Positions 1 through 64,000 of a stretch of DNA of 64,000 nucleotides are shown one piece after another. The notes under the pieces were generated by a model. That model was not told where the DNA came from and made no database searches. It worked only from the letters and a program-made list of their open reading frames with translations. Each line of letters starts with the position of its first letter. Within the stretch, counting starts at the first letter, position 1. The stretch is from Sedimentisphaerales bacterium (GTDB lineage: Bacteria > Planctomycetota > Phycisphaerae > Sedimentisphaerales > SM23-30). Where the stretch lies: contig JAFGKT010000060.1 of NCBI GenBank assembly GCA_016928435.1, positions 20,870-84,869 of the forward strand. Direction: 5' to 3'. The translations under genes and the position numbers were made by a program.

Positions 1-275
1 GGACCCCCGGAGCTGTGCATGAGTCGCCTCACGATGAGATTTATATTGTTTTGTCAGGCAGCGCTGTCTTACACATGGATGGGGTGGACTACGATATCGA
101 GAAAGGCAGTGTTGTTTTTATTCCCGGGGGTACATTCCACTCACTCAAGAACAAGAGCGAGACGGAAGACTTTGAGATTATAACCGTTTGGCCCGGCCAA
201 CCGAAGCCCGGCGCCAACGAAGTGTATGATATGCGTAAAGAGCAATGGGGTACAACTTACCGAGAGATCGAGTAG
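1..275 (+). CDS. cupin domain protein, 5' end cut by window edge
   Basis: The frame stays open to position 1, so the GTG at 15 is probably internal. Cupin motifs 'HESPHDEIYIVLSG' and 'GGTFHSLKN'. Stop lies 5 nt before the next gene. Confidence 0.7.
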   Translation, partial: TPGAVHESPHDEIYIVLSGSAVLHMDGVDYDIEKGSVVFIPGGTFHSLKNKSETEDFEIITVWPGQPKPGANEVYDMRKEQWGTTYREIE

Positions 276-279
276 TAGA

Positions 280-1086
280 ATGAATCAAAAGAATGCCCAA
301 TACAATCTTAAGGACAAGATTGCCATTGTCACCGGTTCGGCAGGTGGTATCGGCAAAGCGATTGCAGCGAACTTGGCCGCGAATGGCGCTGCCGTGGTCA
401 TCAGTGATGTGCAAGTTGAAAAAGGGCAAAAAACCGCGCAAGAACTCGGGGGCAATGCGATATTCGTTCCTTGCGATGTGAGCGATTGCGAACAAGTCTG
501 GTCGCTGGTGAGTACGACGGTGGATCGTCTGGGGCGTCTGGATGTGATGGTGAACAATGCCGGGATCAATTCGAGCCGTCCCGAAGACCGCGTTACCTTT
601 GATAGATATCCCGATGAAACCTGGCGCAAGATGATTGATGTGGACCTGAACGGAACGTTCTACTGCTGTAAGGCGGCGGCCCAGGTTATGCTCGAACAGA
701 AATCGGGAAGTATTATCAATATTTCATCGGTGGCCGGAGTTGTCGCTCTTAGATTGCAGATCGGTTTCGTAGCTGCCAAGGCCGCCATCCTAAAGATAAC
801 CGAAGCGATGGCCTGCGAACTGGGGCCCAAGGGACTGCGGATCAATGCTGTTTCGCCTGGTTCAACACTGACCGAAGGCACGCGAAAATTATTCTACGGT
901 GAGTCCGGCTCATTCCAGGAGCAGGCCGAGCGCGTCGTTTCGTTTATTCCTCAAGGTCGTCCCGGCGAGGCAGAGGAAATCGCCGACGCGGTGACGTTTT
1001 TGGCTTCGGATGCGGCATCATATATCAATGGTCACAACATCGTTGTGGACGGCGGTTGGACCTGCGGCTTCAATCGTGATTTTTGA
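280..1086 (+). CDS. SDR-family oxidoreductase, atypical (catalytic Tyr position is Phe)
   Basis: ATG at 280 right after the cupin stop, 268 aa. Rossmann 'IVTGSAGGIGKA', 'NNAG', Ser in 'ISSVAG'. The YxxxK position reads 'GFVAAK'. Confidence 0.85.
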   Translation: MNQKNAQYNLKDKIAIVTGSAGGIGKAIAANLAANGAAVVISDVQVEKGQKTAQELGGNAIFVPCDVSDCEQVWSLVSTTVDRLGRLDVMVNNAGINSSRPEDRVTFDRYPDETWRKMIDVDLNGTFYCCKAAAQVMLEQKSGSIINISSVAGVVALRLQIGFVAAKAAILKITEAMACELGPKGLRINAVSPGSTLTEGTRKLFYGESGSFQEQAERVVSFIPQGRPGEAEEIADAVTFLASDAASYINGHNIVVDGGWTCGFNRDF

Positions 1087-1093
1087 GTAGCCT

Positions 1094-2359
1094 ATGTTGC
1101 ATAAATTCCCTTATCCTGAATTTACGCCGCTGGAAATACCTGATAACAATATTTCGGGCGTATATGAGTTAAGCGAATATTGTCCTCGCGCGACAGATAA
1201 GGAGTTGGTGCTTGATGCACTGGCTGATCCTATTGGATGCGGGCGGCTTGCTGATGAAGTTTCCGCCGGGATGAAGATTGTTATCGCGGTAGATGATAGC
1301 AGTCGCACTACACGCACCGACCTTATGCTGCCTTTGGTGCTCGATGAACTTCTACGCGCGGGGGTAAGCCGAGAAAATGTGACGGTGTTTATCGCCTTAG
1401 GAACGCATCGGCAAATGTCTGTCGAGGAGATGGCTGAGAAGTACACTAACGCCGTTGTGGAGAATTATCGGATTATCAATCCGGATTGGCATGAAAAGAC
1501 GGCATATGTCAAGGTTGGGCAATCGTCGCTAAACTTCGATATCCGGATACACCGCGAGATTATGGAAGCAGACTATGTGATCGGCGTGGGTCAGACGATA
1601 CCGCATATGATCGCTGGTTTCGGCGGTGGAGGTAAGATCATCAATCCCGGCTGCGCTGATGGAGATACGATCGGCCATATGCATTGGCTCTGCAACCAGG
1701 TGCCGGAGGACAAGCTCTTCGCCGTGCGCGATAACGCGGTGCGGCAGATCATCGACGAGGTTGCCTTGAAAGCGGGCTTACGTTTCATTATCAATGAGGT
1801 GCCCGGTTCGAATCATCGCATAGCAGCGGTTTTTGCGGGGGATCCGGTCGCGGCTCATCGGCGTGCGTGTTTGGCTGCCAAGGATATCTGTACGGTGCAG
1901 ATTGATGCGCCGGCTGATATTGTTATTGCGGATTCATATGGCGCCGACATTGACTTCTGGCAGGCGCTTAAGGGGCTCAACGCAGCATATGGTGCAGTGA
2001 AGAAGGGCGGCACCGTGATCCTTGTTACGCTGTGCCCGGAAGGTACGAGTTCTCAGCATGGTGAATTGACAACGTTGGGCTACATACCCGTTGAAGACAC
2101 GAAAAGAATGGTTGAGACCGACCAGCTTGATAGGGCGGTAGCAGCCAACCTGCTGCTGGGAAGACGTCTCTTGGACAAAGCGGAGGCCTACTTGGTGACG
2201 CTTGGCATTGACGAGAAGGACACCAGAGCGATGGGATTTAACTGGGCTCCCACTCCTGACGCAGCGCTGCAGGCCGCGATTGGTAAGCATGGTCGGGACG
2301 CGACGATTAATGTTTTATACAAGGCATCGAAGATGATCTGCTCAGTCAAGGAGGCATAG
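1094..2359 (+). CDS. LarA-like (DUF2088) nickel-pincer-cofactor-dependent racemase/epimerase family protein
   Basis: 421 aa. 'DDSSRTTR', 'ALGTHR' and 'GFGGGGKIINPG' (Lys at the cofactor-tether position) match LarA family landmarks. Confidence 0.75.
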   Translation: MLHKFPYPEFTPLEIPDNNISGVYELSEYCPRATDKELVLDALADPIGCGRLADEVSAGMKIVIAVDDSSRTTRTDLMLPLVLDELLRAGVSRENVTVFIALGTHRQMSVEEMAEKYTNAVVENYRIINPDWHEKTAYVKVGQSSLNFDIRIHREIMEADYVIGVGQTIPHMIAGFGGGGKIINPGCADGDTIGHMHWLCNQVPEDKLFAVRDNAVRQIIDEVALKAGLRFIINEVPGSNHRIAAVFAGDPVAAHRRACLAAKDICTVQIDAPADIVIADSYGADIDFWQALKGLNAAYGAVKKGGTVILVTLCPEGTSSQHGELTTLGYIPVEDTKRMVETDQLDRAVAANLLLGRRLLDKAEAYLVTLGIDEKDTRAMGFNWAPTPDAALQAAIGKHGRDATINVLYKASKMICSVKEA

Positions 2360-2361
2360 AG

Positions 2362-3129
2362 GTGCTGGAAAAGCTTGATTTGAAGGATATTACCAATGAG
2401 TCCGCGAGCAAGGGCAAAGTTCTCGTTTACTGGTTGGGCGGTGCGGGTCATATACTGAAATTCGATGATGGCTTCACGATTTGTGTTGATCCTTATCTGA
2501 GCGATTACGTAGAGAGGCTGGTTGGATTCAAGCGGTTATTTCGCCCTGTTATCGAACCCAGCCAACTTCACTTCGACACTTTGTTAATTAGCCATTCGCA
2601 TGGGGACCATCTTGATGCGGATAGTTTCTCGGAATTGGTAAAAGCCAATCTCAACTGCAAGATTTTCGCCGCTGAGGATTGCGTGGAGTTTCTCGAAAAG
2701 CAGCAAGCTGTATATACCATTGTCACAGTGGGAACGACTTTTGCCGATGGTAATGTGACTATCGAGGTTGTGCCTGCCGACCATGGCGATTTGAGTCCTG
2801 AAGCGGTGGGATTCTTACTGAGCTTTGGCGCACGTAGCATCTATCTGACTGGTGATACCTGTTATAACAAGGACATGCTCAGCACGATTATCGAGCGCAA
2901 ACCCGACATTGCCATACTGTGTATCAACGGAGCCTTTGGGAATATGACCTCCGATGAAGCTGCCGACCTCGTAGCTGCCTGTGAGTCTAAGGTCGCCATA
3001 CCCACGCATTACGGCCTCTTTGCCGAGCACGGTAATGCCGACCCGATGCCATTTAGAGAAAGTGTTAGGGAGAAATCACCTGAGACAAGAATCTGCCTGC
3101 TCGAACCTGGATTTGGTGTCGAGGTCTAA
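2362..3129 (+). CDS. MBL-fold metallo-hydrolase (UlaG-like)
   Basis: 'HSHGDHLD' metal-binding motif. GTG start 3 nt after the preceding stop. Last gene of a 4-gene tightly packed operon. Confidence 0.75.
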   Translation: MLEKLDLKDITNESASKGKVLVYWLGGAGHILKFDDGFTICVDPYLSDYVERLVGFKRLFRPVIEPSQLHFDTLLISHSHGDHLDADSFSELVKANLNCKIFAAEDCVEFLEKQQAVYTIVTVGTTFADGNVTIEVVPADHGDLSPEAVGFLLSFGARSIYLTGDTCYNKDMLSTIIERKPDIAILCINGAFGNMTSDEAADLVAACESKVAIPTHYGLFAEHGNADPMPFRESVREKSPETRICLLEPGFGVEV

Positions 3130-3264
3130 GAGATACACAGCTAGTTTGGTGCTGAAATGGTGAGCCAATTCCTGTTGCCGAAAGCTGGAATACGTGAAAC
3201 TTCGCAAAAGCTAGTGCCGGTGGCATGGACATCCTCAGCCTAGCTATTCCAAAACCAACCCAGG

Positions 3265-6200
3265 TCACGGTGCGATCCGGCGGAAGATATCCAGTATGTC
3301 TTCCAGATTCACTTCATTTCCGTTCAGCACCACTTCACGCAGAAAATCAATCGTGCCTTCCGAAATATCACGCAGTATCTCTTTGCTGATCCGAACTCCG
3401 GAACTATCGTCGTAAGGCCCCGTAACGTGCAGACGAGTCAATTTGTGCAGCAAATTCCGCGTTATGTTCAGTATCTCGAATTGGCCGAACACCGTATCGA
3501 TCTCCTCCACCAACCCAGCCACCACATACGCGTCAAGCTCACGTGTTTCCAGGTCCACTTGGCTGCCCGGCTCAATCATAATTACCATGATTGAACCCGC
3601 CATATTCACCTTGTCAAAAATTACCACCGGCCCTTCGGTATAGAACATCCCGTCAACATCAAATTCCCCCGCCTGTAAAGGTATCACTTGCATGTAAACC
3701 AGTATAGCCTCAAACGCTCCCCGAGGTCTGAATCTGCCATCCACAATCGTTACCGTCCCTTGCCCATGGGCGTTCTCTAATTCCGTGCCTCGCCCCGAAA
3801 AAACATACTCCGCCTGAAGTTGCCCATAATCCGTTTCACCTTCCTGTCCCAGAGCCCGGGACACCTGCTCCAATTCAACATCCACAATCGCCAACTCTCC
3901 CCTGTAATTCATTTCCCCTCCCACCGGCGCGCTCACTCTACCCAAACCTCTAACTTGCCCCGTCCCTATCGAACCCCGTATATTGTCTATGTCACAACTG
4001 CGCCCATTCAGCACCAAGTTAAGCCCCAACTGCTCCACCAACTCGCCGCCGGCGCCATTAACCATCCAATCCAAACCTTCACCCGTACCATACACCATCA
4101 AACGATCCCGATCGCCCAAGGGCCCCACAAACCTCAAATTCGCCTGATAACCCCCGCCTACTTCGGTCACCTTCTCATGTTCCAATTCCATCCGCACATC
4201 GCCCGCCGCCGTCACCCATAACTCTTCGTCGATCACCCCGCTAAGCGTAATATTGCTGCTCAGAGTTCCTCGCCGAACCATCTCTCCCTTGTCAGCCATC
4301 GCTAACGTGCTCGGCAAATCCAATCCCGTAAAACGCAACTGCCCCTCCACGTTGCTTGGCCCATCACTTCCCAGGCTAATCGTCGCCCCCGCGAATAACT
4401 CACCTTCCGCCGTCGTTGCCCTTAACTGCGTAAGCGTCACAACCCTGTCCGTAAAATTCGCGTCCAGCGTTATGTCACGCAGCACCTCGCCTCTAGGCCC
4501 AGCAAGCGTCCAGCCCATCATTCGAACTGTGCCATTAATAACTCGCGTCTCCGGCTCATCAATATGGTCAACTGTCAAATCTACTGCCAGCAACCCAGCA
4601 TCGGTCGCTGCCTCGCCAACCCCCGCGGCAGCGTTGCCCGTCGCCGTCAAATGCAGCGACTGCTGATCCCGCAACTCCATGTTCACCTGCAAATCCGCCA
4701 CACTACCGGTCAAACCCAATCCCGGTTTGTAGTACTCCGCCAAGGCCGCCAAATCAAACTGCCCCAACTGTGCCCGTGCCTCGATAATCCCTTCTTCACC
4801 GTACAATACTTCACCCGTCGCTTCCATAGTCCCCCAAGCCATCTCCGCCGAAGCGTTTGCCACCTCTATACGTCCAGGCTCTAAACCAAACTGAGCCGTC
4901 ATCTGCTCTGCCAGCGTCTTCTCTCCCTGTGCTGCGCGCCAATCCGATAAACCCACCGTCCCATTTAACCTCATTGCCGTGTCTTCCGTCGCGAAGGTCA
5001 ACGCTAAGTCGTGGTCGAACCCGCCTGCCGCTTCGTAAATGTCCGGCCCTCTTGTGACCGCCGCCAATTCACCAGCGCCTTGCAGCGTCATGCCGTCAGC
5101 ATTACCCCTTACCACCACCTGCGTCGATACCACCGCTGAAGCGATTTTCCCATCTTCCCCAAACGCCGTCGCCACCGCTGAAGCAATCTCGCTGTCTTGC
5201 CCCAATGACCTCACCACCTCCGAAGCGTCCACTCCTTCGATGTTCAACGTCGCTTCATACTCGCCCACTCCTTCTGCACTCCAAGTTACCTCCCCGAACC
5301 CTGTCACCCAACCTCCCCCTGTATGTGCCCGCAAGTCCTGTATCGCTGCCGTGTGTCCCGCCACTACAAACCGCCCCGATATCTCATTCGCCACCACGGC
5401 GTCGCTCGTCTCTGCCCGTCCTTGTTCAACCGTCACCTCACCATTGACTGTTGTTTCCTCCGGCATCTCAGCCTGCCGTACCACGACATCAAAATTCGCT
5501 CGCCCACTTCCCCTGGCGATTTCACCCCATTGGCCCTCGGCTGTCCCCGCCAGCCATCCTGCCGCGTGTATCTCCTGCGCTGAGTACCCATCCGCTGTCA
5601 CGTCCATCTCCACCGATCCCATCGGCAAATCTTCACCCAACCAATCCGCCGCCTCCCCCAAATCAACCGCGCTATCCGTCCTTATATGAACCGAGTATCG
5701 CATCGGCTCGTCCTCGCTCGGCAAAACCACTTCCCCGTCACCGCTCAACCCTGCTTGCCCCAATTGTCCCTGCATATCGCTTATTGTGCAGTGCCGTCCC
5801 GCAAACTGCACCACCAGCCGTGTCAATTCCGCTTGCCATTCTTGCCCTTCCTTATTGGCCAAGCGCCAATCCCTCAGCGTTAAATCTCCCTGTGCCTCCA
5901 ACCCTTGCCGTTCCAACAAGTTCCCCGTCACCGTAATGTCAAACTCGCTGCTCCCCGTAGCTTGCCGTAACTGCCCTAATTGCCCCTCTTCCACTACCGC
6001 CTCCAACGAAGCGCTGCCCGAGACCCGCACCTCATTAAAACCTCGTCCTTGCACATGCAGTTCCGCCTGCCCCAATCCGCTGCTAAGTCCGGGGCCATTA
6101 ACCAAATCTGCCGCCGCCGCCAACGGTATCTCCGTCGCGTTCAAATCCAAATCATATTCCAATTCCCTACCCCAAGGCAACGTTGCGCGCGCCTGGCCAC

Positions 6201-7113
6201 TAATCGAACCGCCAGGTGTTCGCGCCGTCATCGTATTCAACTGCACCGAATCCCCCAAAAATTCCGCCCGTACCTCCAACCCCTCGCACAACAATCGCTC
6301 ACCCGCCCGCACCGATCCATCTTCCACCGCCACTTCCCCACGCAAGTCCAGCGTTTCCATCCCTGCCGAGTCAATCGCGATCGCCAAGTCCAAATTCAAT
6401 CTTCCTTCAGTTGCCCCTTCAAACCCCGCCAACGCCGCCAACAAAAACGCCGATTCTCCCGCTTTCACCTCATGTGCCATTCGCACCGTGCCTTCAAAGC
6501 TGCCTTCCTCTCCCACATTGCCCCTAAGTGTCAACCCTTCGCCCGCCAACGGTGCCAAAGCAACCTCATATCCGCTCCCCGCCCGCGTTACCTTCAACTC
6601 CAAATCCGCCAAATCCGTCTGCTCACCTTCGCCATAGTATACACTCGTTTCTATCAGCCTCACAGTCACATGGTCCAGGTCAACATACTGACTCATATCC
6701 AACTCCGTCTCGGGCGCCGGCTTCAACGGCCATTCCAAACGATCCGCCCCAAAACGCGGACTCACTGTCACCCGATTCACATCCACCGCGCGCAGTACCG
6801 GCGCCAATCCCGGCCAATCCGCCAGCGTCAACTCCACCCCTTCCACCTCCAACCACATCTGTCCGTCCGGACCATATAAACACAATCTGCCCAAAACCAT
6901 CGGCCCCCAATAGTTGAACCGGACCCCTTCGATCTCCGCTTGCCCGTCCCAACGCTCGTGTATCGCCTTCACCGCTGCCCAGCGAATCACCCCCGGCGCA
7001 ACCCAAAACTTGATCACCGCCAGAAGCGCCACCAACAGAATAATCAAAACCAAGGCCGACTTCAGCAGTTTACGTTTCCAACTACGCTTGGGCTTATGCT
7101 TTTCTTCTGCCAC
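3265..7113 (-). CDS. large N-terminally anchored beta-rich envelope protein, AsmA/TamB-like (tentative)
   Basis: 1282-aa ORF. Lys-rich N-terminus followed by one TM helix ('LVLIILLVALLAVIKFWV'). Six spaced ~55-aa repeat blocks. AsmA-like C-terminal segment. Many plus-strand shadow ORFs, consistent with strong codon bias. Confidence 0.55.
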   Translation of the reverse strand: MAEEKHKPKRSWKRKLLKSALVLIILLVALLAVIKFWVAPGVIRWAAVKAIHERWDGQAEIEGVRFNYWGPMVLGRLCLYGPDGQMWLEVEGVELTLADWPGLAPVLRAVDVNRVTVSPRFGADRLEWPLKPAPETELDMSQYVDLDHVTVRLIETSVYYGEGEQTDLADLELKVTRAGSGYEVALAPLAGEGLTLRGNVGEEGSFEGTVRMAHEVKAGESAFLLAALAGFEGATEGRLNLDLAIAIDSAGMETLDLRGEVAVEDGSVRAGERLLCEGLEVRAEFLGDSVQLNTMTARTPGGSISGQARATLPWGRELEYDLDLNATEIPLAAAADLVNGPGLSSGLGQAELHVQGRGFNEVRVSGSASLEAVVEEGQLGQLRQATGSSEFDITVTGNLLERQGLEAQGDLTLRDWRLANKEGQEWQAELTRLVVQFAGRHCTISDMQGQLGQAGLSGDGEVVLPSEDEPMRYSVHIRTDSAVDLGEAADWLGEDLPMGSVEMDVTADGYSAQEIHAAGWLAGTAEGQWGEIARGSGRANFDVVVRQAEMPEETTVNGEVTVEQGRAETSDAVVANEISGRFVVAGHTAAIQDLRAHTGGGWVTGFGEVTWSAEGVGEYEATLNIEGVDASEVVRSLGQDSEIASAVATAFGEDGKIASAVVSTQVVVRGNADGMTLQGAGELAAVTRGPDIYEAAGGFDHDLALTFATEDTAMRLNGTVGLSDWRAAQGEKTLAEQMTAQFGLEPGRIEVANASAEMAWGTMEATGEVLYGEEGIIEARAQLGQFDLAALAEYYKPGLGLTGSVADLQVNMELRDQQSLHLTATGNAAAGVGEAATDAGLLAVDLTVDHIDEPETRVINGTVRMMGWTLAGPRGEVLRDITLDANFTDRVVTLTQLRATTAEGELFAGATISLGSDGPSNVEGQLRFTGLDLPSTLAMADKGEMVRRGTLSSNITLSGVIDEELWVTAAGDVRMELEHEKVTEVGGGYQANLRFVGPLGDRDRLMVYGTGEGLDWMVNGAGGELVEQLGLNLVLNGRSCDIDNIRGSIGTGQVRGLGRVSAPVGGEMNYRGELAIVDVELEQVSRALGQEGETDYGQLQAEYVFSGRGTELENAHGQGTVTIVDGRFRPRGAFEAILVYMQVIPLQAGEFDVDGMFYTEGPVVIFDKVNMAGSIMVIMIEPGSQVDLETRELDAYVVAGLVEEIDTVFGQFEILNITRNLLHKLTRLHVTGPYDDSSGVRISKEILRDISEGTIDFLREVVLNGNEVNLEDILDIFRRIAP

Positions 7114-7266
7114 AATAGTCTCCTTGAATCCCTCTATAAGCAGGTTCTCGCCGCCTCGGCCTCCCTATCTCATCGGCAGAACCCAACCATTAGCAAATAA
7201 CCCATCTATCGTATCAAGAATTGACCAATCACGTCAACACTGAATTCGCTGGTCTTGCCTAACTGG

Positions 7267-9189
7267 CTAGTTTTCCAGTGTTTCCAGCTGTTCCCATCGC
7301 TCATAAGCACTCTGCAATTGGGCCTCTACCTCTTTTAGCTGATTATTAATCGTTACGATCTCCGCCTTATTTTTGTAGAAGTCCGGCCCAGCCATAATCT
7401 CATGCAACTGTTTCTGCTGCTGCTCCAACTCCTCGATCATCCCAGGCAATGCCGCCAACTCTTTTTTCTCCTTGAACGTCAACCGCTTTGGTTTTTCTTC
7501 TGCGGCCTGTTGCTTGGCTTGCTTATACGCTTGCTTTTTTGCCTGTCGCGCGCTCGCCTGATCCTTCTGTTTCTCCGCATCCAACCCCATTTTGCTCTGC
7601 CTTAGCCAATCATCGTATCCTCCCACATATTCCGCTACAGTCCCTTTTCCTTCCAGCACCATCGTACTGGTCACAACATTATTAAGAAACTCGCGATCAT
7701 GGCTAACCATAAGCACCGTACCCGGATAATTCAACAGCAACTCTTCCAATAAGCTGAGTGTTTCAATATCCAAATCATTCGTCGGCTCATCCAGCACCAG
7801 CACATTTGAAGGCCGTGTGAACATTCGTGCCAAGATCAAACGATTGCGCTCGCCCCCGGATAAATTTTTCACCGGATTACGCGACTGCGCAGGCGTAAAC
7901 AAAAAATCCTGCAAATACCCCACAATATGGCGTTTTTTTCCGTTTATCATTACTGTGTCGCTGCCGTCAGCGATGTTTTCAGTAACAGTCTTTTCGTGGT
8001 CCAATTGCATGTGCAACTGGTCAAAGTACGCGATTTCCAGATTCGTACCATGCGTTACGCTGCCCTGGTCAGTTTCCAATTCTTTTAGCAGCACTCTCAG
8101 CAGAGTTGTTTTGCCTGAGCCGTTAGGGCCGATTATCCCAATCTTATCACCGCGCATAATCGTTGCTGAGAAGCCGGAAATAATGGGTTTTTCCGCCTCA
8201 TAGCTAAACGAAATATTTTTAGCTTCGATCACTTTTCTACCGGAATTCTGGGCCCCTTGTAATTCCATCCGCGCTATGCCCAATTCCTCCTTGCGTTGCG
8301 CTCTTTCGGCCCGCATCTGCTTCAGCGCCCGAACCCGTCCCTCATTGCGAGTCCGCCTGCCTTGAATACCTCTACGTATCCACACTTCCTCTTGAGCCAG
8401 TTTCTTGTCGAACACAGCGTTCTCAGCCGTCTCCGCCGCCAATGCCTCTTCCTTACGCTTTAAGTATGTATCATAGTCACAAGCGTAACTTGTCAACCGC
8501 CCTCGATCCAACTCTACTATGCGGGTGGTCAGCTTTTTCAAAAACGCTCGGTCATGGCTCACAAAAACCAACGTCTTGTCATAGTTCAGCAAAAAATCCT
8601 CTATCCATCGCACCGCGTCAATGTCCAAATGGTTCGTCGGCTCGTCCAATAGCAAAATGTCCGGCTTGCCGACAATCGCCCGCCCCAGCAACACCCGGCG
8701 CTTCATCCCCGCTGAAAGACTGGCAAACTCCGCGTCCGCGTCCAGCTTCATCCTTTCAATTATCATTTCAATATGACGGTTCATTTGCCAACCGTCATTG
8801 GCGTCCAACTTATGGCCTAGCTCGTCCAACTGCTTCAATAAAACATCATGGTCCGCCTCCGTCGCCATCCGATGGCTGACCAAATGATATTCCGCCAGCA
8901 AATCTCCCTTATCACCCAACCCATGACTAACCTGATCGAAAACCGTGCCCGGCAGCGCATCGGGGATATGCTGACTCAAACTCGCCACTCGCAAGCCCGC
9001 GCTTCGCGTCACTTCCCCATCTTCATGGACCAACTCCCCGGCTATCAGCTTCATGAGTGTCGATTTGCCCACCCCGTTTCGCCCCAGCAAACATATACGT
9101 TCTCCCACCTCTATCTGCAAATTCATATGCGACAGCAAAGGCGCACCCCCATAACCCACACTCGCATCCTGCATCCCTAGTAATGCCAT
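7267..9189 (-). CDS. uup: ABC-F family ATPase Uup
   Basis: Two ABC cassettes (Walker A 'GRNGVGKST' / 'GPNGSGKTT', signatures 'LSAGMKRR' / 'LSGGERNR'). Linker 'FDKKLAQEEVWIRRGIQGRRTRNEGRVRALK' and a C-terminal coiled coil, colinear with E. coli Uup. Confidence 0.85.
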   Translation of the reverse strand: MALLGMQDASVGYGGAPLLSHMNLQIEVGERICLLGRNGVGKSTLMKLIAGELVHEDGEVTRSAGLRVASLSQHIPDALPGTVFDQVSHGLGDKGDLLAEYHLVSHRMATEADHDVLLKQLDELGHKLDANDGWQMNRHIEMIIERMKLDADAEFASLSAGMKRRVLLGRAIVGKPDILLLDEPTNHLDIDAVRWIEDFLLNYDKTLVFVSHDRAFLKKLTTRIVELDRGRLTSYACDYDTYLKRKEEALAAETAENAVFDKKLAQEEVWIRRGIQGRRTRNEGRVRALKQMRAERAQRKEELGIARMELQGAQNSGRKVIEAKNISFSYEAEKPIISGFSATIMRGDKIGIIGPNGSGKTTLLRVLLKELETDQGSVTHGTNLEIAYFDQLHMQLDHEKTVTENIADGSDTVMINGKKRHIVGYLQDFLFTPAQSRNPVKNLSGGERNRLILARMFTRPSNVLVLDEPTNDLDIETLSLLEELLLNYPGTVLMVSHDREFLNNVVTSTMVLEGKGTVAEYVGGYDDWLRQSKMGLDAEKQKDQASARQAKKQAYKQAKQQAAEEKPKRLTFKEKKELAALPGMIEELEQQQKQLHEIMAGPDFYKNKAEIVTINNQLKEVEAQLQSAYERWEQLETLEN

Positions 9190-9347
9190 ATATATACCAA
9201 ATCCAATAAAAGCCTCTCAGCAATGATCATAAAAAAACGACAACAAGGCGCCTTATGCCCCAACAGCCTCTGCTGTGACATTAAGGTACCCTGTTGCCGT
9301 TCAAGATGCAACCTAGTTTTCGCCCCCGGAGCTTTTGACGCTACAGC

Positions 9348-10595
9348 CTACTTCCTATAAGCTTTTTCCACTTTGTCGATTGCCGCCAGAATATCCGCGA
9401 TCTCTTGCTCGCCGCAACCCTCGTGAATCCCAATATTAAAATGCTTATCCGTCACTTTTATCGCGTTATCGATCCTGTACTGCGGCTCACGCGGCCCTTT
9501 GTAATCGCTGCACGTCCAAGGATAGCCTTTATTACCCAAGCCCACTCGCTCCTTGAACCACACCGCTTCTGCCGGTATATGCCTGTAGGACAACCCCGCC
9601 GGAATACCTTCCGCTGTCAATGCCTCGCAAAATGCCGCCTTGTCCACTTTCAACCCCGCCACATCCAACGCCAACCGCAAGAACCAATACGAACACTCCG
9701 TCTCCGGCTCCTGTACGCCCACCTGCACTACGCTGCCCTTGCGTGCCAACTCCGCCTTTACCGTCTCCCCAACCTTACGCCTCCGTGCCACAATACTTAC
9801 CAACTTCTTCAATTGCGCGGAGCCTATCGTCGCTGAAAGGTCGTTCAAGTTGCAGTTTATCGCCGCCCTCACGTTACTCGCTGTATCCAAATTGAACGGC
9901 TTACCCCGGTCCGCGAAACGCTTCGCCTGCCAAAACAACTCTTCGTTTCGCGTATAGACCACACCGCCTTGTCCGCCTGTGCAATGATGTTTCCCGAACA
10001 TCGTCGAATAAGCCGCGATGTCACCAAAACTCCCCACGTATTTGCCTTTGTACTTCGCCCCGTGCGCCTGCGCGCAGTCTTCCACTACATACAAGTTATG
10101 CTTCCGTGCCAACGCCATTACCGCGTCCATATCCACCGGCTCTCCCCCGATATGCGCTACCACAACCGCTTTGGTCCGTTCCGTAATCGCCGCCTCGATC
10201 TGCGCCGCTCCCACGTTGTAGCTTTTCTCATCCGTATCCGCTACCACCGGCACACAGCCCACCAGCACCGTCGGCATCGCCCCGCCCGGATCGGTTATCG
10301 CCGGGATAATAACTTCCGAAAAAGGCTCCAAATGCAACGCGCCCAACGCGCAAAACACCGCGTTCGTTCCTGAGTTTACCCCGTCCGCGAATCCGCCCCC
10401 CATAAACTCCGCGAAGTCTTTTTCGTACTGCTGTTCCGCTTCGCCGCCGTATCCAAACGCGTTACCGGTTTTGATCGCTTTGTCAAACATCGCCATCGCC
10501 GCTGCTTTTTCTTCTTCACCTATCAGCCCTCGGCTAGGCCAACCCGCGCTCCGTACCGCCTTGCCGCCATCTATCGCCAATTTTTCATTCGACAT
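9348..10595 (-). CDS. DegT/DnrJ/EryC1/StrS-family PLP-dependent aminotransferase
   Basis: 415 aa. N-terminal 'AIDGGKAVR', family-typical fold landmarks, candidate PLP lysine in 'MFGKHH'. Confidence 0.8.
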   Translation of the reverse strand: MSNEKLAIDGGKAVRSAGWPSRGLIGEEEKAAAMAMFDKAIKTGNAFGYGGEAEQQYEKDFAEFMGGGFADGVNSGTNAVFCALGALHLEPFSEVIIPAITDPGGAMPTVLVGCVPVVADTDEKSYNVGAAQIEAAITERTKAVVVAHIGGEPVDMDAVMALARKHNLYVVEDCAQAHGAKYKGKYVGSFGDIAAYSTMFGKHHCTGGQGGVVYTRNEELFWQAKRFADRGKPFNLDTASNVRAAINCNLNDLSATIGSAQLKKLVSIVARRRKVGETVKAELARKGSVVQVGVQEPETECSYWFLRLALDVAGLKVDKAAFCEALTAEGIPAGLSYRHIPAEAVWFKERVGLGNKGYPWTCSDYKGPREPQYRIDNAIKVTDKHFNIGIHEGCGEQEIADILAAIDKVEKAYRK

Positions 10596-10680
10596 CTTTC
10601 AATACTCCAATTCCAAAATACTTTAGAACCTAAAAGCCAAAATCAATAAGGTAGGATGGGTTTCAGCCCATGCTGTAAAA

Positions 10681-11586
10681 CTATTCCAAACCCAAATCAA
10701 TCAAACGATTAATATTACGCCACATAATCTTTTCGTACGCTTGTTCGCTTATTTGCCCCTGCTCTTTGATTTCCGTCAGCCATTCAATATGCTGCATATC
10801 GTTTTTCACCGAGCAGTAATCCAGCCCAAGCACCAACCGGTCCTGAAACTCATCGATAAACTTATATCCGTGTTCCGGATCGCGCTGCAATGCGTTCAAT
10901 CCCGAGCCTGCCGAAAGATCACCATACAAATTCGGATACTTCCGAAGCAACTCCGGCAAACGCCCGCCCGGCTGAACCTTACCCTTCGGATAACCGTTCT
11001 TGTCTTTGGCCTGCACATCCCCGCTCATCTCGTTCCAAAAATCCTGGCTGTGCCCAAAAAACTTCAGCTTCTTGAACCGAGCCAACGTTTTTTCCAAACG
11101 GTGCAATCCTATCTCATCTAATATCCCGTAGCTGTCGCAGTCCGGCGTAGTGGTATGAAAAGTGATCGGCAAATCCAACTTCTCCGCTGCCTCAAACAAA
11201 CACCACAATTGCGGATCGTCCCAATATACCCTTGCCGTCATCTCACCAATGCCCTTACAGCCCAAATCCTTAAACTGCTTCAGTACAAATTCAAAGTCTG
11301 CCGCCGTTGTATTCTCCGGCCGTTTGCCCAACCGCGGATCCAAATTGCAAAACGGGATAAACCGCCCCGGATAACGCTCGCATATCTCCAGCACCTCCCC
11401 AATGCTCTGCGGTTCTATATGCAGCGGCTCAGGACTAACGATCGGCAAAATAATTGTTTTGTCGATCCCTTTAGCCTCCATTATCGCTAATTGCTGTTCT
11501 ACCGACATAAACGTGGTAGTGTTAGGAGCGGGTAGCATTTTAGGCCAAAGTAACACATGCGCGTGAGCATCAATAATCATAATCAA
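10681..11586 (-). CDS. amidohydrolase-family metal-dependent TIM-barrel hydrolase
   Basis: N-terminal 'IIDAHAHV' HxH metal motif; 301 aa. Confidence 0.75.
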   Translation of the reverse strand: MIMIIDAHAHVLLWPKMLPAPNTTTFMSVEQQLAIMEAKGIDKTIILPIVSPEPLHIEPQSIGEVLEICERYPGRFIPFCNLDPRLGKRPENTTAADFEFVLKQFKDLGCKGIGEMTARVYWDDPQLWCLFEAAEKLDLPITFHTTTPDCDSYGILDEIGLHRLEKTLARFKKLKFFGHSQDFWNEMSGDVQAKDKNGYPKGKVQPGGRLPELLRKYPNLYGDLSAGSGLNALQRDPEHGYKFIDEFQDRLVLGLDYCSVKNDMQHIEWLTEIKEQGQISEQAYEKIMWRNINRLIDLGLE

Positions 11587-11626
11587 ACTCCTAGATCATT
11601 TTTAGTGTATTTACTCTAGTGTTCGC

Positions 11627-12487
11627 CTACTTGATCACTTTTTCTTTCTGGCCGGATTTGCCCGATTTCTCCAGTGCTTCCAAAACCTGCACCGGCCGCA
11701 GCATCTGCATATGACTCTCCGGCTCCACCCCTGTCTTAAACATATCCGTAAAACACTTTACCCCGCCCAAATACGGACTGGCGTCAAACTTCAATACTTG
11801 ATGATAAGTACTCTCTGCGCCCATAGCACCTATCGCGAAGGGCCCATGCCAGTTCTTTTTCATGTGCATAGTCACAATCTTGCCCTTAGGATAAATCAAC
11901 TGCCCCGTTGCCCCGTCGCCGTTCTTAATAACCTGCACCGACGCAACATCATAGCCAAAAGCCTTCAATGCCACGTCCAATTGATGTATCCCATAAAAGA
12001 ACACCCCACCCCAAGGATTCGTAAAATCGGATGCCCCATAAGTGTCACCAGCTACGATCTCACCCATCTGTTCAATCTTCTTCAAAAACCGAGCAAAGCT
12101 CTTCTGGTGCGGCAATACACTAAAGCTCGTAACCGGAGTCTTATGTTTCTTCGCGATCGCCAGAAATTCCTTCCCCTCAGCTGCGCGATAACAAAACGGC
12201 TTGTCAACAAAAGTCGGAACCCCAGCCTTGACAAAGGGCAATACCGCCTTCAAATGGTACTTCGGATGACGATGGTCAACAATCACCGCGTCGATCTTAC
12301 CCAGCATGTCTTTGGGATCTGTTACGATCTTTTTGATCTTTCCAGCCTTAGCCGCCGCCTTCGCGTAGGCCGCCGTCTCACCCCATACGTAATCTACGCT
12401 GCAATCCTTGATCTTGCCCCATATATTGATAATCGTCGCGATAGCTGCAGTGTGACTGTTCTCTGCACCAATGATACCAATCTTCAT
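11627..12487 (-). CDS. Gfo/Idh/MocA-family oxidoreductase
   Basis: N-terminal Rossmann 'MKIGIIGAENSH'; family-typical length and 'FVDKPF' motif. Confidence 0.8.
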   Translation of the reverse strand: MKIGIIGAENSHTAAIATIINIWGKIKDCSVDYVWGETAAYAKAAAKAGKIKKIVTDPKDMLGKIDAVIVDHRHPKYHLKAVLPFVKAGVPTFVDKPFCYRAAEGKEFLAIAKKHKTPVTSFSVLPHQKSFARFLKKIEQMGEIVAGDTYGASDFTNPWGGVFFYGIHQLDVALKAFGYDVASVQVIKNGDGATGQLIYPKGKIVTMHMKKNWHGPFAIGAMGAESTYHQVLKFDASPYLGGVKCFTDMFKTGVEPESHMQMLRPVQVLEALEKSGKSGQKEKVIK

Positions 12488-12534
12488 CGTTAAACTCCTT
12501 TAACTATGCCGTGAGGCCCGATTTTTAACACCTT

Positions 12535-12681
12535 TTATATTATCGATAATACACCTTTCCTTGTAGCTTTTTCCCTCAGCTCAGTCAACCCCATTTCTTC
12601 CCCAAAATGCCTCTTTTTCTTTGCCTCTATCCACAAACTATCACGCAAACCTATTATTAGCAACCCTTTATAATCAGCCAT
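12535..12681 (-). CDS. hypothetical small protein (48 aa), possibly ribbon-helix-helix-like
   Basis: Shortest ATG-initiated version of ORF 12535..12861 (ATG at 12681). It lies in an AT-rich spacer. The longer versions would overlap the divergent wrbA start. No recognisable family. Confidence 0.2.
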   Translation of the reverse strand: MADYKGLLIIGLRDSLWIEAKKKRHFGEEMGLTELREKATRKGVLSII

Positions 12682-12859
12682 TTTTTTGTCTTTTTTCCCT
12701 CTCGTAATTTTCCCTCGCATATACCCATTTATTTCCTCACCCAGCAGGCTATGGCGATATTTGTTTTGCATTTGCCTACGCCAAGTTATCTGTCTATCAT
12801 GTAATCGATATATGTGGGAAACATAAATTCGCCTCCTTTTTCCTCCAGGAGCCAAAACC

Positions 12860-13459
12860 ATGAAAAATATCCTTGTCCTTTACTATTCTATGTACGGCCA
12901 TGTCGAACAAATGGCCCAAGCCGTCGTCGAAGGCGCCTCTTCCGTCCCAGGTGTCCAAGTCACCCTCAAACGTGTCCCCGAACTCATGCCCGAAGACGTT
13001 GCCCGTAAAGCCGGCGCCAAACTCGATCAATCCGCTCCTGTCGCCGACCCCAAAGAACTCGCCGGTTATGATGCCGTCATCTTCGGCTCACCCACACGAT
13101 TCGGCAATATGGCTGCCCAAATGCGCAACTTTCTCGATCAGACCGGCAGCCTATGGGCCCAAGGCGCATTGGTCGGCAAAATAGGAAGCGTCTTCACCAG
13201 CACCGGAACCGGCGGCGGCAACGAAACCACAATCCAATCGTTCCATACCACTCTTTTCCATCATGGCATGATAGTCGTCGGCTTGCCCTACGCATGCCCC
13301 GAACTAATGGACGTCTCCCAACCCCACGGCGGATCTCCCCTCGGTGCCGGCACCCTCGCCGACCACGACGGCTCCCGCCAACCATCACCCCTAGAACTCA
13401 AACTCGCCCGTTTCCAAGGTCAACACGTCGCCCAAATCACCACAAAAATGTCTTCTTAA
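12860..13459 (+). CDS. wrbA: NAD(P)H:quinone oxidoreductase WrbA (flavodoxin-like)
   Basis: '[19 protein letters not shown]' and 'SPTRFGNM' are WrbA hallmarks. AGGAG sits 9 nt upstream of the ATG. Confidence 0.9.
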
Positions 13460-13543
13460 TACATGCCTCCCGCATTATAAAAACCATTGGACTCGCGTAG
13501 AACGGGCTCTCAGCCCATGCGGATTAACTTCATCGGAGCAAAC

Positions 13544-14566
13544 ATGAGCAAAGCCAAAATAATATGCACCTTAGGTCCCGCAAGCAGCGACCCTGCCACA
13601 TTAAAGAAAATGATCGAGGCCGGCATGAGCGTCGCCCGCCTCAACTTCTCCCACGGCACCGAAAACGTCCATCAGCAAACCGTAGATACAATCCGCCGGC
13701 TAAACCATAGAAAAAGAAACAAACTCAAAATCCTGCAAGACCTCGAAGGCTTCCGCATAAGGGTCGGACGACTCAAAACCCCAAGCCGCACCATCGAACT
13801 GGTCAAAGGCGCCATTATTACCTTCATCAAAGCCGACCAAACCGACAAGAAAAACGTAATACCGTTCGATTACGATGGTTCTTTATATAACATCAAGCAG
13901 GGTTGTCATATTTTCATCGACGACGGCAACATCGCCCTCAAGGTCAAAACCCGCGACAAAAACAAGGTAAAAGCCGAAGTCATCGTACCAGGCACCCTAA
14001 AGGAACACAAAGGTATCAATATCCCCGACACCGACCTCAAATTCCAAGGCATGACCGAAAAAGATCAGCAAAGCCTTCTGTTCGGCATAGCCAACAAAGT
14101 CGATTTCATCGCCCAATCCTTCGTACGCACCAAAGACGATGTCATCAATGTCCGCAAATTCATCAACGATCGCAAATACAATTGCCCCCTCATCGCCAAA
14201 ATCGAAAACCGCCAAGGCATCGCCAACATCGATGAAATCGCGGATGTCGCTGATGGCATAATGATCGCCCGCGGCGATATGGGCGTCTCCCTGCCCATCT
14301 ACGAAGTCCCCATCGTCCAAAAAATGATCATCAAAAAATGCAGCCGCCACCGCTCCTTCGTCATCACCGCCACCCAAATGCTCGAAAGCATGACAGAACA
14401 CGTTCGTCCCACCCGCGCCGAAGTCAGCGATGTCGCCAACGCCATAATCGACGGCAGCGACTACGTAATGTTATCAGGCGAAACCGCCGTCGGCAAACAC
14501 CCCGTCGCCGCGGTACAAATGATGAGCCAAATAATCAAATTCACCGAAAAAGCCCTCAAAGCCTAA
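13544..14566 (+). CDS. pyk: pyruvate kinase, short form (A+B domains only)
   Basis: ATG at 13544 gives '[14 protein letters not shown]'. Motifs 'LNFSHG', 'AKIENRQG', 'MIARGDMG' and 'TQMLESM' are present. The ORF stops after the A-domain (340 aa). Confidence 0.85.
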
Positions 14567-14612
14567 ACCAATCGCAAAAATCATCTAACCCCCGCAACAC
14601 TCGCCAAATTAG

Positions 14613-14635
14613 CCCCCTGACCTGTCAGGGGGTTT
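14613..14635. terminator. hairpin between convergent pyk and CPBP genes
   Basis: 'CCCCCTGAcctgTCAGGGGG' followed by TTT on the plus strand and an A/T-rich tract on the minus strand. Confidence 0.6.
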
Positions 14636-14692
14636 CAGCCAATAGTCTGACAAACCCCGATAATAGGCGAATCCGTTTTTTCCCCTCACCCC

Positions 14693-15601
14693 TTATGCTG
14701 TCAACAACGTCAAAACCAACTGCATCCCGTTAAAAAGCGCATGGCCGATAATTGGAATAAAAATATTGCGGTACTTCTCGTAAGCATACCCCAAACACAT
14801 CGCCAACACAAAAAGCGCCGGCCAATGCTGCCAGTTTCCCGCGTCGTGCAGCATCACGAAAAAAACCGAAGCCCCAATAATCCCCAACCACCGTTGCCGC
14901 GGACTCGCACTCCTCAACTCACCCGGCAACTTTTCAGGCACCGCCTCACCAGGTAACAAATTCTCAAAGACCGACCGCGGTCTGCAAAACAGCCCAACTA
15001 AAAAGCTCTGCACCATACCCCGAAAAAAAAGCTCTTCCTCGATAGGCGTAAACACCGCCGCCATCACCACCATCAAAACCCTCAGCAACGCGTCGGGCTT
15101 CTCCGCCAGCGTTTTGAGTACTTCGTGCTGCTGATCTGTGTCATACCCGCATAGTGAACATGCCGTCATGGTGATAAACAGAGTCAAAAGCGTTAATCCC
15201 GTACCAACGAAAAAAATCACTCCCCCTCGTCGCACAGTATCAAGCCATTTTCCTCTAACCAACCCGAACCCGCTCAGTCCATCATCAAAAAACCGCTTGG
15301 CTGCCAGCAAGATAAAGCCGATCGTCAAAACCTGCGTCAATATATAAAGGCCGTAAAACCCCGAAGTGCCCGCCTCAATCCCAGCCTTCAACGGCACCAC
15401 TTTGAGAATCACCCAAACTATGAATATAATCCCCAATTCTTTAAGCCCCAAGCGGTGAGGCCGTTGCGGCGCATCCTCCAACGCCGCAGCAAAACCCCCG
15501 CTGCGTTTGAGCCAATACACAAATGCGATAACAGCCCCCGCATACCAAACGCAGTAAATAATCGTGGAAATAGTGCTATCCAATTCATTTCCCCAATTCA
15601 C
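14693..15601 (-). CDS. CPBP (CAAX/Abi) family intramembrane glutamic endopeptidase
   Basis: Polytopic. 'EELFFRG' and 'HALFN' motifs. Start overlaps the proC stop by 17 nt. Confidence 0.8.
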   Translation of the reverse strand: MNWGNELDSTISTIIYCVWYAGAVIAFVYWLKRSGGFAAALEDAPQRPHRLGLKELGIIFIVWVILKVVPLKAGIEAGTSGFYGLYILTQVLTIGFILLAAKRFFDDGLSGFGLVRGKWLDTVRRGGVIFFVGTGLTLLTLFITMTACSLCGYDTDQQHEVLKTLAEKPDALLRVLMVVMAAVFTPIEEELFFRGMVQSFLVGLFCRPRSVFENLLPGEAVPEKLPGELRSASPRQRWLGIIGASVFFVMLHDAGNWQHWPALFVLAMCLGYAYEKYRNIFIPIIGHALFNGMQLVLTLLTA

Positions 15602-16382
15602 GACTGCGCTGCGTAGCCCGAAGTACCGTATTCTCGATTATCTCCGCGACCGGCGAATTCTCCAGCACTTCCCGACCCGCCACCGTCGTACCGTTAGGTG
15701 AAGAAACCATCTGAATCAACTCTTCACAATCCATCTTCCACTCACTCAGCAATTCGGCTGTACCCGCGAAAGTTTTCAGCGTCAGTTCCCGCGCCACGCC
15801 CGGCTCTAGCCCCGCCCGCACTCCGCCGTTGATGAACGCCTCGATAATCCGCGCCACAAACGCGGGCCCCGATCCGCTTAGCCCCGTCACCGCGTCCAGC
15901 AAATCCTCCTCCACCTGCACCGCCGTCCCCGCGCATGCCAACATCGCGCGTACCCGCGCAAGCTGCTCATCGCTCACATCGGCACCAACAGCGAACCCTG
16001 CCGCCATTTGTCCCACCAGGCACGCCGTATTCGGCATAACCCGAACAACCGGCTCAGCCAACACCTCTCGTATCTTCTCGATCCGAACCCCCGCCATGAT
16101 CGAAACCACCACCTGATCCGCCTGCGCCTCCGAAACGCACCCCGAGATCGCGTCCGGAAAGTTCTGCGGCTTGAATGCCAAAACCACCATCTCAGCCGTC
16201 TGAAAAACCTCAGCGTTATCACCCGTCGTAACCACCCCCAATTCCCGCTCAACTTTCTCAAGTTGCTCGCCCGACACGTCGCTGCATATTATATCTTTTG
16301 CTCCAATCAACCCGCTCCGTATCATTGCCCCCATGAGCGCTTGCGCCATTTTTCCAGCGCCAATAAAACCGACCTTGTTCAT
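15585..16382 (-). CDS. proC: pyrroline-5-carboxylate reductase
   Basis: 'VGFIGAGKMAQAL' Rossmann motif and 'SSPNGTT' C-terminal signature; 265 aa. Confidence 0.9.
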   Translation of the reverse strand: MNKVGFIGAGKMAQALMGAMIRSGLIGAKDIICSDVSGEQLEKVERELGVVTTGDNAEVFQTAEMVVLAFKPQNFPDAISGCVSEAQADQVVVSIMAGVRIEKIREVLAEPVVRVMPNTACLVGQMAAGFAVGADVSDEQLARVRAMLACAGTAVQVEEDLLDAVTGLSGSGPAFVARIIEAFINGGVRAGLEPGVARELTLKTFAGTAELLSEWKMDCEELIQMVSSPNGTTVAGREVLENSPVAEIIENTVLRATQRSRELGK

Positions 16383-16595
16383 TTTTGGTAACTCCTGGGC
16401 TCTATAGTACCTTCCACTAAACCCCCCAATATTGCCTATTTTTAACTGAAAAAAAAGTGAGAATTAGCCGTCGCCTGAGCATCCATATAATACATTGTTT
16501 TTACGTACTTTAAGAACCTTTTTATCCGTTTTTCACCCCAAAATGCAATATTGCCCCAAAAAAAACGAACTTCCCACCATATGCCTGCGTATAAT

Positions 16596-16679
16596 CTAAC
16601 AGTAAGAGAATACAAAAACAACAACCAAACAACCAACTGAAAACACACACAAGGCACCAAAGACAGCAAACAACAGCAT
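16596..16679 (-). CDS. 27-codon hydrophobic small ORF (MLLFAVFGALCVFSVGCLVVVFVFSYC)
   Basis: ATG at 16679 preceded by 'AAAGGAGGAGGAGAACGAAA' (strong SD, 7-nt spacing). TAG at 16596-16598. Not in the ORF track (too short). The coding call is speculative. Confidence 0.3.
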   Translation of the reverse strand: MLLFAVFGALCVFSVGCLVVVFVFSYC

Positions 16680-16756
16680 TTTCGTTCTCCTCCTCCTTTG
16701 CTCCGAGCGGAAGGGCCCTTATGAGTAACATCTTGTAAGGGCCCTCCGCTTTTGTT
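16602..16756 (+). ncRNA. candidate ~155-nt sRNA, antisense to the small ORF
   Basis: Perfect TATAAT at 16590-16595 on the plus strand. CA-rich unstructured body. Ends in a ~16-bp hairpin (16705-16751) followed by TTGTT. There is no plus-strand gene upstream that could need this terminator. Confidence 0.3.
16705..16756 (+). terminator. intrinsic-terminator-like hairpin 75 nt upstream of rtcB
   Basis: 'GAGCGGaAGGGCCCTTA-14 nt-TAAGGGCCCTCCGCTT' then 'TTGTT'. A T-tract is present only on the plus strand. Confidence 0.5.
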
Positions 16757-16829
16757 ACATTAGGACCTGGCGTAGAACGTTCCCTCATCTGCTGACAAAA
16801 CCAACACGCTCGGCCGTGGGGTAACCCCA

Positions 16830-18263
16830 ATGCAGCTCAAACGCTTGGACAAATATCGCTGTCTCATCGAGCCAGACCCCGCCATGCGCGTCCCTGCCTG
16901 CGTATATGTTTCCGACCGCCTCAAAGTCGAACCCGACGCCTTAAGGCAACTCCGCGACGCCGCCTGCCTCGAGCCTGCCCGTCAAGTCCTAGCCACCCCC
17001 GATATTCACGTAGGTTTCGGCGTACCAATCGGCGCCGTCGTCGCCCTCCAGGACGCTATTATGCCCGCCGCCGTCGGATACGACATTAACTGCGGCATGC
17101 GACTGCTCACCACACCCCTCAAACGCAAAGATTGCGACGTTGATCGCCTTGCCCATAGCATTGCTCGTGATATTCCCTTGGGCGAAGGAAAATCCAATCT
17201 CACCTTGACCGGCGACGACCTCGACGCCGTTCTCACCAACGGCCTGGATGCCTTACCTGCCCTCGCCGAACACAACGCCCATCGAGCTTGGCAAGCCTAT
17301 GATCCTCAGCAGTGGACCATCGACCGCAAAGCCGTTGAACGCAACGGCGCGTTGCCCGGCGAAGCATCCTCTGTGCCCTTCAAGGCCCGCGAAAAAGGCG
17401 GCGCCCAACTTGGAACCCTCGGCGGTGGAAACCATTTCATCGAAATTCAAATTGTCGATAAAGTACTCGACGAACCCTTGGCTCGAACTTTCGGCCTAGA
17501 GATTGGCAACATCACCGTCATGATCCATTCCGGCTCACGTCGCCTTGGTTACGAAGTAGCTGATGAATACATGCGTCTCGCTGCCGATACCCGAGATGCC
17601 CAAGGACCAGCCCGACAATTGGCCTACCTAAACAAAAACGAAAAAGGGTTCGCCCGCTATGTCGGCGCCATGAACGCCGCCGGTAACTTCGCTTATGTCA
17701 ATCGTCACATAATGATGCTGCTCGTCCGCCGCTGTTTCCGCCACGAATTCCCCCATCTCGAAATGCCCCTCATCTATGATGTCTCGCACAACATGGCCCA
17801 ATTCGAACAGCACAGCCAAGGCAGTTTCTGGGTCCATCGCAAAGGCGCCACCCGCGCGTTCGGCCCCAAACGCATGGCTGGAACCCCTTTCGCCGCGATC
17901 GGCCAACCCGTCATCATTCCCGGCTCTATGGGCACCGGCAGCTATCTGCTCATCGGCGACGATGGTTCCGAAGAAGCCCTCGCGTCCGTCAACCACGGGG
18001 CAGGACGAACCATGAGCCGCAGCGCCGCCGTCGGCAAACGCAATCGACGTACCGGCAAAGTAATCCGACCCGCCGCCATTACCGACGACGAATTCAAACG
18101 CTCAATGAAAGACGTCACCCTAATCGCCGCCGACAAATTCGCCGTCAAGGAAGAAGCCCCCGCAGCCTACAAAGACATAGACCAAGTCATTGATGTCGTC
18201 GCCGGCGCAGGCCTAGCCCGACCAGTAGTACGCCTCAAACCCCTGGCAGTCCTAAAAGGATGA
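16830..18263 (+). CDS. rtcB: RNA 3'-phosphate ligase RtcB
   Basis: 'GYDINCGMR', 'GGGNHFIE', 'HSGSRRLG', 'VSHNMA', 'PGSMG' and 'VNHGAGR' are RtcB active-site landmarks. Confidence 0.92.
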   Translation: MQLKRLDKYRCLIEPDPAMRVPACVYVSDRLKVEPDALRQLRDAACLEPARQVLATPDIHVGFGVPIGAVVALQDAIMPAAVGYDINCGMRLLTTPLKRKDCDVDRLAHSIARDIPLGEGKSNLTLTGDDLDAVLTNGLDALPALAEHNAHRAWQAYDPQQWTIDRKAVERNGALPGEASSVPFKAREKGGAQLGTLGGGNHFIEIQIVDKVLDEPLARTFGLEIGNITVMIHSGSRRLGYEVADEYMRLAADTRDAQGPARQLAYLNKNEKGFARYVGAMNAAGNFAYVNRHIMMLLVRRCFRHEFPHLEMPLIYDVSHNMAQFEQHSQGSFWVHRKGATRAFGPKRMAGTPFAAIGQPVIIPGSMGTGSYLLIGDDGSEEALASVNHGAGRTMSRSAAVGKRNRRTGKVIRPAAITDDEFKRSMKDVTLIAADKFAVKEEAPAAYKDIDQVIDVVAGAGLARPVVRLKPLAVLKG

Positions 18264-18390
18264 CCAGGTCTCAACAATGTCGTTATGTGACTTAGCCAGA
18301 CCGAAAAACGCCTGTCATGCCAGCGAAGGCTGACATCCATCCCTGAAATTCCGATTTCACTGTGGCAGCGCCCGGCGCTAAGCGCTTTTT

Positions 18391-18453
18391 CCCAACCATC
18401 TACCGGGTGGCACCCTTTCGCGCAGCTAAAGGGTGATTAAGCACCAACCACCC
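18391..18453. repeat. hairpin repeat family 1, copy 1
   Basis: Contains the exact 33-mer 'ccgggtggcaccctttcgcgcagctaaagggtg' (stem CACCCTTT/AAAGGGTG, 9-nt loop) plus shared flanks. Confidence 0.85.
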
Positions 18454-18538
18454 TTGTGCCGTTACCATGCCCCTGACAGCTATATTAGCGAATATTAGTG
18501 TCAATTAGTGGTTCTTCTTGCTATAGAATGGATAATGG

Positions 18539-20413
18539 TCATCGCGACCGCACTTCAATCTCAAACGATTGCGCACCATTAAGAACCCAAGGCATCTCCA
18601 CCGTATTCGTTATAATCGGCTGCCAAGGCATAACCGCCTGACGCCGCGATGGATCGTTCAGCAACATTAACTGACTGCCCGGAAGATGCGGCAATTCGTT
18701 GTTCTCAATCGCGATGCCAGGTTGTGGAATCACCATCGCGATATACGCCGCGTTCCGCTGAAAACCCAACCTTCTCTGCATCACGTCATGCAGACTCTCC
18801 AAATCAAAAGCCATCGCGCGGTTCGGTTGAGCGTCCATCATCAGCATAACCGGCACATCCCAAGATCCAACCACAATCGTGTACAACCCGTCCGGCAGTT
18901 CCCCCGGCAACTCCAACGATATACTCTGCTCAAAACTGCTGCCCAGCAAGGGCGCCAATCGTAGTTGCGCCGTCACTGTTTGCCCCGGCCGATAAATCCG
19001 CTGACCAATCGAAGCGGCTTCCAGAAAACAAACATTGTTCTCATGCTGAATCGTAAACTCCGCTGATACATCCGTCAAGTTCACTCGGCCCCAAGGATTG
19101 TTCAGCAGCATATAAAGCGGCTCCAGACAATCAAAGACAAACTCCATCGGTCCCGCCGCGCTGCTGCGGTTCGTAAATTCAATTGGATCAATCGAATCAA
19201 ACTCAAACCTGATATGATAATCAATAGTGTGCTCACGCGGCAACCCGCCCCGACGCAATACCGAAGCCAACAGCGAAATCGTCGCCAACATTGGATCAGC
19301 CAATTCGTCTTGCGCTATCTGTGCGTTTACCGTCTCGTCGAAACCCGTGTTTACCCACCTTACATGAATCCTAACGGGAACCATATTCGCCGTCGCGCCG
19401 ATCTCACCATATACCGCCGACGCTTCATCCGCCAGCAACGCCCCAACAATCTCCAACGGTTCCCCAAGTTTGAACGAAATGTTGGCACGACTCACAAACG
19501 TTATAATCTTACCCGTCGCCATCGGCCAACGCGCCGCACCTTCACCGTTCCATGCATGTCCGAATGCGTAAACTTGATCACCGATAACTTCTGTCACCGT
19601 TCCGAGAATCGCTCCGTTCATGTCTCCCGCGATCAGCGGAACCGTCACTGTCGCCCCGGGCACCAACTCCGCGGCCGGCTCGTCCGGTCCCGCATCGCTG
19701 CCCATACCGCCCCCGATACCCACGTTAACCGCCAGGTCCGGCAAATACTCGTTTATCGCTTCTTGCGCCGCCGGACTAATGTTCGACAAAGTCAAAGGCA
19801 GCGGAAAAGTTGTCAGCCCCTGCGTTGCCTCTGCCCGCTTAGCCAACCCCGAAGCCATCAATGCCGAGCGAACTTGCTCCCGGCTCAACAACTGCGGCCG
19901 CAGCATATTCGTGTATAATTCCGTCCCAAAATGAAAAGCGCCCGGCGTATCAACCGAACTGGTGTTCTGAACCCGCGACGCTTGACGTACTTCCAGCATA
20001 TCCCGGATCGGTGTCACCCCGTATAACGGTTCTTCCCCAAACGACCAACCAAAAGCCATCGCCCCAGCTAATCGCCCGTCGATATAGACCGGAGAACCGC
20101 TTACCCCCTCAACCCCTGCCGCCTGCTCAAACTCCGGGTTATCAACAACCCGAATCATAATCCCCCGTTGGTGCGCCATAAACTGCCGAATTATCCCTAT
20201 AACCTCAATCTCAAACCGTTGAGGCTCCGTACCCTGAAAAACAGTCAACCCGTAACCGCGCATCCCCGCCTCGATCTCGTCAACGTCAATATATCGGCTG
20301 CTGTCAAATGCAACCGTGTATTGCTCGATCGTTTCACCAGGCCCGTCAGCGCCCGCAGACCCAACGAACATAGCGATAGCCAAAAAACATAAATAGCAGG
20401 ATTTGAGTTTCAT
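18539..20413 (-). CDS. secreted SpoIVB-type (peptidase S55-like) serine protease
   Basis: ATG at 20413 gives the signal peptide 'MKLKSCYLCFLAIAMFVGSAGADG'. 'GVSGSPVYIDGRLAGA' resembles the S55 catalytic-Ser motif. The longer ORF (to 20533) runs into repeat DNA. Confidence 0.6.
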   Translation of the reverse strand: MKLKSCYLCFLAIAMFVGSAGADGPGETIEQYTVAFDSSRYIDVDEIEAGMRGYGLTVFQGTEPQRFEIEVIGIIRQFMAHQRGIMIRVVDNPEFEQAAGVEGVSGSPVYIDGRLAGAMAFGWSFGEEPLYGVTPIRDMLEVRQASRVQNTSSVDTPGAFHFGTELYTNMLRPQLLSREQVRSALMASGLAKRAEATQGLTTFPLPLTLSNISPAAQEAINEYLPDLAVNVGIGGGMGSDAGPDEPAAELVPGATVTVPLIAGDMNGAILGTVTEVIGDQVYAFGHAWNGEGAARWPMATGKIITFVSRANISFKLGEPLEIVGALLADEASAVYGEIGATANMVPVRIHVRWVNTGFDETVNAQIAQDELADPMLATISLLASVLRRGGLPREHTIDYHIRFEFDSIDPIEFTNRSSAAGPMEFVFDCLEPLYMLLNNPWGRVNLTDVSAEFTIQHENNVCFLEAASIGQRIYRPGQTVTAQLRLAPLLGSSFEQSISLELPGELPDGLYTIVVGSWDVPVMLMMDAQPNRAMAFDLESLHDVMQRRLGFQRNAAYIAMVIPQPGIAIENNELPHLPGSQLMLLNDPSRRQAVMPWQPIITNTVEMPWVLNGAQSFEIEVRSR

Positions 20414-20520
20414 GAGCGACTTCCTCGCGGATCGTCCGATCCTTTCGTGACAGGTCAAAATCAGCAAATAACACCCCCATTTTAACCGTACCCCCGCCAA
20501 GTGCAAGGCTATTGTAAATC

Positions 20521-20636
20521 CCTCTCCCCCCAATCAGAGCCCTAAGCGTAATCGCGTGGATTCCTCCCTGACCAACCACGTACCGCCGCCATCCTACCGG
20601 CTTACCTGACCACACCGACTCCATTTTATCCTCGCT
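20521..20636. repeat. repeat family 2, copy A
   Basis: Aligns with 21818-21950. Shared blocks are 'aatcagagccc', the exact 20-mer 'ggattcctccctgaccaacc', then '..gtaccgcc.gcatc.taccg.ctta.ctgacc...actccatt'. Confidence 0.8.
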
Positions 20637-20643
20637 CCCGTCT

Positions 20644-20698
20644 CCGGGTGGCACCCTTTCGCGCAGCTAAAGGGTGTTCGAACGCCAACCAAACCTCA
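20644..20698. repeat. hairpin repeat family 1, copy 2
   Basis: Same exact 33-mer; downstream flank 'ttcgaacgccaaccaaacctca' matches copy 3. Confidence 0.85.
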
Positions 20699-20701
20699 CT
20701 G

Positions 20702-20750
20702 CATTCCTGACCAACCACGTATCGCCGGCGTCCTACCGGCTTCCCTGATC
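20702..20750. repeat. repeat family 2, partial copy B
   Basis: 'cattcctgaccaaccacgtatcgccggcgtcctaccggcttccctgatc' matches the central part of copies A and C. Confidence 0.7.
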
Positions 20751-20865
20751 TTTCATCCAGATTGCACTCTCGCCCAATCCCCCGTGCCTAATCACCGCCG
20801 CCAAGCCCATTATCAGATATCCCTTAATTCCTCCCACAATCCTGCCGATGAACTAATAGCGGTTC

Positions 20866-20894
20866 TTGACAAAATGTCCTATAATTGTTAGGAT
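20866..20894 (+). promoter_or_regulatory. sigma70-like promoter upstream of rnc
   Basis: TTGACA (20866-20871), 17-nt spacer, TAGGAT (20889-20894). Confidence 0.4.
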
Positions 20895-20967
20895 ATTGAG
20901 TATCTTCTCGGGCCTCGTTGCCGTCGGTATCGCAATGGGCTCGGCAGAAGTAGTTCGGTTGGTTCTC

Positions 20968-21022
20968 GGCGAAAATGACTTATCCGCGACCAAACCTCGC
21001 TGGCGAGCAAGCCATTTTCGCC
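20968..21022 (+). promoter_or_regulatory. long hairpin in the rnc 5' leader
   Basis: Perfect 10-bp closing stem GGCGAAAATG (20968-20977) / CATTTTCGCC (21013-21022) with further imperfect inner pairing; 20-30 nt before the rnc start. Confidence 0.5.
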
Positions 21023-21051
21023 CTTGACCTGCCCCTGCAAGAGTGAAAATC

Positions 21052-21777
21052 ATGACCATCGATCATTCTTCGCTGGAAGATTGCCAGCAGGTATTAGGCT
21101 ATCATTTCAATAACGTCGATTTGCTTCGACAATCATTGATCCACGCGTCCGTGGCTAGCCAAAGAGCAGCCAGTAATGAGCGTTTGGAGTTCCTCGGCGA
21201 TGCTATCTTGGGTATGGTTATCTGCCACGAACTCTATACCCGCTTCCCTTCTTATCTCGAGGGCGAACTTACCAAGATCAAAAGCATGTTGGTTTCTCGC
21301 CGAACCTGCGCCAAAATCGCCGATGATCTAGGGCTCGGCGATTTCCTGGAAGTCGGTAAAGGCATGGCCGCGCAAAAGAGAATTCCAACTTCCTGTCGTG
21401 CTGCCGCTTTTGAATCCGTAATCGGCGCCATCTATCTTGACGGCGGCGAAAAAGCTGCCTGGGACTTCATCCTCCGCTGCACCATCGATCTCTTGGAACA
21501 AGCCGACGCCAACCAGCATCAGGAAAACTTCAAGAGCATGCTCCAACAATATTCCCAGAGAACCATGGACACCACCCCTGTTTACGAAATCCTCGATGAG
21601 AAAGGCCCCGACCACAGCAAATGCTTCGAGGTCAGAGTTGTTATCGATCATCGACGTTTCGCCAGCGCCTGGGGACCCAGCAAAAAAGAAGCCGAACAGC
21701 TAGCCGCCTATCTCGCACTCCAAGAACTCAACGTCATCCCCGCCGACGATGCCCAAGCCTCCGACACCTCAGTCTAG
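21052..21777 (+). CDS. rnc: ribonuclease III
   Basis: Signature 'ERLEFLGDAILG' and C-terminal dsRBD ('GPDHSKCFEV...GPSKKEAEQLAA'). ATG at 21052; a GTG at 21043 is also possible. Confidence 0.92.
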   Translation: MTIDHSSLEDCQQVLGYHFNNVDLLRQSLIHASVASQRAASNERLEFLGDAILGMVICHELYTRFPSYLEGELTKIKSMLVSRRTCAKIADDLGLGDFLEVGKGMAAQKRIPTSCRAAAFESVIGAIYLDGGEKAAWDFILRCTIDLLEQADANQHQENFKSMLQQYSQRTMDTTPVYEILDEKGPDHSKCFEVRVVIDHRRFASAWGPSKKEAEQLAAYLALQELNVIPADDAQASDTSV

Positions 21778-21817
21778 CCCAGTCGCCTCACAAGCAAAAC
21801 TCCACCTGCATCTCGTC

Positions 21818-21950
21818 TCCTTTCCCCTCAATCAGAGCCCCACGCGGAATATCTACCAGTGCGGTTCGCGCCGCGGGGATTCCTCCCTGACCAACCGTGT
21901 ACCGCCGGCATCTTACCGACTTATCTGACCTCAACAACTCCATTGTACTC
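21818..21950. repeat. repeat family 2, copy C
   Basis: Aligns with 20521-20636 and carries a ~19-nt internal insertion. Confidence 0.8.
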
Positions 21951-22177
21951 TGTGGCTTTGCCTGCACTTTTGGCTGCTTAGCTGGGAGAACCCTAAAAAA
22001 AGTATTGACTGAATCGATATAGTTCGTCATAATCGGCGTTAATGCGAGAAAATCACAGCCTCTTAATAATAGATATAGAAAGCTGCCAAGCGACTGAGGT
22101 ATCGCCCGAATTACTGGGCTCGGGCTTTGCTTTAACGATACAATTCAACTAATCTGTAAACTGCGGAGAACTATTCG

Positions 22178-23677
22178 ATGTTGAAAATGCGCCTCATCTC
22201 ATTGCTGTTAGTAGGTATTTTCGTCAGTGGTTGTTTAGGGCAAGACAGCGGGGGCATAGAGGGTGTGACTGTGTTGTCAGCTCAACCGCTGGGCGGCGTT
22301 ATTACAAGCCCGGCAGATAATCTGGTGGATGGCGATGCCGCTACCAACTTCGAGTGGACCTTTTTTAACGGTGGTGTGGAGATCGTGTTGGACTTGGGCC
22401 GGGCTTGCCGGGTGGACCGAGTGGTTATTACCAACGGCTCGGGCGAGAACCGCTGCATCTGGGCTAATGAAATATGGGTTGGTAACGGCGGGGATCTGGA
22501 TAGGGAGTTTCTGCATCGATCTATTAATCTGGCTACGGTGCCGGGGGGACGCACGGAAATATCGATCGGCCCGGCAGTGGGCCGGTACATAAAGTTAAAG
22601 TTCTTAGGCACCGGTCTTGCCGAAATAGAAGTTATAGGCCGTGAAAATGTTCCCGAAAGGCATCTGTGCGGCTGGGCGACGCGTATGCAGGCAGACTATT
22701 TGGATAAGATCGACTATCTTAGCGATGAGCTGGGCGTAACGGATATCTGGCTGGACTATGTTGAGACAGCTTGGCCGCAGACGAATTTTAATACCGGCTT
22801 GGATTGTTGGGAGGACGCCGGCGCATTTGAAGAATTTGCCCAGCGGGGAATCCGATACTGGCTCGGCGAACATGAGTTTTTCACCTGCTTGGTAAACAGT
22901 CCTCAAGTGCTGGAGGACGACCAGGTGTGGGAGCGATGCCTCATACAAGCCCGACAGGTATATACTAGAGCGCGGGATCTGGGCTTCACCGGCTTGGCTT
23001 GGGATGCTGAAACCTACTCCAATCGGATGGCGTGGCGATATGAGCAGCATTGGGGCCCGGATGGACTCTACTACCAACGAGGCCTGCAGTACGGACGCGT
23101 CATAAAGGAAATCTGGGACTGTGAGATAATCCAACTGTGGGAGGGGCGAGTGTTCGGCAATTTCCCATTGCTGCCCGGTATCCGGTTTGTACCGGAAATC
23201 GAGCAGGAAGATTACTTGCAAGGCAATTATTGGTTTCTCAAAGGCATTCATGATGCCGGCCTTCGAGTTTCCCTGGCCATGGAAATCACTTATGGCGCCG
23301 GCAATAGCGAAATGCCCCCCAGCATAGAAGGCCTAAACCAGCTGAACCGCTGGTTTGAACACATGCCCGACTTCTATGTCGATCTGGCATACAAAGCTTA
23401 TCCTTTCTTGCATCGTGTCCTGCCCGGTTTCCATCCTTGGAATTGCCGAACCCAAAGGGCCAATTATCTCCCGCAGTATTTAGACGAGCAATTGACTATT
23501 GCTCAACAAATTACCGATGCCTATTGGATCTACACCGAAGGTACACCTCAGGCCGGCGACCCGCGCGATACGCTCGACGCTGAAATACTATCTGAGTATG
23601 ATGTGACAGCTCAGGACTACATAGATGTCTTTGAGCAGCACCCAACCCCGCGTTCAATCGAACAAGGCCAAAGATAA
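22178..23677 (+). CDS. lipoprotein with N-terminal F5/8 type C (discoidin)-like domain and an uncharacterised ~330-aa C-terminal domain (paralogue A)
   Basis: Lipobox 'FVSGC'. 'NLVDGDAATNFEW' is a discoidin-like start. Long identical runs with ORF 34174..35700, e.g. 'DYLDKIDYLSDELGVTDIWLDYVETAWPQTN' and 'GIRYWLGEHEFFTCLV'. Confidence 0.7.
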   Translation: MLKMRLISLLLVGIFVSGCLGQDSGGIEGVTVLSAQPLGGVITSPADNLVDGDAATNFEWTFFNGGVEIVLDLGRACRVDRVVITNGSGENRCIWANEIWVGNGGDLDREFLHRSINLATVPGGRTEISIGPAVGRYIKLKFLGTGLAEIEVIGRENVPERHLCGWATRMQADYLDKIDYLSDELGVTDIWLDYVETAWPQTNFNTGLDCWEDAGAFEEFAQRGIRYWLGEHEFFTCLVNSPQVLEDDQVWERCLIQARQVYTRARDLGFTGLAWDAETYSNRMAWRYEQHWGPDGLYYQRGLQYGRVIKEIWDCEIIQLWEGRVFGNFPLLPGIRFVPEIEQEDYLQGNYWFLKGIHDAGLRVSLAMEITYGAGNSEMPPSIEGLNQLNRWFEHMPDFYVDLAYKAYPFLHRVLPGFHPWNCRTQRANYLPQYLDEQLTIAQQITDAYWIYTEGTPQAGDPRDTLDAEILSEYDVTAQDYIDVFEQHPTPRSIEQGQR

Positions 23678-23743
23678 GATTTGGTTTGGAACGCATAAAA
23701 TAAGCGATTGTGCCAACTGTATCCTCTTATCCCGGAGTTTGGA

Positions 23744-24463
23744 ATGGACCAAAATACTAATCAGAAACGAGCCATCGTCACCGGTGCCGCCAGCGGTATC
23801 GGCCGGGCCATCGCAACGCTGCTGGCCGAAAACGATTGGACCGTTCTTGCGGTAGATTTGCATGGCGACGGACTGAATACCTTGGCCAAAGAATCCAATA
23901 ACCGCATCATCCCCTGTCAGTGCGATCTCACTGCCAACGATGCCCCCCAGAAGATTATGACATGCGCGCAGGACAAAATGCAAGGCCTCGACCTTCTGGT
24001 AAACAACGCCGGCATCAGTTATCTGGGTGAGTTCGCCGGCATGCCTACCGAGAAAATCGATCAGGTACTCAATCTAAACCTGCGCAGCCTAATGACGATG
24101 TGCCATGCCGCGATACCGCTGTTGAAGAAATCACCGCGAGGCCAGATCGTCAACATCGGCTCTCTGGCTGCTCATTACCCCATGCAGACTATCGCTGTGT
24201 ACTGCGCCACCAAAGCCGCCGTTGTGGTCTTTAGCAGAGTCCTCGCTAAAGAACTCGGCCCGCACGGTATCCGCGTCAACGTCCTCTCGCCCACCGGCAC
24301 CAATACTAACTTGTTCAAATCAGTCGGCTCCGATATCGACACCTCGCAACTTGTTCCCCCTGCCGATCAAGCTCAAATTGTACTGGAACTCACCAAACTC
24401 CCGGAATCACTTGACGTCTGTGAAATAATAACCGACAAACGCTACGATCCACTTGTCTTGTAG
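23744..24463 (+). CDS. SDR-family oxidoreductase
   Basis: ATG at 23744 gives 'MDQNTNQKRAIVTGAASGIGRA'. 'NNAG' and catalytic 'YCATK' are present. Confidence 0.85.
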   Translation: MDQNTNQKRAIVTGAASGIGRAIATLLAENDWTVLAVDLHGDGLNTLAKESNNRIIPCQCDLTANDAPQKIMTCAQDKMQGLDLLVNNAGISYLGEFAGMPTEKIDQVLNLNLRSLMTMCHAAIPLLKKSPRGQIVNIGSLAAHYPMQTIAVYCATKAAVVVFSRVLAKELGPHGIRVNVLSPTGTNTNLFKSVGSDIDTSQLVPPADQAQIVLELTKLPESLDVCEIITDKRYDPLVL

Positions 24464-24541
24464 CAAACCAATAAATGCGGAATAGGCCCAGCCGGCGAAA
24501 AATCCCTGACTCTTTGGTCACGACCAGATCGCCTTATGATT

Positions 24542-27019
24542 TTAGTGCCCGAATGTGAGGGTGTAAACGGTTTGTGGTTTCGTGGCAAAACCAACCGTGT
24601 TATCCGCATCCAAAGTGAGCTGTCGAGATTCATCATTCTCTGTGAGCGTGAAGGTCTTCTGGCCGGTCATTATCTTGAGCTTACAGTCTTCGCCGCGCAG
24701 CGAGAGAATCTTCAGTTTCGTGATCTTCTCGCCATCCCAATGGATATCAACGGTATGGCCGGTTCTCGTCAGCAGACCGCTCACGTACCCGGTCGGCCAC
24801 TCTGCGGGAAGTGCCGGGAGTATCCGGATAAGGTCCTGGTGGTCCTGCAGCAGCATCTGGGTTACAGCGGACATTAGGCCGAAAGACGCCTCGATCTGAA
24901 AAACCCGCCGATCGCCGAACCACGGCAAGCCGCTCCCCGGTCGCCAGTCGCACAGGCAAAGCAGAAGGTTTCCTATGGAATGATTGATGATCAGCTCGTT
25001 GATCTTGGCTAATGATTTCTCGCCTTGATACAGACGGGCAAAAATGTAAGCATCGCAGGTAAGATCGAGCGTGCAACTTCCGACGCCTTGGTGGCTCAGA
25101 CGCAGTTCGATTGCTTTTGCCACACCTTCAGCATATGCCGCCGTTTCTTCGACCGAAATCCTTGTACCCGGGCAGATACCCACAAGGTGCGATCGATGCC
25201 GGTGCCCCGGGTCTAGCGTAGCATAATCCTGTTCGAGCCATTCCAGAAGTCGCCCCTCAGAGTTGATCGTGGGCAGGGGAATTTTATCGAGCATTTCAGG
25301 CCAAATCTTACGGTCGGCATCGTCAAGATTCAGTATGTCATGTGCTTCAATGGTGTTCTCCAACAGTTCGCGTATGAGTTCTAAGTCAAAGGCAGAAGGG
25401 GCTGACAGTGCCGATGGAATCACACGGCCTTGCGGGAAATTCTCCGGCGAATGGCTCGGGGCCGGCACAAGCCTGCCTTGTGAATCCTCGACCAGAAAGT
25501 GCTGATAGAATCTGCTTATCTCGCGAAGTACCGGATAGATTCTGTCTCTCAGCAGGTCCGTGTCGCGGCAGTATTGCCAGAACTGGTACAGGCTCTGCGC
25601 GAGCCAGGCATTACAGCCCGTCCCAAGCATCGCAAGTTGACAGTAATTGCCGATATTTTCTACATCGCATACGCCCGAATAGCACGCGCCAGGAAGGCCG
25701 TAGATATCAGCCGCGACTATTTCGGCCTGAGGTAGTAGCGAATAAGCCCAATCGATAAGCGGTCGGCCTAACTCAGCGAGATTGACCATGCCCAGACCCC
25801 AATAGCACATCTGCAGGTTAAGGTCCAAATGATAATCGCAGTCCCAGGCCGGCCGGGGGTCTTCATTCCAGATTCCCTGCAGGTTCATAGGCGCTTTTAA
25901 CGGCATCTCAGGCCCAGCCGGGCGACCAGCCGCAATGGCCAGATAACGCGCCAAGTCAAAGGCGCCCTCGACAAGTTTGGGATCATCGACGGACTTCTGC
26001 TCATAGCAATCGGCTATCCGTCGCGGATGCGGTACGGCAGCATGTGAATCCCCAGCCCCGCCAATCTGCAGTTCAACACGGTTATAGAGCGACTGATGGT
26101 CCTCGATATGCTGTTGCTTCAGGGTTTCATAGTCAACTGATGATAGCTTGTCCAGATGACCACGGCAGTAATCCGCCAGGTCATCGTCCGTCTCGCGATC
26201 TGTCGCCATTTTAACCAACAGCGTCACACTGTCCGCCGAATCTACACACGTTGAAATCCCGGCAGGTACTTCAGGATGGACACAATCGCGAAAGCCAAAG
26301 GCAAAGCCGTCAAGAAATTTTGGCGGTTCAGGTGCTGCCGGCGGCATATAGTCAGTAATGCCCGATGTTAGCCGCCCGCCGGTTTGTATAACGCGAACAA
26401 CCGCTGCGAATTTCACTCCTTCTTCAAACTTCCCGGTAAGGGTCAGTTCGTCCAATGATGATTCAGCCGTCACGCTGCATTCACGATCCGGCATGCGGTA
26501 CAGCGAAAACTCACCACTCACCGCGGCGACCTCACTTGCACTTAATCGGATGACGATAACGTTGTGAGGAAATGAAGCGAAATATTCACGTTTGAAATCA
26601 ATGTCACCAACATGGTAGTCTGTCGTTACCACCGCCTCGGAGAGATCGAGCCTGCGACGGCAACTGTCAACCGGCTTGTCTGAACGTAAGTCCGGATAGA
26701 TGCCGATATCCGCCAGCGGAACAAACGGATTGACGTATAAACCAAAACCCGATCGCTGAATTTCCGGTGCCACAAGCGCCGATGCCTCATCCCATTTCTG
26801 CTCAAGGCACAACTGTTGAAACCGCTTGAATTTGGCGGCTAAATTGCGTTTGGGATATTTCCAGTAGCGTCGCCATAGGCGGTCGTGATTCAAAGCCACG
26901 CGATCTTTCAGCGGGTCACCGCTAATCATCGCAGCGAGTCGGCCGTTGCCAATAGGGTAACCTTCCGCGTAAATGTCAGCGGGTGCGTCGGAAAAGATTT
27001 GATGAGAGTGCTGATTCAT
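24542..27019 (-). CDS. glycoside hydrolase family 95-like (alpha-L-fucosidase type)
   Basis: ~825 aa. N-terminal 'YPIGNGRLAAMISG' is typical of GH95. ATG at 27019 has a GAGG 8 nt upstream. The alternative TTG at 27046 would overlap the upstream stop. Confidence 0.75.
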   Translation of the reverse strand: MNQHSHQIFSDAPADIYAEGYPIGNGRLAAMISGDPLKDRVALNHDRLWRRYWKYPKRNLAAKFKRFQQLCLEQKWDEASALVAPEIQRSGFGLYVNPFVPLADIGIYPDLRSDKPVDSCRRRLDLSEAVVTTDYHVGDIDFKREYFASFPHNVIVIRLSASEVAAVSGEFSLYRMPDRECSVTAESSLDELTLTGKFEEGVKFAAVVRVIQTGGRLTSGITDYMPPAAPEPPKFLDGFAFGFRDCVHPEVPAGISTCVDSADSVTLLVKMATDRETDDDLADYCRGHLDKLSSVDYETLKQQHIEDHQSLYNRVELQIGGAGDSHAAVPHPRRIADCYEQKSVDDPKLVEGAFDLARYLAIAAGRPAGPEMPLKAPMNLQGIWNEDPRPAWDCDYHLDLNLQMCYWGLGMVNLAELGRPLIDWAYSLLPQAEIVAADIYGLPGACYSGVCDVENIGNYCQLAMLGTGCNAWLAQSLYQFWQYCRDTDLLRDRIYPVLREISRFYQHFLVEDSQGRLVPAPSHSPENFPQGRVIPSALSAPSAFDLELIRELLENTIEAHDILNLDDADRKIWPEMLDKIPLPTINSEGRLLEWLEQDYATLDPGHRHRSHLVGICPGTRISVEETAAYAEGVAKAIELRLSHQGVGSCTLDLTCDAYIFARLYQGEKSLAKINELIINHSIGNLLLCLCDWRPGSGLPWFGDRRVFQIEASFGLMSAVTQMLLQDHQDLIRILPALPAEWPTGYVSGLLTRTGHTVDIHWDGEKITKLKILSLRGEDCKLKIMTGQKTFTLTENDESRQLTLDADNTVGFATKPQTVYTLTFGH

Positions 27020-27042
27020 TGCGTTTGCCTCAAATACCGTTA

Positions 27043-29088
27043 TCAAATTTCAGCCACTAGATATATTTGCCACGTATCCAGTGTAGGAAGTTTATACTGC
27101 TTATAAGGCCCGGCGGATTGATTGGCCGTTATCCTCGTCTGGTTGCCGTCGATATCCGTGAATGTAATCTCTGTTCTCTCCGACAGCAGATTCAAAATTA
27201 CATTCTCCGCGGGATCGAGATAACAGTTTACCAGTGCCGTCGCCTGGGAGCCGTCCGCAAGTATTCGGTGCCAAAGATTGATTCTATGATAGGAGCTGAT
27301 ATACGCCTCAAGCGTGTCGCGGGAGAGCCAGCGGAAGATAGACTTCATCTGCGACGTCATACTGAGACTCTGAAGCTTCGACCACGGGAAATACCCGTTC
27401 ACGCAAACTCGGCCTTTGAGTTTGTTCTCGAATACGCCGGTTGTGCATGGAGCGACAGTGCAGTAGGTGTAGTCGATCAGCTTAGCAATCGACTCAGCAC
27501 CATCCTGGTTCGACTCAAGAGCATAAGCTGGCGTGTTCCAGAACGATTGTCGTCCGTCGCGGAATCGCCCTGCGAATTGACCATTGATCGGATGTTCAAG
27601 AAGTTGCTGAAGTGAATCGGCGTTGTGTTCCTCGGCAACGGTAAAACCTGTTAATTCGCCGTAACCCATCTCGTTTAGATTACGCAGGGCCTCAGCGTCC
27701 ATATAGACTCCCGATGATAGAATCTGACGTATGGTCTGGTCATCGAGAACAAAAACGCTGTCACCATTCAGGACCGTTACAGACGAATCCTCAAATCGGT
27801 AGGCAGGCGGCAGGCCGATGTGGAAAAGCTCTTCAGCATGACCGACGCCTGGTATCATTGAAGGATTTTGCAGCCAACCGGTCTTTCCAAGGTCCTTGGC
27901 AACAAAACTGTCCTGATTCCAGCCGGTGTATATCCCTGTGGGTCTGACGCGGCCAAAGGTCGATGCCAACCGGTCCAGAAAAGGCCGTATTTCCGCGAGA
28001 CGATCAACCAGTGAGGCGTACTCGTTGAGGGGTTCGTCATATTGAGAAAGAACGTTGTAAGCTGTGCCGGTGCACCCAGCGGCAATGTACATAGCGGATT
28101 CGAGCGAGGTGTAACGCATGCTCTTTGCGAGCCGTTCATAGCTGAAACTCTCAAGTTCCGACTGGATCGAAGTAACCCAATCCGGAAGCAGTGCTGCTTC
28201 CATACCAAGCTGATGTGCTTTCTCCACCGCTGCGTCAAGACGAATTTCTTCGTAGTTGCCTCCGCCCGGCCGCCACCTAACCGTGGCCTTATTTTTGCCC
28301 GCTAGAGCTTCAGCCCAATGGGTCATCGGGTAGCCTTCGTAAAACCTCGAACCGTCCATGAAACCGAGCGGCATATCAGGATTGATGCTGTGTACAACAT
28401 TTTCTATAAAGCTGAGAAATTCAGCAGTCGACTGACGATTGTGTTCCAGCCACTGCTTGCGTATTTGCAATGCCGCCTTTTTCTCTGGGTTTTCAAAAAC
28501 CTTTTGCAGTTCTTCGCGGGTGTAATTGGTTCCGGTTTCACTGGCGAAACGGTTCAGACAGTTCTGACAGAAACAGCTAAAAAGCACCGGCGCATGCCAG
28601 GCCAATCGAACATCGTCATCAACCCAAATATAATCAGGTTCAGCCTCGGTTAGCCAGGTATAGACCGGCTCCACGTAATCTCTGCGATAGTTCTGGTCCG
28701 CCATGCAAAATACACCAGGGCAAGTTCGGCCTTGAATGTCGGTCGCGTTCGTATAGGCACCGGAAAATGAATTCTCAATGTTTTCAGTGTGATGACCGGT
28801 AGTGCTGAGAATATTAATCCCCGAACTAAAACCAAGTTCACGAACCTGACGCATTCGCTTCTTAAGCAGTTCACTTCGCTCGCGGACTTCATCCAGTGGA
28901 AGCGGACTGTGCGTTTCGCTGGTAAAAAAAGTAATTTCGTCGGTGGCGGTTCGGCGCTCAGCGAAAAATTTCAGAAGCTGTTGGAAACGCGTATCCGAAA
29001 ACCATTGCCGAACACCAACTCGAAAACTGATATCGGCTTTCCATCCATTTAAGCTTGATGCTGATCCCATAGTTAAGCTTTCTTTCAT
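27043..29088 (-). CDS. hypothetical protein, distant GH42-like TIM-barrel glycosidase candidate
   Basis: 681 aa, no signal peptide. Cys pattern C-x44-C-x-C-x2-C ('FCMADQ...SCFCQNCLNRF') resembles the GH42 zinc cluster. Otherwise unrecognised. Confidence 0.45.
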   Translation of the reverse strand: MKESLTMGSASSLNGWKADISFRVGVRQWFSDTRFQQLLKFFAERRTATDEITFFTSETHSPLPLDEVRERSELLKKRMRQVRELGFSSGINILSTTGHHTENIENSFSGAYTNATDIQGRTCPGVFCMADQNYRRDYVEPVYTWLTEAEPDYIWVDDDVRLAWHAPVLFSCFCQNCLNRFASETGTNYTREELQKVFENPEKKAALQIRKQWLEHNRQSTAEFLSFIENVVHSINPDMPLGFMDGSRFYEGYPMTHWAEALAGKNKATVRWRPGGGNYEEIRLDAAVEKAHQLGMEAALLPDWVTSIQSELESFSYERLAKSMRYTSLESAMYIAAGCTGTAYNVLSQYDEPLNEYASLVDRLAEIRPFLDRLASTFGRVRPTGIYTGWNQDSFVAKDLGKTGWLQNPSMIPGVGHAEELFHIGLPPAYRFEDSSVTVLNGDSVFVLDDQTIRQILSSGVYMDAEALRNLNEMGYGELTGFTVAEEHNADSLQQLLEHPINGQFAGRFRDGRQSFWNTPAYALESNQDGAESIAKLIDYTYCTVAPCTTGVFENKLKGRVCVNGYFPWSKLQSLSMTSQMKSIFRWLSRDTLEAYISSYHRINLWHRILADGSQATALVNCYLDPAENVILNLLSERTEITFTDIDGNQTRITANQSAGPYKQYKLPTLDTWQIYLVAEI

Positions 29089-29515
29089 TTGCTAAAACTA
29101 CTAATGGTCAATTTCGCACTAACGGTAACTGTTCAAACAAACTTTAATTCCCGCTTGTCATCTAATCACATAGCGATGACGATCACACCTATCATCACAA
29201 TCCCTCTAGTCGGTCAGTTTGGGTTATAAACTCAAGAAGAACAAACCACAATCTTATTATTTGGTTACCCCAAAAAAGGCTGGGCTTCGTTTTCATAATG
29301 CTCAAACCCGCAGTAATCGAATCGTCAAGACTGAACGTTAAGCTGCTTATGAATCCTATCTGGATGAACCCCTCATTGCCCGCCCGTCATAAATTGATAT
29401 TCCGTATTCCCCCGGAAAGCCGCAAGTTCTATCGTGCCAACCACCAATTCCTGCCCCGCTCTTGACTACTCCTTGGCAATATTCTGTTCCTGCTCCGCTC
29501 AGTAAACCGTCGGTT

Positions 29516-29558
29516 AAAAAAGGGCCCAAGCAACAGCTTAAAACCGCCGCCTGGGCCC
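29516..29558 (-). terminator. terminator-like hairpin after the 915-aa gene
   Basis: Minus strand reads GGGCCCA-23 nt-TGGGCCC followed by TTTTTT, 30 nt after the stop at 29588. Confidence 0.5.
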
Positions 29559-29587
29559 ACATCTTTCAACAGCGTCTATAAAACGCC

Positions 29588-32335
29588 TTATTCATCAAAC
29601 GTGTATGCACCACGTTGGTAACCAGTCAGCGACAGCGTAATCTGGTCGTTAACCGTGTCCACGCTGATCGCTGGGCTATCCCACAATGCTGTGTTAGCTG
29701 AGATATCCAAAGGCCAGCTCAGCGTCACGCTTTGGCTGCTGCTCTCGGAGTTTACCACAACCAGAAGATGTTCCGGCGAGGCCGTCCGAGTAAACACCGC
29801 CGCGTACACGCCCGAACTCGGCGAAAGCACCGAAACCGTCACCGTATCATCCGAACCGATGATAAAGCTTTCGATGTCAGCAAACTCATCCGCCAACTCT
29901 TTCAGTGTCGTCCATTGCGGCTCTTGATATGTACCATTCAGCTTTTTGATGGTTTGGTACTCTGGTTCAAAATATTCGAGCGCGTGCCAGACAATCCCAT
30001 TGGCACCTGCCGCTAAGGCCACATACATTTCGCCCCGCAACTGTGCACTGGTTGGCCATGAATACTCATCCGCTTCATAAAACGCCTGTAGCAAGACCAA
30101 TACCGAACCATCATAGGTAATTTCTTCCACGGCGTCAATATCATCGGCTATCTTTGCCAGGGAAGAAGTCGAATCGCTGATGCAAAACGGCTCTATTGTC
30201 GACATATCGCCTATTTCCACGTATCCTTCGAAGGATGCCGGGTTTCTCATCACCACAAAGTTAGGTCGGTCCGAATCCAAATTCGACGCCACCCCCGAAC
30301 GAACCCTGAAGAAGTAATTGCTCACAGGGGTTGTCCAATAGCTCGGTTGTTGACCCATGTCGCGAATAATCAGTCCTGCGTTGACCGTGTCACCATTGAT
30401 CCGGGCCGGCAACATCGACGTGTCCCAGGGCATCTGATACGTAGTCCGCAGCCCAAAGCTCCAAGCCGAAAAATCCAAAATGTCAGTCGGATTCATCGTG
30501 AAGTTGAAACCATTTGTTGATACAGTGCTGAGCGAACCGTAAGTCACCTTATAGAACCCAAACGGGAAGAACGGACTGCCGTCAATCTCCAGGATGCTGT
30601 CATCATTAACCGTTACCGTAATCGGACTGGTGTTGGAACCGGCCGGCTCGAACGTCGCTACTTGCTCAGCAACCGTCGGCCCTTCCTCGAACACCGGCGT
30701 ATAACCTGCGCCCTCACACCAGGCCAACAAATTCTCAAACATGTACTTGTCCAAAGCGTAACCTTTGAAGTATGTTGTCACGATAATCCGCCCGTCGCCC
30801 ATCGTATCGGTCCAGATCGTCGTATTGTCATTACGGTTCGTCGCCAGCACCGTGCCGCCGCTAACCGTTATACCGCCGTTGGCAAAATCCGGTGCAGCCG
30901 GTTCCGGTATCCGTGCGGTATAATAAGCTACCACTTCCGGTCCGTCCGGCAGACTGTGCAAACTCATCAAGCACGGATCGGTCCAATCCGGCAGACCCGA
31001 CAAGCGGTCATTAACCGTCAAATCCCACGACGCGTTAACGCTCGTCAACCAATCCACCGATGCGTAATTCGAACGCACGCCTTCCATTATCACCAATCCA
31101 CCCTCGCTGATAAAATCTGCCAACTCATCCCCAAGGTCCGACCAATTAACCAGCTCCGCATTTGGATCAGCTTCGTACAGAGCCGTGAACAACACCAAGT
31201 CATACTGACCCAAACTATCAGCCCAGTCGGCCATGTTCTTGCTCGCCAGCTTGGTTACTTCATAACCTAAATACTGCAAATTATTATCCCACATCGCACC
31301 CGGCTCATAATCCGCATATTCCCCCGTAACGATGTATTCGCTGCCGATCACCGCGGCCTTCTTCACATAAGTACCACAATCAGCGTCCGTCGGATCGGCA
31401 CAACGCAGCCAATCATTCGCCAATATCGCAAAGTCCGGCAGATTCACAACATCATCGGGGGCAATGTCACTCCGCATATCGCTGCCGGTGTCCAACCAGT
31501 CCGAACCCATCGTATACAAATCTACTTCGTTGACGTAACAATCTTCTGACAAATCCCCCGCCAGGTTCAGCCCCAACACTGCCACCGTCTCACAGTCTTC
31601 CAACGTCTGGAATCTCGGCTCATCACCAATATAAATGCTGTCTATGAACCAATCGCCGTCTGTGTTATAAGGCGTACCATAAAAACTTCTGTGCCCCGAC
31701 GAAAAAACGATCGTCCCCAGACCGTTGTAGTGATGTATACTCTCAGACGAAGCGGTACCCGCATAGTTGCCGTTCACATAAACATCAAACCTGCCGGAAA
31801 AATAGAAACCGCCCGACTGGTGGTAAAACGCGATCGTATGCCATTGATGGTTTGTCCATGGCCCCATGTCCGCATCAACATCATTGTCACGAACCATAAT
31901 CCGCTTGGTTTCGTTGTTCAGCCACATGCTTATCCCAGTCATATCGCCAGGACCGCCTCGTGTCGTACCAATCCAGCAGCTATAGTTTGGATCATCCGAA
32001 TCCGGCAGATTCGGTTTAAACGCAAACGCGAACCATTGCGCCCGCGTAACTTCACCCAAGTCCAACCAGTTCGTGTGGTACCCTGTCAAATACAACGATT
32101 GATCGCTCAAGAAACCAGCCGTGTCAACCACATCCCCACTCCCATCAGTGCTGCCGGGTAGAAACCCAGCCGACCATGCCGGCGTACCTTGCCCTGCAAG
32201 CCAACAAGGATCCACCGTAAAAGACAACCCTTGTTCGCCTTGCTCAAAATCGCAGCTATAAACCGTCTCGCCCAACACCCAACTGCTGCAAAGCAAGCTC
32301 AACGCCACTACCATGAGTAATCTAAGTTTCATCAT
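29588..32335 (-). CDS. secreted multidomain protein: LamG-like + dockerin-like + GATase1-like + TIM-barrel-like module
   Basis: Signal peptide 'MMKLRLLMVVALSLLCSSWVLG'. Concanavalin/LamG-like N-terminal region. Asp-rich 'NEVDLYTMGSDWL...DDVVNLPDFAILANDWL'. The C-terminal half resembles a glycosidase barrel. Function unassigned. Confidence 0.55.
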   Translation of the reverse strand: MMKLRLLMVVALSLLCSSWVLGETVYSCDFEQGEQGLSFTVDPCWLAGQGTPAWSAGFLPGSTDGSGDVVDTAGFLSDQSLYLTGYHTNWLDLGEVTRAQWFAFAFKPNLPDSDDPNYSCWIGTTRGGPGDMTGISMWLNNETKRIMVRDNDVDADMGPWTNHQWHTIAFYHQSGGFYFSGRFDVYVNGNYAGTASSESIHHYNGLGTIVFSSGHRSFYGTPYNTDGDWFIDSIYIGDEPRFQTLEDCETVAVLGLNLAGDLSEDCYVNEVDLYTMGSDWLDTGSDMRSDIAPDDVVNLPDFAILANDWLRCADPTDADCGTYVKKAAVIGSEYIVTGEYADYEPGAMWDNNLQYLGYEVTKLASKNMADWADSLGQYDLVLFTALYEADPNAELVNWSDLGDELADFISEGGLVIMEGVRSNYASVDWLTSVNASWDLTVNDRLSGLPDWTDPCLMSLHSLPDGPEVVAYYTARIPEPAAPDFANGGITVSGGTVLATNRNDNTTIWTDTMGDGRIIVTTYFKGYALDKYMFENLLAWCEGAGYTPVFEEGPTVAEQVATFEPAGSNTSPITVTVNDDSILEIDGSPFFPFGFYKVTYGSLSTVSTNGFNFTMNPTDILDFSAWSFGLRTTYQMPWDTSMLPARINGDTVNAGLIIRDMGQQPSYWTTPVSNYFFRVRSGVASNLDSDRPNFVVMRNPASFEGYVEIGDMSTIEPFCISDSTSSLAKIADDIDAVEEITYDGSVLVLLQAFYEADEYSWPTSAQLRGEMYVALAAGANGIVWHALEYFEPEYQTIKKLNGTYQEPQWTTLKELADEFADIESFIIGSDDTVTVSVLSPSSGVYAAVFTRTASPEHLLVVVNSESSSQSVTLSWPLDISANTALWDSPAISVDTVNDQITLSLTGYQRGAYTFDE

Positions 32336-32964
32336 ATTCTCCTATTGTATCAAAAATCATTCTGTCCCGACCATCGGGCTGATAATCCATAACTCCAATA
32401 TCGGCTCTATTATAATGGCACGCATTTCGCGACCACTAAACTCACATTACATCGTCTGAATGCAAAATTCCGGCAGGGGGCGATGAATCCCCTGCCGAAC
32501 TCAAATTGCTGCGGTTGCCTACTTACTTCTTGCGATGAATAATACCCAAGCGAGGGCCGGCAGGCTCATGGTCATAGGTTCCGACACCAAAGTGAAGATC
32601 TAAATGTTGTTGGACGAGCTTGATTCATAAATTCATATACCTATTCACTTCAACTTGTGCCTTAAGATTGACACTGTTGTCTCAGCAGCCATCCCCACAA
32701 ACCACTTTAGAGCTTGAAATGTGGACACAGACCCGATAAAATGGAGAATTCTTCGACAATTACCAACACTGTCAAAAACATTTAGACATGAACAACCACG
32801 GTTTAAGGCCTATAACTTGCCTTATTCCGTAACCTGGTGCGCCGGCTCTACTGACCAAAGTGATACGCCGGCCACCTCTTTTTTTGCTCCTGCCTTCTTC
32901 AACCACCTTCTTGTACGCCAAAAACCATCCGACTCGGCCAAAACTACTTCACACTTGGCCCAAC

Positions 32965-34065
32965 TTAACTTTGTTTCTTCAACACCTCTTCGGCTACTTC
33001 CCGAATTCCTTCATCTTCTTCCACATAAGCATCCCCCAATGTCGAACGCCGTTCGATCAACGGACCCTTTATCCGAATATGTTCAGGATCGATCTTCGTT
33101 CCATCTTTCGTGTCCAAATAACGCATAACCAGTTTCGCGGCTTGCCGTCCCACTTCTTCTCGGCATTCATCAACTGTAGTCAGCGAAAAGAATGGATTGT
33201 CTGTAAATCCCATATTGCCAATGCTCGCTACCGCTAATTCCTTCGGCACCCGAACCTTCAACTTGCCCAATTCCGTCAATGTCTGCAAACCCAAAGCATC
33301 CGAAATTGTCACTAAAGCTGTCGGCCGATTCTTCCGCGTCATAAATTCCCGCACACTTTGTGCCACCGACGAAACATCCGCTAGCATCGTCCGAACTATG
33401 CTGCCGTCATGATAAGGCAAATCCAACTGTTGCAGTGAACGCTTGAAGGCCTCCTCTCGACCTAAAAGCGTCTCCGCCTCATATTGAACCGTCATGAAAG
33501 CAATATTGCGATGCCCCAGCTTGTGCAAGTGGTAAACACACTTTTCCACCGAATCCACCGGATCCAACGCCACCGACGAAGCCCCTTCAACCTTCATCAG
33601 ATAATCACACATGAATACCACCGGGCAACCTTCCGCCAACACCTCCTTGTAAGCCTCCGCACTCAAAGCGTACGGCAAGGCAATCAAAGCCTCAACCCGC
33701 TTCTCCAACATCATTTCCAATTCACGCCGCTCTTTGTCTCGGTCCCAATAATACACTGCCAACAGTGAATCGTAGCCGTGTATATCCAGAACCTGCTGGA
33801 TCCCTTTCGTAACTTCATGTGCCGAAGAACCCGTCAAGTCCGGATACATCACACCCACCAGATGCGTTTTGCGATTGACCAGTGATTTGGCCCAATAGTT
33901 CGAGCGATACCCCAACTGCTGCGCTGTCTTCAGCACTCGCGCAGCAGTCTCCGGAGCAATCTTGACTTCCCGGTGTTTACGATTCAATACAAACGAAACC
34001 GTAGTCTTCGAGAGCCCAACTTCCTTGGCGATATCAGCTATTCCAACCTTCTTGGCCAAAATCAA
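32965..34065 (-). CDS. LacI-family transcriptional regulator (LacI-1)
   Basis: HTH 'IADIAKEVGLSKTTVSFVLN' plus a periplasmic-binding-fold core. The likely true start is the TTG at 34059 (GAGGAA 6 nt upstream). Confidence 0.9.
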   Translation of the reverse strand: MILAKKVGIADIAKEVGLSKTTVSFVLNRKHREVKIAPETAARVLKTAQQLGYRSNYWAKSLVNRKTHLVGVMYPDLTGSSAHEVTKGIQQVLDIHGYDSLLAVYYWDRDKERRELEMMLEKRVEALIALPYALSAEAYKEVLAEGCPVVFMCDYLMKVEGASSVALDPVDSVEKCVYHLHKLGHRNIAFMTVQYEAETLLGREEAFKRSLQQLDLPYHDGSIVRTMLADVSSVAQSVREFMTRKNRPTALVTISDALGLQTLTELGKLKVRVPKELAVASIGNMGFTDNPFFSLTTVDECREEVGRQAAKLVMRYLDTKDGTKIDPEHIRIKGPLIERRSTLGDAYVEEDEGIREVAEEVLKKQS

Positions 34066-34107
34066 TTCCTCTTATTCAGACTAAAACTATTTATTCCCAA
34101 TAGTTAT

Positions 34108-34136
34108 ATAATATCAGACTAAAACGTTATAGTCAA
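34108..34136 (-). promoter_or_regulatory. LacI-1 promoter with overlapping palindromic operator S1
   Basis: Minus strand: TTGACT (34136-34131), 17 nt, TATTAT (34113-34108). The 16-bp operator ACTATAACGTTTTAGT (34118-34133) covers the -35 box and spacer. Confidence 0.55.
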
Positions 34137-34173
34137 GCAAATTCCGCCCAACTAATCACTTAAATAACAATTC

Positions 34174-35700
34174 TTACTCAGTTCGTTCCGTCGGATGCGA
34201 ATCAAATACGTCCACATAATCTTGAGCTGTCACTCCGTATTCCGCCAAAGCCTCCGCATCCAATGTTTCCCGCGGATCACCACCGGAAGGCAGCCCCTCC
34301 GTATAGATCCAATAGCCGTCCGCCGTCTCCCGCGCCCAATCTAGCTGCTCATCAAGATAACGCGGCAGATAATTCGCCAAGCGTGTTCGGCAATTCCAAG
34401 GATGAAAGCCCGGTAACACCCGATACAAAAACGGATACGCTTCATAGGTCAGGTTCACATAGAAGTCCGGCATATGAAGGTAGTATTGATTCAAATGGAT
34501 CAGCCCTTCTACACTCGAGGGCATTTCACTGTTGCCCGCACCATATGTCTTCTCCAGTGCCATCGAAACCCGAATCCCGGCGTCACTAATACCTTTGAGA
34601 AACCAATAATTGCCCTGCTGATAATCTTCAGGCGTCTCCTGCGTCACATATTCCGCACCACCGACCAACTGATAGTTGCCAAATAACCGACCTTCCCACA
34701 TTTGGATCACTTCACAATCCCAAACCTCCTTCAACACTGTGCCATATTGCAGTCCGCGTTGGTAGTACAGTCCGTCTGGCCCCCAATGCTGGGTGTAGCG
34801 CCAAGCCATTTCATTGGCATAAGTCTCGCCATCCCAAACGAGGCCGGTGAACCCTAAATCCCGTGCGCGAGCATAAACCTGTCGCGCCTGCATAAAACAA
34901 CGCTGCCAGACCTGGTCGTTTTCCAGCATCTCAGGACTATCAACCAAGCAGGTGAAGAACTCATGTTCGCCAAGCCAATATCGTATCCCGTGCTGGGCAA
35001 ATTGCTCAAATGCGCCGGTCTCTACACAAGAATCCAAGCCGACACTGTAGTTCGTCTGCGGCCAAGCTGTCTCAACATAATCCAACCAGATATCCGTTAC
35101 GCCCAATTCATCGCTCAGATAGTCAATCTTGTCTAAATAGTCCCCTTGAATATTCAGCGTCCAGCCACACAAATGACGCTCCGGCAAATTTTCCCGACCT
35201 AATACCTCAATCTCCGCCAAACCCGTCCCCATCAACTTTACCGTCACATAACGCCCCACCGCCGGGGCCACAACTATCTCAGTCCGCGCACCCGGCGACG
35301 TCACCAAATTCACCTGCCGATACAGCAATTCCCGGTCCAGTTCTCCACCATTGCCTACATGCACTTCCAACGCCCAAAGACTGCGATTCGATCCGGTCCC
35401 ATTCGTTAGCACCAACCCCTCGACCCGGCAAGGCTTGCCCAAGTCCAATACCACTTCCGCGCCGTGATCGAAATCCGTCCATTCCCAATTCGTACCTGCA
35501 TCCCCGTCAACCACGTTCACCGCCGGGCTCGTAATCTCCCCCTGCATCGCCCGTGCCGACGACACCGTAACGCCTTCTAGAACGACCGCTTCCTGGCCAA
35601 GACACCCCGCGGAAAACCACCCAACCAGGATGACCGACAATAACAACAAAATCCGTCTTGCAATCACTAAATTACTCTCCATGGTGGCTCGTATTCGCAC
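34174..35700 (-). CDS. lipoprotein with discoidin-like domain and uncharacterised C-terminal domain (paralogue B)
   Basis: Lipobox 'FSAGC'. Roughly two-thirds identical by eye to ORF 22178..23677 over the whole length. Starts 14 nt after the DUF1559 gene stop (GTG at 35700 or ATG at 35682). Confidence 0.7.
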   Translation of the reverse strand: MRIRATMESNLVIARRILLLLSVILVGWFSAGCLGQEAVVLEGVTVSSARAMQGEITSPAVNVVDGDAGTNWEWTDFDHGAEVVLDLGKPCRVEGLVLTNGTGSNRSLWALEVHVGNGGELDRELLYRQVNLVTSPGARTEIVVAPAVGRYVTVKLMGTGLAEIEVLGRENLPERHLCGWTLNIQGDYLDKIDYLSDELGVTDIWLDYVETAWPQTNYSVGLDSCVETGAFEQFAQHGIRYWLGEHEFFTCLVDSPEMLENDQVWQRCFMQARQVYARARDLGFTGLVWDGETYANEMAWRYTQHWGPDGLYYQRGLQYGTVLKEVWDCEVIQMWEGRLFGNYQLVGGAEYVTQETPEDYQQGNYWFLKGISDAGIRVSMALEKTYGAGNSEMPSSVEGLIHLNQYYLHMPDFYVNLTYEAYPFLYRVLPGFHPWNCRTRLANYLPRYLDEQLDWARETADGYWIYTEGLPSGGDPRETLDAEALAEYGVTAQDYVDVFDSHPTERTE

Positions 35701-35714
35701 CCAACACCTATTCT

Positions 35715-36440
35715 TTAGTCAACCGCCGGATTCCAATTTCTCGCATACGGAGAATCGGTCGTCATAGGACGCTTGCCGTAGTCCTCCCGGGTACTATGTC
35801 CGTCCAGCCATAACACATTGAATGCCCCAGCACCATATGTCTGCTGCACTTCAGTAGTGAACCATCCCCCACCGCCTCGGGGGTCGGGCTTTCGGCTCGA
35901 ATGACGATACCAGTCAATATGGTCCGGAAAGAGGAAAACCATAGTATACGGATACACACACTGCGAATCAGCAATGGTAATCCGCTCCGACGGGGAACTA
36001 ATGGTTGTGATGCGATAAGCTTGGGGGTACCACTCGTTCGCCCCATAGAGATAATTATACGCGTAACCCGCCGAAATCGCGTCATCCGGCACCTCTTTAA
36101 TCGACGGACAAGTCAATATTTCGGCAACTTCCCCTTCTTGACCTCCCCCTGAATTCAGCTTGAAGCAATCATCAATAAACGATGGCCAACCCGGAGGCTG
36201 GTTGAGTCCCGGCATAATCCAGTCATCATTGTTCATTTGGTACATTTGACAGTAAACCCCCAGTTGCCGCAAATTGGTGTTGCAGACCACACCCCGCGCC
36301 TGCTCCCGAGCCTTGCCCAACGCCGGCAACAATATCGATACCAACAACGCAATGATCGAAACCACCACCAGCAACTCGATCAATGTGAAACCGCCCCTCA
36401 GTTGCCCGCTGAACCGTCCATTATTCCGCGAATGCAGCAT
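35715..36440 (-). CDS. prepilin-type N-terminal cleavage/methylation domain protein (DUF1559 / H-X9-DG type)
   Basis: '[33 protein letters not shown]' is the canonical type IV pilin-like N-terminus of this Planctomycetota-expanded family. Confidence 0.85.
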
Positions 36441-36521
36441 TTCAGCACCTACCTTCTAAATGTAAGAAAAACACCCGCCGGTAACTCTCCCGGATTTGAC
36501 AACTGAACAAAAGTCAAACCA

Positions 36522-36537
36522 ACTAGAACGTTTTAGT
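36522..36537 (-). promoter_or_regulatory. LacI-type operator S2
   Basis: ACTAGAACGTTTTAGT, a near-palindrome with central CG, inside the predicted leader of the DUF1559 operon. Confidence 0.5.
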
Positions 36538-36587
36538 TTTCCCGGCTAAAAAAAGCAGCCCAAGCTGCCCTTAAACTACCTATCGAC

Positions 36588-36617
36588 ATAATAATCAAAC
36601 TATAACGGTTTAGTCAA
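36588..36617 (-). promoter_or_regulatory. promoter of the DUF1559/paralogue-B operon with overlapping operator S3
   Basis: Minus strand: TTGACT (36617-36612), 18 nt, TATTAT (36593-36588). Operator ACTAAACCGTTATAGT (36599-36614). Same architecture as the LacI-1 promoter. Confidence 0.55.
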
Positions 36618-36934
36618 GTAAAAAACCGTCAATTTTCTCCCAGTTCCCTGCTCCTGCCAAAAACATCGTCAAATCACATAATAATCCGTGCTAAAGCTCC
36701 ACTTTACCACCCCCCAATCCCTAATTATCCGACCGTCTTTTGCCTAGTTGCGGGTTTAATCCCTATAACAACCTATATACCCAGCGTTATACCTCCATAT
36801 ATCCGTCAGCCAATAGTCTTGAGAGACTGGTGATGTCGATATTTGCTAGGGTTTTTGCCTATTTGTTATAGCTGTGTCTAGCCAAAAACAGCGGTTGGCT
36901 GCCCCGATGCGACCGGGACAGCTTCCGCGTCCTT

Positions 36935-39517
36935 CTATGCGTCCTTATCTTCCGGTTTCTGGTGCTTATGTAGGTTCTCAATATCTGCAGCGTCATCTTC
37001 GGATTCGAGAGCGTCTTCCAGCATCGCTTCTTCGCGATGGGCCTCATCTATAACCTTATTTTCGACCTGTTCAACAAGGGCAATATCATCTGCCGAAACA
37101 TTACCTATAACCCGGCCGTCATCAAGGACACTAACCTCTTTTTCTCTCAATCTTCGGAAGAGCTTCTTCAAGTCAATAGTGGTGCCAATAGAAAACCAAA
37201 TCGTGGAAACCAGGGCGACAGCACCTGCGATAACGATATTCTGAATAAAGAACCAGTTCGCCCAGCCTTCGTTACTCCATTGGCCAAAAAATACATTCCA
37301 CACCGCCACAACGACAAACTGAATCAAGAACCCCCATCCAAAGCTATAAATAAATACCGACCAGGTAAGAATTTTGTCGCCCCTGCTGTATTCTTCGTTG
37401 ATGCCTATAAGTCGCAAAAATGCAGCCTTAGGAGTAAGACGCCTCTTGATGCTATCATCCCGGTCACCTTCCCGCTTGTACTTGCCGCGGTGCAGCATAC
37501 GATCCATATTGAACGGTTCGCGACAAGTCAGCAATGAAACAACAATGTATAGACCAAGACCAAGGAACATAGTAATAGCATACATCTCCTGTGAGTTGAT
37601 CGGGAACTTATCAGGCCCAACACGCCACAGAATGTATGGCTCGAACGGAGCCGATGCCCCTTCAACAATCGCCGTCACCGTACCGAGAAGGCCAGCGTCC
37701 AATAGCCACGGATAGATCGTTTCCACCCACATTTGTTGGCCCAAAAATCCGCCTACCGCCATTGATGATCCCACAATTAAAGCCACCCAAGCCCCCGCCG
37801 TTGTCCCGCGACTCCAATACAAACCGCCGACAATGCAAGGACCGGAACCGCCAAGCCAAATCAGACCCGTTATCGCGAAAAACATCTGAATATAGTCAAC
37901 CTGGCCAAAGTAAAAACTGAACAAAAACGCGAACAACGCGACCCCGACGATAATTAACCGAAGAACTCGTAACTGTTGTTTGGGCGTAAAGGGCTTCCTC
38001 CGAAGCGGCAATATCAGATCCTGCACGATAATGCTGCCCCATGAATGCATATATGTCGTATCCGTAGAAATCAGCAAAAACACACACAACGCGCAAAATG
38101 CCCCTGTAATCCCTATAGGTAAAATATAGCGAAGAGCCATCGGCACACGCATCTGCCCGAAGATAGTGAAGAATGTTTGTGACCCGGAAGGATCCACCGC
38201 TTTGATAGAATCTCTCGCGGTTAAGATACGTGCCTCACGCGCCGCGCGAGCTTCTTCCCCGGCTGATGGTGCTACTATCGGCGACTCAACTGCAACTTCT
38301 TGCTCTCCTGCACCCAGACCGGCAAGCCTGATCCGCTCCTTTTCTGCTTCGCCCTGAAGTCTTAGTTCTTCACTTTGGTTCAGCCAATCCCGAACAGCCG
38401 GGGTTACTTCACCTGTATTAATATACTGTGTAACTTCCTGGCGAACTTGGGCGTTTTCTTCACCGGATACGATGTCATTTAAGGCTTTGGTAGCTAATTC
38501 AGTTCGACATGCCAGGGCGCCGCTGGGGCCGTCATTAAACTTCGCGTTGGTCAAAAAAGTCAAAGCTACAACGGCCAAAAGAACGTACATCATGCCTGAA
38601 AAACCCGAACGCCAGGTTCCCAAAACACCACCCATTTTCTGCTCGTGAGCGTTTAATGCCGCGGCGTTGTAACCCTGAGTGCCCGACCAGCCCATACGGT
38701 TTAAGATGCCGCCTAGCATGCCCACAAGCACAAAGAACAGATTGAAATCACGATGCGCCTCGATATCAAATGGATTCAGAAGACTCTGACCCGGCGGACG
38801 ATCAAGCAACGAGGGGGCGATTTCATTAAACCACGAAAACCGGTAAATCAAATAGCCGACAACCAGCAAATAAAGAGGATAACTGACCAGCCCCTGCACC
38901 GCGTCGGTGACCATAATAGTAATTTGCCCGCCTTTGGTGGCAACCAACACCGCCACAGACAAAAATATCGCCATAACCAACCCAAAAGTGGGAAAAACAA
39001 ATCCGAAAACTGATATGTTAATAGGCAAATCGCAGAAATAAACAATGAACCTTGAGCCAACCGCCGGGAAGATAGCATAGTTTACCACGCCCGAAATGGA
39101 TTGCAAAATAGCAGCAAAAATACGAAAACTGCGAGAGTAACGCATTTCAAAAAACTGACCCATTGTCATCGCTCGGGTTTCGCGAAAACGATAAATACAA
39201 TAGCCTGTCAAACCCAGTATTATGCCGATCGGCCCAGCTATACCTCCCCACCAACCATAAGCAAAACCGGACCGATAATATACTTCATACATGCCGACCA
39301 AGCTAATCAAGCCGAACGCCGCTTCACCGGAAGCAACCGTCAGCACATAACGTCCCGCCACACGTCCCCCTGTCAGAAAATCAGATACACCCTTGACGTA
39401 TTTTTGAGCCTTGAGACCATTAAATACAACAATCCCAACCGGAATCGCAACGATTAACCAATCTATCCAATGCAAAGTATCACCTCTTTCAATAATCGTT
39501 AGGACTGTAATACGCAA
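36935..39517 (-). CDS. sodium:solute symporter (SSS) family transporter with a large hydrophilic insertion
   Basis: 860 aa, many TM segments, SSS-like N-terminus 'GGRVAGRYVLTVASGEAAFGLISLVG'. A ~110-aa charged insert and a C-terminal acidic tail. TTG start. Confidence 0.8.
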   Translation of the reverse strand: MRITVLTIIERGDTLHWIDWLIVAIPVGIVVFNGLKAQKYVKGVSDFLTGGRVAGRYVLTVASGEAAFGLISLVGMYEVYYRSGFAYGWWGGIAGPIGIILGLTGYCIYRFRETRAMTMGQFFEMRYSRSFRIFAAILQSISGVVNYAIFPAVGSRFIVYFCDLPINISVFGFVFPTFGLVMAIFLSVAVLVATKGGQITIMVTDAVQGLVSYPLYLLVVGYLIYRFSWFNEIAPSLLDRPPGQSLLNPFDIEAHRDFNLFFVLVGMLGGILNRMGWSGTQGYNAAALNAHEQKMGGVLGTWRSGFSGMMYVLLAVVALTFLTNAKFNDGPSGALACRTELATKALNDIVSGEENAQVRQEVTQYINTGEVTPAVRDWLNQSEELRLQGEAEKERIRLAGLGAGEQEVAVESPIVAPSAGEEARAAREARILTARDSIKAVDPSGSQTFFTIFGQMRVPMALRYILPIGITGAFCALCVFLLISTDTTYMHSWGSIIVQDLILPLRRKPFTPKQQLRVLRLIIVGVALFAFLFSFYFGQVDYIQMFFAITGLIWLGGSGPCIVGGLYWSRGTTAGAWVALIVGSSMAVGGFLGQQMWVETIYPWLLDAGLLGTVTAIVEGASAPFEPYILWRVGPDKFPINSQEMYAITMFLGLGLYIVVSLLTCREPFNMDRMLHRGKYKREGDRDDSIKRRLTPKAAFLRLIGINEEYSRGDKILTWSVFIYSFGWGFLIQFVVVAVWNVFFGQWSNEGWANWFFIQNIVIAGAVALVSTIWFSIGTTIDLKKLFRRLREKEVSVLDDGRVIGNVSADDIALVEQVENKVIDEAHREEAMLEDALESEDDAADIENLHKHQKPEDKDA

Positions 39518-39714
39518 AACTGCTGTTAAGGCAACCCGCTACCGCTTTTTGTACCGATATGTATGAGGGGATCGCAGGAACCCGGATGAGCCCAGCTACT
39601 CGCAATTCGACTTTCGCGGCAGGATTCTTATATACTCAGGAATTGGCCTAATCGCAATAGGATTCTTATGTCATCCTGGGTTTTCAATATAAACAGGACC
39701 TATTTGGGTTATTT

Positions 39715-40995
39715 TTAGGCATTCTCGGTTTGCGGGATAAAATCGGGAAGATAGAAATCCTTTTCCCACCCATCCAGCCATGCCGAACGCAAATCACCAG
39801 GGAGTACATCTCTTATGTTTATGAACTTGTCCTCGGAATATGCTAACGTGGCAGCATGGGCAAGCGTTTCTGCTGCGAAGGCTTGCTGCACCGTGGTCAT
39901 AGGATGCGCAGTGGTTGTCATTAGTTGATAGAAATGCCGAGCGACATTGTGGCCGCCATTGTAGTGTATGCGATTACGGTAATCGAAATCGAAAACGGAT
40001 TTATCGCCCGGAGTTGCAAACCGCTGACAGAGGACTACTCGACCGTGGTTGTCATCGCCGTCGTGAGTAAAGCTGATTTTCAGAATGCCTTTGGAACCTA
40101 TAATCTCATACTCTCGACTGGGACAACTTGAAGGCGTGAAATAACACTCGCTGTAAGAGCCAAAAATGTCATTCTCAAAATCGATCAGACACGCTTCGTT
40201 ATCCGGCACATCAATTTCCTGGGCATAAACACATTTATTCTGTCCTTGGGCTTCCATTGGTTCCACGCCATAATTAAGGCTGATGTTATGGATGCTGCTG
40301 GGACAAGAAATGCTTTCCGGGCAAGCCCCGCATGTGAGATCATTGCTTTTTGTGCCTCCAAATACCTGTCTTTTAGCAATCGCGGCAACCCGAACTGGCT
40401 TAGCTTCCAAAAGATGTATCAGGATGTCAAAATCATGCGTGGCTTTTTCCACAAACATGCCGCCGCCGCCGGCCATGGTCCTGCGGAAATTCCTATACAT
40501 GGTATTGCCATAGTGGCAATTCTGGACGAAATTGAACGAACACACTCGGCCTATCTCGTTATCGCGAATGAGCTGCTTCGCTTTGATGACGATGGGCGCG
40601 TAACGCATACAATGATCGACCACGATCTTGCCTGGATATGTTTGCGAAAAACGAAGTACGTCGCATATGTTGTCGTAGTTGGCATCTAACGGCTTTTCGA
40701 GCAAAATGGGAATATCGAGACCTTCAAACCGGCGGATGATTTCCAGGTGCAGATTATTAGGTGCAGCGACTATAACCCCATCGAGTTCTTCTTCTTGAAG
40801 CATATCTGGCACCGAAGCATAACGACGGGGGGAAATCTTAAGTATTTTACACCCCAACGCGTAATTATCATCGGAAGGATCAACCACTGCCGTAATGTCC
40901 ACGATGTGATTGCCAATTTCTAGAAAATTACGGCAAAGCTCACGCGCTATGATGCCAAAACCAATTACGCCGACTTTCTGATTCTGTACCGCCAT
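39715..40995 (-). CDS. Gfo/Idh/MocA-family oxidoreductase
   Basis: Rossmann 'KVGVIGFGIIAREL' and 'LLEKPL' motif; 426 aa with a Cys-rich insert 'CGACPESISCPSS'. Confidence 0.85.
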   Translation of the reverse strand: MAVQNQKVGVIGFGIIARELCRNFLEIGNHIVDITAVVDPSDDNYALGCKILKISPRRYASVPDMLQEEELDGVIVAAPNNLHLEIIRRFEGLDIPILLEKPLDANYDNICDVLRFSQTYPGKIVVDHCMRYAPIVIKAKQLIRDNEIGRVCSFNFVQNCHYGNTMYRNFRRTMAGGGGMFVEKATHDFDILIHLLEAKPVRVAAIAKRQVFGGTKSNDLTCGACPESISCPSSIHNISLNYGVEPMEAQGQNKCVYAQEIDVPDNEACLIDFENDIFGSYSECYFTPSSCPSREYEIIGSKGILKISFTHDGDDNHGRVVLCQRFATPGDKSVFDFDYRNRIHYNGGHNVARHFYQLMTTTAHPMTTVQQAFAAETLAHAATLAYSEDKFINIRDVLPGDLRSAWLDGWEKDFYLPDFIPQTENA

Positions 40996-41044
40996 AGATA
41001 ATCCCTCTGATTAACTGAAAAAACATAATTACTTCAATCCCCGG

Positions 41045-41095
41045 TAGGGTGGGTAATTTCGGGTAACCTGCCCGATGTTACCCACGCGGTTCCTA
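41045..41095. repeat. hairpin repeat family 3, copy a
   Basis: 'tagggtgggtaattt'-hairpin (GGGTAAC/GTTACCC)-'cccacgcggttccta'. Same frame and length as 54880-54930 but with a different stem sequence. Confidence 0.65.
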
Positions 41096-41132
41096 CATCC
41101 AGTCGCAATAGCTAGCGGGAGTCGAGAAAGTG

Positions 41133-41217
41133 AACGAGATAAGACGCATTTTCAACTTCGAATAATTCTCCGCAGTTTATAATTCGTCTAATTGTATAGT
41201 TAAAACAAGAAGCCCCG
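41133..41217 (-). pseudogene. relic of a third discoidin-lipoprotein paralogue (promoter/SD/first ~11 codons only)
   Basis: The minus strand is ~80% identical over ~85 nt to 22121-22203 (leader, GGAG and the 'MLKMRLIS' codons of paralogue A). The start ATG has become AAG. Similarity ends about 40 nt before repeat family 3 copy a. Confidence 0.55.
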
Positions 41218-41220
41218 ACA

Positions 41221-42267
41221 CTATCGTTTAGGTCTTAAACTTGCCCCCACCGTTGAGGCACGTGTAATCAACGGCCCCTTAATTCTTATGCTTGGCGTCT
41301 CGTTATAGGAACCATCTTGCTTTTTGAGCAATATCCTCGCGGCCTCACGGCCTAAATCGACACGACACTCGTCAACAGTCGTCAAGCTGAAAAACGGATG
41401 ATCGCTGCCCTCAATATTACCAATACTCGCCACCGCCAAAGTGTCGGGAACGGATATTTCCAGTCGGGCCAGTTCTCCCAAGGCTTGCATTGCTACAGGG
41501 TCGGAAATGCAAACCAAGGCCGAAGGCCGATCCTCCTGCGACATCAGGTTACGTACGTTTTCAAATACAGAGATTTCATTGGCTAACTCCGCGCGATGTA
41601 TCCAATTATCCTTGCACTCCAATCCAAGTTTCTTCAGTCCACATTTGAACACCTGTTCCCGCTCTGTAAGGATGGGAGAATTGAAGTCCACCGTCAAGAA
41701 ACCTATGTCCCTGTGACCTACCTGATGCAGGTGATTCAGCAACTTATATATCGCGTCTTCGGGATCCAAAACCACAGACGGTATCTTCGAGGAAACAGAG
41801 TAGTCACCAATAAACACCACTGGAACACCTTCGTCCACGGCTGCCGCATAACTGTCTTCACAAATAGGCTGAGGTGTCGCGATGATGCCGTCCACTCGCT
41901 TTTCCAGCATCAACTTCAATTCCTTACGGCATTTCGCCTCCTCCCAAAAACTCACCGACAACATTGTCTCATAACCATGGAAACCAAGCACTTCCTGTAT
42001 CCCACGGGTGATCTCATGAGCAGCGGAACCAGTCAAATCATTGAATAGGACACCCACTGACTTCGTTTCTTTGCTCACCAAAGCCCGAGCCCAGTAATTC
42101 GGGCGATACCCCAGTCGCTTGGCTGCTTGGTGAATCTTCTCAACCGTTTCCGGAGAAAGATTCACTTGGTCCTGCTTGCCTCTCAACGCGTAGGATACCG
42201 TCGTCTTGGAAAGATTGACTTCCCGGGCGATGTCGCCGATACCCACTTTTGATTTAGATTTAGCCAT
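41221..42267 (-). CDS. LacI-family transcriptional regulator (LacI-2)
   Basis: HTH 'IGDIAREVNLSKTTVSYALR'; colinear with LacI-1. Confidence 0.9.
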   Translation of the reverse strand: MAKSKSKVGIGDIAREVNLSKTTVSYALRGKQDQVNLSPETVEKIHQAAKRLGYRPNYWARALVSKETKSVGVLFNDLTGSAAHEITRGIQEVLGFHGYETMLSVSFWEEAKCRKELKLMLEKRVDGIIATPQPICEDSYAAAVDEGVPVVFIGDYSVSSKIPSVVLDPEDAIYKLLNHLHQVGHRDIGFLTVDFNSPILTEREQVFKCGLKKLGLECKDNWIHRAELANEISVFENVRNLMSQEDRPSALVCISDPVAMQALGELARLEISVPDTLAVASIGNIEGSDHPFFSLTTVDECRVDLGREAARILLKKQDGSYNETPSIRIKGPLITRASTVGASLRPKR

Positions 42268-42677
42268 CCGTAATCAGCTCCATAAAATAGCTATTCTTCT
42301 AAGTCCGCATTGTAGCGCACTGAAACGATTTCTTCTATGGTATATGATAGTCTTCTTGTCTTTTCCTAGGGTTTACGCTTGCCTAGACCAGAAACCGCTC
42401 CGGCAGCACCGTTCTCCCAGAGCCCCTCTATTTATCTAAATAATTCGCTAAATTAACATATATTATTGTGGATACAATACTTATGGCGATTGGCAGACCC
42501 CCGTCATACAGCATAACACTCTCGCAATGCCCCATATTCTATCACCTTGCACAAAATATCTACTGTTAAGGATTGGCCGGTTACGCCGGAATGCAGCGTT
42601 ACAGTTATGGCAGATTTACTGGATGTTTGGAGCGCTATAACGGGCGTAAAACTAAAATTTTCTTGCATTCATCATAT

Positions 42678-42694
42678 TGTAGTATAATATTACA
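42678..42694 (+). promoter_or_regulatory. putative GntR operator overlapping a TATAAT box
   Basis: TGTAGTATAATATTACA (TGTA-n9-TACA inverted repeat). TATAAT at 42683-42688, 8 nt before the ATG at 42697. Confidence 0.4.
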
Positions 42695-42696
42695 GT

Positions 42697-43386
42697 ATGA
42701 TAAATGCAACAATAATGCGAACGCCGATTAGAGACCAGGTAATTATTTATATCAAGCGGTTGATAATCGAACAGTCGCTCAAGCCCGGCGACAGCTTGCC
42801 GACCGAAGTGGAGTTGGCGGAGCAGTTGGGGGTCAGTCGATCCAGTGTACGCGAGGCGACAAAGACGCTCAGCTTCTTGGGTATCGTGCAATCCGCGCCG
42901 CGGAGAGGACTTACGGTGGGGGATGTGGATATGGGGCAGATAATGGAGTATCTAGGATTCCATTTTGCCTTGAGTGATTATCCCAAACAGCGTCTGCTGA
43001 AGTCGCGTTTCATTGTAGAGTCGGGAGTGCTGCCGGAAACCATGGCCCGCATGGCCGAAGACCCCACCATCTATGAACGCCTTATTGACATAATCGAGAA
43101 AGCAGAGAAAGAATCGGATATTGACAGAGTAATCGCATTGGATACGGAGTTTCATCAAACGCTGCTGAGAGAAAGTGGTATTGATCCACTGGTGGCCTTT
43201 GGGGATCTGCTGGCCACGTTTTTCAGTAGATTTCGAGAGGAGTTTATTTTTCACCGGTCGCATTGGAAAGAGGGAATGAAGAATCATCGAAAGTTGGTGC
43301 AGGCTTTGGCTGAGGGGAAGTTGCAGGAGGCGAGGGAGCTTCTGGCTGAACACATGGCTTATTATGGGGTGGAATTAAAGGGATAG
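42697..43386 (+). CDS. GntR-family (FadR subfamily) transcriptional regulator
   Basis: Winged HTH 'LPTEVELAEQLGVSRSSVREATKTLSFLGIV' plus an all-helical FCD-like C-terminal domain. Confidence 0.88.
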   Translation: MINATIMRTPIRDQVIIYIKRLIIEQSLKPGDSLPTEVELAEQLGVSRSSVREATKTLSFLGIVQSAPRRGLTVGDVDMGQIMEYLGFHFALSDYPKQRLLKSRFIVESGVLPETMARMAEDPTIYERLIDIIEKAEKESDIDRVIALDTEFHQTLLRESGIDPLVAFGDLLATFFSRFREEFIFHRSHWKEGMKNHRKLVQALAEGKLQEARELLAEHMAYYGVELKG

Positions 43387-43425
43387 ATCAGAGATTTAGG
43401 GCAGACGCATCACAAGGATTCATAG

Positions 43426-44229
43426 ATGAGTTCAGTCGCAAACAAACCGGTTCGTTTCGACTTATCGGGTAAGGTGGCGCTGGTGACCGCGGCGGCAGGA
43501 GGTTTTGGTTCGGCGATTACGACCGGACTGGCTGAACATGGCGCTGCGGTTGTGGCAACGGATATTGTAAAAGATGCCGTAGTTGAGATGGCTGACAAAA
43601 TCACCGCGGAAGGTGGACAAGCTGCCGGGATGATCTGTGATGTGACTGATGAGACGCAAGTTACAGAGGTGGTAAAAGCAACGCTGGACCGATTTGGCCG
43701 ACTGGATATTCTCGTGAATATCGCTGGGGTAGGGGTACTCAAGCCGATTCTGGAAATGAGTCGGCAGGAGTACGATCAAACCATGGATACTTGCCTGCGG
43801 GGGGCGTTTATTTGTTCCCAGATCGTCGGGCGAGCAATGCGAACCCAGGGCCAAGGGGGCAGCGTGATCCATATAAGCAGTATAGCTGGGGCGCGAGCAT
43901 TGGGGCGGGGCACCGGAATATACGCCGCGGCAAAGGCGGGCCTTAACGCCATGGTGCGGGAGTTGGCGGTGGAATGGGCCGGACACGGTATTCGGGTCAA
44001 CGCGATTGCGCCGTGTCAGTTCTTAACGCCGCCATTGAAACGAATGTTGGAAGATGAGCGTTTTGGGGAAAAGAATTCGCTCTCAGCGAAAATGTTGGCG
44101 CGGATTCCGATTGGTCGCTTTGGCTTGCCGGAAGATTTAGTAGGCCCCTGTGTGCTATTGGCTTCGGATGCGGCAGCGATGATGACAGGACAAGTAGTTT
44201 ACGTGGACGGCGGATACTTAGCACAGTAA
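43426..44229 (+). CDS. SDR-family oxidoreductase
   Basis: 'ALVTAAAGGFGSA' and catalytic 'YAAAK'; 267 aa. Confidence 0.88.
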   Translation: MSSVANKPVRFDLSGKVALVTAAAGGFGSAITTGLAEHGAAVVATDIVKDAVVEMADKITAEGGQAAGMICDVTDETQVTEVVKATLDRFGRLDILVNIAGVGVLKPILEMSRQEYDQTMDTCLRGAFICSQIVGRAMRTQGQGGSVIHISSIAGARALGRGTGIYAAAKAGLNAMVRELAVEWAGHGIRVNAIAPCQFLTPPLKRMLEDERFGEKNSLSAKMLARIPIGRFGLPEDLVGPCVLLASDAAAMMTGQVVYVDGGYLAQ

Positions 44230-44234
44230 GAATA

Positions 44235-46619
44235 ATGAAAAAGCAGACAGAGAACAACATGGGATTGAGTAAAACGCAGTTGTTATCGCTCTATGAGCGA
44301 ATGTTGCTGTTGCGGCGTTTTGAGTTGACGGTGCAAAAACATTACCGAGCGGGCGTGGTGCCGGGATTCATCCATCTCTATGTGGGAGAAGAAGCCACTG
44401 CCGTTGGGGTATGTGCGCAATTGGACCAAAGCGATTGGATCACCAGTACCCACCGTGGACACGGACACGCCCTGGCCAAAGGACTCCCGCCCAAGACGGT
44501 GCTGGCGGAATTGTGCGGCAGACAAGATGGTTGCTGTGGGGGACGCGGTGGAACCATGCACCTTTATGCGCCCGCGGTAGGATTGTTTGGTACCAATGGA
44601 ATCGTGGCCGGTGGTATGCCCCTGGCTGCGGGCCTGGGATTAAGCGCCAAAGTACGCGATAGTGGTCAAGTAGCGGTGTGTTTTTTTGGGGATGGTGCCG
44701 TTAATCATGGTGCGTTTCACGAATCCATAAACCTCGCTGCCGTGCAGGATTTGCCCGTAGTTTTTGTATGCGAGAACAATCTATATGCGACTTGCACCGC
44801 TTTAGCGGATTCGACCAAGAATGCGGATGTGGCCGGCAAAGCGGCAGCGTATGGAATACCGGGCGTGGCCGTGGATGGCAATGATGTCTTGGCGGTCCGG
44901 CAAGCCGCGGCGGAAGCCGTTGAGCGAGCCCGACAGGGCCAAGGACCAACACTGATTGAGTCGCGAACTTACCGAGTAGTGGGTCATCATGAGGGCGATG
45001 TGTTGACCGGAACCTATCGTACCGAAGAAGAATTGGAGCAATGGAAAAAACGCTGCCCGATCATGAATTACCAGCAGCATTTGCTCAAGACCGGCACTGC
45101 CGACAACGCGGATTTAGAAGAGATTGCCCAGCGAGTCGAGAATATCATAGAAGAGGCCGTGCAGTTTGCCCTGGCTTCCCCTCAGCCCGATCCTGCCACT
45201 GCGACCAAGCATGTCTGGGCTGAGCCCATCAATCCGCCCGAAGCCTTGGCGACGTCGTCAACCGAGACAGTGGAGCAAGGCTGGATGGAAGCGGTACGCG
45301 ATGGCATCGCCGAAGAAATGCGCCGCGATCCGCACATCATTTATTTAGGCGAAGGAATCGGTGAGCGGGGCGGTACCTTTGGCCATACAAAGGATTTGTG
45401 GCAGGAGTTTGGCGCTGGCCGGGTGATAGACACACCGATCTGCGAACTCGGTTTTACCGGAGCAGCGATTTCAGCGTCAGCCTCAGGATGCCGCGCCGTA
45501 GCCGATCTGATGATAAGTGATCTGCTCTTCGAAGCCGGCAGCCAGATTGTGGATCAGGCCGCCAAACTGCGTTATATGAGTAACGGTCAGTTGTCGGTGC
45601 CGATGATAATTCGATCAGGAGCCGGGTTTGTAAAAAATACCGGCCCCCATCATAGTGGTATGTTCCACCCCGTGTGGGCCCATGTGCCCGGCCTGATCGT
45701 GGCGGTTCCATCAAACCCAGCCGATGCGAAAGGATTGTTCAAGACAGCTCTACGCTGTGGCGATCCGGTGATCTACCATGAGCATAAGTCGTTGTTGTCA
45801 ACTAAAGGACAGGTCCCCGTAGGGGAGCATTTTGTGCCTTTTGGAAAGGCTAAGATCGTACGCCCCGGAGCGGACATTACCATAGTATCGTGCGGATTGA
45901 GTCTGCATCATTGCTTGGCCGCGGCAAAACAGTTGGACCAGCAAGGCATCGACTGTGAAGTGATTGACCTGCGCACGCTGGTACCTCTGGACCGAAATAC
46001 GATAATGACCAGCTTGGCGAAAACCAATCATTTGTTGGTTGTGGATGAGGGATTTGCCATGTGCGGAGTCGGAGCGGAAATCGCCGCGGCGGTAATGGAA
46101 GAAGGCTTCGATTATCTCGATGCCCCGGTGGCACGACTGCATACCGATACTGTTACTCCGCCTTTCAGTCCCAACTTAGAAGCTGCCATCGTTTTGAACA
46201 GTGAAAAAATAAAAACCGCCGTGCGAGAAGTCTTGGCAGGTATAGCACGAGCGCCGCGCTCTGCCCGAGGAGCATCCAGCTCAGCATCGAACAGCACCGC
46301 CGAAGCGGAGATAAAATCCCAGGGATCCGATAAAGGCCCGAAAAGTGCCAATCCAGCCACGCCTAAAGTGACCAGTCAAGCCGAAGGCGAGCCGTTCTTA
46401 ATGCCTAATATGGATCTGACGGTAACTGAAGCCACGATTGTACGCTGGGTGAAAAAGGTCGGCGATAAGGTCGCTGCGGACGAACCGGTGTTGGAAGTAG
46501 AGACGGACAAAGCAACCGTCGATGTAGAGGCGCCGATGGCGGGAACATTGGTGGAAATACTTGCCCAAGAGGGCGACGTTGTACCATTGGGAGGGCGCAT
46601 TGGTACCATACGACGTTAA
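44235..46619 (+). CDS. 2-oxoacid/acetoin dehydrogenase E1 alpha-beta fusion with C-terminal lipoyl domain
   Basis: N-terminal third is E1 alpha (ThDP motif 'GDGAVNHG...ENNLYA'). The middle is E1 beta ('DTPICELGFTGAA'). A Ser/Ala/Pro-rich linker follows, then a 78-aa lipoyl domain with 'EVETDKATVDVEAP' (Lys codon at 46509-46511). Confidence 0.85.
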   Translation: MKKQTENNMGLSKTQLLSLYERMLLLRRFELTVQKHYRAGVVPGFIHLYVGEEATAVGVCAQLDQSDWITSTHRGHGHALAKGLPPKTVLAELCGRQDGCCGGRGGTMHLYAPAVGLFGTNGIVAGGMPLAAGLGLSAKVRDSGQVAVCFFGDGAVNHGAFHESINLAAVQDLPVVFVCENNLYATCTALADSTKNADVAGKAAAYGIPGVAVDGNDVLAVRQAAAEAVERARQGQGPTLIESRTYRVVGHHEGDVLTGTYRTEEELEQWKKRCPIMNYQQHLLKTGTADNADLEEIAQRVENIIEEAVQFALASPQPDPATATKHVWAEPINPPEALATSSTETVEQGWMEAVRDGIAEEMRRDPHIIYLGEGIGERGGTFGHTKDLWQEFGAGRVIDTPICELGFTGAAISASASGCRAVADLMISDLLFEAGSQIVDQAAKLRYMSNGQLSVPMIIRSGAGFVKNTGPHHSGMFHPVWAHVPGLIVAVPSNPADAKGLFKTALRCGDPVIYHEHKSLLSTKGQVPVGEHFVPFGKAKIVRPGADITIVSCGLSLHHCLAAAKQLDQQGIDCEVIDLRTLVPLDRNTIMTSLAKTNHLLVVDEGFAMCGVGAEIAAAVMEEGFDYLDAPVARLHTDTVTPPFSPNLEAAIVLNSEKIKTAVREVLAGIARAPRSARGASSSASNSTAEAEIKSQGSDKGPKSANPATPKVTSQAEGEPFLMPNMDLTVTEATIVRWVKKVGDKVAADEPVLEVETDKATVDVEAPMAGTLVEILAQEGDVVPLGGRIGTIRR

Positions 46620-46658
46620 CGAGATTGGCTGCATAAAGCGGGGCGATAGGAATCAAAT

Positions 46659-47633
46659 ATGAATAAAGCATTGGTAGTTGACACTCTGCCTTTATTTGAG
46701 CGGGAAAAACGCGATATCTTCGCCGGACAGTTGGAACTGAAGATGGCCGAGAGCAAAGACCCCCAATATCTAGCGGAAGCGGTCGCCGACTGTGATGCGA
46801 TATTGGTCGCGTTAAGCAAGATCCCAGCCAATGTCATCGAGGCAGGCAAAAAGCTGCGCGTTATTGCCCGATATGGTATTGGTACGGATAATATCGATAT
46901 TGCCCAAGCTACCGCCCAAGGCATAGTCGTGACATATTGCCCCGAGTATCATCTGCCCACAGCACCGGAGCATGTTCTTGCTTTGATGTTCGCGTTGGCG
47001 CGGAAGATCTGCTTGGGCGATCTTTCGGTACGACAGGGAAACTGGGACCATACAGTCGCGATGGGTGTGGATATCGAAGGCAAAACATTGGGCATTTTAG
47101 GATTGGGTCGCATTGGGACTAAACTAGCGCAGAAAGCCGCTGCGTTGGGGATGAATGTCATTGGTTACGATCCTCTTGTCAAAGCGGAACAATTGAATGG
47201 ATTAGACATTGATGTTGTAGATTTCGATACAGTAGTCAAATCCGCGGACTTTCTCTCGATCTGCATGCCTTTGACCGACCAAACTCAAGGCTTGATCAAT
47301 GCTTCGGTATTCGCCCGGATGAAGGACAGTGCGTTTTTGATTAATAATGCCCGTGGTCCAATCGTCGATGAGAATGACTTATATGATGCGTTGAAGGGCA
47401 ATGTAATAGCCGGAGCTGCTTTGGATGTAATGACGCAGGAGCCGCCCGGTCCCGGCCATAAATTGTACGAGTTGGATAATGTGATTATCACGCCTCATTG
47501 CACTGGCAGTACGGTTGAGTCTATGCAGCGGGTGGAGATGACCGCCGCGCAGAGTGCGGTCGATGTACTGGCGGGCAAAAAGCCCAAGTACATACGCAAT
47601 CCGGAAGTGTTGGATAAATTAGATTTACAGTAA
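46659..47633 (+). CDS. D-isomer-specific 2-hydroxyacid dehydrogenase family protein
   Basis: 'GILGLGRIGTKLAQKA' NAD motif and the catalytic region 'NNARGPIVDE...TPH'. Confidence 0.88.
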   Translation: MNKALVVDTLPLFEREKRDIFAGQLELKMAESKDPQYLAEAVADCDAILVALSKIPANVIEAGKKLRVIARYGIGTDNIDIAQATAQGIVVTYCPEYHLPTAPEHVLALMFALARKICLGDLSVRQGNWDHTVAMGVDIEGKTLGILGLGRIGTKLAQKAAALGMNVIGYDPLVKAEQLNGLDIDVVDFDTVVKSADFLSICMPLTDQTQGLINASVFARMKDSAFLINNARGPIVDENDLYDALKGNVIAGAALDVMTQEPPGPGHKLYELDNVIITPHCTGSTVESMQRVEMTAAQSAVDVLAGKKPKYIRNPEVLDKLDLQ

Positions 47634-47651
47634 AATTCGATTGGAGCATCC

Positions 47652-48446
47652 ATGAAGTATTTGCGTTTTAAGGACAACAATGGCCAGACCCGACAAGGCG
47701 AGTTGAAAAGTGATGGATCGATCGCTTTGCTCAAAGGCGAGATTATGGGCCAACATGAATTTACAGGAGAGATATGCCGAGCGGATGATATCGCCGAATA
47801 TCTCCCCCCGGTTCCGATTATCAATCTGGTCGCTCTAGGGGCGAATTACACCGAACACATTGAGGAGAGTAAGGTCGAAACGCCGGATCTGCCGTTGGTG
47901 TTCTTAAAAGCGATATCCAGTTTGAATGCTCACGGCAAACCTATAATACTGCCCCGGTCAGCTCCCCAAGAGGTGGACTATGAAGCGGAGCTGGGAGTCA
48001 TTATCGGTAAGCCCGCCAAGAACGTAGCCAAGGAAGATGTCGATAATTACATATTTGGATATACCTGTGTCAACGATGTCAGTGCCCGGGATTGTCAATT
48101 ACGTTATGACAAGCAATGGGCCCGGGGAAAGTCGTTCGATACTTTCTGTCCCGTTGGCCCGGTAGTGCAAACCGAATTTGATCCAACTGATGTAAGAATT
48201 CGGTTGTTCTTGAATGGCCAGTGCCTGCAAGATGATTCCACCAAAAAAATGATATATTCAGTACGCGATATTATTAGTTATCTATCTCATAACATGACAC
48301 TTCCTGCCGGAACGTTGGTATTGACCGGCACACCGTGCGGCGTAGGTTTTGCGCGAGACCCGCAGGTATTTTTACAACCGGGAGACAAGGTCGTGGTGGA
48401 AATTGATGGTATTGGCAAGTTAGAGAATGATGTAACCGCTGAATAA
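47652..48446 (+). CDS. fumarylacetoacetate hydrolase (FAH) family protein
   Basis: 'VDYEAELGVIIGK', 'KSFDTFCPVGP' and 'GTPCGVG' are FAH-fold landmarks. Confidence 0.88.
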   Translation: MKYLRFKDNNGQTRQGELKSDGSIALLKGEIMGQHEFTGEICRADDIAEYLPPVPIINLVALGANYTEHIEESKVETPDLPLVFLKAISSLNAHGKPIILPRSAPQEVDYEAELGVIIGKPAKNVAKEDVDNYIFGYTCVNDVSARDCQLRYDKQWARGKSFDTFCPVGPVVQTEFDPTDVRIRLFLNGQCLQDDSTKKMIYSVRDIISYLSHNMTLPAGTLVLTGTPCGVGFARDPQVFLQPGDKVVVEIDGIGKLENDVTAE

Positions 48447-48570
48447 ACCGCGCCGAACCCCGACAATATAAATCAAGAAAAAGTGCGACACATAGCATAG
48501 CGCAATAGCCCGGAACGCCAAATCGCAACTTACCAACCCACATCAACCCCTTCTCACCGCGCAGCAAAAA

Positions 48571-48641
48571 AGCGGGCGATGGGAATCGAACCCACATGAC
48601 CAGCTTGGAAGGCTGGGGCTTTACCATTAAGCTACGCCCGC
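48571..48641 (-). tRNA. tRNA-Gly (anticodon UCC)
   Basis: The reverse complement folds by hand into a cloverleaf: acceptor GCGGGCG/CGCCCGC, D arm GCTT/AAGC, anticodon stem CCAGC/GCTGG with loop CTTCCAA, T arm GTGGG-TTCGATT-CCCAT. 71 nt, CCA not encoded. Confidence 0.93.
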
Positions 48642-48733
48642 AAATTACTGCGAATACACACTTTACGGCAGTGCTGTTCCGTCGTCGCCCCCGCGTCGCC
48701 TGCGCCGGTCACCATCCGTAAATCGTGGTCGGA

Positions 48734-48762
48734 ATTATAGCACGCTCCGCCGCAAACCACAA
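48734..48762 (-). promoter_or_regulatory. promoter of tRNA-Gly (conserved promoter-leader module, copy 1)
   Basis: Minus strand: TTGTGG (48762-48757), 17 nt, TATAAT (48739-48734), ~90 nt upstream of the tRNA 5' end. Confidence 0.5.
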
Positions 48763-48883
48763 GTCCGCCGCCAAAAATTCTCTGCATTACCCTCTTAACG
48801 CCATTTCCATCCCAGATTGCCACGCCCCTGAGCGCTTCCCTCTTAAAAACCACCTGCTGTATTTGGGTTGACGAATTACGACC

Positions 48884-50569
48884 TTATCCTTTGCACCTTT
48901 CTTTGATCGCCAAAAGGTCTTTCATGATATGATTCAGTTTGCCTGAGTAGCTATCTGTCCCAAAAGCGTCATGAACTTGTTTATAGAGCCCATAAAGTTC
49001 AGCGTAAACTTTGTGGTTTTCAGGAATCGGCTTATACGTAATATCCTTCACACCGGTCATAGCGTTCTGAGCTTCTTGGAAACTACCATACCCACCATTT
49101 GCCTTACCAGCCACAACAGCCGCGGCAATCGCTGAACCCAATGCGCAAGTCTGTGCCGAGCGGGACACCTTCATTTCACGCCCGGTTACGTCAGCGTAAA
49201 TCTGCATCAGAACAGAATTCTTCTCCGCAATCCCGCCGCAGTTAATAACTGCTTCAATATTTATCCCGTATTCTTCAAACCGATTAATGATTGTTAAAGC
49301 CCCAAAAGCCGTTGCTTCAATAAGGCTGCGATAAATCTCTTCCGGTTTGGTATGCAATGTTTGTCCCAGCAACAATCCGGTCAAACGCTGATCAGCCAAA
49401 ACGGTACGGTTACCATTGTTCCAATCCAATGCCAAAAGTCCGGACTCCCCGGGTTTGAGTTGAGCAGCTCTTTCCGTCAGAGCAGTGTGGCTGCCGTTTT
49501 TACTGCCGCCGGGCTGAATGTAATTGACAAACCAATTGAAAATATCTCCCACAGCCGATTGTCCTGCTTCCAGGGCGAAAAAGCCCGGCAAAACAGAACC
49601 ATCGACAATCCCGCAAATCCCCGGCACATCCGGCAGGTCATCCGTATTCGGCGATACCACCATATCACAACTGCTCGTGCCGAGAATCTGGACAACTGTC
49701 CCACTACCAATCCCCGCTCCCACTGCCCCTAGATGAGCATCAATAGCACCCATAGCAACCGGAATACCACCCGGCAAGCCAAGCTTACTCGCCCACTTAC
49801 TTGTCAAATCTCCAGCAGCCGTATCGATCGCGTATGTTTGGTCACTTAATGTGTCTCGAAGTTCGCCCAGCTTTGGATCCAGCATGGATAAAAATTCTTT
49901 ATCCGGATAACCGCCCCATGTGTCACTAAACATCGCCTTGTGACCGGCTGCGCAGCGGCATCGTTTAATAATCCTTGGATCGCTCGTGCCAGTCAACAAT
50001 CCGGTCATATAATCAGCATGTTCAACCCAAGTATAAGCTGCGTCAAACACCGCAGAATCCACACGCAAACAGTGCAGTATCTTGCTGAAAAACCATTCCG
50101 AAGAATATGTTCCGCCGCATTTAGCTAGATACTGTGGACGATACTTTTGGGCCAGTTCCGTGATCTCCGCTGCTTCAGCATATCCTGTATGATCCTTCCA
50201 AAGCCAGCTCATAGCATTGAGATTATCCTTAAATGCGTCCTGTAAACCAAGCGGCCTACCCTGTTCATCCACCGGTATCGGCGTCGAACCGGTAGTGTCA
50301 ACACCAATGCCGATAATCTGCGACGCGTCAAAATTACTATCTGCTTTTTTAGCTGCCGCGATGGTGTTCTTGACCGTTGCCTCAAGCCCGTCAATATAAT
50401 CTTGCGGATTCTGACGAGCAACGTTGTGGTCCGATCCGTCTAGCATAATACCCATATCGCCCGTCGGATAGTTGAACACTTCTGTTGCCAGTTCAGTACC
50501 ATCGGCCACATTAACCACAATGCAGCGAACCGAATTACTGCCGTAATCAAGACCAATTGTATATGACAT
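48884..50569 (-). CDS. araB: ribulokinase (FGGY carbohydrate kinase)
   Basis: 561 aa. 'YTIGLDYGSNSVR' N-terminus and overall colinearity with AraB-type FGGY kinases. Confidence 0.8.
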   Translation of the reverse strand: MSYTIGLDYGSNSVRCIVVNVADGTELATEVFNYPTGDMGIMLDGSDHNVARQNPQDYIDGLEATVKNTIAAAKKADSNFDASQIIGIGVDTTGSTPIPVDEQGRPLGLQDAFKDNLNAMSWLWKDHTGYAEAAEITELAQKYRPQYLAKCGGTYSSEWFFSKILHCLRVDSAVFDAAYTWVEHADYMTGLLTGTSDPRIIKRCRCAAGHKAMFSDTWGGYPDKEFLSMLDPKLGELRDTLSDQTYAIDTAAGDLTSKWASKLGLPGGIPVAMGAIDAHLGAVGAGIGSGTVVQILGTSSCDMVVSPNTDDLPDVPGICGIVDGSVLPGFFALEAGQSAVGDIFNWFVNYIQPGGSKNGSHTALTERAAQLKPGESGLLALDWNNGNRTVLADQRLTGLLLGQTLHTKPEEIYRSLIEATAFGALTIINRFEEYGINIEAVINCGGIAEKNSVLMQIYADVTGREMKVSRSAQTCALGSAIAAAVVAGKANGGYGSFQEAQNAMTGVKDITYKPIPENHKVYAELYGLYKQVHDAFGTDSYSGKLNHIMKDLLAIKERCKG

Positions 50570-50686
50570 GTTATCTTTTTAACCTTCCTGTAGTTAAATT
50601 ACACATTCTTAAACACCTCAATATGCAATCAAAAATGCCGCTTCCCTATTGCGTCTGCTGGCGACCATTCGCAATCCGTGGCCAAA

Positions 50687-50715
50687 ATTATAACACGCCC
50701 CCTAATAAACCACAA
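50687..50715 (-). promoter_or_regulatory. promoter of araB (conserved promoter-leader module, copy 2)
   Basis: Minus strand: TTGTGG (50715-50710), 17 nt, TATAAT (50692-50687). About 74% identical to copy 1 over 72 ungapped nt. Confidence 0.5.
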
Positions 50716-51145
50716 GCCCGCCACCAAGAATTCGCCCCCGGCAAATTTATAAATCCGCGATAATCCGCGCAATCCGCGGTTTCAAAATCCCCATTGCGCA
50801 CTATCGCTACCGACCAAACTGCGCAGAATCAGCCACCCCTAAAAAACTCCGAATTTCTGAAAAAAACCGTCCCATTTCTAATCAAAACCAATCAAAACCA
50901 ACAAATTTCGATTCATTTCTGATCGCCCCTTCTCACCTGTCCCACCCTAGCGCGCTCCCGACAAACCATCGCGCATCTCACCTACCGTTACCCAGCGTCT
51001 ATCTACTGCGCCCGCGCGCCCATATCCCACCAAATCTCTCATTTCCGCGTCTAAATTTTGCGCATTTTTGCTATCCCCTTACTAGCACCCGAACGTAAGC
51101 AATATTTATGTTGCTCTAGCTCGGCCGGTTGAACCCTTACTATAA

Positions 51146-53803
51146 TCAAGCATCCCCCAGACAGCCCGGCACAAGTTCCGAAACGCGTTCAGATGAATCG
51201 CTAACCAAATACTTCTCTAGGATTACAGCGATCTTCTTACTGTCCACTGGTTTCGGCAGATGCTCATCACAACCAGCCTCCAGACATCTGTCTCTATCTT
51301 CTCTCATAGCATTAGCCGTCAGAGCTATAATTGGCACCGTGAAACCTTTTCCTCGCAAAGCCCCCACTGCGTCATAGCCATTCATCACCGGCATTTGCAT
51401 ATCCATGAAAATAATATCAAACATCTCCGCTGTCGCCGTGTCCACAGCTTGCTGACCATTATCAACCAGTGTCACCTTTAACCCTAATCGCTTCAAAAGT
51501 ATCTCAATCAACTTTTGATTTGAAACACTATCCTCCGCCACTAGTATATTGCCCGAATAACCTTTCTTCTTGTTGTTATTTGATTTCTGCCTATGTTCTT
51601 CTACCTTTGATTCACCCAACATCGCCTGAGATTCAACATCAATCCCAGCCGGTACCCAAAGAGAGAAAACCGAACCCTTCCCAACTTCACTTTCCACACT
51701 AATACTGCCACCCAAAAGCTCCGCTAACTTCTTGGTGATTGTTAAGCCCAAACCCGTCCCACCGAAAGTCCGTGTGGTCGAACCATCAGCTTGAGAAAAA
51801 GATTCAAAAATCAAATCTTGCTTGTCAACGGGAATGCCAATGCCGCTGTCTTCAACATCAAAACGGATATGGGGATTGCCTTCAATTTCTTCCAAAGAAA
51901 CTGTGACATATACATGCCCTTCATCAGTGAACTTGATAGCGTTGCCAATTAAATTCGTCAAGCATTGGTAAACTCGAGTGGGATCAGTGTGAATAAATGC
52001 GGGAAATGTTGTCTTGTATCGAACCTCAAAATCCAACCCCTTTTCCGTAGCCTTAGACTTCAACATCAAACTGACATTGCCTAATAACTCTTCCAATGAA
52101 CACTCAATCTTCTCGATATCCAATTTGCCCGCTTCAATCTTGGAAAAATCTAAAATGTCGTCGATGATAGTCAGCAAATTCTTACTCGAAGTTATTATCA
52201 TGTTCACGTATTGTGCGTGTTCCGGGCTGAGATCTTCCTGGGATAAAAGATCGCTGAAACCGATGATCGCGTTCATCGGGGTGCGGATTTCATGGCTCAT
52301 ATTCGCTAGAAACTCGCTCTTTGCTCGGTTGGCAATGTTGGCTTCTCGGGCCATTTGAGTCGAGCAGGCGATCGCCTCATTCAAATTAACGTTTATCTGC
52401 TCAACCTCATCCTTGGCGTGTTTTAGTTCGTTCTCAAATTCTTTGCGGTCCGTAATGTCCCTAAGAACTCCCACAAAACCAGTGAATTCACCTTTGTCAT
52501 TGTTTAATACTCTAGCGGAAAGCAATGTCGTAATTTCTTTTTTGTCCTTGGTGATAATGATAGTTTCAAAATTCGTTACTTTTCCCGCTAACGCTTCTTG
52601 CATTAGCAAATAATGCTTGTTATGGTATCGCTGTGGGAATAAATCCTCAAAACTCATCGTGAGCAGTTCTTCAATGGAATAGCCCCATAGTGCCGCCGTG
52701 GCGTTATTCACTTTTATCACTTTTAGTTCATTATTGACGACCAATAGCGCGTCCCCCATGGTCTCAAGGTAAACTTCATTCTTTCTGATTTCATCCTCAG
52801 CCTGCTTACGCTCGGTAATGTCTTCATACGTGCCTAAAACCCCAATTACATTTCCCTGTAAATCGGTCAAAGGCACTTTGCTTGTTCGTAACCAGATTTG
52901 ACTGCCGTCCGGGGTGGTCTGAGGTTCTTCATAATTGACTCTTGAGCTCCCTGAATCTAGAACGTTTTGATCGTCCGCCCGGTAAAGCTCAGCCTGATCC
53001 TTCCACCCCATTTCAAAGTCACTCTTACCAACCATGTCTTCAGGCTTCTCCATCCCGGCATCGTCCGCGAATATCTGGTTGCAGCCAAGATAGTTCAAGT
53101 CTTTGTCTTTCCAGAAAATCCTTATCGTAAGAAGATCTATTATCCTCTGCAAAACCCTCCCGGAATTCGCGATATCCTCTTGCATCTGCTTGGTTTCTGT
53201 TATGTCTCTGGCATATAAGTTAGCGTATCCAGAATCTTCTACCGCAGCGATAACTATCGAAAAAACTTTCCCTGCTGCTTCTTCTTCCTCTTCTATGTGT
53301 TTTCCCGATGCGAAAGCTTCTGTAATTAGATCAAGCCATTTCTCTGGTACCAGCCCGCCTATTGCCGAATCCCAACTGGAAAGCAATATCTTACCTGCTT
53401 CATTGCTATACAAAATATCCCCGTCTTTGGCGATACGCAAAACCGGATCGGGGTTCTCGCTCGGGAACCTCGACAGCATCTTTACCTTTTTCTTCGCGTC
53501 GTCCAATGCCCGGCCCATCACCCCAGCCATTACTGTAACGATCACCCCTGTAATCACCAAAAAGAACATCAACGACACTATCGACAAAAAAGCATTGTTC
53601 ACATGGTAAGATACAAAAACATACCGGTGCAAAATATCCTGACAAAGTGCGCCCGCCCCGAAAATTATCGCCACTGAAACCACAAGCAGCAATAACTGCC
53701 TTTTGTGACCATGCAGGCTGATTATTTTGCTCGGGCGACCGCCCAAATGAACTCGCGAATCTGAATCTTTTCTCTGCGATTCTGCTTTGATGTGTGTCCG
53801 CAT
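51146..53803 (-). CDS. hybrid sensor histidine kinase / response regulator with PAS domains
   Basis: Two N-terminal TM segments and PAS repeats. H-box 'SHEIRTPMNAI', N/G boxes 'NLIGNAIKFT', 'DSGIGI', 'GGTGLGL'. C-terminal receiver 'IIFMDMQMPVMNG'. Confidence 0.88.
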   Translation of the reverse strand: MRTHIKAESQRKDSDSRVHLGGRPSKIISLHGHKRQLLLLVVSVAIIFGAGALCQDILHRYVFVSYHVNNAFLSIVSLMFFLVITGVIVTVMAGVMGRALDDAKKKVKMLSRFPSENPDPVLRIAKDGDILYSNEAGKILLSSWDSAIGGLVPEKWLDLITEAFASGKHIEEEEEAAGKVFSIVIAAVEDSGYANLYARDITETKQMQEDIANSGRVLQRIIDLLTIRIFWKDKDLNYLGCNQIFADDAGMEKPEDMVGKSDFEMGWKDQAELYRADDQNVLDSGSSRVNYEEPQTTPDGSQIWLRTSKVPLTDLQGNVIGVLGTYEDITERKQAEDEIRKNEVYLETMGDALLVVNNELKVIKVNNATAALWGYSIEELLTMSFEDLFPQRYHNKHYLLMQEALAGKVTNFETIIITKDKKEITTLLSARVLNNDKGEFTGFVGVLRDITDRKEFENELKHAKDEVEQINVNLNEAIACSTQMAREANIANRAKSEFLANMSHEIRTPMNAIIGFSDLLSQEDLSPEHAQYVNMIITSSKNLLTIIDDILDFSKIEAGKLDIEKIECSLEELLGNVSLMLKSKATEKGLDFEVRYKTTFPAFIHTDPTRVYQCLTNLIGNAIKFTDEGHVYVTVSLEEIEGNPHIRFDVEDSGIGIPVDKQDLIFESFSQADGSTTRTFGGTGLGLTITKKLAELLGGSISVESEVGKGSVFSLWVPAGIDVESQAMLGESKVEEHRQKSNNNKKKGYSGNILVAEDSVSNQKLIEILLKRLGLKVTLVDNGQQAVDTATAEMFDIIFMDMQMPVMNGYDAVGALRGKGFTVPIIALTANAMREDRDRCLEAGCDEHLPKPVDSKKIAVILEKYLVSDSSERVSELVPGCLGDA

Positions 53804-54145
53804 AACTTACCCTTCAAACATAAGACATCCTCTATCCACCAATTCATTTATCGACTTGAATACTCACAGAAAAAACCAATATCTGCTGCAATGAAATATA
53901 CTCTAATCCGAGATTGCATCTCTCTTATAACAAATTACAAATAAGCACCTTAACGCAGCACCCCCTATTCCCTTTTTTTCTTTGCGACACATTTCATCAA
54001 CCACCAGTAACTTATAGGACCACTTCATCAATCAAGCCAATATCGCTAACCATAACCATCCCTTGACATCCTCCTTCTTTCCCCTTAATCTGATATCCAG
54101 CATTGATGGAACCTCCCCGCCGATAAAAACGACAACAGATTTCTG

Positions 54146-54215
54146 TAGGACGGCTAATTTTAAACATCTTGTTCAAAGTTATCTACGCGGTTCCCTGACC
54201 AACATAATCAGAGCC
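54146..54215. repeat. hairpin repeat family 3, copy b (with family 2-like modules)
   Basis: 'taggacggctaattttaaacatcttgttcaaagttatctacgcggttcc' matches 54880-54930 at about 41/52 positions. It continues into 'ctgaccaac' and 'aatcagagcc', both also found in family 2. Confidence 0.65.
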
Positions 54216-54319
54216 TCAAAGCGTAACAACATTCTACAAATTGCGTTCAAGTTTCACTTTGTTGTGGTATAATCTTTTCGTTAACACTTCATCAATCCGG
54301 GAAAGGCAAGGTGAAAACT

Positions 54320-54856
54320 ATGGATGTTCATCAAGCAATTCGCAATCGTCGCAGTGTAAGGGCCTATGACCATCGTACTATCCCCGCTGATGTCATGCAG
54401 CGTCTTAAAGACGCCCTGCGTTTTGCTCCCTCAGCATGTAATATTCAACCTTGGCGCTTCATCATGGTAACCGATCCCGCGTTAAGGCAGAAGCTCCCCG
54501 CTGCCTGCAAAGGCCAAACTTGGATCAGCCAAGCCCCCCTAACCGTAGTGGCTTGTGGTTATCCGCAAGACGCCTACAAAACCATGGGCGGTTCCGATAG
54601 CGCTATCCCCATCGATTTATCAATCGCTTTGGATCATCTAAGCCTAGCTGCCGTCGCTGAAGGCCTTGGCACTTGTTGGATCGGCGCCTTCGAAGAGCAA
54701 TTGGTAAAAGACCTGCTAGGCATCCCAGCCGATGTCAAAGTCGTAGCTCTAATGTCCGTCGGCTATCCCAAGTCCCCCGAGCTAAATTGCCCCATCGATC
54801 CCGCACGCCGCAAAGCGGAAGCCGAAATCTTCTGCCACGATCGCTATCAAACTTGA
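54320..54856 (+). CDS. nitroreductase-family protein
   Basis: 'AIRNRRSVRAY', 'APSACNIQPWRF'. ATG at 54320 with AGGTGA 5 nt upstream; a GTG at 54311 is also open. Confidence 0.85.
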   Translation: MDVHQAIRNRRSVRAYDHRTIPADVMQRLKDALRFAPSACNIQPWRFIMVTDPALRQKLPAACKGQTWISQAPLTVVACGYPQDAYKTMGGSDSAIPIDLSIALDHLSLAAVAEGLGTCWIGAFEEQLVKDLLGIPADVKVVALMSVGYPKSPELNCPIDPARRKAEAEIFCHDRYQT

Positions 54857-54879
54857 TTTGCCTCAAAAAAACGTAACCT

Positions 54880-54930
54880 TAGGATGGGTAATTTTGAACA
54901 ATATGTTCAAAGTTCCCCACGCGGTTCCTA
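54880..54930. repeat. hairpin repeat family 3, copy c
   Basis: 'taggatgggtaattttgaacaatatgttcaaagttccccacgcggttccta'. Forms a ~15-bp imperfect hairpin GGGTAATTTTGAACA / TGTTCAAAGTTCCCC. Confidence 0.65.
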
Positions 54931-54953
54931 GTGTCTATCTTCCGCTGCCATTT

Positions 54954-55020
54954 CCCAACCACCTACCGGGTGGCACCCTTTCGCGCAGCTAAAGGGTGGT
55001 CGAACCTCAACCAAGCCTCA
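54954..55020. repeat. hairpin repeat family 1, copy 3
   Basis: Same exact 33-mer. The upstream flank 'cccaaccacctac' matches copy 1 and the downstream flank matches copy 2. Confidence 0.85.
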
Positions 55021-55167
55021 GTCTCCAATCAACCACCTTCAGTCAATCCATCCGTGCGATTCGCCGCTTCTCTTGACTGTGAACGGTTACAAAAAAAAAC
55101 AAGGCACGACCAGTATTAATTGGCCGTGCCTTATTATGTTACTCTCTTTACTCGATGTCTTGCCCAC

Positions 55168-55884
55168 TCAACTCAAGACAGCTTCTAGTTCTTCTTCTTT
55201 GCTGGCGGAATTTCTGCGACTGCGCTTCTTGGTCGGGGCAGCCCTTTGGTCAGTGAGAGCAACTTTAAGAGCTTCCGAGGCCGTGGGTGCGAATAAATCG
55301 GCGCCGATCTCTTCCCATAACCCTTCAGCTCTATTAAACAGCCCGCCGCTCAGCATAAAACGCATGTGCGGACAAGCTGATATGTCCCGTGTGTGATCGA
55401 TAAGTTGACGAACCCCAGGTGCCCCCGATGGCTGGGTGCCGTATATAAAAGTAATCTCCGGCTGAATCCTGCCGATCATGCTAAGTATCTCGTCATTAGG
55501 TACACCGCCTCCCAGAAAATGCACCGTCCAACCGTCCGACTCAAAAAGATCCGCACACATTTGAGCCCCCAATTCCTCCGGCTCACCATCCCCACAAACC
55601 ACAATCATTTTCTTGTTACGCTTCGGCCCGCAAGGCAGCTTGCTTTGCAACTGATCCACCAAAGTGCGATTGATACGAACCGCCATCTGATATGTGATCT
55701 GATCAATCTGATGATTGCGGAATATCTGCTCCAACTCTACCATTACCGGCCAAAACAACTCCGTATATATAGTGGTCGCCGGTGTCCCCGTCTGCAAAGC
55801 TTCGCCTAAAACCTTGCGACATTCAACGCGGTCACTCTGTAGTAGTGTTGTAAGATAACGAGTTCTAATCTGAATCAAATCCAT
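55168..55884 (-). CDS. stand-alone cobalamin-binding-domain-like protein (helical bundle + Rossmann-like B12 domain), His ligand absent
   Basis: Architecture and 'MIVVCGDGEPEELGAQMCADLFESDGWTVHFLGGGVP' match the B12-binding domain fold. The DxHxxG motif reads ExExxG. Confidence 0.65.
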   Translation of the reverse strand: MDLIQIRTRYLTTLLQSDRVECRKVLGEALQTGTPATTIYTELFWPVMVELEQIFRNHQIDQITYQMAVRINRTLVDQLQSKLPCGPKRNKKMIVVCGDGEPEELGAQMCADLFESDGWTVHFLGGGVPNDEILSMIGRIQPEITFIYGTQPSGAPGVRQLIDHTRDISACPHMRFMLSGGLFNRAEGLWEEIGADLFAPTASEALKVALTDQRAAPTKKRSRRNSASKEEELEAVLS

Positions 55885-56596
55885 AGTGTTCTATCCTGCT
55901 TCTTTTCTTCAACCATTTCTTGGTTGCTTCTTGCACTTTGGCTGCCTTGTGTGTTTCAACTCAGCCGCCGCCGTTCCGAAGGGTTCCATTGTTCTTTCTC
56001 AATCCCAATTGATCAAAGTCGTGTGTCTCTAGTTGAAAACGATTTTCTTCACTGCCTGTCATCCGCTGCCTCTTGGCGTCTCTAGCGTTCTGCGTAGTTT
56101 GCGTCCTGACGCTGCCCGCTGAGTTGCCGGTGTTCTGGTTGTTACCTATTTTGCCAAATCCTCTTGCAGTTTTTTCACTTTTGCGAAGCTGGCTAACATG
56201 GGCAACACAAGAGCTATCGTCAGAGGGGCTTTTTTATCTTTACTTTTCTGCCTATTTTATCTAACTTAACAAACATGTTTTATTATAGGACGTTAATGGT
56301 GGCGGTAGTCCACGCTGGACATGAGGGGGGTAAGAGACGTAAATAATGTTAAAACAAGGTACTAAGCCTAGAAATCCGCATTGAAGAAGTTGCGACGGGA
56401 TCTTGGCGGGCTTGACAGGATTTAGCACAGCGTCCAATCCTTGGAGGCCTTCATAGCTTGAACACCGGCAAAGCAGGCTTGAAAGGACGCAGCAAAGCGT
56501 TTACAATCAGAAACTTATGGCTCTCAGCAGTTAGTATGCCGGTTGCCATGGTACAGCATATAATGGTACATAGTTATTCCGATTGGGGTTGAGTCG

Positions 56597-56626
56597 TTGA
56601 CAGGTTTACCACATTGGCGTTAGCAT
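56597..56626 (+). promoter_or_regulatory. sigma70-like promoter upstream of top6A
   Basis: TTGACA (56597-56602), 18 nt, TAGCAT (56621-56626). Confidence 0.35.
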
Positions 56627-56666
56627 CTGAAAATTGGTTGGTTTTTATATATATAGATTAGGATTT

Positions 56667-56710
56667 GCCGGTCGGCATAGGGTGGGGCGGTGTTGGGACC
56701 GGCTGTTTTT
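56667..56710 (+). promoter_or_regulatory. terminator-like hairpin in the top6A leader
   Basis: GCCGGTC-23 nt G-rich loop-GACCGGC followed by TGTTTTT, ending 15 nt before the ATG at 56726. Confidence 0.4.
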
Positions 56711-56725
56711 CGAGGTAGCTCAGGG

Positions 56726-57841
56726 ATGGCAAAGAAAAGGACGGCAAAAAGCAATAGCAACAAAGTTGATGTAGTGGGGGTGATTGAAGCCAGCGCCCAG
56801 AAAGTCTGCGATACGATAGTTAATAAACGCAGACCCAAGATGCGGATCCCGGTACGCAGCTTGTCGAACGTGGAATATAAGGCCAAGAGCGGACACTTTG
56901 AACTCAAGGGCAATGTCAAAGAACGCACGCTAACGGTCAATACTGTAAAGACTTTTGCTCAAACCCTGAAGATGATGTCTTTGAGCAAAGAGTTGGTGCA
57001 GGCCGATGATATGGCCACGAAAAGGGAGGCTTACTATATCAGTAAGAACTGGGGTGACGCGGCTTTTCATGATCAGCCGGAATCTGATACAGTCATGGAT
57101 GATGTGGAAGCGATGTTTGGGGTTAATCGTGAGCAGTTGCGTTTTGTGCCGGAGGAAAAAGGTGGTGATGTCGCCGGACGGCTGGTGGTGATTGATCGAG
57201 ACAGTAATGGTAAAAAACTGGAGATTGATTGTACCCGGTTTGGATCGGGTTCTTATTCAGCGCCAAGTGATGTGGAACATCTGCAGTTTCGCAGTAAAGC
57301 GAAGTTCATTCTGGCGATCGAGACCAGTGGTGCGTTTCAGCGGTTGAACAATAGCGGTTACTGGGATAGCTCCAATTGTATATTGGTAAGTATGGGTGGT
57401 GTACCGACCCGTGCTTGCAGACGTTTCATTCGACGGTTGAGCGATGAACTTAACATACCGGTTTACGCGTTTGTTGATGGTGATCCCTATGGGTACTTTA
57501 ATATTTACCGTACGCTGAAGGTAGGCTCGGGTAACGCGGCCCATCTCAACGAGTATTTTTGCGTGCCGCAAGCGAGGTTCCTGGGAGTAACCCCCCAAGA
57601 TGTAAAAGACTATGCATTGCCCACGCACGCTCTTAAAGATGTTGATATCAAAAGAGCCAAAGACGCGTTAAAGAACGATCCGTTTGTGAAACATCATAAA
57701 CCATGGCAGCTAGCTATCAATCAGATGTTAAAGTCAGGCGTACGTGTTGAGCAGCAGGCATTCGCCAAGCATGGTTTGGATTTTGTGGTTAAGACATATT
57801 TGCCGGAGAAGCTGAAGAAGGTTTCAACGTTCTTGCCTTAG
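56726..57841 (+). CDS. top6A: type IIB DNA topoisomerase VI subunit A (Spo11/Top6A family)
   Basis: 371 aa. 5Y-CAP 'TKREAYYISKNW', Toprim Glu in 'ILAIETSGAFQRL', DxD in 'FVDGDPYGYFNIY', C-terminal 'VEQQAFAKHGLDFVVKTYLPEKL'. Colinear with archaeal Top6A. Confidence 0.85.
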   Translation: MAKKRTAKSNSNKVDVVGVIEASAQKVCDTIVNKRRPKMRIPVRSLSNVEYKAKSGHFELKGNVKERTLTVNTVKTFAQTLKMMSLSKELVQADDMATKREAYYISKNWGDAAFHDQPESDTVMDDVEAMFGVNREQLRFVPEEKGGDVAGRLVVIDRDSNGKKLEIDCTRFGSGSYSAPSDVEHLQFRSKAKFILAIETSGAFQRLNNSGYWDSSNCILVSMGGVPTRACRRFIRRLSDELNIPVYAFVDGDPYGYFNIYRTLKVGSGNAAHLNEYFCVPQARFLGVTPQDVKDYALPTHALKDVDIKRAKDALKNDPFVKHHKPWQLAINQMLKSGVRVEQQAFAKHGLDFVVKTYLPEKLKKVSTFLP

Positions 57842-57904
57842 CTGCCGTCTTCTTCCGCGGGAAATAATATCACCTGTAGTCATATTGCTATTTGGGAGAC
57901 AGTT

Positions 57905-60900
57905 TTGAAGCAGAAATCATCAGACACTGGTCGAGATGCCCAAAGCGGCAATGATGGATTAACTCAGAACGCGGAAGGGCAACTGGTAGAACAGGATTTC
58001 TGGTGCGCCAAAAATCGATGGCTCTGGTTGGGTTGCGTGTTGTTGGTGATAGTAGCGGCATTGCAGAGCGCCAACCGCTCTGTCGGCGGCGGCGACACCT
58101 GGGTCGCGATGGCCAACGGTCGTTACACCATGGGCCCTTGGGCTCAGCAGCAAGAAAACCGTACTTGGCAAATGAAAGTCCTGGATGTCTTCGGCATTCA
58201 CATGACATATCAGGATTATATGGGGGCGATGACGCGGGGATACGACCCGGCAGACCCGGAAAAATTCGGTTGGGTTAATCAGAATTGGCTCACGCACGTG
58301 ATGTTCTATAACATGCGAGAAGCCTGGGGCGAGAATTCGATTGTTATATATAAGTTCATCCAAGCGATACTGACGGCATTGTTCGCGTATTGGGCGGGAC
58401 GAAAGTTGGGGGCTCATCCGGTTCTCGCGGCCGCAACAGCGGCGTTTGGTATGTTGCTAAGCAGGTCGTTCATTGACCTGCGCCCAAACCAAAGCACGAT
58501 TTTTTATGCCGCGGCCATGATGATGGTGCTGGCGCATTGGCTAAAAGGTCGGCCTCGGGCGATTCTATGGCTGATACCAATCATGATGATGTGGTCGAAT
58601 GTACACGGCGGATTCATTTATGCGATGATGGTGCTGGCGGTGGTCCTGGCGGGGCACGCGGTACAGAATTATTTGGGTAAGTATGCCCAGTGGTTTGTAT
58701 TACTGGGTGGGATTGTGGCGATAGCGTTATTAGTACGCGGCATTGCCGGGCTGCAGAGCGAAGTGACGCTGCGGCAAAGTACCTTGGCCGAATGTCGTCC
58801 TTGGCAGATAGCCGGGGGCGTCGCGATAGGCGCGATAGTACTGCTGGAAATTTTGGCGTTAATACGTATCGTCGGTTCTGGGTTTGCTGATTTTGTGATG
58901 GTGGGCAATAGAAAGTTCAAGTGGCTCATCGGCGGCGGCGCGATTGTGGTTCTAGTACCAGCCATATTTACCCCGTTCGGTATTGAAAACGTATTGCATC
59001 CGCTGGTTATCGCTTTGGGGGAAGAAGGGGACATTTGGCGCCGAGTCGTTGAATGGCGTCCTATTTGGGACAAACAAGGTTTTGGCGAGGCCGGACCTTA
59101 CAGTTATTTTCTGTGCTTCTTCGCGTTAGTATGGTTTGTTTGGTGGCTGCTGGTTTTGTCAAGGCCGACCAGCACGGATTCGGCTCGCAGAAGCCGTCGC
59201 AAATCCGATCCGCTAAATGACATCTGGCCTAAAATCGATATCGCGGCAATCGGGGTAATCGCGATTACGTTGATAATGTCGATTAAGTCGCGTCGGTTCA
59301 TCTTCTTGGGCGGGGTCATCCTGGCGCCGTTCTTGGCGCAGATGGCGCAAGAAATCGCGTCGATGTGGAAGATGCTGCGCAAGCACAGCGAATGGCGCGG
59401 TTGGGCGTTTGTCGCGCCGGCTTGTAGTTTGGTATTGGGTGGTTTGATAGGGTGGGCCGCGGCCCGAGAGTTGTTTATTCCGTGGCTGAGTGAAGGGGAT
59501 GTATCCAAGATTCTAGGTTATGCCATGGGTACGGTTTTGGCATTCCTGGTGATGTTTGGCGTGTGGTTCGCATGGGAAGCGAAACTGAACAAACGTGTTT
59601 TGGTGACGGGTGTATCGCTTTTGAGTTGGGTGGCGGTGGCGCTTTTAGGAGCGATTTTCGCCGGCTGTATGTGGGATGTTTATTATCGCCCAGCCACTGA
59701 TGGTCGAGACCTGACAGTGTTTAGACGCATGGTAGGCATTCCAGCCCAACCGGTGGATGCGATAAAGTTCTTCGATGACAATCATCTCGAAGGAATAGTG
59801 TTCAACGAATGGGTCAATGGCGGCTTCATCACGTTTTGGCAGACGCCCCAAGAGTCAAACGGCCAGGCTTTATGTAAAGTTTACATGGACGGCCGGGCCC
59901 AGGCGGCATACAGTCTGTATCATTTCCAGCGATGGACCGCGTTGAAATCAGTGAATTTACCGCCGAACGATCACAATGTTCAAGTGCGATTGAGAGAACT
60001 CGCTCGGGCCCGAGGTATCTCCAACGATGGCACCAGAGATTTTTACGATCGATTATTGTTAGCGTCGGCGGTCGAGGCCGAAACAGGCACCCCGGCATCG
60101 CAAACAGGCAACCCGGCCCTGCAAACAGAACTTATCAGTTTGATTGGCCAAGACCGTGATCTCGATGCCGCATTCCTGCGCGCGCGAGTTCGCAACTTAG
60201 GAATCCACTTAGGCCTCAACCCCACCCACGAAGATTTTTACGATGCCTTGATACGACGGTTTGTCGATGAGTTGCCCGAGTACAAGCGCATAACGTTTCC
60301 GCAACTGGTAAGTGTTGAATCCGAAGTCAGCATTAATGACTTTTCATTGGCGGATCAGCAAAAGATTTTCGACTTAAGTCGGTATTGTGGTTTTAATCCA
60401 CAACAAAGACCTGACCAATTGGCGGAACTGTGTTTACCTATAGGTCGCTATGGTATTCTGACACGAATGGCCGCCGGCGATGCTCGGCTCTATGATGCGC
60501 TTCTGCGTCGTGACAGCGTGAATGTAATGTTGTTAGATAACCATAATCCCACGTCAAATACAATAGCTTGGCTGCTGATACCTTTGCCTCAGTGGCATGT
60601 GCTGTATCTAGACTACAAGAATACTTTGCTGGTGCGTGATGACGGCATACACAATCAGCGATTGCTGGCGGACCCGCTGAATGAGGCGGTCTATCGCGAC
60701 GAGAATACTCGGCTCATTTCGCAAGGCTATGCGCTTTGCAGCGAAGACGATCTGCGTTTGCAGGCCCAGGGCTTTGAGATGTTGCTGCAGGCGGATTTTG
60801 ATCTCTATAACCCTTGGATTTATGACGCGATTAATAGGGTTGGTTGGCGTTTGGGGCGGTTGGAAAGGGCCCGGGATTGGCTGCAAACAACGGGGCTTTG

Positions 60901-61261
60901 GTCAATGGAATCAACAGCTTGGCCCGAACAAGTCGAGGCGCAATTGGAAGTGAACTATGGCTGGTCGCAAGATGCCCTGGCCTGGCTGCAAGCGACCGCG
61001 GATTGGCCCCAACAGGATAGAAACTGGCTGGGAAGGACCCGCGATTATTGCTTCGGTCGTTATCAACGGTTCAAAGACTATATTGACAGCGGCGAGCGAT
61101 TTGGCAGGATACAAGCGTTTAATAATATTATTACCTGCTGTGCTATGCTGTCGTCATTTGGTGTAGAACCTGACGGAACAAATTATGTCCAACAGAGAGC
61201 CCATTATGTTGATATGCTGAAAGAGTTTTTTAATCAGGATAGGAGTTTATTCTGGAACTGA
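57905..61261 (+). CDS. 1118-aa polytopic membrane protein (GT-C-like N-terminal half, soluble helical C-terminal half)
   Basis: About 12-14 hydrophobic segments in the first ~560 aa, then a ~550-aa hydrophilic Trp/Leu-rich domain. TTG start 63 nt after top6A. No family recognised. Confidence 0.55.
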   Translation: MKQKSSDTGRDAQSGNDGLTQNAEGQLVEQDFWCAKNRWLWLGCVLLVIVAALQSANRSVGGGDTWVAMANGRYTMGPWAQQQENRTWQMKVLDVFGIHMTYQDYMGAMTRGYDPADPEKFGWVNQNWLTHVMFYNMREAWGENSIVIYKFIQAILTALFAYWAGRKLGAHPVLAAATAAFGMLLSRSFIDLRPNQSTIFYAAAMMMVLAHWLKGRPRAILWLIPIMMMWSNVHGGFIYAMMVLAVVLAGHAVQNYLGKYAQWFVLLGGIVAIALLVRGIAGLQSEVTLRQSTLAECRPWQIAGGVAIGAIVLLEILALIRIVGSGFADFVMVGNRKFKWLIGGGAIVVLVPAIFTPFGIENVLHPLVIALGEEGDIWRRVVEWRPIWDKQGFGEAGPYSYFLCFFALVWFVWWLLVLSRPTSTDSARRSRRKSDPLNDIWPKIDIAAIGVIAITLIMSIKSRRFIFLGGVILAPFLAQMAQEIASMWKMLRKHSEWRGWAFVAPACSLVLGGLIGWAAARELFIPWLSEGDVSKILGYAMGTVLAFLVMFGVWFAWEAKLNKRVLVTGVSLLSWVAVALLGAIFAGCMWDVYYRPATDGRDLTVFRRMVGIPAQPVDAIKFFDDNHLEGIVFNEWVNGGFITFWQTPQESNGQALCKVYMDGRAQAAYSLYHFQRWTALKSVNLPPNDHNVQVRLRELARARGISNDGTRDFYDRLLLASAVEAETGTPASQTGNPALQTELISLIGQDRDLDAAFLRARVRNLGIHLGLNPTHEDFYDALIRRFVDELPEYKRITFPQLVSVESEVSINDFSLADQQKIFDLSRYCGFNPQQRPDQLAELCLPIGRYGILTRMAAGDARLYDALLRRDSVNVMLLDNHNPTSNTIAWLLIPLPQWHVLYLDYKNTLLVRDDGIHNQRLLADPLNEAVYRDENTRLISQGYALCSEDDLRLQAQGFEMLLQADFDLYNPWIYDAINRVGWRLGRLERARDWLQTTGLWSMESTAWPEQVEAQLEVNYGWSQDALAWLQATADWPQQDRNWLGRTRDYCFGRYQRFKDYIDSGERFGRIQAFNNIITCCAMLSSFGVEPDGTNYVQQRAHYVDMLKEFFNQDRSLFWN

Positions 61262-61352
61262 TAAGGTGTTTGTCGCTGAAACGAACCATGCGGTATCTAA
61301 GCGGAGAGATATCGGCGTTCGTTATGAAGAAAACAACCAACGCGATCAGTGC

Positions 61353-61395
61353 AAAAAAAACCGGCCAGTAACGTAATTGTTGCTGACCGGTTTTT
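61353..61395. terminator. bidirectional terminator between the convergent membrane-protein and EF-G-like genes
   Basis: A8-AACCGGCCAG-14 nt-CTGACCGGTT-T5. Confidence 0.65.
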
Positions 61396-61450
61396 CTATT
61401 TCAAACCATCATTAGTGATCGTGACGATCTGATTTCTTTGGACAAGCCGA

Positions 61451-63496
61451 CTAGGCGTGTTCTTCCTTTTCAGCTTTGGCCTTATCTACAATCTGTTGTT
61501 GAACATTTGAAGGCACGGTTTCGTAATGACTCAGTTCCATGGAGTAACTGCCTTGGCCGCCGGTTACGCTCTTGAGTTGAGAATTGTAGGTTTGCAGCTC
61601 AGATAGAGGCACTTGGGCTTTGATGACGGTCATGTTACCGGGAAGCATGTCTTGGCCTTGGACCCGGCCGCGCCGTCCGGCCAAGTCGCCGGTGATATCA
61701 CCGACGTTCTCAGTAGGAACGGTTACTTCAAGATTGACAAATGGTTCCAACAAGACGGGTTTGCACTGTTCAAAGGCTTTGCGGAACGCTCCTTTCCCGG
61801 CGATCTGGAAAGCGATATCTTTACTATCGACCGGGTGGGTTTTGCCGTCAACCAATGATACTTTGACATCAACGACAGGATAGCCGGCGATGACACCTTC
61901 GCCCATCGCGGCTTGACAACCCTTATCAACACTGGGCCGGAATGGCTGGTCGATAGATCCGCCGAAGATTTTGTCGACAAATTCGTAGCCTTTGCCTGTT
62001 TCGTTAGGTTCCATATCGATAAAGACTCGGGCGAACTGTCCGGATCCACCACTCTGTTTTTTGTGGGTGTACTCAACGTATTTGGCTGAGGCACTGATGG
62101 TTTCGCGATAAGGAATCTTGGGCGGTTTGGTATCGACATCCAAGCCGCGTCGTGAGTGCAGCCGTGAGAGAATAACACGCAGGTGCAACTCACCAATACC
62201 GGAAACGACTTGTTCGTTGGTTTGGCTGTCGCGGGTGACGAGGAAGGTCGGGTCGGATTCGACTACTTCGGTCAGGGCTTGGGACATTTTGGTTTCGTCG
62301 CCGCGACTCTTGGGAGTGATCGCCAAGCTGTACATGGGAATCGGCATGGTTGGTGCCTTGATCTTTCCAGGTTCGCTGCCGACAAAAACAGTATCGAGGA
62401 TTTTTAGGTCTTCGATCTTGGCCAAGGTTATGATGTCGCCGGCTACTCCTTGTTCGATTTGCTCGGAGGTATCGCCTTGGAGTTTTAGGATATTACCGGC
62501 ACGCATACCTTTTTTGCCCCCGGTCGCTGCCAGACTGGAGTCGCTCTTGACGCTGCCGCGCACCACCCTGATGGTAGTGTGTTTAATGTGAGTCTTGGGG
62601 TCGGAGGTGACGCGGAAGACTGTTCCCAGGAACGGTGCGCTCGGATCTGGTTCAATATCTTGGGCGGTTTGCTCCTCACCTTCGCCGGTAAGCAGTTGAA
62701 CCTTCACGCCTTGCTTGGGATTGGGACAGGTCGTCGCGATAAGGTCGAGCAGTTCTTTGGCGCCGATTTTGTTGCGGGCGCTGGTAAAGAGAATTGGAAT
62801 AACCGATCGGCTGAGCATTGCTTGTTGAAAAGCATTCGCGATTTTGTCAGCGGAGATTTCTTCGCCGCCGAGGTAGGCTTCCATCAGTTCCTCGTCAGCT
62901 TCGACGATGGTTTCGAGAAGATTCGTGTGGGCCTCAGCAACGTCGGTGAAGCCGGAGCCGCTGTCATTTATGATGCAGTCAATAACCGAACCGCCGTCAG
63001 CCGCGGCAACATTGGCGCAACGACATTCCATACCGAAAGTCTCTTGGATCGTGTTTATCAGTGACTCGAGTTCATCGGTGCCGGAATCGATTTTGTTTAT
63101 GACGATCACACAAGCCATGCCGCGATCTTTGGCGGCGTTGAACATTTTGCGAGTGTTCATTTGTATGCCGTCGGCGGCGCTGATGACGATGACGGCGGTT
63201 TCAGCAGCGGTAAGACAGCAACTGGTCGCCCCGATAAAGTCAGGATAGCCGGGAGTGTCGATGATATTGATCTCTTTATCGGCATGCGTGACGTGAGCAA
63301 TACCGGAGTCTATGCTGTAACCGCAGTGGTGTTCTTCTTCGTCACAGTCTAGGCAACTGGTTTTGTCATCGACGCTGCCAAGTCGATTGGTCGCTCCGGT
63401 GGTGTTTAAAAGTAATTCCGCCAGCGATGTTTTTCCAGCACTGGCGTGTCCGAACAATACTACGTTGCGAATGTCATCCACAGTATACTTTGCCAT
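61451..63496 (-). CDS. elongation factor G-like translational GTPase (EF-G paralogue)
   Basis: G1 'GHASAGKTS', G3 'DTPGYPDF', G4 'NKID'. Five-domain EF-G length (681 aa). ATG at 63496 with GGGAGA 5 nt upstream. Confidence 0.85.
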   Translation of the reverse strand: MAKYTVDDIRNVVLFGHASAGKTSLAELLLNTTGATNRLGSVDDKTSCLDCDEEEHHCGYSIDSGIAHVTHADKEINIIDTPGYPDFIGATSCCLTAAETAVIVISAADGIQMNTRKMFNAAKDRGMACVIVINKIDSGTDELESLINTIQETFGMECRCANVAAADGGSVIDCIINDSGSGFTDVAEAHTNLLETIVEADEELMEAYLGGEEISADKIANAFQQAMLSRSVIPILFTSARNKIGAKELLDLIATTCPNPKQGVKVQLLTGEGEEQTAQDIEPDPSAPFLGTVFRVTSDPKTHIKHTTIRVVRGSVKSDSSLAATGGKKGMRAGNILKLQGDTSEQIEQGVAGDIITLAKIEDLKILDTVFVGSEPGKIKAPTMPIPMYSLAITPKSRGDETKMSQALTEVVESDPTFLVTRDSQTNEQVVSGIGELHLRVILSRLHSRRGLDVDTKPPKIPYRETISASAKYVEYTHKKQSGGSGQFARVFIDMEPNETGKGYEFVDKIFGGSIDQPFRPSVDKGCQAAMGEGVIAGYPVVDVKVSLVDGKTHPVDSKDIAFQIAGKGAFRKAFEQCKPVLLEPFVNLEVTVPTENVGDITGDLAGRRGRVQGQDMLPGNMTVIKAQVPLSELQTYNSQLKSVTGGQGSYSMELSHYETVPSNVQQQIVDKAKAEKEEHA

Positions 63497-63801
63497 CGCG
63501 TCTCCCAACTGAGATTATCCAGTTACATTTGCCGCGTTTAACCTTGTCATTGCCGCCTAAAACTCATAGGATTCACAAAAGGCTGCTGATAGTCATCAAA
63601 TAGATAACGACTATTATGAGTAAAGGTAGGCCAACCGATTCTCGCGGTTTTAGATTGTCTTTTGTGACACTACCAGCAAAATTGTGAATTTTTGATTATA
63701 ACCGACCTAGATGCCTTATCAAGAGTTTTTTACCACCTGTCGCTTGGCTGCGCGGGAATCTTCAATGGTATAGCTTGGGATCGATTCATAGGGGATTCGT
63801 C

Positions 63802-64000
63802 TTGCAAAATGTTACTGTAAAACGACTTATAACAACCGTAGCGGTGTTGGCTGGTCTTTTAGGCGTTTGGCTCACGCGAAAGGCTTTGGGGCCTGGGGAT
63901 AGCGCTGCCGGTGGTTCAGCCGAATTGGTACGCGTCGATAGCGACCGGCTGTTCTTAATGGGGACATTCGCGGAGATGAAGCTGCTCTGTGATTCTAGGC
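63802..64000 (+). CDS. ApbE-like FAD:protein FMN transferase, 5' fragment cut by window edge
   Basis: Open frame from TTG 63802 (or TTG 63775) to the window end. Signal-anchor 'LITTVAVLAGLLGVWL' then 'RLFLMGTFAEMKL', which resembles the ApbE N-terminal MGT motif. Confidence 0.4.
   Translation, partial: MQNVTVKRLITTVAVLAGLLGVWLTRKALGPGDSAAGGSAELVRVDSDRLFLMGTFAEMKLLCDSR

Follow-up and report, generated by a model that had tools for sequence, protein, structure and literature searches.

A predicted small RNA with an anti-ribosome-binding-site box and an ECF-like promoter upstream of rtcB in a Sedimentisphaerales bacterium

Here we describe a promoter-to-terminator unit in a 64,000-nt stretch of DNA (the window; contig JAFGKT010000060.1) from a Sedimentisphaerales bacterium, and propose that positions 16567–16756 of the plus strand are probably the gene of a trans-acting small RNA of stress type, with an ECF-like promoter, that masks ribosome-binding sites. 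The GAAC/CGTATAAT promoter would drive an RNA of roughly 150 nt, predicted to run from a long unpaired A/C-rich 5′ part through a single-stranded CU box to an intrinsic terminator. The box has the sequence of the 16S rRNA anti-Shine–Dalgarno (anti-SD) tail (CCUCCUUU) followed by CAU at ribosome-binding-site spacing, a combination that predicts pairing across the SD-to-AUG region of target mRNAs; such pairing would block translation initiation. Induction under envelope or other stress is suggested by the promoter type, by analogy with known ECF-dependent sRNAs. An sRNA had been offered as an alternative in an earlier note on this DNA, and this alternative gains support, because the plus-strand promoter-to-terminator unit proved to be the conserved entity and a distant member of a multi-copy RNA family.

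Table 1. Coordinates of the features discussed, in window positions.
Feature	Position	Strand	Basis or remark
proC-like gene, putative pyrroline-5-carboxylate reductase	15585..16382	-	divergent neighbour, outside the unit; function read from the translation
Promoter: GAAC (16567-16570), 17-nt spacer, CGTATAAT (16588-16595)	16567..16595	+	sequence reading
27-codon open frame antisense to the RNA, peptide MLLFAVFGALCVFSVGCLVVVFVFSYC	16596..16679	-	judged not a gene
Predicted RNA 5′ part, A/C-rich, unpaired	16602..16676	+	fold; start at ~16602 predicted from the -10 element
CU box CAUUUUCGUUCUCCUCCUCCUUUGCUCC	16677..16704	+	complement of a strong Shine-Dalgarno, spacer and AUG; unpaired in folds
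Intrinsic terminator, imperfect hairpin of ~20 bp, then UUUUGUU	16705..16756	+	terminator scan, folds
Weak sigma70-like promoter TTGTAA-N17-TACATT	16733-16738, 16756-16761	+	inside the terminator, upstream of rtcB
rtcB, RNA 3′-phosphate/5′-OH ligase	16830..18263	+	downstream neighbour, PF01139 match

The unit sits in the 449-bp spacer between the divergent genes proC (start 16382) and rtcB (start 16830), which bears out the earlier observation that no plus-strand gene lies upstream of it. proC is also the divergent neighbour in two of the related genomes with the element, G022 and G016, but not in G010. The promoter fuses an ECF-sigma-like −35 AAC and −10 CGT to a perfect TATAAT, the latter present at 16590–16595 as the earlier note had read it, whereas the housekeeping −35 of this genome is TTGAC-like. 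AAC at −35 and CGT at −10 are typical of ECF promoters, and both occur at the defining spacing of ~16–17 nt in the window element and its five homologues (definition from PMC5758882), all five of which have GAAC-N16/17-CGTATA upstream. An ECF sigma gene of the same genome (contig C70) is preceded by CGAACTT-N15-CGTAAAAT, to be compared with CGAACTT-N15-CGTATAAT at the window element. The element's promoter would thus fall in the ECF-like class, its sigma dependence being read from the AAC/CGT-type promoter only. Across the whole genome the GAAC-N16/17-CGTATA pattern was not enriched (6 sites versus ~12 expected).

Downstream of the promoter, the CA-rich unstructured stretch of the earlier note was found again: the plus strand is A/C-rich at ~16602–16676 and unpaired in the fold. 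A 165-nt plus-strand RNA folded with z = −4.2, almost entirely due to the hairpin, with the 5′ part unpaired. In the homologues G010, G016, G022, G091 and G133 the 5′ part is 26–31 nt long and A-rich rather than CA-rich, so only its unpaired, A-rich nature is conserved. Given this difference in composition, a Rho rut site or a CA-motif sponge was rejected as the conserved feature. The genome holds 55 AC-rich windows comparable to this stretch, and on the plus strand here C strongly outnumbers G whatever the gene orientation.

The box conserved in the GAAC-type architecture, CAUUUU(N1-4)CUCCUCC(U)UUU, is the complement of an SD plus AUG, and each of the six GAAC-type members has CAUUUU(N1-4)CUCC. 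The window box, CAUUUUC[GUUCU]CCUCCUCCUUUG, is the canonical box (described below) with a 5-nt insertion, and its single-stranded CAUUUUC..CUCCUCCUUUG stands immediately 5′ of the terminator, as in the RNA family defined below. The hairpin that follows, reported earlier together with its T-tract at 16705–16756, is likewise present: it spans ~16705–16751, with TTTTGTT at 16750–16756, and was detected by the terminator scan with 14 pairs (7 G–C). Hairpins occupy the same place in the homologues and are unrelated in sequence; a U-run directly follows the hairpin in four of the five, and in G010 is on a second hairpin. Promoter, A-rich unpaired 5′ part, box and stable hairpin with U-run are thus all conserved on the plus strand. 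Their recurrence in other genera shows that promoter, box and terminator exceed chance.

Three species of two further genera, G022, G016 and G010, have the GAAC-type architecture ahead of rtcB, and their RtcB proteins are 64–66% identical. In genera g1, g17 and g11 of the window's family, the unit precedes rtcB by 74–100 nt and points the same way. DNA similarity is otherwise absent between the window locus and these three loci, and a DNA similarity search with the spacer against the own genome and 40 relatives gave no match. rtcB-guided synteny located the element only in these same three genomes; the rtcB genes of ~25 loci in family f7, of G017, and of 160 metagenome and genome loci with RtcB 51–60% identical have no such element before them. 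Closer RtcB relatives (P0002–P0016) are 64–80% identical. A strict pattern (GAAC-N16/17-CGTATA-N18-48-CAUUUUYNUYYYCY), run on 400 genomes of the order with the reversed pattern as a control, gave 5 matches against 0 for the control. Two of the five belong to genus g46, which falls in another family; there the unit converges with dnaA, and rtcB lies on a different contig. Aligned with MAFFT, the six GAAC-type members were inconsistent in structure and for that reason did not serve as the basis of a model.

The genome itself contains three further copies, the canonical ones (C72:14732-14807, C72:15000-15070 and C49:67993-68067), each with a sigma70-type promoter (TTGACT-N17-TATATT or similar), CAUUUUCCUCCUCCUUU(U)GGG as its box, and a hairpin followed by a U-run. 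A covariance model built from the canonical copies (R1) found 1–3 copies at 62–94 bits in 14 of the 24 other genomes of f1, the window's family; three more gave weaker matches (29.8–32.6 bits, E 1e-4 to 6e-4), making 17 of 24 at a cut-off of E ≤ 1e-3, or 18 genomes of the family once G000, the window's own, is counted. None was found in 16 genomes from other families. A weak R1 match at C14:7721-7787 could correspond to a genuine gene start next to a bidirectional terminator. In 22 copies the box never varies over its first 14 nt (CAUUUUCCUCCUCC), the UUU(U)GGG after them shows three single-base variants, and all 22 have a U-run after the hairpin. Most have a TTGnnn-N17-TAnnnT promoter 18–30 nt upstream of the box on the same strand; conserved promoters and U-runs occur on the RNA strand only. 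In the stem, 96.9% of cells are paired and three pairs have changed on both sides. The canonical paralogues stand free between unrelated genes. An Rfam search with the window element and the canonical copies returned no match, with only noise at E ≤ 10 for the window element, and the CU-box RNA family of Sedimentisphaerales (Planctomycetota) is previously undescribed.

Against the window element, R1 gave a borderline full-length alignment of 19.1 bits (E = 0.0055 in 80 kb, 0.2 genome-wide); its orthologues scored higher, at 25.4 bits in G022 and 29 bits in G016 (genome-wide E = 7.7e-4). The canonical stem is a GA-repeat (CGAGAGAGAGAG / CUUUCUCUCG), whereas the window stem is unrelated (GCGGAAGGGCCC...); the window element also has the GAAC/CGTATAAT promoter instead of a sigma70-type one, and 83 nt separate CGTATA from the box. 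For these three reasons (stem, promoter and spacing) we filed it as a diverged, non-canonical subfamily. Together, these comparisons suggest that the window element is a distantly related, diverged paralogue of a family-wide, multi-copy RNA family that shares its box and terminator and uses sigma70 promoters.

Candidate targets in trans were sought by duplex energy and by exact complementarity at ORF starts. No exact complementarity of at least 13 nt was present at any ORF start and no target was convincing; the sole lead, C5:97452 (GAGCAAAGGAGAGGAGAAC), was non-significant. Duplex energies were dominated by G-U-rich artefacts. Searches of the metagenome-assembled genome (MAG; 85% complete) did not find Hfq, and the 3′ end of the organism's own 16S rRNA, also sought there, was not recovered.

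The earlier note had put forward a different main reading, a type I pair of Ibs/Sib type in which a 27-aa hydrophobic membrane toxin, encoded on the minus strand, is countered by the plus-strand RNA as antisense antitoxin. The geometry does resemble such loci: the frame from 16679 to 16596 exists, with AAAGGAGGAGGAG, then 7 nt, then ATG, its peptide is fully hydrophobic, and it is completely overlapped by an antisense unit with its own promoter and terminator and with complementarity to the whole frame and its SD. The frame of the G091 homologue has 26 aa, hydrophobic at the head and charged in the tail, and type I toxins show little sequence conservation. Here, however, length, frame and sequence of the antisense peptide are all non-conserved across the homologous loci, whose frames run to 8, 8, 9, 26 and 29 codons, the three shortest being too short for a membrane span; a frame of membrane-helix length (about 18 aa or more) is not kept, and the two g46 species differ from each other. 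The 22 canonical paralogues show the same mirror image of SD plus ATG and yet have frames of 1–49 codons, often, as in the homologues, only 1–9, which sets these loci apart from Ibs/Sib. The 27-codon frame is a by-product of base composition: its body is T45 G21 C9 A3, 70% of shuffles of that body remain open, all three minus-strand frames are open, and its hydrophobic content is 88% against 83% expected from composition. A hydrophobic frame is unavoidable here, because the mirror of the box (SD plus ATG) leads into T/G-rich sequence that has almost no A. A consensus scan of 16680–16830 detected no minus-strand promoter, and the peptide matched no family in Pfam or NCBIfam, again in contrast to Ibs/Sib. 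With the conserved promoter, box and terminator all on the plus strand, the toxin–antitoxin interpretation was not borne out, and we regard it as most improbable.

Two further readings keep the conserved unit and assign it a role in cis. The earlier note had also suggested an attenuating leader for rtcB: transcription would start at GAAC/CGTATAAT, mostly stop at the hairpin and feed rtcB by conditional read-through, and the CU box would serve cis regulation or protein binding. The constant position and orientation before rtcB in three genera agree with this, as does the fact that between the window unit's terminator and the gene we found only the weak sigma70-like promoter listed in Table 1, a by-eye reading that matches 8 of 12 positions and lies under the threshold of the promoter scan. 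A leader is nevertheless hard to reconcile with the g46 unit, which adjoins dnaA with rtcB on another contig, with the free-standing canonical paralogues, and with the rtcB orthologues of family f7 and G017 that have no element. G010 has a good TTGCAT-N16-CATAAT promoter between unit and rtcB, the surroundings of the rtcB start in G022 offer the box nothing G-rich to pair with, and no alternative anti-terminator fold exists, because the 5′ part is unpaired. A leader function is thus conceivable but unlikely. Even less probable, in our view, is a toxin-free sense/antisense pair, in which a conserved minus-strand SD plus AUG starts a mini-ORF indifferent to the peptide it encodes, for example a ribosome-loading or regulatory frame upstream of proC, controlled in cis by the plus-strand RNA. 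The antisense SD-to-AUG spacing stays at 6–9 nt in all six GAAC-type members despite a variable spacer length on the RNA strand, and the CAU never changes, not even in the g46 copies, which are so poor in C that its C is the sole one in about 40 nt; this fixed spacing and lone C would also fit selection for minus-strand translation initiation. Moreover, the gene downstream on the minus strand is proC in G000 (the window's genome), G022 and G016, and one substitution separating the mini-frames of G016 and G022 is synonymous. Pairing of the RNA with a target AUG explains the invariant CAU equally well, though, and nothing lies downstream on the minus strand in G010 and g46. The window shows no minus-strand promoter-like site, and a possible one in the A/T-rich spacer of G022 (TTGAGA-N16-GATAAT, by eye) is not conserved; the conservation of canonical promoters and U-runs on the RNA strand argues in the same direction.

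The trans-acting RNA that we favour resembles several established systems in its presumed way of working. Anti-SD sRNAs with the motif CCUCCUCCC that occlude ribosome-binding sites are established in Alphaproteobacteria: the cuckoo/αr14 sRNAs (CcsR1-4, NfeR1, SmelC397 and others) are stress-linked and trans-acting, occur in several copies per genome and vary in their stems, and their only conserved sequence is this CU-rich motif, thought to occlude ribosome-binding sites (PMC4615179, PMC10746234). The g17 orthologues of the window element carry CCUCCUCCC in the terminator loop. The cuckoo/αr14 motif, however, lies in the loops of 2–4 hairpins, whereas the window element has a linear single-stranded box before one terminator hairpin, and an extension UUUUAC... 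takes that box to the complement of AUG. Homology is absent in sequence and structure alike, Rfam gave no match, the host belongs to the Planctomycetota, and Hfq was not found; the window element would therefore be analogous in its way of working and is not a member of that group. MicA, RybB and MicL, which depend on the ECF factor sigmaE, share with it a promoter of alternative-sigma type, an unpaired seed in 5′ or central position, an intrinsic terminator and proposed translational repression (PMC4102768). They differ in that the window seed is a generic anti-SD and not gene-specific, its sigma dependence is predicted from the promoter only, no Hfq was found in the MAG and homology is absent. 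C-rich seeds in Firmicutes sRNAs are short (CCC/UCCC) and placed in loops. In RsaE/RoxS and the loops of RNAIII, such pyrimidine-rich unpaired motifs pair with the G-rich SD of several mRNAs (PMC9266662). The window box differs from them as a linear 20-nt sequence that reaches from SD to start codon, and shows no homology.

A more far-reaching proposal, and a long shot, is that CU-box RNAs form a new class of 16S-tail mimics that globally damp or re-programme translation initiation in these Planctomycetota, with the ECF-driven copy and rtcB as a stress module. Abundant RNAs with the exact anti-SD sequence plus the AUG complement could act as such mimics. E. coli RtcB re-joins the anti-SD-bearing 3′ end of 16S rRNA after MazF cleavage (PMC5416887); in a stress module, the RNA might hold SD-led mRNAs, or replace the missing tail, during ribosome repair by RtcB.

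Outside Proteobacteria and Firmicutes, known regulatory RNAs are very scarce: a survey counts 8 sRNA families in the entire PVC group and 345 in Proteobacteria (PMC9029176). The present analysis defines, in uncultured Sedimentisphaerales, a family-wide, multi-copy RNA family with a near-invariant 20-nt anti-ribosome-binding-site box, as well as the diverged subfamily with an ECF-type promoter to which the window element belongs. For annotation, it follows that a strong SD, an ATG and a hydrophobic frame are not necessarily a toxin gene: an anti-SD RNA seen from the opposite strand can give the same picture. If these RNAs act as proposed, they would represent an independent invention of the alphaproteobacterial 'anti-SD sRNA' strategy, and would provide a handle on translational control in a phylum in which it is unexplored.

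The spacer that hosts the element is a divergent 449 bp separating a proC-like gene on the minus strand from rtcB on the plus strand, in an assembly of an uncultured member of the Sedimentisphaerales (Phycisphaerae, Planctomycetota; 3.07 Mb, 80 contigs, 85% complete). Every feature listed in the earlier note is present: the TATAAT, the minus-strand frame with its Shine-Dalgarno (SD) sequence and ATG, the A/C-rich stretch, and the hairpin with T-tract. The 165-nt plus-strand RNA has a fold that beats 200/200 shuffles (z = -4.2), its fold energy coming from the hairpin while the 5' part is unpaired.

The earlier note had read this arrangement as a type I toxin-antitoxin pair. The body of the 27-codon frame has the composition T45 G21 C9 A3, and because its A content is so low, 70% of its mononucleotide shuffles have no in-frame stop; over the stretch, all three minus-strand frames are open. 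Hydrophobic content is 88%, compared with 83% in random translations of the same composition. The plus strand around the element has a strong C>G skew regardless of gene orientation, 55 comparable AC-rich 60-nt windows occur in the genome, and neither Pfam nor NCBIfam has a model that matches the 27-aa peptide, even at E <= 10. Beyond the SD and ATG, the toxin-like traits are thus uninformative. Across 10000-24000, plus-strand GC skew is very strongly negative (-0.15 to -0.42), independent of gene orientation, and it flips sign near 22000-23200.

Because the spacer DNA had a match neither in its own genome nor among 40 relatives, homologues were traced via rtcB, whose orthologues are 64-66% identical in four genomes of the same family (f1). 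Three of these, G022 and G016 (genus g17) and G010 (g11), have a common layout upstream of rtcB: GAAC-N16-CGTATA(AT), 26-31 nt of A-rich sequence, CATTTT(N1-4)CTCC(TCC)TTT, a stable hairpin of unrelated sequence at each locus, and a T-run. The G016 element was pieced from two contigs overlapping by 55 nt, and in G010 the gene upstream of the element has the same orientation and is one other than proC. The element is absent upstream of rtcB in G017 and in the orthologues of another family, f7 (rtcB in 77/167 genomes). Many f7 genomes carry a recurrent (T)TGTCAAG(C/T) word beside a divergent gene in the 100-200 nt upstream of rtcB (L032-L055), which may be a shared promoter or operator.

When 400 genomes of the order were searched, the strict pattern GAACN{16,17}CGTATAN{18,48}CATTTTYNTYYYCY matched five times and its reversed control never; the window's own element lies outside this pattern because its CGTATA-to-CAT distance is 83 nt. 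New matches came from G091 and G133 (f7, genus g46), where the unit and the 3' end of dnaA converge on a bidirectional terminator common to both. The 5' part of the unit is A/G/U-rich there, and the C of CAU is the sole C in ~40 nt. Both genomes have their rtcB on contigs other than that of the unit, which is therefore not bound to this gene.

The minus-strand frame is not maintained across these loci. The mini-frames of G022, G016 and G010 are too short to span a membrane, and those of G091 and G133 (MTFLFTFFTFIYAAALMRFGKFRENH and MISFILSLSSYTPPPQNGSIYSWKIPKIF) have a common start and a different frame inside one genus, which argues that the frame is without protein-level constraint. The parts of the unit that are constrained are the promoter, box and terminator, not the frame. 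The toxin-antitoxin reading is therefore not supported: composition explains the frame, homologues and paralogues (below) do not conserve it, and no Pfam or NCBIfam family matches it.

Next, a scan of the element's own genome for box, then hairpin, then T-run revealed three further copies, termed canonical, each with a sigma70-type promoter (TTGACT-N17-TATATT in both C72 copies), ~25 nt of variable 5' sequence, the box CAUUUUCCUCCUCCUUUUGGG (CAUUUUCCUCCUCCUUU(U)GGG), a GA-repeat hairpin stem and a U-run. The canonical RNA was also found in G022 and G016. A covariance model, R1, built from five copies (alignment A3), scored the three own copies at 76-89 bits and detected 1-3 copies at 62-94 bits in 14/24 other f1 genomes and weaker matches (30-33 bits) in three more, giving 17/24 at E <= 1e-3; 16 genomes of other families yielded none at E <= 1e-4, and Rfam 15 gave no match for this RNA. 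Alignment of 22 copies shows no variation in the leading 14 nt of the box (CAUUUUCCUCCUCC); in the UUU(U)GGG after it, three copies have single-base variants. Every copy has a U-run after the hairpin. Stem pairing holds in 96.9% of cells, three pairs have changed at both positions, and the loop and 5' part vary. Most copies have a same-strand TTGnnn-N17-TAnnnT 18-30 nt upstream. Their neighbours are unrelated (a formylglycine-generating-enzyme-like protein, a rhamnosidase, an amidohydrolase, a GH10 enzyme), and their mirror-image frames run to 1-49 codons without pattern. A weak R1 match (22.6 bits) at C14:7721-7787(-) (L279:1501-1567) combines CAUUCCUCCUCCUUUCG with a hairpin and U7. It could represent another diverged member; alternatively, a gene on the opposite strand may have its ribosome-binding site here, next to a bidirectional terminator.

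Features of the locus, its homologues, its paralogues and two ECF sigma-factor genes
Feature	Position	Strand	Remark
TATAAT	16590-16595	+	abuts stop codon of minus-strand frame
Minus-strand frame	16679->16596	-	product MLLFAVFGALCVFSVGCLVVVFVFSYC
Upstream of minus-strand frame		-	AAAGGAGGAGGAG, 7 nt, then ATG
A/C-rich stretch	~16602 to 16676	+	
Long imperfect hairpin, then TTTTGTT	~16705-16751 (hairpin)	+	flagged by terminator scan
G022 mirror frame		-	MFFLVSSC; homologous locus
G016 mirror frame		-	MFFLVSSC; one synonymous difference from G022
G010 mirror frame		-	MLFVLFSTT; homologous locus
g46 units	L254:1443-1580 (G091); L255:1434-1580 (G133)	-	
Canonical copy 1	C72:14732-14807	-	tandem with copy 2
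Canonical copy 2	C72:15000-15070	-	tandem with copy 1
Canonical copy 3	C49:67993-68067	-	
ECF sigma gene	C70 ~66600	-	GAAC-N16/17-CGTA upstream
ECF sigma gene	C37:3785	+	GAAC-N16/17-CGTA upstream

R1 aligned over its full length to 16675-16758 at 19.1 bits (E = 0.0055 in 80 kb, 0.2 genome-wide), ranking the element sixth among own-genome matches; its orthologues scored 25.4 bits in G022 and 29 bits in G016 (genome-wide E = 7.7e-4). By eye, inserting 5 nt into the canonical box gives the box of the element, CAUUUUC[GUUCU]CCUCCUCCUUUG. Since stem, promoter type and 5'-part length all differ from those of canonical copies, we treat the element as a putative member of a diverged subfamily, the GAAC type, rather than as a canonical member, and the two RNAs may have reached the same box by convergence.

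The GAAC promoter is distinct from that of housekeeping genes, as the -35 words enriched upstream of own-genome TATAAT hexamers are CTTGAC, TTGACT and TTGACA. ECF-sigma promoters typically have AAC at -35 and CGT at -10 (PMC5758882). Of the genes for sigma70_r4_2 proteins in the genome, 14 in all, two have GAAC-N16/17-CGTA just upstream (~0.13 expected); GAAC-N16/17-CGTATA has no genome-wide enrichment. The promoter of the C70 gene, CGAACTT-N15-CGTAAAAT, closely resembles that of the element, CGAACTT-N15-CGTATAAT, making its product a candidate regulator; the likeness is suggestive, not proof, of ECF-type control. A second AACGAAC-N17-CGTATAAT promoter at C66:28367(+) (L219:69-400) precedes a ~300-nt A/C-rich leader and an ABC-2-type permease gene, which may belong to the same regulon as the element.

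The box contains CCUCCUUU, the core of the 16S anti-SD tail of bacteria in general (the host 16S gene was not recovered from the MAG). In 6/6 GAAC-type members the CAU-to-anti-SD spacing mirrors an SD-to-AUG distance of 6-9 nt. In the simplest mechanism, the RNA would pair across the ribosome-binding site of an mRNA and so block initiation, a mechanism of the kind suggested, and in part demonstrated, for the CCUCCUCCC 'cuckoo'/αr14 RNAs (PMC4615179, PMC10746234). Selection for a translated start on the minus strand would predict the conserved geometry equally; we consider this a minor rival, as neither a promoter nor a downstream gene is conserved on the minus strand and canonical copies carry promoters and U-runs on the RNA strand. 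A target search named no target, and Hfq was not found in this genome (MAG 85% complete). At C5:97452(+) (L221), GAGCAAAGGAGAGGAGAAC precedes a 196-aa ORF without Pfam match and is complementary to the element's box save for a 1-nt gap, a lead that is not statistically significant.

It is possible that read-through from the unit co-induces rtcB, akin to the leader that the earlier note had offered as an alternative: the adjacency is conserved in three genera, and the window has only a weak promoter before rtcB (TTGTAA-N17-TACATT, 16733-16761). Against this, the g46 members are not adjacent to rtcB, canonical copies are free-standing, no anti-terminator fold was found, and G010 has a good internal promoter (TTGCAT-N16-CATAAT, L019:800-860) that ends 8 nt before the rtcB ATG, so that its rtcB mRNA is probably leaderless or nearly so. 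Such co-induction underlies the most novel, and unlikely, reading, which would join the RNA to ribosome repair by RtcB: in E. coli, RtcB rejoins the 3' fragment of 16S rRNA, with its anti-SD, once MazF has cut it off (PMC5416887).

Comparative sequence analysis is thus what supports the other alternative of the earlier note, an sRNA, whose expression and function are predicted. Together, these comparisons point to an RNA family and a subfamily, both new and of a known functional kind, in Planctomycetota, a phylum with few known sRNAs (PMC9029176).

Follow-up and report, generated by a model that had tools for sequence, protein, structure and literature searches.

The window, a 64,000-nucleotide stretch of one contig of a Sedimentisphaerales genome, contains a five-gene operon in the order GntR-family regulator, short-chain dehydrogenase (SDR), fusion protein P0001, D-2-hydroxyacid dehydrogenase and FAH-family protein, with intergenic gaps of 5-39 nt (Table 1). 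The SDR stop codon lies 5 nt from the ATG of the fusion gene. The original prediction described P0001 as E1 alpha, E1 beta and a C-terminal lipoyl domain joined in one 794-aa polypeptide, and this holds: the reading frame contains four Pfam domains together with the quoted motifs GDGAVNHG (residues 152-159), ENNLY (180-184) and ETDKA (756-760). P0001 has no Pfam match to PF02817 (PSBD) or PF00198 (2-oxoacid_dh core), and it ends 3 residues past the lipoyl domain. Alpha and beta are not separate polypeptides here, being encoded by a single ORF; this is a known variation, because lipoyl-less alpha-beta fusions, which the prediction rightly took to be common, are frequent relatives of P0001.

Table 1. 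Features of the P0001 operon (positions in the window) and the evidence for each
Feature	Position	Strand	Evidence
GntR/FCD-family regulator (gene 1 of 5)	42697..43386	+	Pfam GntR and FCD
Short-chain dehydrogenase (SDR)	43426..44229	+	Pfam adh_short_C2, 208 bits
E1alpha-E1beta-lipoyl fusion protein P0001, 794 aa	44235..46619	+	Open reading frame, Pfam, AlphaFold
E1 alpha part, E1_dh residues 22-320	44298..45194	+	Pfam PF00676, 290.9 bits (cut-off 22); 30-sequence alignment
E1 beta part, Transket_pyr 350-522 and Transketolase_C 537-659	45282..46211	+	Pfam PF02779, 104 bits, and PF02780, 133 bits; alignment
Flexible Ala/Ser/Pro/Gly-rich linker, residues about 668-719	46236..46391	+	Composition; pLDDT
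Lipoyl domain, residues 721-791	46395..46607	+	Pfam Biotin_lipoyl (PF00364), 64.9 bits
D-isomer-specific 2-hydroxyacid dehydrogenase	46659..47633	+	Pfam 2-Hacid_dh_C, 208 bits
FAH-family hydrolase or decarboxylase (gene 5 of 5)	47652..48446	+	Pfam FAA_hydrolase, 236 bits

The residues expected of a working E1 are conserved in an alignment of 30 sequences. Invariant columns include G152-D153-G154 and E180-N181-N182 of the ThDP motif in the alpha part (GDG-X26-NN, residues 152-182, nt 44688-44780), His251 of the alpha part (nt 44985-44987) and Glu404 of the beta part, which lies within a PICE motif (nt 45444-45446). Glu404 is presumably the catalytic, cofactor-activating Glu, by comparison with the 'PISE' motif of human E1beta, and His252 probably takes the place of the serine beside the active-site His (phosphorylation site 1 in human numbering). 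The lipoyl-lysine K759 of the ETDKA motif (codon AAA, nt 46509-46511) is present in 30/30 aligned sequences, and in 24/24 homologues that comprise proteins both with and without an adjacent E2 core. AlphaFold predicts a confident lipoyl barrel (pLDDT 88-93; pTM 0.70 for the whole model) and a disordered linker (pLDDT 25-33, with residues 674-712 below 50). This linker, about 50 residues rich in Ala, Ser, Gly and Pro, is the low-complexity Ser/Ala/Pro segment initially described.

The prediction had itself named a frameshift or assembly join at the linker as a possible source of an artificial fusion. The best 120 homologue clusters, which come from independent assemblies, all have the same four domains in one ORF with PF00364 following the E1 domains (59-67% identity, 768-888 aa). 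GC content does not break across the linker, and the length and composition of the P0001 linker are typical for homologues, whose linkers span 46-75 residues and are unrelated to one another in sequence. Because the architecture is shared and the base composition unbroken, a frameshift or chimeric join is rejected, its probability being negligible.

Whether the architecture might prove common and already characterized was a further point raised by the prediction. It is common, in a large multi-phylum clade, but full-text literature searches found no study of the fusion architecture or its clade, nor of a link to fucose/rhamnose operons. In the phylogenetic tree every alpha-beta-lipoyl protein falls in one clade (support 100/100), with members from Planctomycetota, Verrucomicrobiota, Acidobacteriota, Bacteroidota and Proteobacteria; the fusion arose once. 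Its sister clade (support 100/100) consists of Chloroflexota E1alpha-beta proteins followed by a normal E2 with lipoyl domain, two PSBDs and core, and SDR, 2-hydroxyacid dehydrogenase and FAH genes lie close by, as in the fusion loci.

An E2 made up of PSBD and 2-oxoacid_dh core, with no lipoyl domain, lies downstream of the fusion at 12 of about 33 loci examined, directly so (for example, L008, L009, L010, L013, L015, L021, L087, L090, L120 and L134) except at L018, where the distance is 3 kb. These proteins are 284-320 aa long with the DHRxxDG motif intact, and the one at L134 (genome G015) belongs to a relative from the same family as the organism studied here. The core is absent within 7-10 kb at about two thirds of the loci examined, large or complete assemblies included. 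Loci with and without a core are interspersed in the tree; therefore, the core gene has been lost repeatedly. In eight further genomes whose fusion has no core beside it, 2-5 E2 cores are encoded elsewhere in every case, nearly all as full-length frames. Cultured carriers without a neighboring core include Mesorhizobium sp. Mes31 and M. yinganensis CN2-181. Given the normal E2 of the sister clade and the lipoyl-less cores downstream, the fusion represents a shifted gene boundary in an ordinary three-component system. At L070, the closest species-representative locus, the end of E1beta, the lipoyl domain, the PSBD and the core lie in one frame. This full E1-E2 fusion was discounted as a probable sequencing error: in this nanopore MAG the same gene has two further frameshifts, and the end of its lipoyl domain is off consensus.

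By sequence similarity, P0001 stands closer to acetoin than to pyruvate dehydrogenase in its alpha part, which is 45.5-48.1% identical to aco-type E1alpha (L103, L104, L115, L118) and 37.2-37.3% identical to Mesorhizobium PdhA (L110, L111); the beta part is non-discriminating (39-45% to aco-type proteins versus 41% to PDH). The top annotated plasmid matches to P0001 are aco-type clusters. P0001 scores below the cut-offs of the PDH equivalog models for E1 alpha (TIGR03182, 368 versus 393.85) and E1 beta (NF008854, 386 versus 454) and passes only the subfamily model NF006667 (322.9 versus 321). The best matches among solved structures are alpha2-beta2 PDH E1 enzymes, at about 230 bits per subunit. 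A match in Azospirillum brasilense Sp7 that covered 99% of the query 'in one piece' turned out to be ordinary acoA, acoB and acoC in separate ORFs, with no fusion.

Across loci, no gene neighbors the fusion more often than the SDR, which at L012 overlaps the start of the fusion; the 2-hydroxyacid dehydrogenase directly adjoins the fusion at L016, L017, L023, L026, L090 and L120, and orthologous GntR genes flank it at L087, L091, L122 and L133. At some loci a FAH, RhaT or lactonase gene joins the SDR/2-hydroxyacid dehydrogenase/E1 operon. No ACP-family Pfam match occurs in the two operon genes on either side of the fusion or in the next three genes past the operon. The top NCBIfam match of the FAH-family protein is 2,4-didehydro-3-deoxy-L-rhamnonate hydrolase (196 bits, versus a cut-off of 500). 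The SDR/2-hydroxyacid dehydrogenase/E1 operon probably serves the degradation of fucose/rhamnose-type sugars.

Gene neighborhoods at three other loci agree with an acetyl product. At L134, the fusion and its core have Pta and AckA on their strand at a distance of 2-4 kb; at L091, the fusion is followed by DmpG and an acylating acetaldehyde dehydrogenase; and at L119, an acetyl-CoA synthetase is convergent with the fusion. Pyruvate as the substrate is favored by neighboring pyruvate-yielding FAH, KDPG, DmpG and DeoC enzymes and by a LarA-like racemase beside the D-2-hydroxyacid dehydrogenase; a hydroxyketone is favored by the translational coupling of SDR and E1, by aldehyde-handling enzymes downstream and by the closer aco-type similarity. 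Pyruvate-type and acetoin-type substrates would both be compatible with these data.

The operon contains no E2 or E3 gene among its ORFs by Pfam, as predicted, and the search of the rest of the genome that the prediction had proposed recovered one E2, one E3 and lipoate-attachment genes. The single PF00198 match in this MAG, on contig C69, is a PDH-type E2 with two lipoyl domains, two PSBDs and a core. It has its own alpha-beta E1 upstream and shares about 30% identity with the lipoyl-less E2s of relatives; for both this E2 and the L087 core, the top-scoring model is TIGR01349 (PDH acetyltransferase). The E3 gene is on contig C76 (541 bits versus a cut-off of 409), and LipA is present with a LipB-like gene alongside, away from the fusion operon. 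No AcoC-type protein (lipoyl/alpha-beta-hydrolase) was found in the genome, and tblastn searches for a hidden core or AcoC-type partner, using two lipoyl-less cores and AcoC, returned only the C69 E2 and a generic alpha/beta-hydrolase match. A protein of about 660 aa that lies beside the fusion at L011, L012, L121 and L122 was considered as an E2 substitute; it is missing from this genome. Contig C2 encodes a stand-alone lipoyl protein beside E1alpha and E1beta with no core, an arrangement also found on a Thermus thermophilus plasmid.

Because the MAG is 85% complete, a dedicated PSBD+core gene could sit in unassembled DNA, and P0001 would then belong to an ordinary split system whose lipoyl-less E2 is among the unassembled or unbinned sequence, roughly 15% of the genome. 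Such a core does occur in the same-family relative and in many other genomes. This explanation is nevertheless unlikely: cores, where present, are directly downstream or, at L018, within 3 kb, whereas here the 2-hydroxyacid dehydrogenase follows about 40 nt on and the contig continues for many kb past the operon. The core-less state is also that of about two thirds of loci, including those in large or complete assemblies whose other E2s are full-length.

In the textbook picture of substrate channeling, 2-oxoacid and acetoin dehydrogenase complexes have their lipoyl arm anchored on the E2 core. In the fusion clade the arm has moved to E1, leaving an armless E2 core that was then repeatedly discarded. 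The shift of the arm and the repeated loss of the core suggest that E3 and a core foreign to the system, a housekeeping one, can service the E1-borne arm in trans. P0001 is probably an acetoin/pyruvate-type E1 that has its own lipoyl arm and uses a housekeeping PDH-type E2 core and E3.

The chain joins E1 alpha, E1 beta and the lipoyl domain of the former E2 partner; in the mechanism proposed, two P0001 chains would form the usual alpha2-beta2-like E1 dimer. ThDP at the alpha/beta active site would cleave or decarboxylate a carbonyl compound supplied by the neighboring sugar-acid enzymes; this compound may be pyruvate, or else an alpha-hydroxyketone or 2-oxoacid derived from a sugar. The acyl group, probably acetyl, would pass by reductive transfer to the chain's own lipoyl-lysine K759, which would be lipoylated in cis, on its tether of about 50 residues. 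An E2 catalytic core would then move the acyl group in trans from the loaded arm to CoA, and the arm would be re-oxidized by the E3 encoded on contig C76. The C69 E2 is the likeliest acceptor, since a dedicated core gene is absent and it is the only E2 present. Counting against a borrowed core, the C69 E2 already has an E1 of its own and shows only about 30% identity to the cores of relatives. In the E1 of Geobacillus stearothermophilus, part of the contact with the PSBD is made by the free carboxylate at the C terminus of E1beta; as the linker extends the E1beta terminus in P0001, canonical docking on the E2 core may be impaired.

The prediction instead suggested a self-contained oxidative decarboxylase. 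In such an enzyme no E2 core would take part: acyl-dihydrolipoyl would be hydrolyzed or give up its acyl group to a non-CoA acceptor, and only E3 would be needed besides. The lack of an E2 core in this operon and at most loci agrees with that idea, as do the core-less lipoyl proteins of contig C2 and the Thermus plasmid. It is improbable, however, because the fusion clade descends from a system with a dedicated, catalytically intact core (DHRxxDG), because that core still adjoins many fusions and is a normal E2 in the sister clade, because no thioesterase or alternative acyltransferase candidate is conserved beside the fusion among the loci examined, and because Pta/AckA and acylating acetaldehyde dehydrogenase neighbors point to acyl-CoA chemistry.

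The fused lipoyl domain might also be auxiliary, docking or regulatory, with catalysis relying on the pair of lipoyl domains that the C69 E2 carries. Alphaproteobacteria offer a parallel, having E1beta subunits with an extra N-terminal lipoyl domain, which may be auxiliary there, alongside fully lipoylated E2s. We give this explanation little credence, since neither the lipoyl lysine nor the motif around it varies. Moreover, the partner E2 of relatives has no lipoyl domain at all, and therefore the E1-borne arm must be the working arm in those systems.

P0001 resembles acetoin dehydrogenase (AcoA/AcoB E1, AcoC E2, AcoL E3) in its heterotetramer-type ThDP E1, in the loading of acetyl onto a lipoyl arm, as proposed here, and in its pairing with an SDR, as is frequent in acetoin systems, where the SDR makes the carbonyl substrate. 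It differs in being one chain, in an operon without AcoC or AcoL and in a fucose/rhamnose-type sugar-acid context. With the alpha2-beta2 PDH E1 enzymes of human, G. stearothermophilus and alphaproteobacteria (PdhA/PdhB), P0001 shares the ThDP motif as well as the catalytic His and Glu, and alphaproteobacterial PdhB carries a lipoyl domain too. Precedents for a lipoyl domain on E1beta are the curated NCBIfam PDH E1-beta model NF008854 and Mesorhizobium proteins, and a 1998 study reportedly described one in Zymomonas. The lipoyl domain of these PDH E1beta proteins is N-terminal and their alpha subunit is separate, whereas in P0001 the domain is C-terminal (permuted) and alpha is part of the same chain; the P0001 lipoyl segment aligns to positions 6-65 of the NF008854 profile.

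QncL contains E1beta-type domains, a lipoyl domain and an acyltransferase in one chain, and QncN/QncL/QncM (with SclQ1-4) are natural-product cassettes for C2 units that act on ketose phosphates rather than classical 2-oxoacids (PMC6335953). The likeness, a single chain in which a lipoyl domain comes after E1beta-type domains, is one of architecture, by QncL's description; QncL has its own acyltransferase and a separate alpha and delivers its unit to an ACP, whereas P0001 has no acyltransferase. Cooperation between an arm and a core on different proteins is also seen in the PDH-ODH complexes of Corynebacterium and Mycobacterium, where OdhA uses the lipoyl domains of AceF and, in the C. glutamicum hybrid complex, one E2 is common to two E1s (PMC7568260). 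P0001 is the mirror image: the OdhA-type E1 has a core and no arm, while P0001 has an arm and no core.

In glycine cleavage, the P protein, a PLP-dependent decarboxylase, loads the lipoyl H protein without a large E2 core, and this carrier visits separate enzymes. A more tentative possibility, which we think somewhat unlikely, is that the fusion is a free-standing 'plug-in' with no dedicated complex, comparable to a P protein fused to its H protein. The SDR and the 2-hydroxyacid dehydrogenase would make a hydroxyketone or 2-oxo sugar acid from a sugar, and the fusion would cut a C2 unit (acetyl or other) from that product and hand it to the housekeeping PDH core. The comparison is an analogy only; the cofactor of the P protein is PLP instead of ThDP, the H protein is a polypeptide of its own, and neither is homologous to the E1 part. 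If true, 6-deoxyhexose (fucose/rhamnose) catabolism would include a ThDP/lipoyl-dependent C-C cleavage step that is undescribed and has spread horizontally across at least five phyla.

The fusion marks an uncharacterized step in a widespread operon of polysaccharide-degrading Planctomycetota, Verrucomicrobiota and Acidobacteriota. If P0001 indeed bears its own arm and borrows a housekeeping core, bacteria could equip a sugar operon for a new oxidative C-C cleavage with a single gene, and the finding would bear on the assembly and evolution of 2-oxoacid and acetoin dehydrogenase complexes.

The protein P0001, the product of the E1alpha-E1beta-lipoyl fusion gene, carries three E1 domains followed by a lipoyl domain (see the table). 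Its ThDP motif starts at GDG152-154 and ends at NN181-182, and residues 756-760 form the lipoylation motif ETDKA. An alignment of 30 sequences shows no variation in the columns G152-D153-G154, E180-N181-N182, His251, Glu404 (in PICE) and Lys759. The linker (approximately residues 668-719) is rich in Ala, Ser, Gly and Pro; homologues have linkers of 46-75 residues that are unrelated in sequence. An AlphaFold model (pTM 0.70) is confident for the alpha domain, likewise for the lipoyl barrel (where pLDDT is 88-93), and gives the linker a pLDDT of 25-33, as would be expected of a flexible tether. In most homologues of alignment A1, a basic motif, R-P-x-x-P-R-R, directly follows the E1beta fold and precedes the variable linker, at the site where, in canonical complexes, E1beta touches the PSBD (E3_binding domain) with its free C-terminus; its counterpart in P0001 is IARAPRSAR (residues 669-678).

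Features of the window and of the compared loci (L-numbers)
Feature	Location	Strand	Description
E1alpha-E1beta-lipoyl fusion gene (P0001)	window 44235-46619	+	single ORF open across 794 codons
E1_dh	P0001 residues 22-320		Pfam, 290.9 bits
Transket_pyr	P0001 residues 350-522		Pfam, 104 bits
Transketolase_C	P0001 residues 537-659		Pfam, 133 bits
Biotin_lipoyl	P0001 residues 721-791		Pfam, 64.9 bits
GH95 alpha-L-fucosidase-family gene	window 24542-27046	-	Glyco_hyd_65N_2 and GH95 C-terminal domains
~660-aa family member	L011 4114-6057
~660-aa family member	L012 2544-4508
~660-aa family member	L121 5007-6977
~660-aa family member	L122 4900-6885

The fusion is neither an artefact nor rare. PF00364 follows the three E1 domains in every one of the 120 best clusters from a collection of 5.8 billion proteins (59-67% identity to P0001, 768-888 aa), and a GC break looked for at the P0001 linker was not seen; a frameshift or assembly join there, considered in the original prediction, is thus not borne out. 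The few of these clusters with a named organism are Planctomycetota and Verrucomicrobiota MAGs, and source names are generic only (such as '2-oxoisovalerate dehydrogenase E1 component' or 'dehydrogenase'). The single-ORF architecture occurs, among GTDB species representatives, in Verrucomicrobiota, Planctomycetota, Acidobacteriota, Bacteroidota (Terrimonas) and Alpha-, Beta- and Gammaproteobacteria, the alphaproteobacterial carriers including the cultured Mesorhizobium sp. Mes31 and M. yinganensis CN2-181. Orthologues exist in 3 of 40 relatives of the window's genome, at 57-59% identity, which is no higher than the identity to other phyla. Thus, the gene is accessory and probably horizontally mobile. 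One closely related species-representative locus from a nanopore MAG (L070, 10001-13255; 68% identity over the best segment) has at least two frameshifts inside its E1 gene; its frame joining the E1beta end, lipoyl domain, PSBD and core is probably due to a sequencing error and not a true E1-E2 fusion.

The operon has the order GntR, SDR, fusion, D-2-hydroxyacid dehydrogenase and FAH-family protein, with intergenic gaps of 5-39 nt. Pfam and NCBIfam profiles found no E2 or E3 gene in it, in agreement with the predicted triple fusion lacking both. The operon adjoins a minus-strand glycan cluster with the GH95 gene at its far end; two large neighbours of this gene (27043-29088 and 29588-32335) have no Pfam match. 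Across loci, the commonest fusion neighbours are one or two SDRs (start and stop overlapping with the fusion in L012), a D-2-hydroxyacid dehydrogenase and, less often, FAH; transporters of the RhaT family, MBL-fold lactonase-like proteins and GntR regulators also belong to this set. A same-order relative has a long co-directional operon (L133, G036:C3:33000-48168) in which GntR, SDR, cupin, SDR, 2-hydroxyacid dehydrogenase, KDPG aldolase and PfkB kinase genes precede the fusion, and glyoxalase/VOC, PfkB kinase, DeoC aldolase, SDR, LarA-like racemase and MBL-fold genes follow it; this operon contains no E2 core. Together with the GH95 gene, these neighbours make a 6-deoxyhexose (fucose/rhamnose-type) sugar-acid route likely. 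The E1 substrate has two readings. It could be pyruvate, produced by FAH/aldolase steps and, with lactate as the source, by the racemase and D-2-hydroxyacid dehydrogenase, or a sugar-derived alpha-hydroxyketone or 2-oxo acid from the SDR/2-hydroxyacid dehydrogenase. Under the latter, cleavage would proceed as in acetoin cleavage with release of an aldehyde, which fits the aldehyde-handling neighbours. In Acidobacteriota and two metagenome contigs, the fusion is closely preceded by a member of a ~660-aa family without Pfam match, 50-60% identical between phyla, which the window's genome lacks.

Among solved structures, human PDH E1beta and E1alpha come nearest (~230 bits each), BCKDH subunits scoring lower, and P0001 narrowly misses the NCBIfam PDH equivalog cut-offs. 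Its alpha part is 45.5-48.1% identical to aco-type E1alpha (Azospirillum acoA beside an AcoC-type gene, a Thermus plasmid cluster and two Mesorhizobium clusters) and 37.2-37.3% identical to the bona fide PdhA of Mesorhizobium; the beta part does not separate aco-type from PDH.

In a maximum-likelihood tree computed from the E1 parts of 38 sequences, all alpha-beta-lipoyl proteins group in a single clade (support 100/100), whose sister (100/100) comprises two Chloroflexota loci, L032 and L039. These have an SDR, an E1alpha-beta without lipoyl domain and then a normal E2 (lipoyl domain, two PSBDs and core), which starts 25 nt downstream in L032 and overlaps as called in L039; a D-2-hydroxyacid dehydrogenase lies slightly beyond E2 in both, and FAH upstream in L032. 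In 12 of ~33 fusion loci examined, a 284-320-aa protein follows the fusion directly, in some with overlapping stop and start; the counterpart in L018 is a 236-aa frame ~3 kb downstream. In L087, L090 and L120 it contains only E3_binding and 2-oxoacid_dh Pfam domains. The catalytic DHRxxDG is kept in all eight cores examined, and a PSBD-like N-terminus in all but the shorter L018 frame. A same-family relative of the window's genome (G015, L134) also has the fusion-core pair. The simplest history has three states: E1alpha-beta with Lip-PSBD-core, E1alpha-beta-Lip with PSBD-core, and E1alpha-beta-Lip alone, the first step having moved the gene boundary to the other side of the lipoyl domain. Fusions with and without a core gene are mixed through the tree, so this gene was lost or moved elsewhere on several occasions, and each of the 24 sequences compared keeps the lipoyl lysine whether or not a core is present. 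The original interpretation is supported in part: a non-canonical arrangement stands, but a self-contained enzyme is not supported.

The window's genome (3.07 Mb, 80 contigs, 85% complete) was searched for E2 and E3 genes and encodes one of each. The E2, with the only 2-oxoacid_dh domain, lies on contig C69 (G000:C69:32128-36325; L001, L005, L006) directly downstream of its own alpha-beta-fused E1; it has two lipoyl domains, two PSBDs and the core, and has TIGR01349, a model of PDH acetyltransferases, as its best match (411 bits, cut-off 445). The dihydrolipoamide dehydrogenase is on C76 (541 bits, cut-off 409). LipA and an adjoining LipB-like gene are on C37, and a second BPL/LplA-family gene is on C16. 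We favour, with moderate confidence, an aco/PDH-type E1 with a cis-tethered working arm: an E2 core working in trans, in this genome probably its one E2 of the PDH type, would discharge the arm, and the one E3 would re-oxidise it. The main rival places a dedicated core in the unassembled 15% of the genome. Eight other fusion genomes without an adjacent core each have 2-5 E2 cores elsewhere, nearly all in full-length reading frames, which indicates that a dedicated armless core is not generally required. Two PSBDs are common to the C69 E2 and those of L032 and L039; the extra docking sites on the former might serve the genome's four E1 paralogues.

Two further paralogues lie outside the window. 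The E2-less module at G000:C2:26940-35179 (L004 is part) encodes a DeoC/LacD aldolase, an FGGY kinase, a RuBisCO-like protein, a stand-alone 85-aa lipoyl protein, E1alpha, E1beta and a xylose-isomerase-like TIM barrel, soon followed by the contig end. Its E1 groups (100/100) with an Armatimonadota locus also having a separate lipoyl ORF, and on a Thermus thermophilus plasmid the genes for E1alpha, E1beta and a stand-alone lipoyl protein lie beside TRAP transporter, FGGY and BtpA/SgcQ genes. The orphan E1 at G000:C1:7164-14808, a 718-aa alpha-beta fusion without lipoyl domain on a very long tree branch, is flanked by an ACT-domain malic-enzyme-like gene and, on the other side, by aldehyde dehydrogenase, SDR, Amidohydro_2 (lactonase-like) and SDR genes.

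E1 proteins with a lipoyl domain have precedents. NF008854, a curated model of PDH E1beta to whose positions 6-65 the P0001 lipoyl segment aligns, has the domain N-terminally, whereas that of P0001 is C-terminal; Mesorhizobium PdhB likewise carries it before the E1beta domains. The housekeeping PdhB of Mesorhizobium sp. Mes31 (L110) and M. yinganensis (L111) is of this type, so both genomes hold N-terminal and C-terminal kinds of lipoyl-bearing E1. QncN/QncL, a ThDP/lipoyl cassette acting on ketose phosphates, has the lipoyl domain directly after the E1beta-type domains of QncL, the same order as in P0001 (PMC6335953). In the C. glutamicum hybrid complex, arm and core of different proteins cooperate, and P0001 is its mirror image (PMC7568260). 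We found no study of the fusion clade in the literature; new relative to known systems are the triple fusion, the complementary armless E2, its repeated loss and the sugar-operon setting.

The genes around the fusion in several loci point to a C2 (acetyl) product. In relatives, the dedicated cores resemble PDH acetyltransferases, and the same-family relative (L134) encodes phosphotransacetylase and acetate kinase on the strand of the fusion-core pair, 2-4 kb away from it. In L091, the fusion is followed by genes for an acylating acetaldehyde dehydrogenase and a DmpG aldolase, and L119 has a convergent acetyl-CoA synthetase. With acetyl on the arm, the chemically right acceptor would be a housekeeping core of the PDH type, which would explain why a dedicated core is dispensable.

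Follow-up and report, generated by a model that had tools for sequence, protein, structure and literature searches.

A gene from an uncultured species of the order Sedimentisphaerales (Phycisphaerae, Planctomycetota) in all likelihood codes for subunit A of a topoisomerase VI (topo VI), a type IIB enzyme of canonical A2B2 form, with the gene for the B subunit, top6B, elsewhere on the chromosome. The gene was studied within a 64,000-nucleotide stretch of DNA, called here the window, and its relatives were followed through genomes and metagenomes. Of the source genome itself, the 64-kb window and one 9.9-kb contig were read; from what is seen in relatives, a top6B is very probably present elsewhere in that genome. 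In the enzyme as we picture it, the A dimer would bind the gate DNA segment and cut both strands through its tandem-tyrosine 5Y-CAP site and a Mg2+-binding Toprim site. The GHKL-ATPase B subunit, expected to be encoded at a separate chromosomal site, would capture a second duplex and drive strand passage.

The product has the features of a Top6A (Table 1): a 5Y-CAP domain with its tyrosine, a Toprim domain with its Glu and DxD, and collinearity over the full length of the family, N-terminal arm included. It spans the PF21180 model completely (positions 1–170 of 170, 206 bits), and its C-terminal part carries the motifs EQQAF (residues 342–346) and YLPEK (358–362). An alternative in-frame start, GTG at 56690, would give a protein of 383 aa. 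The only other public contig found with exactly this protein, Logan SRR13394437 (9.9 kb), has the gene order of the window, and there an independent gene call gave 371 aa.

Table 1. Coordinates of top6A, its domains and catalytic residues, and neighbouring features in the window
Feature	Position	Strand	Basis
top6A CDS (371 aa; topoisomerase VI subunit A)	56726..57841	+	ORF, ATG start; three Pfam Top6A domains
N-terminal arm, residues 21–70	56786..56935	+	Alignments to M. mazei Top6A and 34 linked Top6A
5Y-CAP / winged-helix, Pfam TP6A_N PF04406, residues 75–138	56948..57139	+	E 3.6e-17
Tandem Tyr103-Tyr104 in REAYY (100–104)	57032..57037	+	Position; alignment to 1d3y
All-beta linker, Pfam Topo_VI_alpha, residues 143–191	57152..57298	+	E 3.3e-16
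Toprim, Pfam TOP6A-Spo11_Toprim PF21180, residues 194–363	57305..57814	+	E 4.6e-61
Metal-binding Glu199 in AIETSG (197–202)	57320-57322	+	Within Toprim
Metal-binding Asp251-x-Asp253 in DGDPYG (251–256)	57476-57484	+	Within Toprim
Sigma-70-like promoter match TTGACA-18-TAGCAT, 100 nt before start	56597..56626	+	Consensus match only
Second sigma-70-like promoter match	56479-56507	+	Consensus match only
Membrane-protein gene, 1118 aa, TTG start, 63 nt after top6A	57905..61261	+	ORF

Among solved structures the closest is Top6A of M. jannaschii (1d3y; phmmer E 1.5e-115), with 58% identity over 302 aa by BLASTP, measured over the crystallised fragment. Next by phmmer come the Top6A of M. mazei (E 1e-63) and of S. 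shibatae (E 1e-46). REAYY aligns with the REAYY of the M. jannaschii protein, its second tyrosine, Tyr104, with the catalytic one, so that by homology Tyr104 would be catalytic. Alignment with M. mazei Top6A extends over residues 23–366 of the window protein, so the N-terminal arm is present; the equivalent arm touches Top6B in the solved topo VI heterotetramers (PDB 2Q2E and 2ZBK). The six NCBIfam Top6A equivalogs (NF003332–NF003337) gave strong matches, yet none reached its cut-off; the highest score, 488 bits, came from NF003337, for which the cut-off is 675. Such scores fit a Top6A lineage that lies outside the six models.

No Top6B lies next to the gene, as an earlier sequence-only reading had noted. 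Pfam found none on the large ORFs of the window, and a six-frame search with a Top6B HMM, its filters switched off, returned histidine-kinase ATPase domains only, at E>0.01; the positive control of this search worked. That reading was also right about its two flanks, an upstream stretch of some 840 bp without a gene and a downstream membrane protein that is not a Top6B. The upstream stretch is of 841 nt (55885..56725), and its single ORF of at least 60 aa is of 63 aa. Rfam has no match there, the genes found ahead of top6A in relatives have left no remnants, and no non-coding block is conserved. Gaps upstream of top6A in relatives measure ~20–420 nt, as against the 841 nt of the window, and the stretch resembles the scar of a rearrangement particular to this lineage. 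Promoter matches upstream of the gene number four, versus 2.8 expected from shuffles, which is not significant. Downstream, the 1118-aa protein has ~11 hydrophobic segments among its first 600 residues and matches no Pfam, NCBIfam or PADLOC family; a single-sequence AlphaFold model of its residues 1–639 was unusable (mean pLDDT 46). There is no convincing terminator between top6A and this same-strand neighbour. Such surroundings had led the sequence-only reading to set two explanations side by side, a topo VI with split genes, or a stand-alone Spo11-like DNA-cleaving protein that has a different partner. The second would have been new biology for a bacterium.

Gene order in relatives speaks to this choice. 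We scanned one genome per GTDB species, finding more than 500 relatives, and analysed the best 80 (72–84% identity). Most of these 80 are labelled Sedimentisphaerales, Anaerohalosphaeraceae, Phycisphaerae or plain Planctomycetota, and about a quarter are labelled otherwise, mostly as "uncultured Pirellulales"; the nearest GTDB species genome has a Top6A 84% identical to that of the window. At none of these best 80 loci was a Top6B found within the fetched flanks of top6A (up to 10 kb). Instead, neighbour clustering and Pfam gave a usual context of argJ, H+-PPase, rsfS, argS, UPF0047, top6A, a yggS-like gene and a SpoIIE-type phosphatase gene. Separation of top6A from top6B is thus the rule in Sedimentisphaerales, each gene having a conserved neighbourhood of its own (80/80 best relatives for top6A). 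The premise that the two genes are normally adjacent holds for most of the lineages that we examined, but not for the Methanococcales nor for the 80/80 Phycisphaerae genomes.

Synteny with the membrane-protein gene turned out to be a local matter rather than a conserved one. Only the 11 closest of the 80 relatives have that gene behind top6A, while UPF0047 and yggS-like genes flank top6A in most. In eight of the 11, a family-2 glycosyltransferase (GT2) gene comes after the membrane-protein gene. The pairing of membrane protein and GT2 suggests envelope glycosylation, not DNA metabolism, and the glycosyltransferase is likely to be the membrane protein's own partner.

A Top6B type that goes with this Top6A lineage does exist. 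Contig L089 encodes a Top6A 62% identical to that of the window, and its Top6B group was used to seed a metagenome scan, which yielded 80 loci. At 37 of these loci a Top6B closest to representative P0280 is followed immediately by a Top6A 56–70% identical to that of the window. This linkage leads us to conclude that the lineage works with a canonical Top6B. Four other contigs (L134, L136, L154 and L155), with GC of 0.46–0.53 like the window, have a P0280-type Top6B and no top6A within 8–10 kb. They share a context of serA, top6B, a phosphohexomutase gene, a cation-efflux gene and DUF2238; their Top6B proteins are complete and 69–90% identical to each other, that of L154 having HATPase_c and the Topo-VIb transducer domain (E 1.2e-54). 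Neighbours of the unlinked Top6B genes are bacterial, and include ShlB/FhaC and PilX-like genes.

Genome signature was compared for 135 loci using TETRA z-scores, which replaced a raw tetranucleotide correlation that was confounded by GC. The ten best matches of each of the four contigs were the other contigs of the set and Phycisphaerae top6A loci, at r 0.63–0.78, where the practical ceiling is ~0.82 (a sub-piece of the window versus the whole window). Some control contigs of middle GC also came out high, L150 at 10/10 and L175 and L109 at 8/10, and a fifth bacterial contig, L138 (GC 0.50), behaved much like the four. The signature, on which the assignment of these four contigs to Phycisphaerae is based, is supportive but not conclusive. 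Comparing A and B co-divergence (mirror-tree) did not discriminate, and BLAST of the flanking genes against Phycisphaerae loci gave mostly antisense artefacts.

Other routes to the partner led into different lineages. Three archaeal baits were used, the Top6B of S. shibatae (1079 bits against 2zbk_B), a Pyrococcus-like Top6B (86% identical) and Methanothermococcus P0244; the 120 matches listed for each were archaeal proteins only, none of them a Top6B with a Sedimentisphaerales label. With a profile built on euryarchaeal Top6B, the search reached 663 representatives at E≤1e-30; 150 of these were listed. Five candidates picked by composition (P0260, P0269, P0249, P0384 and P0441) proved to be archaeal. 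In several archaeal lineages top6A and top6B are adjacent. We also set aside P0285, P0279, P0299 and P0397, which belong to a second bacterial topo VI lineage whose Top6A is only 32–37% identical to that of the window. That lineage, which includes one MAG each of Planctomycetota and Polyangiaceae, has its genes adjacent in the order top6B then top6A. Searching plasmids with tblastn found haloarchaeal megaplasmids only, and no relatives of P0349 were found in a scan of IMG/VR.

Two side observations came from these scans. P0280-type Top6B shares 50–58% identity with its counterpart in the other bacterial lineage, versus ~41% with that of Methanococcales. A complete topo VI is also encoded on contigs L089–L092, within an apparent large-virus replication module that has, besides many small same-strand ORFs of no family, genes for an RNase H-like protein and a class II ribonucleotide reductase of phage type.

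Published surveys bring in the partner from another direction. Forterre & Gadelle (2009) knew of topo VI in three bacteria only (PMC2647321). Allen & Maxwell (2024) report it in 17 bacterial families, including Anaerohalosphaeraceae and Sedimentisphaeraceae (PMC11302465), and bacterial topo VI is regarded as of lateral origin (PMC2647321, PMC11302465). Both VI-A and VI-B are listed for Anaerohalosphaera lusitana and Sedimentisphaera cyanobacteriorum, the VI-A and VI-B trees contain the same 17 bacteria, and one bacterial VI-A cluster adjoins Methanococcales (PMC11302465). That Sedimentisphaerales have topo VI with both subunits is therefore already known (PMC11302465). For these cultured relatives, a canonical top6B elsewhere in the genome and a VI-A placed among ordinary bacterial ones, the pair of findings that the sequence-only reading had said would reduce the case to a split operon, are both on record (PMC11302465).

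We accordingly favour the split topo VI of the two explanations offered earlier: the genes are unlinked in 80/80 relatives, both subunits are reported in cultured Sedimentisphaerales, 37 contigs join the same Top6A lineage to a canonical Top6B, and the matching Top6B type stands unlinked on contigs of Phycisphaerae-like signature. A stand-alone Spo11-like protein, able to act in the absence of Top6B or with another partner such as the membrane protein, draws on the lack of a Top6B in the window and within 10 kb in 80 relatives, on the family-less membrane-protein gene so close behind top6A, and on a view of the genome that covers the 64-kb window plus one 9.9-kb contig. We give it very little credence: the membrane-protein gene is confined to the nearest relatives and appears to belong with its glycosyltransferase, housekeeping genes flank top6A in most of the others, the same Top6A lineage sits beside canonical Top6B, the arm that contacts Top6B has been kept, and A and B subunits alike are on record from cultured species of the order (PMC11302465).

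Conservation of the protein bears on another explanation, that the gene is a remnant, in decay or without function, of a topo VI that was acquired laterally and has lost its B subunit. Its lateral origin (PMC2647321, PMC11302465), the missing linked partner and the unusual 841-nt gene-free stretch upstream would all suit a remnant. Against it, the reading frame is unbroken over its full length, the gene keeps its place on the chromosome in relatives, and Arg100, Tyr103, Tyr104, Glu199, Asp251 and Asp253 are invariant in the 80 orthologues (72–84% identity; best 80 of more than 500 relatives), whose core is ~84% conserved across many genera. The same six residues are present in 34/34 Top6A proteins encoded beside a Top6B; residues 21–371 of the window protein align to these 34 without gaps, and the N-terminal arm has invariant positions. 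The catalytically intact Top6A of the sequence-only reading was thereby borne out, every motif that it named having been found in place and the catalytic residues unchanged in the 80 and 34 homologues, and the loss of catalytic residues that it would have taken as a mark of decay was not seen. Because the catalytic residues are invariant in the 80 orthologues, comparison of these proteins indicates that purifying selection probably acts on top6A, a gene whose chromosomal address is fixed, and we regard a remnant as highly improbable.

That the gene encodes the nuclease of a Wadjet/MksBEFG-type anti-plasmid or anti-phage system (JetD/MksG-like, Top6A-related) has a negligible chance of being right, since the weak PADLOC JetD matches that raise it (best 33 bits, E 7.9e-09) reflect a remote Toprim similarity confined to residues 166–347, where the Top6A Toprim model scores 206 bits, and since SMC-like JetABC/MksBEF neighbours are absent, the context in relatives is a housekeeping one, and identity to a bona fide archaeal Top6A is 58%. 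The tandem tyrosines are kept in the window protein, whereas JetD has lost the catalytic tyrosine.

For an A subunit with its top6B elsewhere, a cellular role can be proposed. The planctomycete families concerned have gyrase and lack ParC/ParE, and the authors of the survey propose that topo VI is the decatenase (PMC11302465); no biochemical data on planctomycete topo VI were found in the literature that we searched. Since topo IV is missing from these bacteria in the surveys, which do find gyrase (PMC11302465), the most likely role of the enzyme would be that of a decatenase and relaxase of positive supercoils. Being the likely decatenase would make the gene essential. Given the systematic unlinkage in Sedimentisphaerales and Methanococcales, absence of an adjacent top6B does not mean absence of the enzyme.

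If the source genome nonetheless had no Top6B, a Top6A acting alone or with an unrecognised partner would be a bacterial Spo11-like DNA breaker, an outcome on which we would place only the longest odds. Milder, and more likely than this, is that the enzyme may be a mosaic, its Top6A grouping with Methanococcales and its Top6B type falling in a broad group to which the other bacterial lineage also belongs. The A and B subunits do seem to differ in their closest relatives, a matter that is tractable by phylogeny.

Several known systems share parts with the window Top6A. Eukaryotic Spo11 has a homologous 5Y-CAP and Toprim fold and the same tyrosine chemistry. In meiosis it breaks DNA together with a degenerate Top6B-like protein, without topoisomerase turnover; nothing suggests a Spo11-like mode for the window protein. 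Topoisomerase VIII (Topo VIII) has its B and A parts fused in one chain. The window Top6A, by contrast, is of 371 aa, has no GHKL domain and is chromosomal. Topo VIII, which is mainly plasmid-encoded, and Mini-A, which consists of 5Y-CAP and Toprim only and is found on mobile elements, are type IIB family members in bacteria (Takahashi et al. 2020, PMC7671362), as is the window Top6A. Unlike Mini-A, a short protein of mobile elements or viruses, the window protein has an extra N-terminal arm and an all-beta domain, and its relatives hold a conserved housekeeping context.

Closer likenesses are found in archaea. M. jannaschii Top6A (1D3Y), though archaeal, shares its domains and catalytic residues with the window Top6A, and the published clustering of bacterial Top6A beside Methanococcales (PMC11302465) matches the 58% identity measured here. 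Methanotorris igneus, for which a complete genome was examined, has no top6A in the 10 kb around its top6B. Methanococcales thus have the two genes unlinked, as Sedimentisphaerales do, and this archaeal order, with whose Top6A the window protein groups, shares the split arrangement. Their Top6B shows no special affinity to the P0280 type, at ~41% identity. Closest of all is the topo VI of A. lusitana and S. cyanobacteriorum (PMC11302465), from the same order and the same enzyme as that of the window gene. Those are cultured and the window species is uncultured, and the survey is silent on the linkage of the two genes (PMC11302465), which was analysed here.

The gene following top6A encodes a polytopic membrane protein: about 11 hydrophobic segments fall within residues 1–600, and the C-terminal part is large and soluble. 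Searches of Pfam, NCBIfam and PADLOC assigned it no family, and an AlphaFold model built from the single sequence of its first 639 residues was too poor to use (pLDDT 46). Among the best 80 top6A loci from GTDB species genomes, those of the 11 closest relatives are the only ones in which its gene follows top6A, with 35–54% identity. Because a family-2 glycosyltransferase gene comes next in 8 of these 11, the protein may itself be an envelope glycosyltransferase of the GT-C type that has gone unrecognised. The EF-G paralogue beyond it occupies the same position in two relatives' loci, L010 and L018 (64–68% identity).

Upstream, the gene-free stretch yielded no Rfam match and no trace of a pseudogene, and it is not conserved in relatives. 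It spans 841 nt, as against about 20–420 nt for the gap at this position in relatives, whose synteny upstream of top6A is lost in the window; the stretch probably marks a rearrangement breakpoint. The B12-binding-domain protein on its far side is weakly similar to corrinoid methyltransferase proteins and to CarH.

Features of the window and of metagenome contig L089
Location	Strand	Feature	Remark
3265..7113	-	1282-aa DUF748 protein gene	largest GC-skew bias
55168..55884	-	stand-alone B12-binding-domain protein gene	
55885..56725		stretch without genes	5' of top6A
57905..61261	+	polytopic membrane protein gene	1118 aa
61451..63508	-	EF-G-family GTPase gene	TTG start
L089:5813-7327		Top6B (P0349)	short, 504 aa
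L089:12235-13293		Top6A	62% identical to window's

GC skew in 2-kb windows was very strongly negative (-0.2 to -0.41) at 4001..22000 and 30001..40000, which hold minus-strand genes, and was positive at 42–48 kb and 56–62 kb, where the genes are on the plus strand. The coding strand thus carries a pronounced excess of G over C.

Several related records (L003, L012, L018, L023, L063 and others) are MAGs whose labels read "uncultured Pirellulales", "Gimesia maris" or "Candidatus Kuenenia". They encode Top6A proteins 75–82% identical to that of the window; the membrane-protein synteny of the closest Sedimentisphaerales relatives recurs in L003, L012 and L018, and L063 has the usual Phycisphaerae neighbour genes in rearranged order. 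Probably these labels are wrong, or the contigs misbinned.

The window's topo VI lineage does extend beyond Methanococcales and bacteria, since its linked top6B-to-top6A version was found on contigs L115, L148, L118 and L127, with Top6A 65–70% identical to the window's. L115 (JGI Ga0209515_10000094, 158 kb) looks archaeal, encoding TYW2/Trm5 and a DnaG-type Toprim protein; the other three have very low GC (0.29–0.33).

Complete topo VI was also found on four ENA/JGI metagenome contigs of up to 37 kb (L089–L092), with 5 kb between Top6B and Top6A on L089. Surrounding the genes are more than 12 small ORFs on one strand without family, an RNase H-like gene, a metallophosphatase, a radical SAM gene and a class II ribonucleotide reductase of phage type (563 bits to a PHROG family). 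This setting looks like the replication module of a large phage or mobile element; a search of IMG/VR for relatives of P0349 found none.

The affinities of the two subunits were compared by percent identity alone, between L102–L181 (metagenome loci from a scan seeded by the L089 Top6B group) and L081–L085, plus the Methanothermococcus Top6B (P0244). Top6A of the window's lineage shows 58% identity to the Methanococcales protein, but only 32–38% to that of the other bacterial lineage, in which top6B and top6A are adjacent. Conversely, the accompanying Top6B type (P0280-like) shows 50–58% identity to its counterpart in the other bacterial lineage, and ∼41% to that of Methanococcales. These differing affinities suggest subunit replacement or separate transfers, either of which is plausible where the two genes are unlinked.
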